DNA from: Lingula anatina
Lineage: Eukaryota > Animalia > Brachiopoda
Length of the DNA stretch: 64,000 bases
Assembly (NCBI GenBank): GCA_051362555.1
Contig: CM120640.1
Coordinates: 6,448,001-6,512,000 of the forward strand
Direction: 5' to 3'
Under the pieces are notes generated by a model. It ran no database searches and was not told the DNA's origin. It saw nothing but the letters and a program-made list of their open reading frames with translations. The first letter of the stretch is position 1. Each line of letters begins with the position of its first letter. The position numbers were made by a program, and so were the translations under genes. Shown piece after piece: positions 1-64,000 of the stretch.

Positions 1-1090
1 TTGCTATAGGGGTTTTAACTATTTTTTATCCCCCTTTCACAAGTTCTCCAGACATTTGCTTCTTGCTGTTAAGTGGCTCTGTCAAACGCTTGCTCCATTT
101 AGGGGACTCTTTTTAATTATCGACAGACTTTTAAGTTGTCCATCTTTCAAAGTGTACCAGTGCAGCCTTACTGCTAAAGAGCACTGCCCAATAGAAAAAG
201 GGACTAAGATTGCAAGATATCCTTAATATCAGTTTGACTGTTTCTTAGGCCGCATTCATAGCAGCAGAGTAACTACTAGTAGTTTAATATGTCAAATATG
301 GCCGCCCACTTAAAATCCCCTAATAGACACTGAGTAGACGATTGCCCAACATGCATTCAAGTGCGTTGGCAAAATTCGATCCATCGATCTGATAGTCTGC
401 TGTTGTGAATGCGTCCTTACTCCCATTGTAAACAGTCCTGTGTCTCCTTATGTTAGAATGCTTATAGAATTAAAAGTAGTGTTTTTATGAATATTGTGGT
501 TATAGTATTCATCTGAAGACTACCTTTCTTAACATCAGCTTGTTTGTGCATTATTCTATGTAATTTAGTTGCTTTCTTTGTAATATTTTTGTTAGATTTA
601 TGTACAAAATTAAATCTTTGCTTTTATTTTCTTTTAATTACTTATTTGTAATTTATGTCTTTTTGTCTTCATTGTTTTATTTTATATTGCCATGTTAAAT
701 TGAATATATACAAAAAAAGTGGTGAGCATAAAAACTTAAACCACTCGATACAAAGTTATAAAATGTTAGGTTGCTTAAACATAAGCATCTTTACCCAATG
801 CATTGCTTACCATTATAGTTTTAAAAAGGGTGCTTATATTGACTTTTTAAATGTTCATTTTTTAAGGAATATGTTAAACTATTGGTTTGTTTTGTACATG
901 TTTATAATGGATGGTCATTTTACAACTGCTGTAAAGAACACAAACTGTCTTAACTGTAACTGTATTTTCTTCATAGTTTTTAACTGAAAGTCAGTCTTAA
1001 TCTAAATAAAAATGGCACAATCTGACGCTGGTCAAAGATTGATGCTGTCTTGTTACTGTCAGACATGTTTTTAGAGTCCTTATCAATAAA
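1..1090 (+). other. probable 3' UTR/terminal region of an upstream gene
   Basis: U-rich, CpG-poor sequence with AATAAA at 1005-1010 and 1085-1090. Composition becomes CpG-rich shortly afterwards. No coding exon is visible. Confidence 0.35.
248..416. mobile_element. PIF/Harbinger-like MITE
   Basis: Imperfect TIRs GGCCGCATTCATAGCAGCAGA ... TCTGCTGTTGTGAATGCGTCC, flanked on both sides by TTA (3-bp TWA target-site duplication). Confidence 0.75.
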
Positions 1091-1338
1091 CAGACATTTT
1101 AATGTTAGATGCAAGAAGAAAAAAAATATTATTGACTTACTGAAATCTCAGAAAAATATGTTGACTTTCGTATTTTTCGGTACTTTTGATATTTGATACT
1201 TTCAGTGACATTACACTAGCGTACAGTGAAAAATAACAATTGTAAAAACTATGGGAATAAGGTTAAAATCTTAGATGGAAAACATGTTCACATATGTCAT
1301 AGGGCACTTTCAAAACAAGTTGATCCTCGGACTAACAG

Positions 1339-1463
1339 ATCCGCGGATCAGATGTGGCTGACCCACTTGAAAGCTTGCTGCATAATCTCCAAATAGACAG
1401 TGAAGATTACCCGCGGGGATTTGTGGTAAGCTTTCAAGCGGGTCGACCATATTTGATCTGCAG
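1339..1463. repeat. long imperfect inverted repeat (decayed MITE or hairpin)
   Basis: ~50-nt arms TCCGCGGATCAGATGTGGCTGACCCACTTGAAAGCTT... and ...AAGCTTTCAAGCGGGTCGACCATATTTGATCTGCAGA are reverse-complementary, with mostly transition mismatches. Confidence 0.7.
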
Positions 1464-2405
1464 AGGAATGGGGGGATTGAGTGTCACAGAAGGGGGGTGG
1501 GCAAATGTTAGGGGATGGTAGGTGAGTAATCAGGACTTGAAAATATAGATTGTACACAGATGAATTGGCAGCCATGAAATACTTCAGTGAAGGCAAGATG
1601 GAGCGGGGGAGTGTAATCGATATAAAAAAGGTCAGGGGAAGGCGCTCTTATAAGAAGAACTTTGGGATTTTACCTTGGGAAATCTTGGGGAGATGGGTAT
1701 GCGGCGAAGACTTTAAACGTTTTAAGAAGTCATGTTGGGCAGTACACTTAATTAACAACCACAAGAGTATCGAAACTGATCGTAGGTTGTAAGAATTTTG
1801 TGAATCGTTCGAAAAAAATGTGCTGTGACTGTTTAATAGCCATCTGATAGCGTAGTGTTGACATACTAATAGAGCGCTGACATTCCGTGGAAAGCTGTGC
1901 AGTGTAGGGAATTCTGGCTAGTCTAGTCACGAGTACCGACAAAATAATCTGTAAAAATACCATATATATCATAACACGCGTTTGAGACTGGTCTTAATGT
2001 ATGTGTCGTTTTCTTCGGGACTTTGCAAGTTTTTTTTTTATTATTAATTTTTTTTTTGTCAAAATTACGTAGCTCAGTGCGATCTGATGTCCATACGGGC
2101 CATTTCTTCTCTCCTCTCTCTCTCTCTCTCGTGCAGTATCGTAGCTGCACCACCTGCGTGTGCTCTTTTTTTTTTAAAGTGATGTCTCGTTGGCATAGAT
2201 CGTTATCGTCCTTGTAATTTTTTTCTGTTAGTTTTTATCGTCGCAGCTGCAAGATGTTTGGTCTTTTGTGCTTTTCAAATGAAGACTGTTGAATTGACGG
2301 AATGATATATTTTTGACGCAAAAAAAGAAAGAAACCACTCTATTGATATTATTTTAACCATTTTGGATTTGCAGCCGCATTCAGACGAAATATTTCGGTA
2401 TCTAC

Positions 2406-2407
<2 letters not shown>

Positions 2408-2456
<49 letters not shown>

Positions 2457-2460
2457 TTTT
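2408..2460. repeat. (TA)n followed by poly(T)
   Basis: Directly visible. Confidence 0.95.
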
Positions 2461-5380
2461 CCCTAACGTTTACCAGCACACAGTGCGTCTGTCGCTTGTT
2501 GCAACTTGCGTGATTACTGCAGTAAGTATAATTAATGAATTTGAGCGGGAAAATCAAATCCACGAACTCGCTTCGCAGAGGAAGCTTTTTTCAAATAGAG
2601 CGCTCCTATTTGTGTTTCGCTGTGGCATGAGAGGGGGGTTTTCTGCAGACATATCTAGAGTGGCATGAAAAATACTTGTTGAAGCAAGTACTGAACCATT
2701 TGTTAAGGTATTATATAGAATTAACCTCAGTCACATCTTAGACATAAATTACAAATAATTCGTTATTATGTCCAAGGTCACATCGTCTGTTTGGCTGAAG
2801 TTGTTTCTTTGGGATTGTGATCACTGAATATAGGATACTCCTGTCTTTTCTAATTCGTAGAGCCCTAAATAATGTATTTATCCACATCCAGTATGTCACT
2901 TATACAACATAAATACCGCGCCCCCAAGCTTATCACGAGGATATTACCCACGGTTGATGACGAGTAATGAAGACAAGTGATTATCAAAACGTGTTTCTTC
3001 CCCAGAAGAAAACTAAAAGCATGTGAACTAAAATTGCACCGCAATTAAAGGTGAGATAGTAAATAATATTAGGTAGACAGCAGCGGAGTAGGATCTTGTA
3101 CAATTTTTAGCGAAGCACAATAAAGAATCCTGAGAGGCCACACCATGTAAACCACAGCAGAATTCCAGGACATGCTGTCACGTGTGGCACCTTTTTTTTC
3201 TCCCCTTACTGGGGCAGCATCCAGGTACGCGGAATTATACCGAGATTTCTCGGTGTTGACAGGATTACATTTAACGGGACATACTCGACATCGATTGCAT
3301 GAATTTATGGGCTTGGGGAACTTCATCTTTATGAAGATAGCAAAATGATGAATATGCGATTCAGCTTTAATTTGCCGCAAAATATCCCTGTTATTCAGAC
3401 ACGCACTTCTGGGTAATAAACACAATTTTCTTTCTGTATCATATTCGTCAAATCCGTTCCGTTCGAGGGATCCAAAAAAAGTAAGATGAAAAAATCCAGC
3501 GTATTCTAAGGCATAACAAGGGATGGGCTTGAACTTTGAAGTGAAGGAATGTTTTGTGACTTCTACGTAAGCACGCTGGCGTTTCTTTTCTTTTGTTCTT
3601 TTATTTGGCCGATTTTGTGCAATTAACCAAGTGTTTATGAAGTGAAAATGAAGTAAATTTGACAACTCTTTACCCCACCTTCGTTCCTGTACACCTTTTT
3701 TTGCCAGGTCTCTCTGTGGTCCAATGAATTCTTAATGTTTTGTTGTGAGAAATACTTTAATTGAAAGCCGACCGAAAAGAAATATCTTGTGAAAAAAATT
3801 ACTATCTTGCATGTTCACGAGTTTCTTTCTTGAGAATTTAGGAAGTACGAAAATCTGGATAGAATTTTACTTAAATTTGATTTAAAAAACAACCTTTGAG
3901 GTGCTTCTAGTGCAAGTTTGTTTGCTTTTCCTCAGTTTCTACCTCATCTCTTTATTTACTGTATATAAACATACATATATTTATATTAACACTGCATATC
4001 TGTCGAGTGTGTAGATATAAGTTCTGCGGGCGGGAATTCCTACAGTTTGGAATACGTTTTATGAATGAAAACCACCGCGTGACTGTTACTGTCAGAGGCA
4101 ATGAAGGAGCGCTATTCAACGGTAGCCGAGCCCTACTGGTTGTCGCTCTCTTTTTCTAACAACTTTCTTCCTTTTCAATCCTTAGTCGCACAAGAGAAGT
4201 GGTGACGTACCCAGCATGAAGGGATGTAATGCAGTTGGATTTACACGAACAACAAAAACTTCACGTCAAGTTTGGGGTTAGTAGGAGGGACACACGGGTC
4301 TTTTTGTCGTGTGCGAGTTTTTTATGTGGAACTTGATTAACTCTCTCGTGAGTGACCGCTACAATTGATAGCGACAGTGTCACTGCGCCGTTTCCTTTCT
4401 GTGTGTCTACTAAGATCACGGGTCACTCTGATCGTCTGGTTTAACGGGACACCCATGTTCAAAAACGGAATTTTTCTTCCAAAAATATAGAGCCATGTGC
4501 GAATGCTCGCCTTTCATAACTTTGTATAGGACTTTGGACCTTTTTAACTACTTTAAATATCACTTCACAAGTAAATGATTATGAAATGAGCCGAAATATA
4601 CGAAATTACAAACAATATTTTCGTCGGCAAGAAAACGTGAGCGTCATGTTAAGATAGGTCGATTTGATTTCAGTCATCAATTAAACAAAAACCCCAACTG
4701 CATTGGGGTCTCAGAATATTTAATTCGTTAATTTTATTTATTTACCAAGTACATGTGGTTCGCCGATCTATTTCTAACCCTTAAAAATATTACATTTTCC
4801 GGAGCGACACGGTAACAAGCACGGCGATTGTTGCCATGATTCTGCTATGAAAGTGTATAATAATATCTAATTCTGCCACCTGTTGGAGTATGGGGAGCTG
4901 GTATGAAAAAGAAAATAAAGTCGTGAGCTTTGATATGGCCTCTACCTCGGAACACATGCTTTAATGAGAAAAGAAATCTCACAGCTATTTCTCTTCCATC
5001 GGCGTTTCCATCGGTATGATTGTTTGAGATTTCGGGTTAGCGACCTTGGCTTTTACTTTCTGCTTTCGATTAAGCTTGGTTAGTTATAGCTTGATCAGTA
5101 ATGATCGTCAACAGTCGGAGGGTGAAATTCCTGACCTATTGTTTCTTTTATGGTAACACATCCAATATGAGGCAGATACTCGACTGCAAAAACGCTCCTC
5201 TCTCATTGCTTTTCTGTTTTCTTCCTTTACGCTTCTTTCCCGGGGCGATGCCGAAGTACATGCGCTCGTGCGACGGTATATGCACGTGAGGTGAAAGAGA
5301 TGCCTCAGTGGGGTGGATGGACTGTTTTTGTTTTTGACACAGAACGCTTCACACAGAATCCAAATCTTTACATGGGAGAC

Positions 5381-5441
5381 TGTGTGTGTTTATGTATGTG
5401 CGCGCGCGTGCGTGCGTGTGTGTGTGTGTGTGTGTCTGTGT
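5381..5441. repeat. alternating purine-pyrimidine (TG)n/(CG)n microsatellite
   Basis: tgtgcgcgcgcgtgcgtgcgtgtgtgtgtgtgtgtgtg. Confidence 0.9.
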
Positions 5442-7173
5442 GTTCCGGTTCGTTGCGGGATACCAGTCTGGTTGCATTGAGCAAGTGGGTCACAAACTAT
5501 ATGCCATTGTCAAATTAAAGCATGATTAGCGTACTAAGTACAACGTTTAGTTTAAACGGCGTTTCTGTAGCCAATCAAAGGGGCGTACTAGTTTTTTAAA
5601 GCTACATGTATATGTTGGTGAAAAAATGCATTAATTGAATGATGCTAGAAAATTCAATATTTCGGTTGGGGGGAGGTGTATTATTACAAAATAAGATAAA
5701 TGGACTTTCATTTCGGTTCCCCGATGAAATTGGCATGTGCGATGTTATTGTTGTTGTTTTCACAGATCTCTCCTTGTAAGTAGAGCCTTCTCGTGGTGCA
5801 CTGAACACCCTAGCTAGTTTTCTGGAAGATCCGATCCTCCGTGTTGCGTCGGTCTGGCCCATTCCCCGTCGTATAGTGCAGAAACTTTGAAGTCCGGGCA
5901 ATTCCACGCTGTGCCGTCACATCGTATTATACCAGTCGTGGAACAAATTAACGTCTCCTTTAGTCCGCTGTTGCGGTATTTTACAAAACGCTGTAACAAG
6001 ATATATTCTAGTAAATCTTAAGCCAGTTGTAACCAGAAATTTCTAGAAATTACGTGCTTTTTGTTAAGTAATACATATCACCAATTATTTCCCACAACAT
6101 TTTCCAGCGTAAGCTACTGTTTTTATTGAACTCTTTTTCTGACTTTTGGATTGATTTGACTATTTTGACATTGACTATTTTGTTTTTGGTACCAATTTCG
6201 ATGTTTTCCTTGTGCACGCGCCCATGTCTCACCACAACGTGTTTCTCGTGCCTTTTTGTTTCTGAAATACGCATCCTATTTTACGCTAAGTTTCTTTTTT
6301 CTCTGAGAATGATTGGCACCTCCTTCCGGGAAGAAGATTCTTAAGGATCAAGTGTACTCGCCTTTTCTCTTAGTTTGTGAATGATTGATAAGCGAGGAGA
6401 TTGTAATGTGTTTGCTGTCACTCTTAATGCTATAAGCCCTATACCATCTAAATTGTAGAAAAGATTCCGTTTTGAGTTATGGTTGTTTTAAAGTGTCAAA
6501 GTGTAATGTCTCGCAATAGGAAACGCATTTTCTTCTGGTCGACCGCTTTGTTATTGTCTGTTTCAAGACACCGCGTTACAGGAAATCATTTCGGCAAGAA
6601 TCACAATGTTTTTGTTTTGAAGCGCCGTGTGTGTAAACATGGGTACTATTAGATCGCACGATTTCAACAACGGCTCATTTTGGCGGCCTGTTGGTAGAGG
6701 CTGATTGAATTTTAGCGACTGAAGCAGTCGGAAAGGGGCGTTGTTATTAGCTTCATTGGGCCGTTCTGCTAACGAACATGTGGCAATTGAAAACCTGGTT
6801 TGTTTCCCGTTTCTGGTCCAGTTTAAATGTAACTTCCTGGTCCTGATCTCGGGATTTGTTTTTTTTTTTTACTTTTCAAAAAAACATCATATTCTAGTAA
6901 GTCAAACGTTTATTTACTGATCTCGGTCACGTAGTACCTCCCACCCCTCGCCAGTTGTGGTGAATGGAATCGCCCGTTCACATGAATATCCTAGTGAGGC
7001 GTTTTGATACAGGCATTTCATATTCACTCTGGATACGATACGGAATGTATGAAAATGATTTGTAGTTTCTTGATAAGAAAGGTACGTATATTGAATGGGT
7101 GATGAGTTTTGGGGATATTGTAACTTTTTAGAAGCGTTTTTTTTTTTGTTAAAAAGAAGCAAATTATGAAAAT

Positions 7174-7246
7174 ATCAGGTTAGATCAATCTGTTTTGAAC
7201 AAGAAACAGATTGATCAGGTTAGATCAATCTGTTTCTTGTTCAAAA
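7174..7246. repeat. overlapping direct repeat and perfect 24-bp palindrome
   Basis: Arms 7193-7216 and 7223-7246 are exact reverse complements around the loop AGGTTA. ATCAGGTTAGATCAATCTGTTT is directly repeated at 7174 and 7214. Confidence 0.9.
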
Positions 7247-7416
7247 TCTCACTTTTTGAAGGGGATTTATTTCCTATAAGCATTCTAGTATCTTTGCCTC
7301 GTTTTTATAACTAGTGCCGGAATAGCGAAGTGGAATCTCTGAGAAGTTAATTATCTTTGAAATGAACCATCGATGCGTTCTTTCATCCGCTTGTTAGTTC
7401 AAGTGGAGTGCACCTG

Positions 7417-7421
7417 CTCTC

Positions 7422-7465
<44 letters not shown>
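7417..7465. repeat. (CT)n microsatellite
   Basis: Directly visible. Confidence 0.95.
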
Positions 7466-7468
<3 letters not shown>

Positions 7469-10400
7469 AACTGTTTAAGTGGGTCACGCTAGGTCAGGAA
7501 AGCACTTCAAAACTATAACAATCGATATCCTAAACCGGATCGGTGTTGAAAAGTTTAAAGTATCGTCTTTTAACAATTTGTTTGTTTAGAAGATCAGTGG
7601 TTTATTTTCATAGCTATTACAAGTTAACGAGGCGCGGATTGCTCGTCTTTCAACACTTGGGTTAACAGGATTGACTTAGGATGAACTCCTTGCCGCGAAA
7701 TATGTGTTTAATTGAGTGCAATTCATTAAGAGGCCACGGAATGACGGGAGTGATAATTAATAGGCAGCTTGGCTGTCAGCTGTGTGAGAGAGAGGCGGAA
7801 GTGGGTTGGCCACACATGCGTTACTCTGAACTCTGACGTACGTCTTCACAGAGCTGCTTCGGCGAGGAAATAATAGTGATAAGAAATAGAAGTGAATGCG
7901 ATGTTAATTGATCTTCTTCGCTATTTACTTTGTAATTAAACTTCCGGCAGTTTGAAACTTTGATCCGTAGATGAAAATATGAGTTTGTTCTATCTGACAG
8001 CCGTGTTTTCCCATTCAGAAGAAATCAGAGAAGCGTTATTTCGTAATAGAAGATACTGCATTCCTTTATATAGATAGTCGAAATCAGTTTCAAACAGAAA
8101 ATTTCGATAGGGAGCGGAGGTTTTATAACGCAAGTCAGGGCTAATTACGGCCAACAGTCCGCCTCGGGTCAGATAGAATTTACCACTAGATAGTTGATAC
8201 TGTCCACCTCCGGTCCAATACAGATTTCGTAATGTTTTTATATTTGGGTAACGTTGTGAGATCTCCGCCCCTCTCGTCTCCTCTTCGGCTCCTAAGGCGC
8301 GAATTAGCCGAACGCTGTGGTAGAGCTTCACCGCCGCTTACTCAACCAAGGGGCACTTGCTTGAGAAAAAAAAGCGCGCCCAGATTCAACCTTATGTTGA
8401 TCACGCGTGGCAGTAGATTTCTCCACTGTCAAAGCACAGTCATTAAAATGTTATTGATGAATTCTTATGACCGAATGTTTTAACTGCCAAATTTGATAAG
8501 TATTGGTTTTTAAAGGTATGTATTAGTAAAGTGCTTCTAAGCGCAAGGAAAAACTGGATATCAGGCCTGTAATTCAAGTCTTTTTAAGTAATTAGCCACA
8601 AGTGAAGCAAGATTTTCCACTTGTCTAGTAGATTTTTCATGGCTTTGAGATCAATGGCATATGTTTCAACGCGATCAAACCGAGTGCATTCAGTCTTATG
8701 ATCAGATTTTATTTGCCGTTATAACGCACTTGGTGAGTAAGTGAAGCCGAGTTTAAGATGCATGGAAACGCTTCTGCGTCGGAAAGGTCGAGACTCATTG
8801 GGCAGGGGTAGGCAATCTTCGCTCTCCTCGTTATTGCCTTTTGACTTTCCGCGGGTGGGAATCAGACGGCAGGGACCTTTGCAGGGAGGGAAAACATCTT
8901 AGACAAAAAACAAAACAACGTCTGTAGTTTCTGCTAAATTTAATTCAATTCAAATGAACTTTAGGGAAAGAGAGAAAAAAAGAAGGTATTTTAAAAGGCA
9001 CTGCCAAGTATCGTCATAACCAGTCGCTGTTCTGAACTGGTATGAAACGGGCGGTACAATTTTTTCGAGGGTGCATGTCGCAAATGCCGCCGGTCTGACA
9101 TACTCAATACAGCATATTGTGGGAGTTCAACTCCTATGAGTGCATTTCTCTGGGAGTGTAACGTTTTGAATTTCCTCGAATACCAGGGGAAACACGTGGG
9201 GTTTTGCAGAGTGCGTTTCATCACATTTCAGGTTGATCTCCGGAGTGACCTGAATGTTTTTAGCATGCTGTCATGGCATTCAACCGTCCCTTATTGTCAC
9301 CCACACATGTAATTGTTGTTGATGTCTTGTGTCACCAGCAAGACAGCTGTCGTTTGCTTGTCCACTGATCATTTCCGTGTTCACGCCTAATGGACTAAAC
9401 AGCGCCATTTTATTTTTAAACGTTTTTAAAACATTTAGTTGATTTTCCTCGGGCAATGGAAAAATCTGATTCTTTCTCTTCGGGGATACTTTAAATCTGA
9501 AGTTTGGCTTTTTTTTAAATGCGGCTCTTCCGTAATCCTTCCCGTTTAAATATAGCTACCATGGAGCCGGCGTTCTCCCATCGTCTTCAAGGTCAGGGGT
9601 AGAGAAAAGACCTCCAGAAATGTCAGGCGTTGGGAGTAATTCTCGTGAGTCTATTCGCACTCGTAAACCCACATATGTGTCGAGGCAGACTAGAGAAATA
9701 TTGTGTTTTTACGCGACTTGCCCGGACACACGGGGATAAAGATTGCTTGAATTTCATTCCCAGCGCTGTTGTAGTACTAGTTGTAGTAACGGTGTTGTGA
9801 TAACCGGTGTTGCTACATTTCTTCTCTAGTGTAACACGGGATATTATGTCTCCATTTCAGAGCCCGCCAGACTAGATCTAGGCTTACGTCCAAGGATTTG
9901 TATTACTAAAAAGAAGAGGATACATTGAGTACCGTAGCACAGTCGACTACAAGGTAAATGTTTTAGTTGTATAGTATCGCACTTTATTTTTCTTTGATTT
10001 TAAATGTATGTTTTAAGCCTCGTGTTGCAGCTATGTCAATTCTAGTGCTGGATGTAGGCCACGTACGGTTCTTCCTACAGTGGCAATGTAATCTTATGAT
10101 ATCACTTGAATCAAATATGCCATTTTTTATTTTACATTTCGTACAGTATCGGTGTGTAATAAAACGTTTTATTGTCGTTTCCGCTGAGAATTAAAAAAAA
10201 ACAGTTGTTAAAATTAGTTTTTTTTTTCTTCCGCAATTATCCTCTCGTGGTTGAGTGAATATTTACCACTGGTAAGCCTACTATATCACGGGCCGTGTCC
10301 CTCGTAGATCTTTTCTTGTTAGCGATTGCAGACACCTGCCGTTTCTACACCAAGCACTACATACATTATGTCAAGCTCTTGTTTCTCTCCCATTGACTAC

Positions 10401-13400
10401 TACACGTCCAACAAGCCAGCTGGGGTGCATTTATACTTTAAACACCTGAAAAAAGTCTGGACTCGCCTGTATCATCACATCAGCTTTGCCTGTACCACCT
10501 ATATTAATTGCTACGCTTATCTTCTAAGTGGGTTAAGCAGCCAACATGTACGACGAGCTAAAGGCTAGCATACGTTTAATAGCAGTAAAAAAAAGCCATG
10601 TATTTCTTGTACGGTATTTTCAGGGCAGAAATCGAAGTCATGTTCCAAAAATGTTACTAAAACAACGATTCCCAATACTAGTTAGCTGTGAAGATTGGGC
10701 AACATAAGTTTTGCTGTACTGAAAATGAACCAAATTCCACGCGGTTTGCCGACTGTGGTTCTGCGTCAATTTGATTTTTAAAAGGTTACCAGTGATTTGT
10801 TCCCTTTATTCCGTCACTTTCAAGTACGTTTGATAACATTTTATATTTAATTTCGATTAAATATGTAGTGAGAAATATGGGAAACTTGCGACAGAGCACG
10901 TTCAGGTGTAACATTGTGAGTATCTGACTGATGACTGCGCAATCACTTAGGCGGCTCTCAGACATTTTTGTCAATATTGCAAAAGGTTAAAGCAATTTTG
11001 AACCTCGTTTCGCAGGGGTGATCAGGAAGCGTCTTATCAGAACTGGAACCGAGTTTCAGTCATTAAGTTTTAATGCGCTTGTATTGCAGGTATGGTTTTC
11101 GCTAATCAGCATCCAGTAAAAATGTTCACAAAGGGCAAACGTCGATGTGGCCTGTGTTATGCTTATAGGGTCCCGACTTTTTTAGTCAGTCTTCAGTTCT
11201 TTCTTTGACACAGTTTTAACAAATGTATTCTACAAGCATCTATTTAAATAGTTTATTCCCTGTTTTAAGGGCGTATCAGTCGTTGGTTGACTGTGGTTTG
11301 AAAGACTCTTTATTACGAAAAATACGGGACGTTCATTTTCTTTCGGCAGCCGTATTTCTCTAGCTGCACTGCGTGTATTGTTCAGTATGCAACATTGCAA
11401 TACTGTCACGTGCATTAGGTGTCAGTCAGCTTACTAAAATACACTCTTGAGTCTAAACAATAACATTTATAGGAAATAGTTTGAGGGAAATGTAGTTCTG
11501 TTGCTTTTGTTTTGAAGTCACAAACATAATAATATTCTTTTTTTTGGGTGGTATTCACACGTCTTCAGTGCGCAGACGTCTTCTTCGGTTTGACATAATG
11601 GCGGGAATTTGAATTTTGATAAACTATTCTATTTCCTTCACTAAAAATTTCTCCGAAGTACAACGCGTGCGTAAAGAGAGTAATGGGTGTTATGGTTTTT
11701 CTTAAACACTGGTAAAAGATGTGAAAATGTCCATTGGACAGACGCTATAGCTTCCATTACTGCTGCTGACTTTCTGTTCGCTGAATGTGTCCGCAGTTTG
11801 TAATAGAGAGAATAATGCTCTTAAATGCTCGGTGTCAAGGTTTAAGTTCGTTTAAGGAAATCATATTTTCATTTCTATCTTACTCTTAGCTACGAGTAAT
11901 ACTCTGTCTCACACATAAGACAACCTGCGACCTAGGAGTTCTATATATTTAGCCACCTGTTGATGTTTTTCATAGCCAAATTTTCGTAATCACAAAAAAT
12001 TCAACGCAATTGTAAAATGTGTTTGTTTAGTATGATATCACTTTCTACAGTTCTAGCATGCAGTTGTTACACGTGCTAAAGTGCACGCACTTTGCTATGG
12101 GAGGTTAAGGGCGCACGATCTAAAACTCACGAAAATCACGCAAAGTTGCCGTAAAGATTAAGCCCTCACCATTATGCAGGTTATTTATAGAGGCTTTCGC
12201 AGCCTTTCCAAACTGTCTTGTTAAAAAACTCTTTTAAACTTCTCGCCAGCACGCGACTGAGAATTAACCTTCATTACCACGACAGATATTTATAGCTTTC
12301 AAATACCTGCCTTTCTCATACCTCTTACCATTTGACAATCAATGAAGTCCTTCTTTATCGGCGTTAAAAAACAAAATTGATACCATTCATTGATAATAAC
12401 GAAAGAAGTTGATGATCACACCAGAAGTATCTCTTACAGAGGAACAGCGGAAGCCAGCAATAAAAAATAAAGGATATGATTTATTCATCAAACCACACAG
12501 TAAGCCCTGTAACTAATTACCGTCTCATTCAACATTGTGAGGCCGGAGAGATGGTCTAAAGTCAACGTTTGTTCGTAACACTGCGGGTGCAAAGGAAGCA
12601 ATCACCACCTCATTAGATAGAAAAACAAAGCCCTTCTGCGCCGTGAACAGAACTGTGACAACCTGCCGGAAGGATATGGGGGGAAAAGATCGAGAAGAAA
12701 AAGTAAAGAAAACTTTGAGACAACAGCTCGAGAAAAAAGTGTAACAAAAAGTGAAGCTATTTGTAGAGTTTGTGCTTACGTTGCGGTTCGTTGTCATGGT
12801 GTCTAATAAAAGTGTCGATTGTTGAGACTTCGGGGCATGATGTTAAACTGATACACTCGAGGAATCAATCCCAGGAAGCACTTTATGTCACTGTGCCCTT
12901 GGTAGAAAGAACGAATGAAAACAAAATATATTTTAATCTGATAATTTGCAGGCTAAGGCTCTGATCGGTGGGTCACAGAATTATGGAATTAGTGGAAGGG
13001 TATTATCAAAGTACAATAGCAAGAAGCACGTGTTTCCTTTGGTGAGAAACTCGGTCGTTCACTGTTTAAAAAGTTTTTTTCTTTTCAAGATAAACAAACT
13101 CTTGACACTGTCTCCGTAGCATTGTGTGCCATTTCCTCATCCAATTACCGCATTAAGCGCCATTGCGTGCCTGTTTGTGGACGCAATTAGCTGCTCTCGA
13201 CTCGTGCTCAGACGTACGGCTTGTCGACCATTGATTAACACCCGACACTTAATCCTTGGTTAGCAGCAATACCGTCACCAACACAGGATTCATACGCACC
13301 TGTGTTTACCTGTATTGACATAAAAGAAAAGGAAGACGACATCTTTACTTTTGCCGAGAGGGGGCAGCACTTTCTATGGCTTCTATCGTTCGAGCCCATA

Positions 13401-15035
13401 TCTCTTCTAAAACATTTTTGCTAACGACTGTGTTATATGTTAGTTCCTTTTGCCATACAATAAAAACGAATGCTTTTTACCTATTGATTTTTTCCAAATG
13501 CCTTTTCTAAAATTATTTATACAGGCAACTAGTATTCCAAACCATATTTAAATTACACCTAGTATTTTGACTGCACGATAATACGCTCTCAGTCAGAATT
13601 CTTTATTTATTCGTCACAGTCTCGAGTTTAACCGCCGCTAGGAGAAGTATTAGCTTTTCGTCATCTCAACAATTAAACGTTACTCGTTCGCTCGGCACAA
13701 AATCCTTAATCCACCGAGCTGAAGAGTAAATCACATTAAACCCTGGTAACATATCCGCCAACATCACAACAGATACCACCATATCAATTGGAGAAACTCA
13801 GTGACGCAAGACAATGGCGAAGTTTTCACATGCCTTGCGCGTCCAAACGTGAAATTGCGAAATATATTTTTAAAATTCCCATTCTTCATGGGGAAAATGC
13901 GCAGAAGACTTCACAGAGAAATAACTGACATATTTTCCCTTGCAACAAATGTACCTATTTCGGTAAATACCCGCTTAAAATAATTTTTCTCTATCACTTC
14001 TGGCAATTTTAGTGTGATAAAAACTTGCGGTTTCTCAATTGTATGTGCGCCCTTGCGTGGTAAAAGAAATTCCGTCTCTCACACTTTAGTGGTACGTCAC
14101 TGAACTGCAGACAAAGATAGATTATTATACCCAGTCCACGTGAGCGCTAAAAACGAATAAGTTCTGAAGATTGTACTTTTTCATGACCTCCGATAACATT
14201 TATCTCTCAAACTGTCTGTCGAATAATTATCGATTCGCAAAAATGACTTAAATCTTTTAGATTTTTTTGTCTGGAAAATGTTTTTTTTTTAATGAATTCA
14301 GGTGGGCTGTCTGTGTTTGTATCATGAACTGAGCGGGTCTCCCGATGTGTTACTTGAAACAAAAATTGTTCATTTATTTTAAGATTGGAAATTAGATTAA
14401 CAATTAGCTGTAGCAGGCCCAGGCAAGACGTGTAATATCACGTAATGGACTAAGTCCTCGTTGCGTGCGTTTGAGCCTACAGAGGATGCAGGTGCGAGTG
14501 GCCTCGCTGTTGGTATTAATTACCGATTGTTTTACTGGCCACGACACCTCTTGAACTGCGATACACAGTGATAATAAAGTAAGGATAAAAGCGCTAAAGC
14601 AATATTGATGTTTTAATCCAAATCGGGCATAATGCGTGTTCACGAGTCGGGGTCCACGAGCCAACGCTGTCTAAACTGGAGTAGGAGGGTTGGGGGAGGG
14701 CTTTTAGCAGGCTCATATTTCTTTAGATACATTCTAGTATGGCAGCAGGTTCTTAAATGTAGTATTGAGACCTCAGTAAGTCATTCTGAACTACTTGTCC
14801 AGTTTTCCCAAGGGGAAGGAATGCGTCTGGGCTCAGATGTGGCGATTAAGTTTTCAGCACATTCGTTCAACACACCCTTGAAGCCAGCCCGGTTGTGCTG
14901 ACTCCGTGATTACTGTCAAAATGTTTACCTATAAGATATTTATCAAAAGCTCGTGTTGCCAATAAGCTTAAAAGGCTGAACCAACGGAAGAGGCCCATCA
15001 GTCCTTTACAGCAAGTGACAAGAACACACGTATTC

Positions 15036-15216
15036 TTTATACACGTAATACATCGCGACGACACACGACGACAGTCACTGCGTGACTGAGTAGCCTCCCC
15101 AACACGGACATCTGAAGCGGTCACGCACTGGATAGTCTACGGCCTTAATTTACAACTTCTTGCTTTTTACCAACGATTTGTCTTTGGATTTTTAGTTCAT
15201 CTTTTAACAGGTAAGA
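15036..15216 (+). promoter_or_regulatory. candidate distal promoter and non-coding first exon of the MMP21-like gene
   Basis: Weak TATA-like TTTATAC at ~15036, Inr-like ACAGTC at 15071 and strong donor CAG|GTAAGA at 15210/15211. Confidence 0.35.
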
Positions 15217-18200
15217 CATTATTTTGCGAGATTACGTATTTTAAGAAACTGCTTAAGTTCGTATTGAAACCTGTATGTCAATGTGCTGACGGCCCGCGAC
15301 TGCCGTTCGCGTTCGATCTTATCTCTTTCACGATTTTAATCAACCGTTGGAACGCTAATTAAATATAAGGGTGACGACAGAGGCCTTTTGTTCGTTTAAC
15401 TGCAGCGGGTGAACTGGAAGATGAACAGGTGAACTTCAGGTGGACTCGGTTTACATGTTTGATCGTGCCGCTCGTCGTGTAGGTCCCTCTCTTGATTCAT
15501 ATTTTTTCTTCTGTCCCAGTTGTTTCAATAAACCCAGCACTTGACTGAAACGCTCAGTAGCCCTCTTTACAAATTTCTTGTGATTGGAACAAAAACAATA
15601 TTTTACTTCTCCAAACCTCGTACTTAGTTCTTTCAATATTTTTCTACTGAATTGCCGACGGTCGAAATATGCTGAGTATTCGTCGATGTTTTTGGAGAAA
15701 ATTCGGAGAAATTTATTGCACGTGCCGGACAGTGTTATGATATATCTGTATACCTGCCTTCAAAGCCAGAACTAGGCGTGTGGGGAGTCTTTTAAAGCGT
15801 AATGTGTTTTAGATAATTGGGTTTTAGCGGCTTTAACTTACTGTTACGTTCACTCTTTGTAACGTAAGGACAACGGGAAAGCTCTTAGTTCCAAGTGGTT
15901 TTAGATTAGTGACAGTGTTGAAAACAAAGAGTATCAGAATGGTCCAAGCCTGTATAAACAGTTTAACTTAACATTAAAGAAACACTTCCTTTAACTCGAG
16001 AAGGCTAACAGATTACAGAGTCAATGACTTCCGGTTCCATTTCACAGACAAATTAGTTAATAATGCCTGCACATCATAATTGATTTTTAACAATAAAAAG
16101 GACGTGTTGAAATATCTCCAAACATCAAATACAGCTGTGTACCATGCTTTAAAATGAATAGGATAAACATCTGAGCAGATAACACGTTTACGTCATTACT
16201 CTTGTCTTAATGAAGTGGTCAATAACGTCCTTGGTCCCAAATTAGAGAAAAGGGCTCGTTGACTTTTTCGCTCGGTTGAATCACAAGAAATGGTCTCTGC
16301 TCCGATATATTGTGTTAGGGTCTAATCCGCGAGTTAGAGACTTGCTGAACGTCGCCGTTATTGTTACAGAGATTGTCAAGTACATTGAGAAGAGAGTTCG
16401 GTCTCCTCGCTCGCTTTCACACTGTTTGTGTGTCGTAATTGGACAACAAGTCTGGCCATAATACTACCGGCTTAGGCTACACTGACACCGACTTAAAACC
16501 GTTAAAGCTTTTCCTCGTTTTCGACAGTCCCAACAAAGCCATAGCGAAACCACGAACAATGCCACCACAAAGGTTGGGTGGACCGCTGTTAGTATTTCCC
16601 AGATTAACCGTATTTGCGAATTGAGAGAAGTTGAGAGCGAGTTTAGAGTTGACGTTAACCTCACCCTCCCGAGGTATTGAGGCCGCTTTGTCCTGCACCT
16701 TGCCACAACGCTCCGCTCATTAAGCAGTGTTGACTACTTTTCCCTAAGGTCCCGTTGCGTCGGGCGTAATCCGTCGTTTTTTGAAAGCGAGAAATTTGTA
16801 CATAGTCGCTAAGGTTCGAAAATATTTAGATTTCATCTTAACATTTTTTCCACAAGCCTCTTAAGCGGTGTGCTCACCCATCAAGTCAAGAGCAACTCGA
16901 TACACGAGGACCTGTCGATCTGTGCAGTCGTTTGTCACGTATATTCACGGCGCAGTGCCCAGACTTCTGTGTTAGAAAGAGACCCCGAGATCGTTGCTCT
17001 TTTCAGGAAAAATGAAGTGTACTTGAACCTTCTTAGGAAATTATCACGTATCAGGTCCTTTCGGTTTTCTTTGTCGGCGGCCGGTGAGGTGTTTAAGCCT
17101 TATCCAGCCAGTAGAATGGTTGAAGGGAATCGAACAGGTAACGGTACACCTTGATAACGGGGACCCGGGGGACACGGAGATGTTCAGGTGAAGAGCAGAT
17201 TACGGGGACAATGCATGGCTTCCCGCTGATCAATTAACTTTCACTTTGTTCACTGCTTTGATGAAAGGGCCGCCCCCCGTTGCCGTCAACACGTACCTGC
17301 AAGGCGTCTTTAAGCACTGATTAAGGAAACTTCCAATAGAACATAGGGATTCCTAATTATGTATGATCAAATATATATAATTGCAAGAAAATAGACAACA
17401 CCACAATATTGCCCTAGCATTCTTTGTTGTTATTGATTTGTAAAATTTTTTAAGTAATACAAATAGGAACATAAGCATGTGCGCTACTCATGTCGGTCGG
17501 TTTCATTATTTCAGTAATCTATAATGTGAATTATGCATTTAATTATTTCAATGATTTTAATTTCATTTTTGTTTGTTTGTTTTTTTTTTTATGATAGCGA
17601 TTTCCTCAGTTTTTAAAATCATTTATTTTATTTCAATTTATTTTTTACAAATATTGTGATTGACGAAGTCCTATTTTCCCTTATTTCTATTCAGGATCCT
17701 AGTTCCTTTTAATTTTATTTTTCTTAACATTCTTACATTCCTCATTCTCATCTCTTTTCACGGTAATAGTCCTTGTCCCAAACAACGCTAATATTTGTAC
17801 TTTATATTTTCCATCAATTACATCCTCAAACACCGGTTAGTGTTTAAAGTAGAAGAGTCACATTTGCTGTGTACAAAATACATATATATTAGTTTAAATG
17901 ATAAAATACTTTGAATTATATCGTAATGCGCTGATTATTGTCTTGAGTGATGACAAAAAACCCTGCCTGCTGGCAAAAACTGCAAACGTGCTGCTTTACC
18001 AGCTCCATCTTCGAGAAGTTCTTGAATAAAAAAAAAAAAGGAATTGCGATAAGCATTAATGTCATTCATAGTGAAGCCACAGATTCTAAATCACTAAAAC
18101 GTTTGCCCCATGTTAAAAGATTTCGCACCTAACGTGTGCCAGGTGGACCTTTTAAGTGAGCCGCTCCCCCCGTACTTCTTAAGGTGGGAGTTCGGGGGAG

Positions 18201-18369
18201 AAGCCGGCAGCAGATCTTATCTTAACGACAGTTTTTATCAATGAATTACGGATCGCTTTATTTACTGTCGATCAAACCTGTGAAGTGCATGGCTTCTCCC
18301 GGCCCGTCGCTCCTGGACAAGAAGATCAATTAGTAATTAAGAGCTAATCGGCCAGGAGCTCAGGTAGGA

Positions 18370-18575
18370 TATAAGCAGAGCCGGTGCGTGTGGCGGGTAT
18401 CAGTCTCTGCTTGTCAGCGCTGCTATCAACAACTAGTGACAATTATCCTAAGTTATCCCACGTTATCACTGCTCTTTTACAACTCTCCACTGAACCAGTG
18501 ACAAGTGCTACATAGGTGTCAGACTTGGAAATCCGTCCACCCACCTGCCCGCGGCTCTGAAGCGTTAAGGTAAGG
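18370..18575 (+). promoter_or_regulatory. TATA/Inr core promoter and non-coding first exon (likely MMP21-like)
   Basis: TATAAG at 18370 and TCAGT Inr at 18400-18404 (+1 A about 32 nt after TATA). Donor AAG|GTAAGG at 18569/18570. Matching acceptor tttccag at 22361-22367 lies just before the ATG exon. Homeodomain-type TAATTA/TAATC motifs lie just upstream. Confidence 0.6.
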
Positions 18576-21500
18576 CACTAAGCCACGAGCTAATAGCTAC
18601 GCTTATAATTTGAAACTTGTCGGTGAATCAATTAGAACCGTTATTTTTGATAGGCCACTAGTTGTGATAGGTATTCCGGATAACATAACATGTCAGGTGA
18701 CTGCCAGATGAAGAACTTGTCTAATTGATTTTGCCGTTTGCGAGGTATTTAAAAAGGTAATAACGTTAACGAAATTCTTGTCGTATACCACAGCGGTGGT
18801 CTGAGATAGTGCAAATGCCCGTACTGATTAAAAATGTCAAGATTTTTCGTGGAATTATCTTAGAAGTATATTCATCTGGTTTGATGTGGAGGGTCATCAT
18901 AATGCTGTCTCACGCCTCCACCGGAACAGTTTTCTAGCTCGGGCTCCGCGGTATCTAGTTAACTAGGCCGGGGGTATGATATGACCCAACAGACCTTACT
19001 TAAGGCAGTGATACGTCTTAACTTAAAGTGTGAATTTGTTTGACTATTTGTGACAGTGTTTGCTCGTATGATAGCAACCGTGGATGAGTAGGCAAGAGAA
19101 CGAGCTCTAATGGCGCAATAAATAGGCACCATTTCCCTCTTATAACTTTCGGTTGAAATTTCAATGAACTTTGATTTCGCGCGAATCTTTTCAACCTTAC
19201 CGCTGGCACTTTTAAACGTGTGATTTGTTTCAGAAACAAGGTAATCATGGTTATAAGTGTAAATTGTGAAATTGTTAGATGGTAACAGATGTAATTTTCT
19301 AAATTTTGAGTAGATAAAGTGAATGATCAAACTTTTAAAAATTCTTATTAACAGACTAAAAACCAACGCGTAGGTGCAATGTTTTAGAAAGTTCTCCAGG
19401 AAAATCACCACATTTTCTTTAAATTGTCCGTTTGATATGTTTTCTTCGTCTACAGTTATGCCTGGTAAACATGGAGATTGAATAGCGTTGAAAGTAAACT
19501 TATGTTATGTTGATCTGTAAGATGTGTACGTTTCTTAGTCATTTGAACCCGTAAAGCTTCGTACAGCACTTAAACATTTTGAGCCAGCATGAGCACGATG
19601 AAATGAGAACCAATCGGAAATAATTAACTGTCGATATTGGATAATTAAGGAAAAGAGTCATCGGGGAATGTTTAAATAGTTAAAGGTTAGAAAACCACAA
19701 ATACGTCAAAAGTTATGTCTCTAGTGACATTTTCTCACCAGTCCATGCAAATAAAAGCTGACGCCCGTGTACATCAGCCAATAGTAAGGCTTTGAAGTGA
19801 GTCGTATTGTTAGAAATTAGCTATTTTGTCTTTCTCGTGTACTTCGAATATTTTGAGAAACTCGTGCGTAATCGCCCGCGCATAACAAACTTTGGCTATT
19901 TTCCGTCTCTTGCGTCAACAAATTCAACTGGGATTTCGAAACGGTAAGAGATTGATAAAAAAATCAGCATATACCCTTGCTTACTTGGTATATATATTTG
20001 CTTTGATTTCGTTCGAGCATGCACGAGCTTGTGGAAAAAGACTAGTTTCTCCTGTTTTTAATGTTTTTATCTCTAAAGATCCCGTGAAACTGTTCACGGA
20101 CAGTAGGTTTGCAAGTGATCACATAACTCGTAGGATTAACTGGACTTTTTTTCTGATATGGTGTTAGTGACAGTGTAACATCGCCCTAATTCGTCAACTA
20201 AATATTTGTCGAACCCCCAGTGCTCATAGGAAAAGTAACAATCTTTGGCGACTAGAGCAGCTTATATTCCTGGGTGGGTTGAATAGGGGGGGCTAACCCG
20301 GTATCGTATGGTCTCGCTGGCATGCGATGTCACGGCGTTCTTCCGTCACCTGCTATCGTGATTGGCACTTGTCACGATTTCTCCCCGGAGGATGAATGCT
20401 CGTCAAAGTGTCGTTTTCTTGTCCGGAGATGTACCTTTCAAGTTGAAGAGATGTAAATTTCATGTTTTCGGTTGTAAATTTCATGTCGTGGCGTGTACAG
20501 GGATCGTCTGCTGCTTTACTTTGTAATCTCAACTCGGGGAAGGACGCGTGACGGAATGTGCGCTCGAAACTCCCGCATCAGCCAACTTTGTTATTACTGC
20601 TTCGAAAATATCGTGGTAGTTATTTGATTATAATAATGACGATAAATTATTAAAGCTTTATATTTTTGTACACGGTCTCGTTGATTTCACTTTACCAAGC
20701 TCGCACGATGTCTCGGAAATTCTTCTTGTGAGTTTATCACTCTTATGTCGTCAACATTTTTTTCGTTATAACCATACCTTCCTATTTGGAAGTGTCATCA
20801 ATTTCAAATCGGTACCTGAAAATCGGATATGTAGCTTTGTTTTTGTCAAAGCAAAACATGGAAACAGTGTCTGCTACCCGTTGTGTGCTCGGAATATTTG
20901 CTTAGTTTCGCGATTTGTAGTGTTTGCATTACTTAAGTTAAGGTGACTATGAACGATAAGGTGTAAGCCTGCCGAGATTTAGGTTGACTTATACGGCATG
21001 CCATTACGACTTTTTAATAACGATTTCATTGTCCCCAAATCCTCAAGTGGTTGTGCCGCTAACTGAGAGTGCACCGCGTGTACGGCGAGCTTACACTTTC
21101 TAAGATGGGAACGATAACCGAGCAAGTACTTGACGATGGGGTTTTATTTGAAGTGCTCAATACATTTATTCGTCCTCCCTCCACTTTTTCTTCAAATTTA
21201 CACTTAAATGTAATTTATCTTAGCACCATGTAAGTGCCTTAATCGAAGGTTGGTCGTGTCGATTTGGATAGCGTCACAGATGGGGTTTACCTTTGACCAG
21301 AACAAACATAATTAGTAATGATGTAAAAAAAAAAAAAAAAAAGATCGCGAACCAAGACCCTAGGTTTCGTTTCAGGTCCTCGTCCGCTTATTGAATCAAA
21401 CCCCGAGATTCTCTGTCTGTATAGCACATTGTCTCAGTCCAATGACCCCAGTCTTCAAAGGCTTCGCACAAATAGTGTGCCCGTGCGTGTGGACATAGTT

Positions 21501-22389
21501 TGTTTAATGCGTTAGGTGAAAAGGATGGAATGATAGAAAGAATTCTGCGATGCGACAGGAATTTTAAAGAAATCGACAGATTGCTGCCAGGGTTCATTTC
21601 CATTGTCATAGCGTCTGAATGGACAGCATATACCCGTCAACCGATCAAATATTGAGACAACCCTCTAGCCTCGTCAAGCATTAGTTGTTTTCAGGATTTC
21701 CAAATACTACAAATGAATGATTTTAATATATACAGTAAAATTTATCACTTAATAACGAGGAAATGAACTGGTTAAATTTGAATTTGCCCTCAGTAAACAC
21801 TGGAATGTCAACTTTGTCTTCATTTTTCTTTGAATTATGATTCTATTTTTGTATTTCAACTACGAGCAGTACATTCCTGCTTAGGAAGTGTCGCAAGGAT
21901 GCATTTACAATGAAACAATCATACCAGCTTTTTTTAACTAACTCTGAGGAGACTTTTGCTGAATGCAATCAGACAAAAATTAACATGTTTTCTCCCTTCA
22001 TTTAGTAGAATACAGAAAAGTTGTTAATTATACAATACTTGAAAACAAAAGATGTGTTAGTCTGTGAATCTGATTGCATTCGAACTACCTAAGGCGAGTT
22101 TTATTGTGAACGCACCCACATACATTAAAGTCAAACACATTTAGTTTGTATATTCTGATTGCCAACATTAATATTTAATTTGAAAGGAATATTTCTTGTG
22201 TTATTTGGTTAAACAGGTACAACAAATTACTTAATTGTAGTTTGTCTACTTTAAGATCTCAAGGTTTCATGTGAGTGAAGCCAACATGAAATGGAGGTCA
22301 CACAATGATGTCAGCATATTGTTTGAATGGGTTTAAATATTAAAGAAACATTTTAATTTCTTTCCAGATCTATATACATTTACTAAGCC

Positions 22390-25300
22390 ATGACAATGAA
22401 CTATTCTCAACTGGGCCACATCTTTGTCTTTCTCCTGGTGTTGGAGGCAGTCTGGGCAGAAATGATGCACATGCAAAGAGACTTCAGGGATGCTTCTAAG
22501 TTCAATATCTACCGGAAATACCAAAATCAAGTAACAGCTAGCATAGAGGCTATGGGAGAAGTAGGTTCACAAGTTCTGTAATATATTTAGAAAACAATTC
22601 ATCTAGAAGATAGTAGAATTAAAAAATAAGACATTTGTAAGCATGTAAAGATTATGAAATTAAGATTTGTATTCAACCTTTCTTGGTATATTTTTACAGC
22701 GTCTAGAACTTTATTTTTGTCACTTTAGCATGACTAAGTGCCTTATTTATATTAATTCATCTTCCTTTCACAGGAGTACCTGTACAAGTTTGACTACATG
22801 AACTGCACGACCCCAAGTCTGAGGCGTAAACGAAGAGAAATTCCCAGGTTTGCTCGCAGTATGGTATTACCTTATAAAATTAGACCCTTCAAAAGCAAAG
22901 TTCAGGAAGTGATCGATGCTGGCTCAGAATCTGACTGCTCTTTGGAACAAAAGAGGAAGGCAATCAGTAAACTACAAAGTACTTTCGGCCTCAATGTGAC
23001 AGGAGAGCTGGATGAAAAAACACTAGCACTAATGAGGAAGCCGCGCTGTGGTAACTCTGACAAAGACATTATCAAAAATGTTACAGCTCTCATAGATGAT
23101 ACTGAAGAAGAATTGAGTGATACAAACACCACTGCCACCAGTCTCTTTAACTCGGCAACCAACGGTTCTTCAAACAACACCAGTGGAACAACACCAGCCC
23201 CTTCTGAAGATGGCACCACTGTAGCCTCCTCATCCAGGCAGAGCATCCTTCTTTCTACCATTGCTCCCAGTTCTTCTGAGCCTGACAATTCCTACACTTT
23301 GAGACATCGAAGAAAGCGTCAGGTCGACGAGATTATGCAAAGACTGCAGGGTGAGACTCAGCGTGAACTTGAAAAACGAGCCAAGATTGTGCACATGGTA
23401 CGCAGACGCCGTAGGAGATCTGCAGTGATGACACAGCAAAGACAACCCATTGGTCATTTACAGGGCAATGATCGTGTCGTTACATGGCGCCTGACAGGCA
23501 GTAGCAGTCATATAGATGTCATCTGGTTGCGTGCACTAATCAGCATGGCCTTCCGCATGTGGTCTGAAGTTAGTCCTCTGAAATTCCAAGAATTACCAGT
23601 TGGTCATGTTCAAGACTTGGATATCTCCATTTCATTTGGAAGATGTAAGTTTAAGATTCAATAATGTATCAGCATGCTCATTTTCTTTTATGATAAAAAG
23701 GAGCATCTTGTTACCATGTTCAACAGACTACATACATTTCATCCATCTTAAAGCCTGAAAAGCCATGTTTTTATAATTTCAAAGTTCACACTTAAAGACA
23801 TATGCATAAATTTAACAATAATCTAACACAATATGAAATGTCCAGAAGTTTTGATTCCAATTTTTTCTTTCAATTTCAGCGGTTCACAACTGCCCCTTTG
23901 TGTTCGATGGCCCAGGTGGTGAGGTGGCCCACTCCCGATTATTTTCCATTAACGTGGAAATCCACATGGATGATGATGAGAACTATGTGAACCTACCAGC
24001 AGGCCCTACCAGTGGAAATGAGGTGAATACAATGGTGGTGTTGCTTCATGAGATTGGTCACAGCCTTGGCATTCAGCACATTGCTCATCCCTTTGCAGTA
24101 ATGGTGCCACTCTATGACGTAGCAGGGGCCACCGTTGAGCTGAGTGAAGCGGATAGGAACGTCGTGTTAAGAATGTATGGTAAGTAGCTATGGGAATTGT
24201 GTTCATTGGAAAGAGTGAGAGTAACATTTATTGACAGGTCTTGTTAAATATTCTTGTGAAATATTAAATAGGTGATTTTTTTAACATCTCTTATTTCTAA
24301 ACAGAAGTATATAGCTTTCATACAGTGATGCATTCAAGCTTTTTTCCATTAATTAACACATGGTACATTGACAGAAAACAACAAGGCCATAATATGTATT
24401 GTCTTTCCTCCCAGGTCCGTGCACTTCCAAGATGAGTACAGCTTTTGACTGGGTTAGGGTACGTCCTGATGGCACCGTCTTCTACAACACATACTTCTTC
24501 TCTGCCGGCTCCGCATACTGGATGTATTTGAACAGCGAAAACAGGCCCAGATATGGGGATCCCTTGGAGATCCAGGTGGAGTGGCAAGGTGTGCCAGATA
24601 ATTTGGATACTTACCTGCACTTGTGGTACCAGAAAACAGACACCTATCCCAGTACTATGGTCAATGAACAGCTCTTTATAAAAGGTAAGATGCCACTTGT
24701 TAATCGGCCTTTACTTAATCTTTACTTAATCTTACTGGGAGGTATTGTTTGTTTTTGTTTTTTTTTTTAGTAGTAGTGGTAGTAATAGTGGAAGAAGTAG
24801 TAGTAAAGTTAGAGATTCAACTATAATTTCAACTTCAATGGAGTTTTAAATAATTGGATGAATTAAAACTTGGATGGTTTGTGTAGCGTTTATACCTTTG
24901 CCAGCTTTGTTGTATGAAGATGATTATATTTCAATAAATCTATGGTTTAGGAGACACAGTCTACGTGTATGACCCAGCTGCCGACAAGGTGAAGAACACA
25001 ACGACTATTCAGTCCAGGTTTGGACACGCCATCCCCAACAACCTGGATGCTGCATGCTTTGAGAACAGAGGCAGATCCACAGTATATTTCTTCAAAGGAA
25101 AAATGGTAAGACTCTTACAAATCTGTTTTGATGATAAACACTACCAATGAAAGTTAACTATTCAATGCAGGGGCGGATGCAGAGATATTTTCTGACAGTC
25201 TTCCAAATTATCTTTGTTGATCCAACCTCCATTTTTGACCGTCTTCCGAAAACCCGTCAATGAAAACTTGAAAATCTGACCGTCTTCCGGAAGACCCAGA

Positions 25301-25856
25301 AGACGGCCTAAATCCACCCCTGCAATGATTCAGAATGTTCTTAAGAGAAACAAGATATTAGCAGCACAAAGTTTTTCCATATTGGCGAAGCATGCAAGTA
25401 TTTTTTCGATACATTAATAACTTCAGATCAGTGGTCTACAGAGGATATTTTAAAATTTTAATTGTGCATATTTATTTTATTTCATTTATTTATTATTCAT
25501 AATATTATTATCATTATTTTATTTATTTATGTTTTTGCATAACAAACTTTATTTACTGAAATAGTAAATTCCACTTTTCTCTCCTTTCTTTGTAGGTGTA
25601 CACATATAACGTGCATACTGGAGAGGTGACTACGAAATCTTTTACAGAACAGTTTCCCACCATGTCAAACAGTGAACAGCTGACTGGCAATATTGATGCA
25701 TGCTACTACTCCTACAACACAAAGCACCTATACTTTATAAAAGACGATAAGGTGTGGCAAAATGAATGTTTTGATGTGAACCAAACACAAATCACAAACT
25801 GTTTAAGGTACATAAACAAGCGCAGTCATCGATGGAGATATCTCTGCGAGGTGTGA
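22390..25856 (+). CDS. MMP21: matrix metalloproteinase-21-like (675 aa)
   Basis: Phase-consistent exons 22390-22560, 22774-23644, 23880-24179, 24415-24684, 24951-25105 and 25596-25856. Shows a signal peptide, cysteine switch PRCGNSD, furin site RRRRRRS, HNCPFVFDG, zinc motif HEIGHSLGIQH and Met-turn AVMVP. The hemopexin domain has the MMP21-typical TAFDWVR, NTYFF and RYGDP motifs. Confidence 0.9.
25168..25322. mobile_element. MITE in the last MMP21 intron
   Basis: TIRs CAGGGGCGGATGCAG ... CTAAATCCACCCCTG, 5-bp duplication CAATG on both sides, internal repeats of TGACCGTCTTCC. Confidence 0.8.
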
Positions 25857-27468
25857 TTGGACATGACAAGGATGATGACAAGTTTGAATCTAGTATTGTT
25901 TTGCTGAGTGCCAAGACCCCAGTGTTTATGATGTTTTATCAGAGAAAATTTATTTATGTATTAATATTAAAAAGCCAATTGATAACAAAAAAGATAATTA
26001 AGTGTCAGTGTGACCCTGGATCACACAGAAGATGTGAAAGTCGTCCTATGAATTGTGAGCAGTTGAATACAGGATGTATAGTCCATGATCAGCATACAAA
26101 CATATACACACACAAGGAAGGACATTTGTGTTCCTTACAAACTTTCATAAAGAAAAGCAGATTCCTATGTAAAGCAAGACTGATGCCTCTTGAACTTAAA
26201 AAGCATGGACTTTTCAAGAAGGACACATGGTCATAATCTACAAGGAAAAATGTCTGATAATGGTATGCTGAATATGCTGAAGAGAGAGTATTATATTTTT
26301 CTACTAAATTATTAGTGATAGTAGTAAGGACTTCTAGTCTGAGTTGTAAAGTAAGGCAGAATAAACAATTTTTGTATGAATACTAATTTTTTCAACTTGA
26401 AGCTAACTTGCTTTAAAACAGATAAGTGCATATCTTTTAGCGGTAGCAACTGTTGTCTGTCAAGTCAAAGATGTACATTTCTTATGTGCAGTTTAAATTA
26501 TTACTGCTGAAGTAAGGTGTAAAGCTTATATAAGTATTGATCATTTTTACAGTAGGTGATTAGGCTGCTGAAGTTTATCATCAACATATCATTTAGTTAT
26601 AATATGTGTGGTATATGATTATAACTAAATAGTTCAGATGCTGTTTTGTATTACTCATAATATTGTGCTATGCCAGTAGCATTGACAATACAAATTTAAG
26701 ATTTTGGAGGTTACATGATAAACTCAATATATATATATATATACCTAATGTAATATAACTACCAAAAGCAACAGGGATTAGTTGGAAAGGTGATCATTGT
26801 ACAGTGTATAACTAGTCTATACAGGCAGTAATTTTACACAAACAACAGAAAAAAAGAAATTTTTAAATTAAAATTTGCATCATTAAGCTTCATTTATATT
26901 TATTTTAATGCTGTATAATGCAAAAATTTAAAAAAAATAAGTAAAAAAAATAAATAAAATGCTGTGCAGATATAATTCTAACCACACTGTATTTTAGAAG
27001 AACTTTGAAAAAGTTTGAACTTGAGGCATCTTAGCAGTAGATATTAGTGTCTGTTGTGTGGGCCCTGCCCCCAAATCTTCTCTGCCTGTATGCACTAGTC
27101 AGTGGTGTAGCAACTAGTCACAGGTGTACATGTTGCAATGTACAGACTTTTAGGCATCTTTATTATTGATACACATATATGTGAGCATCCAGAACTGTAC
27201 ATTATATTTTGCCAAATATGTTTGTGCTATCTAATTTATGTAGCGTATTTGTCTGTGTTTCTTTTTAGTCTGTTTCTTGCTCTATATTTGACAAAAGGTA
27301 CCATGTGACTGCTCTTACTCTGTAGTTCACAGATATGGCCTAGCATATCATCCCATTATGAACGTCATTCTCTAAATTATTCTCATCAAAATGAGGGAAT
27401 ATATCCTCTGTAGAGAGCCATTTTTATATAATATTAAAAATCACTTCATGTTCTGCACCAATGGAAGC

Positions 27469-27540
27469 AATAAAATGTTTTGTTTCAAAATAAAACTGCT
27501 ATATTTTGTTATTTCTTGTTGTATTGTTGTTGGTCTTGTC
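27469..27540 (+). terminator. probable MMP21 polyadenylation signal(s)
   Basis: AATAAA at 27469 and 27489, followed by a GU/U-rich downstream element (ttttgttatttcttgttgtattgttgttgg). Confidence 0.55.
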
Positions 27541-30500
27541 AGCTAACTTGTTTCATAGCAAAGAAAGCAACCTTGGTCTAAGGACTGTGTAATTGATCAG
27601 CAACAATTGTCCAACAAACTACTGCAAGGAAGCTCAGAAGAAATGCCAGAAGACGATATAAGTGTAATAAATTGAAGTTTCTACATAAATAAAAATGCAC
27701 ATGGAAGTACTGATCTTGAATAATATTCTAACAAAACAAAAACAAATTTGCCTTTCACGTAATGTAGAAATGAGAAATCTGAATGATAATATTATTTCCA
27801 TACTATTTTAGTCATGGTTTCAAAGATAATCAATATAATGAGCTGATGATTTCGCCAAGCCCATCTAATAAACAATTCAACAGAACAGACACACAGTCAA
27901 ATGATTTAGGTTAAGGTCAGCTACATCGGAAAATCAAAATTTATGAAAGAACATTTCTATCAGTTTCTCCAACATTAGAAGAGATACATGCCAAAATAGC
28001 AGCAATGTAGAGCCTCTAACCCACTCTACGGGTGCAGTTAATGACCTGCAAATAAACTGATTCTTTTGTCTTGTTGTTTTATGAAAATCAGATCAAATGT
28101 ATACCACACAAAATCTGCCAAAAAGGATGAACATCTTTATATTTACTGGTGAACATTTTTAGTTTTAGCCCCAGACAGCTGAACTTACTATTATGCACTT
28201 TACTCTTGTGCTTCAAATTTTTTATGTTAAAATATTTACTTAACTTTTTTGCAAGAAAGCATTATTTAATGTTTGTCAGAGGTTTATACCTTAATCAATT
28301 GTGATTTTATTTTTTCTAAAAGAAATTTAACTTCAATCAGTGTCAGAATGAATCATTCATTTTGTCCTTAAAGTAACATCAAAACTACTCAAATTAGAAA
28401 GCTAACTCTTTCAGAGAAAAGAGTCCAATTTTATACAAACAATAGTTATCATAACATTTAAATTATTTTTTTCATTTAACAAAATTTCAAAATCAACTTT
28501 AACTTAAATCCCTCAGCAGTATCTAAAAACAACATGCACTTGAGGCGACTTCTTTAACTAACATGCATGACCATCTTGAAAAGTGTAGAGATAGATACAT
28601 TTGTAGATAGATAGATAAATGGAAATGAAACCTAAGAAAAGCTACCTCAACTAATACACAATTAATCATTTTTGATCACTGAAGTGAAGTATTTAATTTA
28701 ATTGAAATGGAAGGTGTTTGAAGTGAGGTTTCAGATATATTTTACAGTATATTAGTTATAAGCAATGATGTTAGACTGCCATTGGCAGCCATTTCTAAAC
28801 TTATATCACTAAATAAATCATTTTGCCAGCTATCATATTCAATTGTTCAAACAATGCTGCACTGTGGGCACCAAATTATTCCCTTTCTTTCCCTTTCATT
28901 CCCTTTTCAGTTTTTGTCATACTGTGTCTATAAACTAGGAAACACAAGAACAGGTCCCCATTGTTACCGAACCATTGCTGTCCTTAATACATATGTGACT
29001 GCAAACAAGATGATTCTCTGCATAAAACGTGCTGCATACTAAACTTAATGATCAAGAAACGTCTTGGTCTCTCATACATGAATGCAAACAGGGTGATTCT
29101 GTGCATCAACGTGCTGGGTAAATCATCCAGAAGATAAGGTGGACTGGAGTATTTGCTGTGTAACCGAGTCAACTGTAAACACCTACCTACTTTAACCTCC
29201 CTCAAGAGTAGTGCTCAAACTTTAAACAGGCATAAACTTTCTATATGGCTTCTTCTATGGAATGTACCGTTAAGTCAACTTTGTACACGCACCCCTCTCT
29301 AATCGCAGCATAGGAGGCCAATTTTTTTTCTCTCATCATAATTGTGGTGTTATGTACACTGGCATTATTAACTGGTCTGCCAATTCCTCACATATCACTG
29401 ATACTTAGAAGAATCCTGAAAACTATCCTTGTCATTATCTTGGAAAAATATGTTATACACATTGATCTGAACCCAGTCTTCCTTTTTGCCTTCTTCCTCC
29501 CTTTTATAAATAGGAAAAAGAACTTCTATGTCCAGCCTCAAAAATAGTTCATGTTGTTACAAAATTTTCTTTCCTAATTTTCACACAATCACTGAGCCAA
29601 AGCTATAAGTGAAGATGTGAATTCTGACTTAGTTTGAACACACTGATACTTTTACCTTTCCTGATGCTCCATTATATCTCATAAGTACAGAATCTGTGCC
29701 ACATTTGCATGCTAACTTAACATTAAAAATTAACAGAAAAACATACTTCATATTATCTCATTTGGAAAATGGGCTATCATATGGAACTGATGTTTTTTTT
29801 TTTTTAATTGTCCCTGTTTGAAATCAGTCAAATTCTTTCAGGTGTGCAGAGCCCTTGGCATCTATCTGAGTTTGTGTTAAACTTTTCCTCCCTTTTTCAT
29901 AACTAAGAAAGACAAATATTAGTCTGTTGTTCTGAAAATTACTTCTAAATGACTTAGTCCAGGAATGTGCAAACAAATTGTTTGATTTTATGATTTGCAA
30001 GTTGATATCAAACACTTTTGGCTGGCTCAAATTGGTTCAACAAATAATTCTGGTTGCATTGAGAAAACAGCCAAGTTCATCAAACAGTTTTGGAGGTGAT
30101 TGATTAGATAAACAGCTGATTACTTTCAAAATATTTCAGGCAACTACATTCTTGTACAACAGCATGTGTAAAATGTTCCCTATTTATGATTTGCACCTAA
30201 GTTTGGTACAGCTCATAAAATCCAGAAGTAATAAAAATGGAATATGTAATGTAAGAAATATTCTCAGAATTCACTATCTTTACAGGTTTTCTTGAATTCC
30301 AATTTCAATATAAAAATAGAGTTATGAAATAATATTCACTGATACAGAAAAAAATAATAAGCACTCTGACTATCTAGCGATATTACATTGCTGTGTAAGC
30401 AGGAGAGGAAGCCGAGAGATTCCCATGTTCTCCAGGCTGTAGAAGTCTCCAGAAGACTTATCAACCAATTAACCCCCTCAGAGCAAACACCCTAGCACAA

Positions 30501-32636
30501 CACTCACATTAATGAGAATTAGGTGAAAATGATGCGGCAGCTTCAAAGAGGGAGTCCCCTAAGCTGCCACTTGAGAGGCATCTCTTGCGGAGATACAGGA
30601 GATTTGTCCCACACGAGGACTCCATGACGATGACAACATGTCACACTTCAAGTCATGTGGACGAGACAAGAAACATATACAGTGGGTGGATGACACAGAG
30701 ACATAAGGGGGGAGGCTGAGTGCAGGAATGTTAATCCCTAGGGGTCAAAAAGGATGCAGTATAGGTGTGTGTGTGCTTGGAGGAGGGGGGGGGGGGGGGT
30801 CTTAAGGGCCAAGTTCATAGACTAACATACAGTTAAGTTACTATAGGAGCATAAAGAAATGTAATCTTATTTACAGGAACATCCCCAGGCCTGGCCAGGG
30901 TCAGTTTTAGGTTGCTTGTGTGTTAATTCGTTCTCATGTTTGTATCCTTTGGTACCTCTTTATAAAGAATACCATGTTTTACCACAAAATGAAATTTCAA
31001 ATCAAAAGGCTTCCTTTTTATGATTTCATGAGCAAAAACCAGAATTGTGTACATTTAAACTGCATTTCCATTTAACGTCAATATCCCCTTTCCCAAAACA
31101 GATGCATAGGACATATATCCAAAGCCCAAGAAACCTCTTTACTTTACATTAATTTTTGCTTGTCAGTTGTACCTAGCAAATGCATGTTACTTGAAAAAAG
31201 TTAATTTTAACAACTAATCAAAAAATCGCTGGTTAACTTTCTGTAAGTGACAAGTTCAGCAATGACAGCACCATAATTTTTTTCAATTAAAGGAGGATCA
31301 AACATCTGATGGAACATTCCAATAATATGGCAATGAAAAATGAAAATGTGCACCCCATGAAAACACCTCCTTAAAGCAAAGTATTATTATCTATGTAATG
31401 TTTACATCTGCAGGTATATTTACTACTGGAAAGTTCTACACCCACGCATCTGGCATTGTCTGTGTCAAGAACTTTGCTATCATTTGAGTATGTTAACATG
31501 GGTAGAACCATGAACTTTTCACATGATAACATGTAAACAGACAGGATAACAGTGATTCCAACTTTCTTTAAACCCCACCTTGAACAGAAACCACCAAAAA
31601 TGAAATCCATATCTGAACTTGAAGGTACTGTAAACACATAAAGTAAAGTTAAATGAGAGGTGTAAAACATTCCCGCCATCAAGGTATCAGTGAATCAACA
31701 TGGGAATTGTTTTTTTTTTCACAGCAATAACAGACAGAGCATCTAGATAAGACCTGAACTTCTCAACTTCATCTGTGTACATAGCATGAATGAAAGTAAA
31801 TGTGGCTGTTTGTGACAGGGCTCTATTTGTCACTGTTATCCATTTTACAAGATAGAGTGGGACATCAGAGGAGACAGACACACTTTTACACTTGTTGTCC
31901 TTAAGTGCTGTTTACATGGGTTATCAGGATTGGGGGCAAGATTCCCTTGGCTCCGTCTGAAGAAGATGCAGAAAAGTTTCCATTTTATTGGATACAATAT
32001 ATGTCAATCACTTTGTCCCAGACATAACTTTTTTATGGATAAGCAAAAAAAGTATACTTTCTTAAAGGGTGCCTTGCACCTTTCTGATAAGACCATCCCT
32101 GAGGAAGTTTCTTTGAAGTTCCTCAAAACTATCAGTTGACAGTGATACCAGCAGGCACTTGCCAAACATTCCCAATCAGTCAAGTATCATATAGGAAGCA
32201 TAATGTTTCTATTATACTAAATGTAAAAATAGTTATTTTGTAACTTATTTATCTTCACTTTAAGTAAAAAATGCATTGTGGAATTCTCTTCCACATTAAC
32301 AGCCATTCCCTTCACAAATCACTCTTCATTCCAGCTAATTAATCTAGTCAAAAATTCCACAGACCTCCCAAAATAGTGACTATAAACCATTATGCAACGT
32401 TAGAGCCACAAATGAGGCACAAAATTCCATTTCAGTACTTGGAACTGCCACCAGTCATTTTCCCCTTTATCAATGTGAATATATGTTAAAGATATCCCCA
32501 TTCACCAGCTGTCCTGCTCTGTAGGTTGAGAAATTGTCACATTTATTCTTCTCAAGTTAAATTTTCTGTCATCGATTTATGCACATGTAGACCTAGGATA
32601 GAAGATTTATTTTGGGTCCTAGTGTAGATATATATA

Positions 32637-32931
32637 CAGGTCTACCCAACTACCAGACTGGGCACCGAATGATTCTGAATTCACCAGTAGATCGGACCAC
32701 ACTACCTGTTTTTAAGGTGTGCATCAGTATCAGACGCGACACCGCTCTTGCCTAGTATGCGATGTGATAGCAATGATTCTGAGCGGGGTAGGAATGTAGT
32801 GCCGAAAATGAGGTGCAATACCCGGATGACAGGATGCATACTGACACACACATTGAAAACGGGTAGTGTGGTCCAATCTACCAGTGAATTCAGGATCATT
32901 CAGTGCCGAGACTGGTAGTTGGGTAGGCCTG
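32637..32931. mobile_element. MITE with ~95-bp TIRs inserted in (TA)n
   Basis: CAGGTCTACCCAACTACCAG... and ...CTGGTAGTTGGGTAGGCCTG form long imperfect inverted repeats with ATATATATA on both flanks. Confidence 0.85.
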
Positions 32932-35900
32932 ATATATATATTATTTATTGGTCACAATAAAAGGATATACGTGAGATGAGATTATCAATGTTATGTAAGC
33001 TTCCCAGGGAACTTGGCTCTTATAAAATAAGCTCCAGATGTTTCTTCCCTAATTTCAGTCAGGATGTCTCCTCTTTGTTTTCACACTTAGACTTTAATTT
33101 TTTTCCAAGTACCCTTCTCCAGGACACAAACATACATTAAAACATTAGAGAACAAGAACTCTGATATTAGCAACAATTGGCTGAAAACAACTATCAAGAC
33201 AACTTTGTAATATTGACAAAGTTTTTTTTACAAATATCATGAAAAAATTAGATGAGGCGGAATTTAAAAAAATCAAAACCAGCATTTCAAATCAAAACTG
33301 ATTCACTATCAATAATAAATATGTATATATTCCCTGCTGTTGAGCATGGGTTTTATGTCACCAAGCCTAAAAGATGAAGTATAAGAAAAAAATGCACCTC
33401 CTGTATCAGGTTATTCTAAGAGTAGCGCATACAGTCAATATTATGGGCGCAAGTGTTGCCTTATGATTACTTTATCAAACATAGAGGATTGGTTTATCAG
33501 CCAAGTTTATCAGTTATCAAGTGTCAACAATTTTCACTTTTTTTCAACATAAAGGGTCTTTCATTCAGTGCTGGGACACATACAGGGGCAGGGGTTAGCA
33601 CATAGGAAGAAAAATGAGACAGAGAAGTCTGGACTTGTCTCCGTTTTCTCAACCAAAAAAAGGGGGGAACAAAATTTGAGATCCATTATGTTAAGTGAGT
33701 GAGTGAGTGAGGTGGTTAAAAAAACATCCTGAGTTATTAATAAAAATCCATCCATCTTGTAAAATCTATCTGTTCATTATTCATATTCTAAAAGTAAACC
33801 AGGAAGATACTTAATTCTCCAGAAAAAAGTCATTTTTACAAATAAGATCTTTTTTCACAATAATCATTAAATCAGGCTTCAAGTTATCTCTGGCAGTCTT
33901 ACAGCCTTGTAATTTAATTAACCATAACAGAACTGTTAAATCATGCTGTGGGGACTCCATTCTATCCGAACCTTAGAAACTCCTGCAATGAAAAAAGCCT
34001 GAAAGCAGCCGCCTGCAACTGAACAAACTCTTATCAAAAACTAGCTCCAATTAGCAGGAAGCGAAAAATGAAATAGAACATTTACAAAAAAAAAAAAAAA
34101 AAAAAAAAAAAAATAGAAAAATGTCCAGGATTACAAATAAGAGGAAACAGAAATTGCTTTCCCATCCTTTTGGTTTGTGTTCAGCTATTTTGCTGAGTGA
34201 TCAGGGTCATTTCAGCTGCTTTCAACTGTTTTTTATGACTGACCATAGAAAGGCATTAGTATAATCAGATCATTTGGGGGTCTGAAAGAGAAGGTGTGCT
34301 TTCCCACAATGCCAGGAGGCTCACGAGGGAGATGGCACTCCTGGATGGATGCCTGTCCTTTCTATAAAAAAAGAGCAAGAAAAGCTTTGAGAAATGCTAT
34401 GGAGTGTTTTTTTAATATATATATATATCTTTGCAACAACTTTGTTCTACATCTTGAACACTTTCAATAGACCGTAAAATCATTAATAGTACAAAATACA
34501 AACTTAAGTTAATAGCAGTGTGCACTAAAAAACAATAAGCTGAAAAAAGCTGTTGCCAACAGTTTCTGTACTCATGCAATGTGTGAGACAGCCCCTACAA
34601 ATGGCCCCTTAAAACATAGAATGATATATGCATGACCGCACCAATTTTTTATGTGCTAAGCATATGAAAACCATGACTGATAATTTAAAGTGACCAGTAA
34701 CTTCAAATGAACATTTTTAACTTCTTAATACACACCAATGATCAAAAAGATTTTAAAGAAAAAAAAACTATTTCTCACAGAAAAAATGCTCAGCATCTAA
34801 TATATTTCTCCTCTTGCAATTAGAAAGTCCTTGTCTTAAATATATGTGCTTTCAAATATCTTGAGAATTGAGATGTCAAGAGTTCCCACATCTTTCCATC
34901 AAAGATTAGATGCTACAAGAAATTCCAAATTAAGCCACTTTGTGTTTGTCCTGATCAGTTAGCTGTCTACTCCATTACAATGTACCTATAAACCCTACAC
35001 AGGTCCATGCTAATGTTCAAGTTGGAAACCCAACTAAAAACCATTTAGTCTGCCTTTTTTCCACCTCAGTGGAGGCAGTCATTCAGTGGTGTGTGCTGCT
35101 ATATTAAAACAGACTTTAATTGCCTTATCAGTACTTAACTCATATAACCATAGTAAACCTTCCTTTTAATTTATTTTAAACACCATTGCCAAATACTCAA
35201 ATCAGTTAAACTTGCACTAGGTTAAAGCAAAATTCACTGGTATCTTGTTTGGGCATAAACCTCCTAACACAATCTCCCTTTATCATAAATGTTTTTTCTA
35301 CACCAATTTAAATGATTTAAACACATTCAAGTCAAGTAATGCATTCAGTAATAAAAAATCTCACTTGCTTTTGTTGCCCCCCAAAATCACTTAATTTGTC
35401 GTGTAACAGGAAGTATAAGGAACAAAATAACCAGGAACTACTGGTGGCAGTATACGTCATTAGCAGGGATCTTTATTACAGAAAAAACGGTATTGGTGTT
35501 TAGCAAGTTCAGGTGTGAGTGGAGATCTTGCACCCTGTTGACAACCTCTGCCTTCTCTTTTTTGTAAACCCTTGAAGATCTCAAATGGCTGCAAATGACT
35601 AGAATTTATCGTTTAAATAATATTTAGGCCCTCAAAAGTTTCATTAGGTACCCAGAGATAGCTAAATCATAGATTTACTGTGTTTGTCATCACTTTTCTA
35701 CAGTTTACTCTTAAATCTATCTTTACTAGCCTATTAAACATATATAAGGCTTTTCACATAACTTAACAGCAGTCAACAAGCCCAGCCTGTTTAAAATGTT
35801 TATTGTGACTGTCAATTTATATGAATGAAGGCATTTGCCCAATGTAATTGAGCAAACTGCTACTTTCAACAAACATTAAAAACAAAAAAAAATTGTTTGT

Positions 35901-36207
35901 AAAACAAAATCACGCACATTGCACTAAGTTGCATTTTCACCTTAAATATCCAAAATAAAACCTTTAATGACATTTAAAAGTTTACTCAATTTGCAAAATA
36001 CTTTATTAATTGGTTTCAAATCTTCAAAAGTTCCAATATGCAATGACAACTTTCATAATGCATCACTGTATGGCACTACACAGTACTATGGTCTTTTAAT
36101 GAACCGCAATATCGATATCCTCAATTTTTCTCAAAATAAAATAACTAATGGTATTCACCATTGTCTCAATCACAGATTCACATATGCAATCAATTATGTA
36201 CTAGTAT

Positions 36208-38276
36208 TCATAAGTCTGTATCCCTGGCTATGCTGTGTTGTAATTGCACCAAGTCCCTCAACACCTTCAGTGTGTTCTGACACCTGTCCAGCAAGGGTCT
36301 GCCTTCAGAATCCACGGATTCCTCCACCTGGAGGCTCTTGGCATATAACTGCTTGTACACATCCACATGCTGCTGCTTGCTGAATCAATAAGTTGATTAT
36401 GTAGGAATTATTAGATATCAAAAATTTATATCCCAAGTGAATTTGAACCAGGGGAACGCAGGATAGAAACTGGTGACCTAAACAGTAGGTCAACAAATGG
36501 GAACATTTCAAATTTGATAGTCCTAGCTCATCCTTTTCAACAATAGTTTTATGAAGTTTCACATTTTAAGTGTCATTCTTATATACCCAACTTTTTATCT
36601 TATCTCTTATAAGAAAAATTCATAAATTAGAATAAGAAGCAAAGGATTTTAATCAAATGTGTAATACATGGAATATGGGTGACAGATGTAAATATATCTT
36701 TCCAAGGTCAGTCGCACCAATAATCACCTTTTCTTATTCTGTGATTTCTGCAGTTTCACAATATTGAGCAAAACAAAGTGGAGTCTTGAGGAAAGGATTG
36801 ACAATAACTTTTGGCACTCATCAACATATCCCTGAAAGTCGTCTGCCTCTTCCTGATCAGTGATATGTCTCTCAATGCCAGACAGTGGCTCCACACAGTG
36901 GAGAATGTGATCCAGAGCAACAGTTAGAGTCTTGATTTTAGCTGGCACACTAGTTTGTCCTGAATTCAAAATTAATATGCTTTAAAATTATTGTTTACTG
37001 TTAGTGTTATATCCAAGTGTGACTAGGAGAAATATAACATCCTGGTATTTTTTGCAAAACGCTCTTCCTTAAAAAATCATTATGAATGTTTAATTTTCCA
37101 TGCATACAAAACATGTAAATAATCAAAAAAAATCTACGAGATCACCACAATCAAAAGTTGTTTCACAAGACTTTGAATTCCCTTTTTGACTTAACTGACC
37201 AGGGATGCTTCATAAAGAATAATATAGCCAATTTAGTAATCAAACAAAATCTTGCTACATAATGACAAAAGTTAAGAAAGATATCAAATCATGTACCTGT
37301 CAATCTTCTGTAACCATGACTTCCTTTAAACTCTTCACACTTACCATTAAACTGAAACTCGCACATGGCTACCCTCTCTAGCTGCACACGGAGCTGTTCA
37401 GACCAGCTGTCCACTAGCTTAAAGAAATGGCTAGCTTTCTCATAGTGCAGCTCTGCCAGGGTACGCAGGTGCTTCTTTTTTTGCTCTGCTAACTGAAAAA
37501 TAATGAGATGAGAAGTATATATAAACAGAAGTAAACTAAGAATAAAAGTAAAAGTCCTTAGGATTTGGATCGACTAATACTCACTGCTTTAACAAACTTT
37601 TCCTCCAATTATTTGAAAAAACAGGATTTTACTTGTGTGTTTTATCATACTAATACTATATTCTTACCTGCAGCCTGGTTATATCAGATATCAAATTACA
37701 TTCATTTTTCCCAATACAATATGATATCACAAACCTACATATTTATAACTACTCCATCTCATGTAGTTACATATTAGTAATTAGCAAAATCAATGACAAA
37801 CAATATACAGGGTGATTGATATTTGACCAGTTAAGGTCACTTTCATTCATGCCAAACTCAATTAATATTCGTTTTCTTTATTGTAACTAACTGGCCATGT
37901 ACATGTAGTCAAAATGGTAATGAAAATGAAACAAGGGAATTATCATGCTATTCAACTACACATAAAGGAATAGTGGTGTTCCAAACAGAGGACTATAAGG
38001 AGCCAAGAAATGGTATCCACCTGGTTCCTGTAGGCATTGTGGTACAGGGAGGCCAGCCTGTGGTGGATGGTGGCTGCCCTGTACTGGCAGGCTGCTTGTC
38101 TGGGGGAAGCAGTCTCCACATCACAATATTTCAGAGTTTTTACCATGAGATTTGTAACATCCTTCTCAATCTGAAATCCAGTAAAATGTACAAGGGTATG
38201 TTTTTAATTGGTTTCCTACTTTAATTGTCCTTTTCAAATCCCCTTTATTAACTGGAATTGGGGGCGGGGGGGGGGG

Positions 38277-38310
<34 letters not shown>

Positions 38311-41300
38311 TTGAAATTTATCTTAAAATGTAAAAAAGACGTCTCTATTTATATCAACTCTTATGATACCATATCATTCCTGTGTCAGCGAAACATAGAA
38401 TTTATGTGACAACTTGTGTAAAAAGAAGAAAAAATTTCAGTACGTTTACAGGTGTAAAAAGAGCAATAATGGTACACAGATATAATGAACATATAAATCT
38501 GTACCTGTTCCTGGGCCTGTGTAGACAGGGGAGCATAATCCTGCAGTAAGGAGGCCATGGCAAAGTAAGTACTAGATAACTCCCAGCTCACAGAGTCCCA
38601 GATGGTGGGATTCTTTGACCTACTGCTGATGATACTCAGGGCTTTCTTGTAGAAATCACAGGCCTTATGGGAACAAAAGAAGTTTCCTTCAATATACTTC
38701 TGGTTTTCAACAATAAAATGGTTTTACAAAGACATTAATCAAAGCTATATATTATGCCACATGATAAAAAGACACATTAACAATCAATTTATGAAGAAAA
38801 GAAAAATAATTAAATAGCAATAGCAAACTTATTATCTCTAATTGTCATTAAACTAAGCTAACTCTTAGTCCTCAACTCACTTTGCTATAATAAACTCTCT
38901 CTTGAGCACTGAACTCTCTGCGCTGTCCACCATCGACATATTGCACAAAGGCCTGCGCACACAGTCGCATTAAACGGCCTATGTTAGAAGTGAGAAGTGC
39001 AATGTTTGCCTCATCACTGACACTATCAAACAGCATGATGCCCCGTTCAAAGCAGGTCTGGCTGGTTTTCCAGAGGTCTTCAACTTGCTTCGATGGTCCT
39101 TCAAAACCTAAAACAACAAGAGAAGATCCTGATTAATATATTTCAGAGCTTTTATAGTATCTACTGCTTTAGACAATGACAGAAAAAGGACGCCATACAA
39201 TATAACAGAAACAGAAAGAATTGAGAATTAAATCAACAATGAATGAATAGGACAAAGTTTGAAAGGAGAATTTAGAGAAAAGTAAAAAGAGACTGAGACA
39301 TCAGCTCAGTTGTATGTCTCATCAGCAATGTACTGTGTGCCCTCACTATAAGTATAACCCTAACTCACTTGCTTCATTTGTTAAAACTGCTGCCTGGTTC
39401 ATATACAGGACACCAAGTTCATTCCTCACATTCCCCTGCCGCTTGATCAGACTTTCCTGTTTCTCTGTATTATTGTATCTTTGGGAAATCTCTAATGCCA
39501 GCTGATAACAGTGCAGAGCATCTGTTAAATTCTTCTCTGTGCCAGAACTGAACTGACACGCCCACTCAAAACCTATATAAAAATACATTTGGAGTAAATG
39601 GAAAAATACAATGGAAATGTAACTTTCTGGAAGTCATGTATGTACTTTGAAACTGCAAATTCTTTTCAAAATACTTGAAATGTAAGCCACAATACAGGGT
39701 TCAAAAAGAAAGTTTAACCAAGTAATTCTGAGTTAAGTAAATAATTAAAATAAATCAGCAATCATAATTTTAACAGGTAATTTTTTTTACTGAATATTTA
39801 CCTTACAGTCAATACTTACTAAACTCTTGCAGCTCTAAACTGACACTTTCCAAAATCACAGAATCATACTCTGACATATATCTGTATGCTTCTTCATAGA
39901 CTTGTAACTGGTTGACATTCTGTGTCAGCATCAGCCTGATGTCACCTGTCAAACTGTACATCATCTCCAATAGGGGGTCACTCTCCTGACCCTTCTGTGG
40001 ACACAGTGTGCGCATGGCATCTAAAAAAATGAAGGTTGGCTACACAGCACACACCCAAAAGAATTAATTGCCGTTTTTGGATGTATTTATGTCACACTTA
40101 TGCACAAACACTTATCTCATTTAAAACTCTGCCACTAGAGTGCATAATGAATTACATCTTAAATATTTTCTTAAATCTTTTCCTGTTTTAGAAATTTTTT
40201 CGTTTCTTTTACTAGCACTTTTAAAATATTTATTCACACTGCATTGTAAAGTCTACTGAAAAAAATTTGGATTTTAGACTCAAAATATATATTATCACTA
40301 TTATCATTTTACAAATATTGAAAATCTTAACTTACCAAAACAAAGTAAAGCCAGTCTAACATACTTCAGTGCTTGACCATACTTAAATAAAGAGTTTTTA
40401 GCATCAGCTATACTGTAGTATGCCAGTACCCCTTTTCTCAGAAGTAAAACTTTCGAGTTGTAATGCCATGTTCCTGGGGAAACTGTCACTTTTACTTTGT
40501 CTTTTTTCAATAAAACTAAGCTGTCACTTCTTTCTCTTGACTCTGAACTGGCGAAAGAATCATCATTCTCTTTGTCTTCATGAACAAAGTCAGGTTTGAG
40601 ATCGAGTTCACTTATTGGCTGATAGTGCAGTGGTATGGCTTGATATGGGTTGCAGGTTTTGGGAGCCATACCATGCTCTTGCATCTCTCGTCGCTTTTTT
40701 ATTTCTTTAACTTCACTGTCTATACATTTTAAACCCTAAAACAACAAAACCATCAGTGAATATATAAACAATTTTATAAAAATAAACTCTTAAAGTTTGT
40801 ATTGATCAATCTAAGGCAAAAAAGAGAACAAGGATGAATCATTTATAGACCTACTAAAAAATAAGAGGCTTTTTCCAGCACAAGTATTTCATTTGATGAT
40901 ATTGTTTGACATTCTCTTAAGTGGTAGAAAGCAAAAAAAATCTTCTTATGGTTATTATATTCTGCAATATTTAAAACTATAACACAGTGAAAAAAAATAC
41001 CTCAGCAATAAACTTCAGCCCCTCCAAGCACCTGTCTTCTACATTTCCACAGACTGGTGGGAACCGCAACACTTCATTGACATCATTCTTCTCCTTCTCT
41101 GGCAATCTTAAGGTCTTCACTGCCACTGATGTTTGTGCCTTCACAGTCTTTTCTTCATCATCATCTTCATCTTCTACCCAGCCCTAAGGAGTAAAAATCC
41201 AAGCCATACATGGCCAAATATAATTTTTTATTAAAGTACTTGCAAATTTTATCTTAGTGATGCCATTAAGTTGAGCTACAACTGACATTTTCAAAGTTTC

Positions 41301-44300
41301 ACAAAAAATCGAATTTTAAAATAAAATAATGTTATTTTGTTACATAAGTTGTTTACTGGACTCAATGACATGTTAATTAGTGGACTCCAGATGCTCACAT
41401 GTGGCTGTTGTTCCTCCTCACAGTCAGACTCATCACTGGAGACCAGATTCTGCTCCTGTACAGAGGACAGGAACTCTTCATTCACAAACAAATCACACAG
41501 GATGAAGTAAGCTGATGCAGTCACCTTATGTATATACATATAAAACAATTAAGGGTTTTATCATTTTAAGTAAAAGTTTAGCTCTAAAACTGGGAGTAGA
41601 ATCTACAAGCACTTGAAAATCAGCAATCACATTATTTTCTATTTTAAACAAGAATAACTTATAATCAATGACCTCAACCTTTTATAACAAATTTGATGGT
41701 GATGAAACATGGTAATAAATAAGCCTACATGGCAGTGCATTTCCTGTTATTGTGAAACTATTTTCAGCTTTTCTTAAATAATGATCATAATAGGATATAC
41801 TGGTAAATCTTGTACTACAAGCACATGAGCAACACTCTAAGCATGTATTTCTAATTAATTTTTACAGCAAGCTATACTACACCTGTGAGAACTTGTCCCT
41901 GTCCAACAATTTCAATGCGTTCTTCAGCAAAGTTCTAATTGTCCCCGACTTCTTCCTTCCACTACTTTGCCACATGTTATATGCCACTTTATATAGCAAC
42001 ATACCAACAGGGACAGTGAATGGATTGTCCATTTTATCATTCATGTCATCTGCACATAATGTTGTCAGGTCGTACAACTTAACTACATCATTGTCAGTCT
42101 CTGGAAAAACAAATTGGTGAATAAATGATCATTGCTATAACAGATTCAGACCACATTAAGTATAGAAATTTCAAAGACAAGAGAACCAAAGTGTATGTGC
42201 ATGTGAATATATGCCTGTGGATCCTTGCTTGCTAGTAATTGTGTGTGCACATAAATGCAGCATATGCAGTGTGTATTTGTGCATGGGAATGTTTGTTAGT
42301 TTACCTTCTTTATTAATAAAATATAAGATATACTAAACAGCACAGACTCCTCACCTTTAAAAAGCCAATAGGTATGTCCCTCTTTTGTTGCATTAGACTT
42401 GAGGAATGAAAGGATATTCTGTGCTATATCCTTCACCACTGTAGGGGAGAATTTGGAACTCTCCAGGTTTGGGATTTCTTCAGTCTTAAACAGCTCATAT
42501 TTCTGCACAGGAAAGCTTTACAATTAGTAAGCTTTTTTCATTTTTTGTATGTATCATAATACACACTTTCATGTTGCTTAGGTAAAATATGAGTTAGTTT
42601 TGACTAAAAGACACTGCCAGTCATTTTATCTATCTATCCATACCATCTTCCATAAGGGGGATTACTTATGATCCCAGAAAATGTAACAAATTTACCATCA
42701 ACAGAAAAAAAACGAATCATTTAACATCACCTGAACAATGCCATCAAGATGATAACACATGGCCAGCTCTGGTACGTTACACATCAAGTTGTCCAACCAA
42801 TAGTCTATCCCTGTCAGCACATTGATGGGTTTACTGGTATCTCTGGGAGAATTTAAATAGTAAAATTTAATGAAGCATTATTCAGACAGAACTGTACATA
42901 ATACTGAACAATAAGATCTGTTCATGTGCTTTTAAATATTATTTAAGTCCATTATAAAGTATACATTCTCTGTATCTTAAGTTTGATGCATTGTGTGCTA
43001 CTATGGTATTGCTATTGTACTACTATGACATTACTCAATATACTGTGACAGTGTGCGCTTTCTTTACCTTAGTCTTAAACTAACACATGGTCTAGCTTCA
43101 CCTCCAAAGATGGGAAGATCTGTTCCAATGAGCATACGAATGTCCTCAAAATTCCAGATGACAGTGCGCTGAAATTCTCCATTTCTTGGCTGTAAAAATC
43201 AAGAGTGTTGAAAAGAAAATATCTAAATATATTTTTAAAAGTGCTCCTTTTGATTTTAATTCAATCTAGTCATTATTAGAGATAAAAAAATTATATCAGT
43301 GCTAAGATTCAAGGGAATAATTTGGAACAGGAAATGTAGATTGTAAATTCTACATTAGTGCTGACTGTGCTGGAAAGTGCTTATGTGGCTAAGAAAATTC
43401 AGTTTGACTAAAAACTGATAAAAAACACTGAAGGGACATAAAAAAGAAAAAATCTATTTATTTAGAATTTGTCAAGTTTCTCTCATGATCTGGCAGAAGA
43501 AAGAACTTTACCTATCTACTCACTGTTCCTATAGAGGGAGATTAGAAGAGCTTTTTGTAGAAACACCTTGACAGACATAATAAACAAATACCATGTCAGG
43601 CACATGTACTGACCCTCAGAGTGCTCAAGTATATTAAGGTTGTTGCTAAACACATGCTGGGGTTACCATATTCAAGCATTTTGTCTTGAAATTACTTCAT
43701 ATGTTAATTTTATTGTAGCTAACTGAAACTGCCACAAGGAGAGGGTCAGACATCATGGACAGACACACAGACAATCACATTTATGGACAACTTGAGTACA
43801 ATACACTTCCTTACTTCATACTAGGAAATAATTATGCTAGCTTTACCCCAAAAAATAAAACTGATTTCAAAAAAGATCTAAATACCTCTTGTTCAGATTC
43901 TGGCAGCAATTGCTTGCTTTCCTTCCCCCCTTCACTGCTCTGACCACTATTATCCTGTATACTAAGGAGGAAAGTAAAACAATGAAAAAATCTGTTCTGA
44001 GTCAAAATTAAAACAAGCATAACTTTTTTTTTTAATGCTTCTTAAACAGCAGTAAAAAAAACTATGTGCTTCCAAATAATCTGAAGCATCTACAAAAAAA
44101 ACTTAATAACATATGTCAACAGGCAGCTTAGTTTGATACATTACAAGTCAATAATTAAGACAATAAAAGCATTATACCAACCTATAATAAAGGAATTTTG
44201 AAAACATATTCCTATTCTGAAGAAAATTTCTACTATTGTTTTTCCTCAAGCAAACTCTTTCCTAAAAGATGAAAATAATGCTTTATGTTAATTAACAACA

Positions 44301-45902
44301 CAAAGCAGAACTAGAACAAAAATAAGCTGTTGTGTTACAGTTTGATCTTTATTAATTATCATTCATTAAAAATCCTTTCTAAAATGACTAGAGGCAGTTT
44401 CTTATCACTTTTTTCCCTTCAGTGACAGAATACACTTAAAGCTATTGGACTCCTACCTTTTCAGCCTTATTCTGTTCCACAGTTTCACAGTAGAATTTTC
44501 TCATCCATTCCCAATCCTCCTAATCAAAAAAGAAGACAGGAATTCAGTAATTAAGATGTGGATAACCTCTTTATTCCCAATTATCCTTATTTTATTGAGA
44601 AATGACATGTCATAATACAAAAGCAAATGATACCGTGTATTAAACTTCGGTGTATCACACCTTACACTCTGCCATGTCTAGCAATAGAACATCTTTAAAA
44701 AGGAAAAATTATTGCCATTATAAATGGTTTATCATTTTTTGCTTACAGCAATCCAAATTAATACAACTGCTTATGTACTAGCCTTCTGACTAAAGGAACT
44801 AAGCCATACCTCTTGCTGCCTAAGAAGATGTCTGTGCACATCAAAGTCATCTAGGAGTAAAGTTTTTCCCACCCTGTGTACCATCATGCTCACATGACCC
44901 TTGCTGTACGGGAGCTTCAGTAGCTTCTTGATGTTCTACACAGATCAATAAATATACCGTTAAACTGTTTACTTTTTAAAAACACTGTGCACTGTTAATT
45001 AATGAGCACATCAATCAGATCACACAAACATTAAAGGGCAATAAGAGCAAACAGCCTGAAAATCTTTTAAAACTAGCCAATTGCCATTAATCAAATTCAA
45101 AACCTACAAATAAAACAATTTACAAATCTGGGCATAAAACTCTTACTTCAGAGTCAGAGATGACATCCAGTTCATCCACCAGGTCTGGAGAGCGATGTGC
45201 CATTTTGATACTAGAGAACTCGCTCCTCTTCCCCCCTTGCATGTCTTTCACGTAACACTCTTCCTCTGAGCCCCCACGAAGCCAGTTGGAAGGTGGTTCC
45301 TTCAGGTCTGTGTTCTTTTGCAGCTGCATGTATGTGGCAGGTGTTTCATAGCGGCAATATTTCACCACTGCTGTGGACTTCACCTCCGTGTCCTTGAAAG
45401 CAGTCTGAAGTGAAATTTATCAATGAACAGGGCTGCAGCAGAAGTATTTATTTAAAAAAATTAAAAGGTTAAAGTGGAAATAGTATATTCCCCTGGTAGT
45501 TTTATTCATGACACAATAATGTTTTATAGAGGAGAGGCACACTGTGGAATGGTCCATAAGTAACCATAACCACAGTAACTGTTACAGTACAAATAATTTT
45601 CTGATTTTGTGTTTGACAGAGTCAGAGGACGTTTCGCCCCCAGGCTTCGCATAGAAACCAGTCAGATTATTACCCAAACAATAATATGTAAACAAAAGTG
45701 TGGAAATTGAAACCTAACGACTTTTACTAAATGTATAATTGCAAACGCTAACATTTAATGTACTGTGCAATGCAGCTTTAACAATGTGATACGCTGGGTT
45801 AGAGGCTAGAGCGGATTCGCGTGTGAAGTCCAACAAAAACTCTCATTCAATTCTTATCTTTTTAAACATAGTACTTACGTATCCGTTGTCTGTTTCGGAC
45901 AT
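36208..45902 (-). CDS. EDRF1: erythroid differentiation regulatory factor 1 homolog (~1142 aa)
   Basis: 21 phase-consistent GT-AG exons: 45879-45902, 45147-45404, 44810-44935, 44457-44519, 44182-44261, 43886-43961, 43068-43189, 42731-42842, 42355-42502, 41883-42100, 41399-41524, 41001-41183, 40336-40735, 39820-40020, 39369-39572, 38881-39107, 38505-38663, 38021-38170, 37345-37492, 36728-36959, 36208-36379. Motifs VKSTAVVKY, PPSNWLR, NIKKLLKLPYSK, TGIDYWLDNL, LSFLKSNATKEGHTYWLFK, WELSSTYFAMASLLQDYAP and RAATIHHRLASLYH match EDRF1 as recalled. Confidence 0.93.
38260..38307. repeat. poly(G) plus (GA)n microsatellite in an EDRF1 intron
   Basis: Directly visible. Confidence 0.9.
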
Positions 45903-46033
45903 TTTTCTGTGGTTTATGGTGTCTATTCATGAACACTGCATCATCATGAATCTTCCAGAAAGTCTGTGTCAAAAACCATGTTATTGCCGGAAGTAGTTTA
46001 TCTACATTGAGCATGCGCATTTGCCATTAAGAC
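45903..46033. promoter_or_regulatory. bidirectional promoter EDRF1/PRADC1
   Basis: Only 131 bp separate the divergent ATGs. Contains ETS/GABP site CCGGAAGT (45987-45994) and NRF1-like TGAGCATGCGCA (46008-46019). Locally CpG-rich. Confidence 0.75.
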
Positions 46034-48257
46034 ATGGAGTGCGACGTGACGTTGATGTTACTTGTAATCTTTTTATTTGTCGACGTAACAGGTAAGATTC
46101 GTTAGTGGTGTTTTGCATCCTTATAAGAAAACCACTAGTTCTGATCTGTGTGAAACATATATGTATTATTATTGACAAATTAAAAACCAAGTCACCCAAT
46201 ATAAACGCTCTGACAGTCTGACATGTACATGACATGTACGGTACGTGACTGTACATTATGATTATAACTTTACTAGTTGCCAGTTAGCAGTAATTACTCG
46301 CCTTATAATAACTTCTACGTTTACATATATTACTGGGATACAACCTAAGTACATGCTGTTATATATATACTTAGTACCTGAGAATTTTAGGGTCTACATC
46401 TCCACAAACAAGATACTGTATAATCATTAAGTTAGGGACCATTCCCACACCCCATCGTACTGTACTAGCATGATCGATCTGTCTCCGAGTGGTTTCTTAC
46501 TAATTAGATCCTGCAAATACGATAGGTTTATGGGAACCCAGTCTTAGGCATCTAACGACGCATGCAAAGGCAGCTAAGATGTCAGACTGTGTATATATAT
46601 ATACATGTACAGTATGTACACATATACATATAGGACGTAGCACGAAAGTTCATGCGTTAGCACTCCTATTGACGATTCTGATATGCATTGGCTGTGTACA
46701 GCTAGTACATATCAGAATCGTCAATAGGAGTGCTAACGCATGAATTTTTGTGCTAACATAGAGGCTGAGGTACTAGCGCGAAATCCATGGGTCAGCACTC
46801 CTATTTACACTCACCTTGCCTGTTTTCGGTTCAGGCATGAAGTTTTCTTAGATCTCACTCTTAACAATCCAATTTCAGATGCATCTCAAGAAAGGAAAGT
46901 GTATACGAGTCCTCTGCGGGTCCAGTTGGAGGATGGGATATTCATGGAGATACTGGAGCCAGAGAGCATCAGGTTTACATACAAACTGAGACCGGCCAAA
47001 AATTTTGGAGGAGTTTTTGTAAGAAACCACCTGGTTACTTTTGATGTGTGACAGTTCTGTTCATTGTCTAAGCCAAAATTGTACCACCTTACATATTTTG
47101 TAACTCAGCTTTGCCATGTATTAGCTGCTGCCATCTTACTTCTACCAGTAACCTTACCAAAATATATTAATTTTACTCCTACACTTAACGTGTGGAAATA
47201 AAACACTTTTGAATCTGAACATGACCTGCATACAACATTCAATGAAAGTAGATTGATTAACTACTTTCTCTTAACCTTTATATTACTTTCTTCAGAATCA
47301 GAGTTTAGCTGGACTCCACCTCATTCCCACCGACCCCATCCATGGATGCAGCCCCTTCAATAAACCTTATCTGTTTGAAAACCAAGTAGCTTTAATAGAG
47401 CGAGGGTAAGTGTATTTGAATTTTATGTATTGTTTATCTATTAATTTTTAAATGCTGAAAAACATTAATGTAATTTAATGATTGAAAAAAAATCTCAATT
47501 CTTTGGTAAGTGAATATAATAAATTAACATCTAATGAAAGAAAATCTGTGAAAATACCCTTTTTTAAATTTTTTTAATCAACTCATTCTTGCTTTTCTGA
47601 AAATGATATGTAACCGGCACAACATATACATTTTCTGATATTACTGCAGCATTTGATTAATAATTGTAAAAACAGGTTGCTGGGCTTCTATATATATATG
47701 TTACGTAATGTAATCTGTATTATTTCAGAGAATGCTCTTTCCTAACCAAAGCAATACATGCCCAGCAAGCTGGGGCAGTAGCTGCTGTGATCACTGACAA
47801 CCAACCAGATAATGTGGAGATGTATATTGATATGATTGAAGATGGAACAAACAGGGATTCTGTCATTCCTGTTTTATTTTTGCTAGGAAAAAATGGGTGA
47901 GTGGTTCTCCTTACAAGTATTATAGTCACATTTTATTTTGTTGATGACAACAACAAAAATAATTAGTTTTGAGACCAGTAGGCAATGGATTTAGTTTGAA
48001 AAAGACCTTTATTTTTGATAAATTATATTTTGGATGCATTTTTATTCCAGCCTCAGTTTTAAAAGCCCAAGTCCATGTAGATATACCATTTGTGATTCTT
48101 TGTAACTGGTAAATTTTCAAATTTCCATCTTTTCAGATATATGATCAGGAAAACATTGCAGCAGGAACACTTAATGAGTGCTATTATCAACATTCCCGTG
48201 AACATCACTGGTATCCCAATTAACAAGCTGAACCAGCCACCCTGGTCTTTATGGTGA
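46034..48257 (+). CDS. PRADC1: protease-associated domain-containing protein 1 (198 aa, secreted)
   Basis: Exons 46034-46091, 46879-47018, 47296-47405, 47729-47896 and 48137-48257. Signal peptide, PAKNFGGVF, VALIERGECSFLTKA, IPVLFLLGKNGYMIR and C-terminal QPPWSLW. Confidence 0.93.
46638..46804. mobile_element. palindromic MITE-like element in PRADC1 intron 1
   Basis: 46638-46755 is a near-perfect hairpin (TTCATGCGTTAGCACTCCTATTGACGATTCTGATATG and its reverse complement). A further AGCACTCCTAT copy lies at 46794-46804. Confidence 0.75.
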
Positions 48258-48798
48258 AATCCTGTTGACAGTTATATTTTAATTGGAGTAAAAACCATTT
48301 TTCATTTACTTTTTAAAATCTCACATGTTCATGAATTTGAAAACCTATGCATTAATGAATTTTTTGTGCATTTATGAATTCAGATAATTATACACAACTG
48401 TTCATGATTACTGGCAGCCAGTTTTACGTATTTGTTTACCCACTTTTGAGTAATCGCTGTTGAATGACCCTTTATCATGATATAAGGAAGTTCTGTAACA
48501 TTTGGATGCATGCTACCTGGAAAATGTTGACTCAGCAGAAAGGATGTCTTAAAAATGAGAATTATTTGTATGGAGGCTGCTCAATGTATTAGTTATGTAA
48601 TGGACGGCAAAATTATTTGACATGCGATTTGTAAAAAAAAAATACAAGTTATATTTTGGGGAATAATGGTTACCTTCCCACCTTCCCTCTATGCAATATC
48701 TCTAGTACAGGTCTTACTAATATTAATACAAAGCCATTCTGTATTTATCATGGTTGACATTTCAACTTTAAGCTTAATTGTTGCCAAACATAGTGTTA

Positions 48799-49013
48799 CA
48801 CCCCATTTCCATAGATTAGATCGACCTACTTTAGATCAACCTAACTCCCTGGGGGTTCACGCTAAATAGCTGTCAGCCGGGCGGACACGAAAGTTAATTA
48901 CCCCCTTACAGCTTGTAGTAGGCAGGACGGACATTTAAGTCGGATTATCTGAAAGTAATCTATTGAGACTCCCCGCGGGGATAGATCGATCTAAAATCTA
49001 TGGGAATAGAGCC
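48799..49013. mobile_element. degenerate Harbinger-like MITE
   Basis: Left ATTTCCATAGATTAGATCGACCT and right AGATCGATCTAAAATCTATGGGAATAGAGCC are inverted, with TTA/TAA flanks. CpG-richer than the surroundings. Confidence 0.6.
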
Positions 49014-49917
49014 TAAGCTAAGGTTAGATGTCCTCTCTACACATTTTATCCTTACGAGTAAAAATAAAGATAGATTGTTATTTTGCTTATTTGCGTTGTG
49101 ATGCAAAAATGTGAATGAATATATAGAATATATAATGAAGGGTTAATTGAATGTTGGCATAAGACATCAAATAAAAATGTTATCAATGGAGTAGATAAAT
49201 CTTATAAGTTAATGGACTTTCCTTTTAAACCGTAAAAGAAAGAACAAGTCAACAAGTCTGATTCTGAAATATAAGTAATTCAGTAAATGCACTTCCAATT
49301 TATTGTAACGATTTTCTCAAAATCAAAAAAAAGCTCCAAACTACATACATTTCTAACATAAATTTATAAAAAATGTATTGATTTTCTCAGCAAAAGAAAA
49401 TTTTATCAAGCAACAATACCCGTTATTCTGAAGGGCACAAGATGTTTTCAAAAATGCCGTCTTAACTCGACTGCTACTTCAATTTAAATCAATTCTTTAT
49501 TTTCACAATTTATCTTTGCTTTCTCTAAGTTCTCTTAAATACTATATAGAAGTTAAAGACAAATAATTTGCAATATATTATTTACATATTCATTGAATGA
49601 AAAGAGCTTATCATTATCAATGCTCACGTAAAGGATTTGTTACATTTTATATACACTGATTTTTCATATAAAATTAAACTTACTTTTAATTACATCACCC
49701 TGCACACCAACACTTGCACCAGTCAAAATTTTAATTCACTTTCTCCTGTTAGCAATTAAAATGGAGAGACTAAATTATTTGTTATTGACATATGACATAT
49801 AACGTGTGATTTAGTTCTATACACTTATTTGATAAGTATCACAGAAATGAATTTGTTTAAAAAGAACTTAAATAGTAAAAAAATATTATCTGGTATCAAT
49901 AAAATGGAAGGAAAGTA

Positions 49918-52900
49918 TCAGTTCTGATCCGTCACTGGTTCCGTCAGCTGACAGTTTAAACCATCCCTATGACCTGAAGAGGACGAAATAATACGGTCCA
50001 AATTAAGATTCAACTAATATGAAGATCCAAGTGAACAAATAAATCATTTACTATCTTTGCAAAAAGAAAAGAAAAATGAAAAAAAAAATACTATGGAATT
50101 ATGATGAATAAAAAGGTGAAGCTTTTTGAAAAAATGTGCTTATTCTAAGGGATCATCAGTCTGAGAATAATTATTTGAGGTGCATGTTGGTGCATTTTAA
50201 TGCTCGTCTTGCTCTTATGAAATGTATTGTAAATCATTTCACCACACCTGTGCTTTACAGTAAAGGAACTTTGTCATAATGTACTTAAATCAACATCTAC
50301 AACTTGGTGGGGACTCCTGCTAACTGCAATAAGAACGACAGATGAACACACCTTTTGTTTCCAATGTACTCGTATAATCACCAGCTTTTCTGAATTCTAT
50401 TCAACCCCAGGAGCATTCAGCGAGAGTCCCCACAGATCGATATTGAACGATAGTTTCATTGGGAATGGGGCCTAAGGTATTACATAAGAGTAATGACTAA
50501 CCTTTGTAGAACCAAACCAATTGTTCAAGACTCTCAAATGATCTGTGCTCGCTGATGCAATACATATTGTCTTCTGTCCGCTTAATTTCATAGTGTTTGG
50601 GTTTCCAGTGATCATTTCCCACTGGTGAAAACACGGACAGGACACAGCACACTGAAAAGAATACCTACTTTAAAGATCAATTCGCATAATACCTCATCAA
50701 ACTTCTTCGTAAAAATTATAAGATTTTCTGTTCCCAACATTGTGATTTAAAAATTTAGGGAACGTCTTTCCACTTTCCTAGTATTCTTCTCAAGTCAAAG
50801 AATTGAGTTCTGACTAGTTCGACTGAATGCATGTACACATTCTTTCATAAAAATTAATATACGGGACTGAATTGTTGACACACATGGCAGAGGGCCACAT
50901 TCTGTATTACATTGACAAAGTATGACAGAAATGTACCATTACCATCATGATCTCCTTTATCTGCTCTACTTTTCTGTCTTAAAAGGTAAGCTCCCTTTTG
51001 TCCATGTTTCTTCAATATTTTCTTTGCTTGACGGCGATCACAGCTAAAAAATGCAATAATTACAATAAAGCTAATCATTTCATTTATCTAATTCCATCCT
51101 TTTTTTTGCAACTTTACCTTTTGTCATTGTAAAATTTGCCTTTTTACATATTACAGCTACAAGTAAATGATTCCATTTATACCTATAATCTCACTCACTT
51201 AGATAACTGAACACTGAAATCTGGTGGAGGAGCCACTTCAAACTCTGCCATACTCTCTGCCACTGCACTTCCTGATTCAGAAATGCTGTGTACTCTTTGG
51301 TATTTACTTGGTGGGTGAGACATTTGTCTTGTCCATGATGCCAAGGTACCATTATCTATCACTGATGGAAGAACAGTCTTCGACACTTTGGTAGTCAGGT
51401 AGAAGTTTTGGGGAGACGCTCTGCCTGGGTAGCTTGAAGACAGTCTTTCCTCCGGGGATGATGAGAAGTTGCCTGATGCACTATTCTGAGCTAAACACAG
51501 GCCTCCAGATGGTGAAGGAGAAACTGACTGTGCTTTTTGTTGAGTCATCACACTTAGCTCAGTGATGGCATACGGCTGTGTAGTAGGCAAACCAGGAGCT
51601 GGAAGAGCTGGTCTTTGAGGGTACCTCAATGCTGGGACCACTCTACATTCTTCAATCTCTAAGAAGTTCTTAGGGACATAACCAACCCTTTGGTCTCTAT
51701 GGTCCTTCACAAGCCACCAATTGAAATGATGACTGTAACATTTACAAAAATGAAGATATTTCCCATGCTTTATCGCAAATATTTTTACACTCCTTTATCA
51801 GACCCCTCATAAAATAAACTATTATCCTCAAAATTTGTAGCAATAAGTTTCAACAACCTGATTACATATGAAAATGACATAGATTGGGAAATCGCAGGAA
51901 AACAGAATTTTTTGATAAATGATCATTTACAATCTTTTCCAAAACTCTCTCTCTCTCTCTCTCTCTTCCTCTCATTGAGTTCTTCTGTCCTTTTAATAAT
52001 AATAACATGCACATTTAATGAGAAAATACATGACATGTAACATACCTATCATTGAGAATCTGGAATATATCCCCTGTATTGAAGGACAACTCCCTCTTGT
52101 GTTTTCTTTCATATCTAAACTTTCCTTTTGCCATTCTTGCTGTACCTAAAAATGCATTTTAAATCATAAATAAACAAATCTGTACAACTATTGAAAAATC
52201 TGACTGAAACAAATATACAATATTGTAATGGAATTAATGGCGAGACATTTGCAACTTCTGTATAACTGTATATGTTTGCTGTACCTCATGCACTACTAGT
52301 AAACAGAGAAATAGAATGTGTCTAACAAATAAGAATGAATTTTTTTTTGTAAAACATAGTCTTCAGGAACTACTCCCACATTTCAAAACTTATACAGATT
52401 TTTAATACTTTTGGATGATAAGGCAACTCCACTAACATAAAAATAAGTAAGGCAGCTCAAAAGAAATTACTTTACAAAAACTAAGCCAAAGAGGTCCAGC
52501 TCGTATAGGAAGACATTCTCATGAAAGGTAGATTTGACATACATGTTTCATAGATATTTTCATGCAACTCTCCAATGTGCTCGCCTCGATGTTGCCTTTG
52601 AACATGTATCTTCATCTGTGAGCGTCTGAGGACAGTGGGGCAGTGACCTGTAGGGCAACAGACTTGTGTCTCCTGGCAGTTGAACCATATATGAAGGTCA
52701 AGGGCACTGCCCGACTTGGTGCAGGCCCGAGAGCAGTTTGGACATTCTGTAAAATTTTCTGCCCAGCAGAGTTGAGGATCTAAACAAATAATATAATTTG
52801 AGTTAGTTTATCAGAAATGTTTTTATCCAGGTGTGAAACTATGAATAGCTTGTGATAAATCATGCACGCCAATTTACATAACACATAAACATGTACACGC

Positions 52901-54758
52901 TTTATAACTAAAATATCTACTAACGTTTTAGTGATAGTCATAACTAAATTTGGAAGAAAAAAAAGCATTGAAACAGCTACATTTCACTCTTATCACAAGG
53001 CCATAATGAGGCTGAATGCCCACAGATCCAGAGGTGTTGGTAGACCTGTGAACAATTCTAACTTGAGGTAGTAATTTCTGCCCATTACCACCTAGAGTGA
53101 GAATCATTCACTATCACTAAAATGTTAGTAAATACATTAGTAAATAGAAATTATTAGAACTATTAATATTTTAGCAATCAATGTTATTGATTGCTTAAAT
53201 ATTAGGATTTGCAAATACTTACTTTCAAAATGCAAAGAAAACTAATCAACCTTTTCTCTTGAAGCAATACTTTGTTAGTAACGCCTCAAGGAGATAATTT
53301 TGAGTTGACTTTTAAAAGTGCATTTGATGAGAAAACAAAAATGAAAAATCTTGAAATCTTGAAATTAAAATTATTCAACAATTGAGGTATGTGAAACAAC
53401 AGTAGTAACCATTTTTAAGAGAGATTTGAAAACATTTATAAAGCAGTCAAGTATCATTCTTACCATTTTCCTTACTACATGAAAGGCATGCAAAAAAAAA
53501 AAACATTATATATGATCCTATGAAACAGAATATGTCATCATTGGTCCATCACGTTTATAATCCACAGCAACTAGGTCTTTTTTCTTTTAAAAATGTTTAT
53601 ATTAAATAAAAATAACAATGTCACGATGTCAATAATGAACCATTTTTTAATTTATTTTTACCTATTAATTTATTTATCTTTGTTTGTTTGTTTGTTTGTT
53701 TGTTTGTTTGTTTATTTATTTATGTTTTGCAAATACCATTAAAAGTAAAAAATGAGTGAAAGCAAAAACAACCGTTAAAGCTTTTGTGCCAGGTTACGAT
53801 CCATATATCTCGAATTTTTTAGATCCAGCAATCAATCATAGTACACTCAATCTGTACACTAGAGATATGATTAAATCAATTACCACCTTATAAATAGTAT
53901 AAAAACAATCTTCTAGTAGATAAAAAGCATTCAGATACATGTAACCCTACCTCAATATGCAAAAATGAAACAACAGATCTAGGTCAAGTGGTACTGTGAC
54001 AACATACAGGCCAAGGGCCTTTGCTCCAGCTGAGCTACATACTGAATACAGTGAAGTGAGGGAAGGTTATGTTGAATGGAGTTGGGCAATTTTCATTATG
54101 CCTTTGTGTGTTGCTGTGGGATGCACCAAGAAAGGCAGCAAATGTGTTTTCTGAAGAATATGCTACGTTCAAGCCATTCTGACGGTTTGACGCAATTCCT
54201 TTAACATGTTTGCAAATTATTAAAATGTTTGAATATTTTTTGCCTTTTCTATATTGCACTTAAACAATCCCTGTGTTGGTGAAAAAAATTGAGAGAAAAC
54301 ATTACAAATTGTAAGAATTAACTACAGTACAGTAACTTACCTTGTAGAGCTGCAATAATTCTATCCATATATCTATCATCCTTGTCCACATCAATGCATC
54401 TTAGGGCCTTCAGTGTCTCAGGTATTTCATGGGGGTTTAAATCTTTTATCACAGGAATGAGCACAATATCATTGGAAGGGTTTTCCATTTTGTCGTAAGC
54501 CTTTATCATGGCCACCCCTCTCTCCATCTCACACCACCCGTCCTTCAAAAAGTTGTTAGTTAAATAAAGCAGAACCTTTCTGGCTTCCTTCATAGCCACA
54601 TCACGGGCTTGGATTTCATTTTGACCAGGGATAATGTCCTTGTGGGCCCGAAAACAGACATAGTTGTGACTCTGTATTTCATTCACCAGAGGCTCTACCA
54701 AGTGGTCATCTTCCTCACTACTTGCCACATAAACATCCCAGTGTGGTTGTGCTATCAT
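49918..54758 (-). CDS. TIR / TRAF-type zinc finger / SH3 / SH2 adaptor protein (531 aa)
   Basis: Phase-consistent exons 54341-54758 (TIR: WDVYVASS..DIIPG..GWCEME..LIPV), 52543-52779 (CPNC..H..C and CPTGHC..H..H zinc fingers), 52046-52145 plus 51199-51732 (SH3: ELSFNTGD..NWWLV..GYVPKNFL, then Pro/Ser linker), and 50943-51043, 50502-50651, 49918-49973 (SH2: GAYLLRQ..LSV..KHYEI..FESLEQLVWFY..HRDGLNCQLTEP). Total 1596 nt. Confidence 0.85.
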
Positions 54759-55876
54759 GCTCTCTGAGTTTTCTGTCACTAGCACATGGGTGAAAGATGT
54801 AAAAACTGAAAATTCTGAAAATCTAGCTTGCAATTTCTCATTTCAAGACCATATGAAAAAAACTATTAAAATGAAGACTGAAAATCTTGTAATCAGTCAT
54901 GATTCCTGAAAACTTTCACCCATGTTAGCAAGATATTTACTCAGAAGCACCCATGGCTGAAATGAAGTAATGGACTACAATTTAACAAACTAAGAAAAAA
55001 TATTAAAAACACCATCACTACTGGTTTATATGTAAATGAAAGCCATATTTTATGCCACATCTAACAAAATCTTAATATTGCTGATTTAGACAATGATCTC
55101 TAGCAAATACTGGTAGTCTTTTAAGTTTAAAAACTGTGAAACCTTGGTGGCTACTTGTAATTTTATATGTATACTGTACAAATTTGTGCCAATACTCCCC
55201 CCCCTTTGGGGGTATGGTTTGGGGAATATATTTCTTTACCAATAAGATTACATTTATACATGTGCCAGTAAATATACTTTGAAAGCAATTATACTAGCTA
55301 CATCTACCAAAAGAAGTTTACCGGTACTTGCCATATCCTGTAAAAAGGTATATAATGGTATCTTCAAAACCATAAAGACATCCGTATGCAAATGCAGACA
55401 AAGGGACACACACATTTGCATCTTCTACCACCATATCCCTACTTAATTCAGGAACAAAACTCTTGGCCAAAAACAGAAATTCCAATGATTCATCTTGATA
55501 AAGAATTAAAGCACTCACTTTCAGAGCAAAAGTCGCAGATACACTTTATCTAAATCCACCAACTCACTTTATGTCACAAACCGCTTCCTGTAGAAGTACA
55601 ACCTACAAACAGTAGGCTACTGTATAACATGTCTACTGCTTATCCTGGTAGGAATTTTGGATAATTCATATGTTTAAAGTAAAGGAATTCTTACACAGTA
55701 AAAACATGCAATAATTAAAAAAAAACTTTTAAGCTTAAAAGCTGTCGAGGACAGTCAGGTCAGCGTTTAACGTATGTCCTTATCATAAAACTAAAGGTGA
55801 CGAATCATTATGAATTAACTCTAATTCCACTTTCGAAATCAGATTGGCTTTGACTAAGAAAAAAATTATAAATATT

Positions 55877-56130
55877 ACTTTCGTTTTCGTGATTTCAACA
55901 GTACTACAGTAGTACCAGTAAACCTACCAGTACCAGTACGTCACACGTACTTCCTAGCAGCTCGTGATGCCTTTTGATACAGAATTTAATAACTTACCCT
56001 GGCATGTCCAATTACGTTATGTGTGTAGCCAATGGCAAGATTCTACTGACAAAACAGTCGGTGAGCATGTTTGTAAACAAACAATTGCGGTTTTCGGAAC
56101 AAGATGGCGAACTGATCCTACTTCCGGGAC
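55877..56130 (-). promoter_or_regulatory. promoter / non-coding first exon of the TIR-SH3-SH2 gene
   Basis: Minus-strand donor GG|GTAAGT at ~55997, ETS site CTTCCGG at 56121-56127, YY1-like AAGATGGCG at 56101 and ISRE-like GAAAACGAAAGT (minus strand, 55877-55888). CpG content rises here. Confidence 0.5.
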
Positions 56131-58044
56131 TGAATTCAAGATACACTCAATGATTCATTGATAAGGGATAACCTCATCAAGAACTGCCAGTGCAGTGTTG
56201 TCATTGAGACCTTTGGCGCCAGTTTCGAGAAAAAGGAAAATAAGCTACGGTGCAGTACGGCTTAATCTGGCTATAACTACACCGTGTTGCCTTCAAAACG
56301 GAGATTGTGTTAGTGGTGCTAGCTCAACACAACTGTCGCATTGTTCACCGGCCGGCAGATGTTAGGCTTGCAATAAAACATTTCCTCAGTCCATCAGGTT
56401 TTGTTGTGCTTTTCCTTCAGCCAGCTTCTTGATGTTTCACCGGTGGTAGGCCTACAAATAACCAGCCTATGTGCATTGTTGGTGTATTGTAACTGTTCCA
56501 CCTCCCCATCTCTCCCCTCCCACACACATAGGCATTTAAACACGTTGTAACACGTAGGCCTACCAGCCCAAACACGTACAGTGACACAATTTCTTCTCGG
56601 TCTTCTCACTTTTCAGCCGGCACATATTGAAATCCACAGAATCCTTGAACTAACCATACATATTTCAAATTATCTTTGATTATAAAAGCCAAAATTCTGA
56701 CATGTCTTAAGTCTAAAAATATGGAATTTCGTTCAGATTATGGAACAGTTAGAAGCAAATAATAATAATAATAATAATAAAGTATTAGGTCTATCTCATG
56801 CCCTTCCCGATCTGTGTGATGAGTCCAGTATCGGTAGCATCGCGCGTCTGTAGCCTAGATAGGCCTACAAATGTAGGGCCTATTGGCACAGCACGATATT
56901 TCGGCTATGTTTCCAATAGCTGGATGAACTGTTACTGGTTTGACTGACTCTAAATTATATTTGGGAATTAGTTAAGTCCCCCATACCTTTAGTAGCTTAT
57001 TCAATAATGCAGTGTGACAAAATGTTCTCATTGTAGGCCTAGATCTAAGCCTTTGTTAACAAACTTTGGATTAAGACTCGTTACATGAACTTACATCACA
57101 AAACCAAAGCACACGTCAATACAGCACCAGCAACGTTAGGATTATGGCTTTCATCGAATTTTACAATCTAGTACCGAAAGTGTGCTTATGACTTTACAGT
57201 AGCCTATCTTACATCTAAAAAAACGAAACAGGACTTCATCTATCCCAATTTTTACTTTCATAAAATTTTGATCCACAAGCACTTTTGTTTGCATAGAGGC
57301 AATGAACATGGTCTTGAACATGGTTAAAAAGAATCATTTTGTTACGTCACGTTTTGCAATCTGAAACCGTAATCCTCTTATGGTTGGTTTTCGTAGGATA
57401 ATTTGGGTAATCTTTTTCGCTTTCTGTCTTTCTTGATTGTTTCCTCTAAATTGAATCTAGGTTCAGCATTCGATGTCTGACATCCACAGAGAGCAGCGTG
57501 ATATATCATCACTTTACATGGACAGCAAGGTCACAACTTTTTGTGTCAGTCTGCTATGTGAGAAAGAACGAAAATGAGACCTTTGTTAATTTCCTGAAGA
57601 TTGTATCCCTCATCTGCTAGGTTTGCGTGGACGCTAAGACAACGCTACAGTCTTGGGTTTTCATCGTGACGTCTGCCCTTGTGTGGATTATGACGTGATT
57701 TATCATGTCAGATGCTTTCTTTGTTTAAACTGTTTATTACGTGTCGAAAATGAGAAACTGCCCATGAATCAAGACTATGAAAGTAATACGCGCCTGACAA
57801 CGTGACTCCGAGGAATGAAGAATAACGAAAAAGCAATCTCATGAAAGATGGCTGCAGGATGCAATGATCTACATGTGGTATATCTCTGGATGTGAGGTAT
57901 AATCAACAGTGGCATATAAGATTTGTTTCTGATTTAAAACTGAAGTACTTTATTTAGGAAAACAAATGAAGACACGATTTCATTATTTTTGAGAAAATTA
58001 GGTGCTGTCTTTAATGCATATTTTCCATGTTTATATAATATTCG

Positions 58045-59109
58045 ATGAACTGTCTCAAAATGGATTCTCCCAGACTTAGATACATACGCTCTTTAAATCG
58101 TGTTAAGGAAAATGAGCTCAATCAAAAACTTGAGAAACTGTCGGTGGAAGCCGACTGTCGTTTGGAAACATTGAACAGACATCAAAGTGATTTCAGTAAG
58201 CGCTACGCCGAGCACCTGCCTGCAATGGGCTGCAACAGAAATGAGGACCTTCCGTGTCGCGGCCAGTACCTGCCACCAATACGAATGACTAGCGAGCCCT
58301 CGCTCAAAGTACACGTCAACTCTCCACAGGTGGGACGTAAACCCATATCTAGCTACGTCGAAAACTTCAGGAAGAAATCCCCAAAGCTCCCGCCCGCAGT
58401 AGACCATAATACGAGGCAAGAAAATCTCCAAGAACCGACGAGGAATCATACGAGGAACAGGACGCACCCTCTGGACAACACCGCAGACAAATTGATGCCC
58501 TTGCCCGAGAGAAAAAGACAAGATAGTTTGCGCCGTTCGTGGAGCGATGGGAGTCTTCTAGGAGAAACTGGTTTCTCCCCTAGGCCGTCTACTTCTAGAG
58601 GGTCTAACAGGGCACAGTTACTCCGAAACGAAATGACGCTGAAAAACAAGTGTCCGTTGGCGCCTATCAGAGAGAGCACAAAGACTGAACTCGAGAAACA
58701 CTCACAACAAAACACAGATCAACTGCAAGATGTCTACATAGAACTTTCCGACAACAACTCAAAATCTTTAAGGCTGAAAAGAAAGAAAACTAAACCTAGG
58801 ATCCACCTAGCTTCAAACTGCGAGGATTACTGTGATACAGATGGACCGAGCGACGCACCAACAGAGAATCCTTTCCTTCAGAAAAGAGTTTATCGCAAAA
58901 GGTTTCGGTCTCTAATCAAGGGTGTGTTTGACAAACTGAAAGTGAATAGAATTTTAGAGCAATGGCTGGAGGAGGCGGAGGAGAGGGATACAGTGGAGGA
59001 GGACCTGTTTTCCGACACTCTCCGTCAAGAACTTGAACGCTGCAGATATCTTCGCATGCCGTACGAGACTGGGGATGACGTTGATCATAATCCTGGCTTA
59101 GACTTATAA
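58045..59109 (+). CDS. uncharacterised protein, N-terminal coiled coil and C-terminal CRYLR motif (CCDC190-like?)
   Basis: Intronless 354-aa ATG ORF, far longer than background. Heptad-like N-terminus (NRVKENELNQKLEKL), disordered middle and C-terminal ELERCRYLR. The family assignment is tentative. Confidence 0.75.
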   Translation: MNCLKMDSPRLRYIRSLNRVKENELNQKLEKLSVEADCRLETLNRHQSDFSKRYAEHLPAMGCNRNEDLPCRGQYLPPIRMTSEPSLKVHVNSPQVGRKPISSYVENFRKKSPKLPPAVDHNTRQENLQEPTRNHTRNRTHPLDNTADKLMPLPERKRQDSLRRSWSDGSLLGETGFSPRPSTSRGSNRAQLLRNEMTLKNKCPLAPIRESTKTELEKHSQQNTDQLQDVYIELSDNNSKSLRLKRKKTKPRIHLASNCEDYCDTDGPSDAPTENPFLQKRVYRKRFRSLIKGVFDKLKVNRILEQWLEEAEERDTVEEDLFSDTLRQELERCRYLRMPYETGDDVDHNPGLDL

Positions 59110-61402
59110 GAGAATTTGACTTAATATGGCATGGTAAAGGATTACTCAAAATTAATAATCAGCTGCGTGCCATAAGTAGTCAAAATCAAAATCGATGCGA
59201 TATTGGCTTATTGTATAGTCTGTATATATGTAGACAAATAATTCGTGAAATGACTGTGTTGCGTGATATGGTAAGCCATATGGTAATTCTAAGTAAACTC
59301 GAAAAAAGTTTTTTTTTCGAACAACGGCGTACATGATAGAAAATATATTATATATTTATATTATAGTGAGTAAAAAAAAAGTGGGGGTGGTCTGTATACA
59401 TAGGGTGGATGAAAAACCAAAGAAACAAACAAAAACACCCACCGAATTAAGATTCTATAAGAAACCCGTAATAAAAATACAACAACGTATGATCTCTAAA
59501 TATACTGCTTCATGGTAAATATTAGGCTTCTTAGGTTGGATCCTAACTCTGGCACATATATAGACGCAATAGCTTTTATAACATGCTTAAAATTAAAAAA
59601 ATTGCAACGTCTCCTAAAAGCTTATTTAACGAAAAGAAAAGCTTATTAAACGGTCTTCATATCCATAAACTTTTATGCTGCTCTCAGTAACTTTTTCTAC
59701 AATCACTCATCTTGAACCTTCCACAAGTACATATTCCTAGACCTGGGATAAAGTCATTTTATTTCCCTCCAGTGTCTCTTCGACCACCGTTTACCATATC
59801 TTGGCTAGACAGGCTCCAATGTAGTAACTTTTGATTACCAACAGGGAATTGTCCGTCAATTCTGCCGATATACTTCAAGGATTTAGACACATTTTGTTCA
59901 TTTAATTACCTTATGTAACTTTCTTGGCGGGGTTTGTTTTCCAATTCCGATTGAAATCATAATAATTAACTGAGCAGAGGACGCAGTAGTCTGGAAGACG
60001 GTAATTATCCAAAGGACTGTAAAAAGTTTTTTCCTCATTGCTAGTTTGGACTGTAGTCTTTTTATTTAATTTATTTATTTTCACATAGTTGTTATAAAAG
60101 CCATTGAGTCAAATCTTTTATGTGCCAGGACTATACTTTGTGGTTCTGGTAATAGGTATTTTATCAAATTATACAGGGCAATATTTTGGGAATTAAGATT
60201 AAGAGTTCGGTTGATTTCTTTTCTTTAGTCTCTACCTGGCAAAATCAATCCCATCCCTTCATAACAAGGCACATTTATTTGCTGCCACGAGCCCTTGCAC
60301 AATTGTGAGATAAATTACACTAAATTACGTCTCAGAAGTTTATATTACAGAAGATATTAGTACAGGTAAGCGAATTATTCGCGTGGAAATAATTGTAAAC
60401 GTCTTGTAGATTGTTTGACGGGGTGAAGTGTAGGTGCATTGTCAGAACCGTTATATGATTTATTATGCAAGAGCTGAAGCAGGTTTCTGCCTCGAGGTTA
60501 TCGGCTTAAATTATTTTTCACCCTTTAAGAAGGCTGTCGCTCTTATATTAATAAACTATAGGTAAAAACAAATTAAACGCAATTTACAAACACACCTTTT
60601 GGAAGATATAATTTTGTTCTCATATCACTGAACGTAGAATAAAAACACATTAAATTGATGTTAGAATCCGAAGCTTTTGTTGTTACTGAATAGGTTTGAT
60701 ATTACCCTGGTACGTGCATTGCGCCGGGGATAGCACTTATTAGAAGACCATTCTTTCAAGCTGTACCTTCACGCATACGCTAACTGCATTTTCAAATTGA
60801 GGGTCATTTGTCAACTAATTTTCATCTCGTGTATGAAATCCAGCAATGCTATTATTCCCAGAAAGCAATTTCACATATTCCTCAATGACAAGACAGCGAT
60901 AAGTATCACCAATATTGAAAACTGTGTGTAAGAGATATCTGGTTAACAATCACTGACTTGTGAGATGAGGTTTACCAACTGTACATAATCAAGTCGTTTT
61001 TGTTTCTTGATCTTATTTTCCCCAAGATGACAAGAAACATTTTTTTCCCCTAAAAATCGTTCTCTAGGAGAAATCCGAACTCTTTGGCAGAAATATTTCA
61101 CCCTCACTGCATAATGCCTTAATCATGCTTAATAAATGAAAATGATATTCAAATGATTAAGAAAACGTATATGCAAGAAACTGAAAGGCACAATATCTAT
61201 TCTAAATATGTATTACCTTACATCCCTACGTGTATGGGCGTAAAAAACAGGAATATTTAGAACACAGTATCCATTGATTATACGATTACATAGAATGCTT
61301 TTGCGTGTCAACGCGACTTAAAAGGTTCGACCATCTAGAGTAATCTTTCGTAGTAAGGTTGAACTGAAGTCAAATTCATTTGGAGGACAGAAAGTGCCTT
61401 GA

Positions 61403-61403
<1 letters not shown>

Positions 61404-61441
<38 letters not shown>
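61404..61441. repeat. poly(A) tract
   Basis: ~38 A residues. A similar tract lies at 34086-34113. Confidence 0.9.
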
Positions 61442-61443
<2 letters not shown>

Positions 61444-61622
61444 AGCAAACGCGATAATGTTCTACTTTATGACAAACGCCACGCCATACGATGAAAATTT
61501 AAGCACATCCCAGTCACTGCTTCTCCGAAGATTGTAAAAAGATTTAAGTACTGGTTGTATAATAAACGAAACGAAAACTCGGTGTATTTATCACATTAAA
61601 TGTGTTTTATTCCGTAGACTAA

Positions 61623-61811
61623 GGCTTCGTTCACATGCAATGTCTATTTTCTAAATTCTATTTTCTATTTGCGGCATGTCTTATGATCACGGTCTGTGCC
61701 CTGGATATCCCGCCGCGTAATTACTGGCAGCGCGAGCCAGTTACTATAAGTTACTATAAGCGCAAATAGAAAATAGAATTTAGAAAATAGACATTGCATG
61801 TGAACGAAGCC
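61623..61811. mobile_element. young PIF/Harbinger-type MITE
   Basis: Perfect 51-bp TIRs (GGCTTCGTTCACATGCAATGTCTATTTTCTAAATTCTATTTTCTATTTGCG) and TAA duplication on both sides. Confidence 0.92.
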
Positions 61812-62664
61812 TAATAAACATGCGGATTCAGACCTGTGGCCTATATACGGGTTGCCTGTGACATCATTTACTGACTTCGTTCTACGAGTCGAGTCAATAT
61901 CCTAGATGAGAAGCTAACTCCACCAAAGTGAAAAAGGTACAGCTGATACACGTTTAAGGAGTTAAAAGTTACTTTTACTCTGGGGATGTCTCGTGAGCCT
62001 TAACCTGGGTACGGTCATGCCAACAATATTTTAACATCAATCTTAATTCATTTAAAGGAGTTCATGTGAAATAAAAATGTAACAAAATAATCCAAGACTA
62101 ACATAAAAGTGACAATATCTGCGAATTTGCTTTAATTAATACAATGAACGAAGCCAAGTTGTTCTTTTGTTGTTGCTTTGCAACTGAAGTATTTCTTTTA
62201 AAGCGCAGCACGGACGGTCGGAACAATATCACAGCATGACTTCGACGGACTTGCATCTTGCAGGAAATAAGCCCTCAGATAAAACTGTTTTTTAAATACA
62301 TAAAGCCAGAGCAAAATATTTACAATTAAAAGAAATGTTAAGCTCTGCGATTGTTTTTTTTTAAAGTATGTGATACAAACTTACCGTACAAAATAGGAAA
62401 TAAAGAATCCTTTGGCCACACATTTACGCTGATACATATACTATACAATACAGGTGCTTGCCTCCAGTAAGCAAATTTTTGAATACGTAAGGGGTTCAAA
62501 TCCCTTTTTCAAATATAAACCTGAGCACAATACTGTTATCTCTGCTTTTACGCCCTTATCTTGTGTTATATTGTTATGCCCATCCTTGTGTGGGCGAATC
62601 CTCGGGTTTGCGTTCACCAAAGGCAGATTTCCCTCTGGCAGTTTTTGGTCGAACTGTGCACAAA

Positions 62665-63586
62665 TCACCGCCTTTCGGTAAAACGAGATTCGCATTCGGC
62701 AATCATTCCCTGAGCCTGTAATAAACATCATTTCAATGTAATCCGTATTTTAAAAAGAAACTAACCAATATTGCGCAACTTCTACTGTTTCTCAAACATG
62801 CGATTTACATGACTTGGTAAAGTATAACAGAATAATAATCAGTTGTAAGTGTAGATAACAGTCAGTTTTTTACTAATAGAACATTGTGGGACTCTGTGAT
62901 AAAAACGCACCCAGACATAAAATGTGGCCGCCCCAGCGCTCACATCGTGTACTTTATCTTTGCTGAATCTGGCCAGGATCTGCTTGGCTCGAAGGGCTAC
63001 ATCTACTGCAAGTTTCTCAACGTTAAACTGAGAAACCATCCGTTTCAAGCTTTCTTTACCAGTTTTGCCCATAAACGCTTGTACGGACCGCCATTCCTAT
63101 AGAAAAGATCAATTTGGGGACTATCGTTAATTACATTCCACACTAAGTGTCTAAAATTTAAACCTTAGTTTTTTCACATTTTAGCAATTGAAAAAAGACT
63201 AAAGCAACATTGAAATTAAATGTCTTTTTAATCTTCATGTAAAGCATTTTCTCAAAGATATCCTCACAGATAAGAAACATTTATAAATCACAGTAAATCA
63301 CTTACCTTCACTTGGTCTTCTGTTAACCCAAGCAAAAGGTACGATGCCACCATAACTTGATGAACAGCATCCGGCGGATTGGAATAACTCCGTATCTCAG
63401 CTATGGTCTTTTGGTCCAAATTCAGGATATCATGGCGCAGTTTTTCAATGTGTCTTAGGTGTTCTAGGACACGTTTGGCGTAAGCAAGCTCAAGGTTAAG
63501 GCTCTTGTTGTAGTTGGCAGCCTCTCCAGCTTCTATGGCCCTCTCTAACACATCCACCTCACGAACAGACATTGCTGTCACAAGAT
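62665..63586 (-). CDS. 3' exons of a gene with a dynein stalk/MTBD-like helical domain (hillarin/KY-like C-terminus?), partial
   Basis: Exons 63306-63586, 62911-63096 and 62665-62715 are phase-consistent: ...LDQKTIAEIRSYSNPPDAVHQVMVASYLLLG..EWRSVQAFMGK..VSAGAATFYVWAQGMIAE..ERR*. The 5' part lies beyond the window. Confidence 0.8.
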
Positions 63587-64000
63587 CTGCAAATGAGCAA
63601 AAGTGAACAAAATTAAATTTTGCCTCTGTTCTCATTCATTTACCTACCTATTTATTAATATACTTATATTTTCAGTATGTATTTATTGGTTGTAGGCCTA
63701 CTCGATGTGATTCAATCTTAGTACCTATGAACAGCCAGATACAGCATCTACCCTACCACCAATACCCCGTGCTTACATCACCCTTTCGCTAAACGCATTT
63801 ACTATGTTCAAACTCGACTTTGATTTTATTCTACATGTAATTTTATTGATTTATTTAATTTAATTTTAGCCACATTCCGTACAAAAATGTATTTTCTAAA
63901 CGCTTAGTAATTCTATTGCTGTATTAGTACAGGAAGATTCAAGGTAAAACACTCAAAAGAACATATATTTGTAGCTGCAAATCAAGTTAATGAGTAACGT

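What the first reader, a model, noticed from the sequence alone, without database searches (positions are those of the whole stretch)
49918..54758. Unusual kinase-less adaptor joining TIR, TRAF-type zinc fingers, SH3 and SH2
Seen in sequence: seven exons splice in frame (1596 nt, all phases consistent) into TIR, two TRAF-like zinc fingers, SH3, a ~150 aa Pro/Ser linker and a Src-like SH2, then a stop, with no kinase domain. The zinc-finger exon and most SH3/SH2 exons are missing from the ORF track. Established knowledge: TIR adaptors such as MyD88, MAL and SARM1 lack SH2/SH3, while Src/Tec kinases and SLAP/Grb2-type adaptors lack TIR. In mammals BTK links to TLR adaptors in trans. Inference: this may be a lineage-specific, exon-shuffled bridge between Toll/TIR signalling and phosphotyrosine signalling. 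I do not recognise this architecture from any described gene.
Basis: partly seen in the sequence, partly recalled or inferred. Interest (0 to 1): 0.88.

Follow-up and report, generated by a model that had tools for sequence, protein, structure and literature searches.

The report
Kinase-less Src adaptor with Toll domain
This is a real, spliced and expressed gene of a lamp shell (brachiopod) that joins a Toll-type immune signalling domain to the two binding domains of a Src-like kinase but has no kinase, so it likely works as an adaptor linking tyrosine-phosphorylation signals to innate immune signalling.

Summary
Observation confirmed. Seven minus-strand exons (1,596 nt, all GT-AG) give a 531-aa TIR, two-zinc-finger, SH3, linker, SH2 protein. 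All six coding junctions occur in RNA-seq (24-51 reads each, in 6-8 of 8 runs). No kinase exon follows. The product matches RefSeq LOC106169678 of Lingula anatina (2 residues differ), which is unnamed. New here: (1) an unnamed 435-aa protein (P0044) has the same collinear architecture at 26-37% identity, so this is not a one-off; (2) 10 of 10 listed SH3/SH2 variants are synonymous; (3) SH3-SH2 best match Src/Fyn, and the exon sizes and phases fit the Src gene as I recall it, suggesting a Src copy that lost its kinase and swapped its N-terminus for TIR and zinc-finger exons; (4) the TIR lies outside the TLR clade, and its putative catalytic Glu is absent in P0044. The 'TRAF' label for the fingers is below threshold. 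Best reading: a non-enzymatic adaptor that docks on phosphotyrosine and clusters TIR domains. No binding or immune function was tested. I found no description in the searchable literature, but the two most relevant papers (Gerdol 2017, 2018) were not available.

The parts
55998..56290 (-). Non-coding 5' exon; its 3' end is exact, its 5' end approximate. Splices to 54778 or 54956.
   Evidence: Junction 55998>54778: 10 reads in 3 of 8 runs. Junction 55998>54956: 6 reads in 2 of 8 runs. No in-frame Met upstream of 54758 in either form.
54341..54758 (-). Coding exon 1 (418 nt, ends in phase 1): TIR domain, aa 1-139, with BB-loop Pro44-Gly45 and alphaC Trp75-Cys76-x-x-Glu79
   Evidence: Pfam TIR_2 E 1.5e-13; alignments to TLR2 and oyster TIR-STING; column check
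52543..52779 (-). Coding exon 2 (237 nt, symmetric phase 1-1): two zinc fingers, CCHC then CCHH, TRAF/SIAH-like, aa 140-218
   Evidence: Ligands C152 C155 H169 C174 and C180 C186 H198 H203; second-finger spacing (5, 11, 4) identical in P0044; zf-TRAF below cut-off
52046..52145 (-). Coding exon 3 (100 nt): first half of the SH3 domain
   Evidence: Pfam SH3_1; the intron after it falls in codon Ser252, which aligns with the n-Src loop of Src
51199..51732 (-). Coding exon 4 (534 nt): second half of SH3, three PxxP motifs (aa 290-301) and the Ser/Pro-rich linker, most of which is absent in P0044
50943..51043 (-). Coding exon 5 (101 nt): start of SH2, with Arg433 and Arg452 at the two phosphotyrosine-binding arginine positions
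   Evidence: Alignment to Src SH2; both arginines shared with P0044
50502..50651 (-). Coding exon 6 (150 nt): SH2 core, including His483-Tyr484
   Evidence: Pfam SH2 E 1.2e-6 for the exon alone
49918..49973 (-). Coding exon 7 (56 nt to the stop): end of SH2, TGA at 49920-49918, where a Src kinase would continue into the linker and kinase; reads continue as 3' UTR to about 49400-49500

Best explanation
The locus is a spliced, expressed gene for a 531-aa TIR, zinc-finger, SH3, SH2 protein with no kinase, which likely arose from a Src-family kinase gene copy and likely works as a non-enzymatic adaptor that converts phosphotyrosine signals into TIR-domain assembly. Shown: gene structure, expression, domain content, no kinase, a second protein with the same architecture, and an excess of synonymous variants. 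Inferred origin: a Src-family duplicate acquired a stop just after SH2, and its membrane-anchor/unique exon was replaced at a phase-1 intron by a TIR exon and a symmetric phase 1-1 zinc-finger exon. Inferred mechanism: the protein has no N-terminal myristoylation glycine, so it is cytosolic until its SH2 (both phosphate-binding arginines kept) binds tyrosine-phosphorylated receptor tails or scaffolds, helped by SH3 binding to PxxP motifs. Clustering there, possibly aided by the zinc fingers, would let the N-terminal TIR domains join or nucleate BB-loop-dependent scaffold assemblies with other TIR proteins and so pass the signal to innate immune pathways. This is the same layout as TIR-STING: ligand-binding module at the C-terminus, TIR at the N-terminus.
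For: All six junctions in RNA-seq. TIR, SH3 and SH2 above Pfam cut-offs. Best solved-structure matches are Src and Fyn SH3-SH2 (E 3e-13); P0044 aligns to Src SH3-SH2 as one continuous unit. The intron in codon 252 falls in the n-Src loop, where Src has an exon boundary (PMC5318895, passages). Exon sizes 100/534/101/150/56 and phases 1,2,2,1,1 compare with vertebrate SRC sizes 100/99/104/150/156 and the same phases (recalled, not verified by any search). P0044 is collinear over TIR-finger-SH3 (26% over 319 columns, E 8e-32) and SH2 (37%, E 4e-9) and keeps both SH2 arginines. Of 33 listed coding variants 22 are synonymous, and 10 of 10 in SH3 and SH2. The TIR lies outside a starred 11-row clade that holds the named TLR rows, unresolved among cytosolic and TIR-STING-type TIRs. 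The alphaC Glu is replaced by Thr in P0044, which favours a scaffold role for the family. SLAP is a precedent for a Src-derived adaptor (PMC6562749, passages).
Against: No interaction, localisation or immune response was tested, and the direction of signal flow rests on analogy. Both proteins lack the usual Trp at the start of SH2 and have Lys in place of the Ser two residues after the key arginine, so phosphotyrosine binding may be weakened. P0044 has Ala for the BB-loop Pro and lacks the acidic SH3 pocket residue. For SH2 alone, Tec-family chains score as well as Src (TXK 36.7, BTK 34.4, Src 33.4 bits), so the Src origin leans on the recalled intron map. The two TIRs are not sisters in the free tree; their clade is merely not rejected (p-AU 0.137). 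Only two members were found. The variants counted were only the best-supported rows the tool printed (40 per call, 196 and 133 more not shown). Vertebrate analogues SLAP and BCAP are reported as dampeners.
Confidence: 0.45

Rival explanations
1. SLAP/SOCS-like dampener. The TIR is the address: it docks on activated TIR assemblies, and SH3-SH2 then compete with real Src-family kinases or bring in a ubiquitin ligase or phosphatase, turning signalling down.
For: SLAP arose from a SRC duplication, competes with SRC and docks CBL on phosphorylated targets (PMC6562749, passages). BCAP and SARM1 are reported to negatively regulate TLR signalling (PMC8635717, passages). The protein has no enzyme or death domain.
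Against: It ends 5 residues after SH2, so it has no SLAP-like CBL-binding tail, and no RING was found. The TIR is not from the TLR clade.
Confidence: 0.25
2. Phosphotyrosine-triggered TIR enzyme. SH2-driven clustering activates NAD+ cleavage by the TIR, as oligomerisation does in SARM1.
For: Glu79 sits at the alphaC position. Enzyme TIRs need self-association and a catalytic Glu (PMC8635717, passages). The second-best PDB match for the TIR exon is an oyster TIR-STING.
Against: P0044 has Thr at that position. TLR2, a scaffold TIR, has the same Glu, and 36 of 48 tree rows carry it, so it does not discriminate. SARM1 is not among the 36 PDB matches to E 1.
Confidence: 0.12
3. Integrated decoy or guard. 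The Src-like SH3-SH2 is bait for microbial or viral proteins that engage host Src kinases, and binding triggers the TIR.
For: The layout matches sensor-plus-TIR fusions among the nearest TIR relatives (TIR-STING, TIR-TPR, ankyrin-TIR). Grafting of immune domains by exon gain is documented in Lingula RLRs (PMC8998645, passages).
Against: A decoy in an arms race should change fast, but 10 of 10 listed SH3/SH2 variants are synonymous. No family expansion was seen: one cluster member.
Confidence: 0.08
4. A decaying, functionless Src duplicate, or a mis-joined gene model.
For: The SH2 and SH3 have lost some consensus residues. Expression is low (about 1-20x depth in the part of each run that was read). 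There are no long reads.
Against: Every junction is read in 6-8 of 8 runs from 3 studies. The frame is intact, variants are mostly synonymous, and a homolog at 26-37% identity keeps the whole architecture.
Confidence: 0.03

Closest known systems
SLAP/SLAP2 (SLA, SLA2; Src-like adaptor proteins of vertebrates)
   Same: Kinase-less adaptor with the SH3 and SH2 domains of Src, from a SRC duplication (PMC6562749, passages).
   Different: SLAP has a myristoylated N-terminus and a C-terminal CBL-binding tail. This protein has TIR and zinc fingers at the N-terminus, a long SH3-SH2 linker and no tail. The origins appear independent.
Src-family kinases (Src, Fyn); Tec-family kinases second
   Same: SH3-SH2 order and sequence; intron map (one boundary supported, the rest recalled).
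   Different: No kinase, no membrane anchor, no regulatory tail; about 150 residues between SH3 and SH2.
BCAP (PIK3AP1) and BANK1
   Same: TIR-containing cytosolic adaptors at the border of TLR and tyrosine-kinase signalling (BCAP listed as a TIR adaptor in PMC8635717; the phosphotyrosine role is recalled).
   Different: They carry DBB and ankyrin domains and display phosphotyrosine motifs for other proteins' SH2 domains (recalled). This protein carries the SH2 reader itself.
Lophotrochozoan TIR-STING and other cytosolic TIR fusions (TIR-TPR, ankyrin-TIR)
   Same: These are among the best-scoring TIR relatives (P0003, P0005, P0007). TIR-STING has the same N-terminal TIR plus C-terminal ligand-binding layout.
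   Different: The ligand module here is SH3-SH2. The tree does not resolve a sister group.
MyD88, MAL/TIRAP, TRAM, SARM1
   Same: TIR with a BB-loop Pro-Gly; MAL and TRAM match at E 7e-5 to 4e-4, MyD88 only at E 0.1.
   Different: No death, SAM or ARM domain was found, and none of these adaptors has SH2 or SH3 (recalled).
TRAF and SIAH zinc fingers
   Same: CCHC then CCHH finger pair; zf-TRAF is the best Pfam family in 2 of 2 members, and Sina_ZnF weakly in one.
   Different: Below the curated cut-off; no RING and no MATH domain; PDB matches are C2H2 proteins.

Membership tests
SLAP/SLA adaptors | Src-type SH3 followed by SH2, no kinase | tested here: met
SLAP/SLA adaptors | Short myristoylated N-terminus | tested here: not met
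   Starts Met-Ile directly into the TIR; no upstream in-frame Met in either 5' form
SLAP/SLA adaptors | Unique C-terminal CBL-binding tail | tested here: not met
   Stop 5 residues after the SH2 end
Src-family kinases | SH3-SH2 most similar to Src/Fyn | tested here: met
   Top PDB matches for P0001, A1 and the SH3-SH2 of P0044; SH2 alone does not separate Src from Tec
Src-family kinases | Tyrosine kinase domain after SH2 | tested here: not met
   Stop in exon 7, no junction beyond it listed, no kinase Pfam hit in 6 of 17 downstream ORFs scanned
Src-family kinases | Shared intron positions and phases in SH3-SH2 | tested here: inconclusive
   Own introns mapped; the Src map is recalled except the n-Src-loop boundary; searches listed no paper that, by title and abstract start, gives exon sizes
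Scaffold TIR adaptors (MyD88, MAL, TRIF, TRAM, BCAP) | TIR with BB-loop Pro-Gly | tested here: met
   Pro44-Gly45 in P0001; Ala-Gly in P0044
Scaffold TIR adaptors (MyD88, MAL, TRIF, TRAM, BCAP) | Family partner domain (death, DBB, ARM/SAM) | tested here: not met
   None in the Pfam scan to E 1
Scaffold TIR adaptors (MyD88, MAL, TRIF, TRAM, BCAP) | Binds TLR or adaptor TIR assemblies | not tested
   No complex prediction or experiment was run
Enzyme TIRs (SARM1-like NADases) | Catalytic Glu in helix alphaC | tested here: inconclusive
   Glu79 present, Thr in P0044, and Glu also present in TLR2
Enzyme TIRs (SARM1-like NADases) | NAD+ cleavage on oligomerisation | not testable with these tools
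   Needs an assay
TRAF proteins | TRAF-type zinc fingers | tested here: inconclusive
   zf-TRAF E 0.029 and 0.0005, under the cut-off in P0001; PDB favours C2H2
TRAF proteins | RING and MATH/TRAF-C domains | tested here: not met
   Absent

The most novel reading that the evidence does not exclude
An old, conserved family of marine-invertebrate phosphotyrosine sensors in which the SH3-SH2 reader of Src has been grafted onto a TIR output module, so that tyrosine-kinase receptors (or microbial proteins phosphorylated by host kinases) nucleate a TIR signalosome directly, without a Toll receptor: a hard-wired, single-chain version of the kinase-to-TIR crosstalk that vertebrates build from separate proteins.
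Probability: 0.25. Interest if true: 0.82.

Novelty: new variant of a known kind. Interest (0 to 1): 0.62.

Why it matters
If it works as inferred, it is a natural single-protein link between the two signalling systems and a second, independent case of Src being turned into an adaptor (after SLAP). Its exon structure makes the origin checkable with one genome comparison, and its domains are small enough for direct binding tests. It tempers interest that shuffled TIR architectures are common in marine invertebrates (20 of 28 TIR combinations in amphioxus are specific to it; PMC2575513, passages), that only two members are known, and that no function is shown.

Tried and rejected
No whole genome is held, so Lingula paralogs and Lingula Src introns could not be examined. 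Word-index protein searches with the TIR exon (longer proteins), with P0001 and with alignment A1 each returned only P0001; they missed even P0044, so they say little about range. The representative search listed 150 of 216 TIR hits; of the 149 non-self proteins, 1 (P0044) matched the finger, SH3 and SH2 parts; the 66 unlisted hits were not seen. ESM Atlas: no usable feature hit for P0001 or P0044, and the structure neighbours reached TM 0.30 at most by query. Metagenome scan: 231 pattern matches, 0 confirmed. Two AlphaFold models were unusable (mean pLDDT 31.5 and 33.4), so no fold search was run. No complex prediction was run. NCBIfam gave only weak bacterial TIR matches far under cut-off. 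The run index listed no RNA holder by shared words; runs came by species label. No long reads were listed. Earlier-findings look-ups returned nothing. Rejected: an N-terminal extension; a downstream kinase; use of a phase-2 cryptic donor at 51624 that would drop the linker (no such junction listed); origin of the TIR from a TLR. Literature: ten searches. Those aimed at the architecture gave 2, 0, 1 and 1 papers; passages of PMC8195603 concern TRADD-N proteins, passages of PMC8998645 concern RLRs, and the Weckle preprint was seen only as a listing. Passages of PMC4595640 and PMC8662601 hold no mention of SH2. Gerdol et al. 2018 (Lingula immune genes) and 2017 (TIR proteins of Metazoa) are not held; they or their supplements may already list this gene. 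No supplements were read.
Full report
Observation. All six introns are GT-AG, with phases 1,1,2,2,1,1. Eight public RNA-seq runs from three studies, chosen by species label, were laid on the region. Each coding junction is read: 24, 51, 33, 45, 45 and 43 reads, in 7, 8, 6, 7, 7 and 7 of 8 runs. No alternative coding junction reached the three-read listing threshold. Only 6-30% of each run was read and all reads are short, so rare isoforms and end-to-end continuity are not shown directly. A non-coding 5' exon ending at 55998 joins either 54778 or 54956, and neither form adds an in-frame Met.

Identity. The product matches RefSeq LOC106169678 of Lingula anatina (P0001, 531 aa, 'uncharacterized') except at residues 32 and 427. 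Pfam gives TIR_2, SH3_1 and SH2 above cut-off. No junction beyond exon 7 is listed, reads run on as 3' UTR, six of the 17 downstream minus-strand ORFs of 25 aa or more (the longest) have no kinase match, and a convergent PA-domain gene ends 1,661 bases after the stop. The protein is therefore kinase-less.

A second member. An exhaustive search with the TIR exon gave 216 hits, 150 listed. Of the 149 non-self proteins, one, P0044 (435 aa, unnamed, on a 1,834-base contig), also matches the zinc-finger, SH3 and SH2 parts and has Pfam TIR, weak zf-TRAF, SH3 and SH2. It is collinear with P0001: 26% identity over 319 columns and 37% over the SH2, with most of the long linker missing. Whether it is an ortholog from another animal or an old paralog is not known. 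Further members were not found, but the other searches were insensitive enough to miss P0044 itself.

Selection. Among the best-supported read differences printed fall in the coding sequence. Of these 22 are synonymous (p 6e-7 against a 25% expectation), including 10 of 10 in SH3 and SH2; the TIR and the fingers each show 3 synonymous and 3 replacement changes. The tool withheld 196 and 133 further rows, so this is a sample.

Origin of SH3-SH2. The best solved-structure matches are Src and Fyn, and P0044 aligns to Src SH3-SH2 as one unit. SH2 alone scores equally with Tec-family chains. The intron in codon 252 aligns with the n-Src loop, where Src has an exon boundary used by the N1 microexon (PMC5318895, passages; PMC5577857, passages). 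The last five exons measure 100, 534, 101, 150 and 56 nt, with phases 1,2,2,1,1. As I recall it, vertebrate SRC has 100, 99, 104, 150 and 156 nt exons over the same domains, with the same phases; three searches listed no source for this, so it is a strong lead and not a test. On that reading a Src copy gained a stop early in the exon that leads into the kinase, expanded one exon into a linker, and took a TIR exon and a symmetric phase 1-1 finger exon at the phase-1 intron before SH3.

Domain features. The SH2 keeps Arg433, Arg452 and His483-Tyr484, also in P0044, but both proteins lack the leading Trp and have Lys for the Ser after the key arginine. The SH3 of P0001 keeps the aromatic, acidic and Pro residues of the ligand groove; P0044 has lost the acidic one. 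The fingers are CCHC then CCHH, with identical second-finger spacing in both proteins. zf-TRAF is the best Pfam family in 2 of 2 members (E 0.029 and 0.0005), but the 26 PDB matches are nearly all C2H2 proteins and none is a TRAF or SIAH, so the label is unsettled. The TIR has BB-loop Pro44-Gly45 and Glu79; P0044 has Ala and Thr there. In a 48-row tree (a hand-picked subset of the 165 TIR stretches), both lie outside a starred 11-row clade holding the named TLRs and are unresolved among cytosolic and TIR-STING-type TIRs. They are not sisters in the free tree, and their clade is not rejected (p-AU 0.137).

Mechanism. With no enzyme, no membrane anchor and three binding modules, an adaptor role is the simplest reading. 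I favour SH3-SH2 as input and TIR as output (0.45), because the nearest TIR types include N-terminal TIRs fused to a C-terminal ligand-binding domain, and because scaffold TIRs signal by BB-loop-dependent assembly (PMC8635717, passages). The reverse, a SLAP-like dampener addressed by its TIR, is the main rival (0.25). An NADase (0.12) is weakened by P0044, and a decoy (0.08) by the conserved SH3 and SH2. None of these steps was tested.

Comparison and novelty. It works like a cross between SLAP (a Src-derived adaptor; PMC6562749, passages) and a cytosolic TIR adaptor, but it fails membership of SLAP, Src kinases, TRAFs and the named TIR adaptors on defining features. Four searches aimed at the architecture found no description. 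The two catalogues most likely to list it, Gerdol 2017 and 2018, could not be read. Shuffled TIR and immune architectures are a known theme in amphioxus and lophotrochozoans (passages). Verdict: a real and apparently undescribed domain combination, a new variant of a known kind, interest 0.62.

Noticed in passing
window 56005 (minus strand), 28 nt upstream of the start in the 55998>54778 form: An out-of-frame upstream ATG opens a 22-codon frame that overlaps the main start in this 5' form but closes after 7 codons in the 55998>54956 form; the alternative acceptor could tune translation.
   Followed up: partly
window 51624: A phase-2 GT early in exon 4 would, if used, remove about 142 linker residues and give a Src-sized exon of 108 nt; no such junction was listed in 8 runs.
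   Followed up: partly
window 48796-49028: Short element with very deep read cover, opposite-strand joints and many loose ends, as expected of a high-copy inverted-repeat mobile element between this gene and its neighbour. Smaller repeats behave alike at about 50355-50448, 53970-54004 and 54789-54840.
   Followed up: no
runs X7-X9 versus X1-X5 on window 49300-56500: Runs of study P3 carry many fixed differences in the exons where studies P1 and P2 match the window, although all bear one species label; a divergent population or cryptic species is possible.
   Followed up: partly
window 58039-59109 (+): A 356-residue stop-free frame, head to head with this gene, with no convincing Pfam family.
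   Followed up: partly
window 22756-24770 (+), about 37289-45416 (-), 46737-48257 (+): Neighbours: a matrix metalloproteinase, an EDRF1-like gene and a PA-domain gene; no immune or kinase cluster seen in the window.
   Followed up: partly
proteins P0003, P0151 (Lingula), P0032, P0091: Tandem TIR-STING-TIR-STING proteins; Lingula has two near-identical loci.
   Followed up: no
window 63288-63635 (-): A 115-residue coding-like frame of a gene that runs off the window, with only weak Pfam matches.
   Followed up: no
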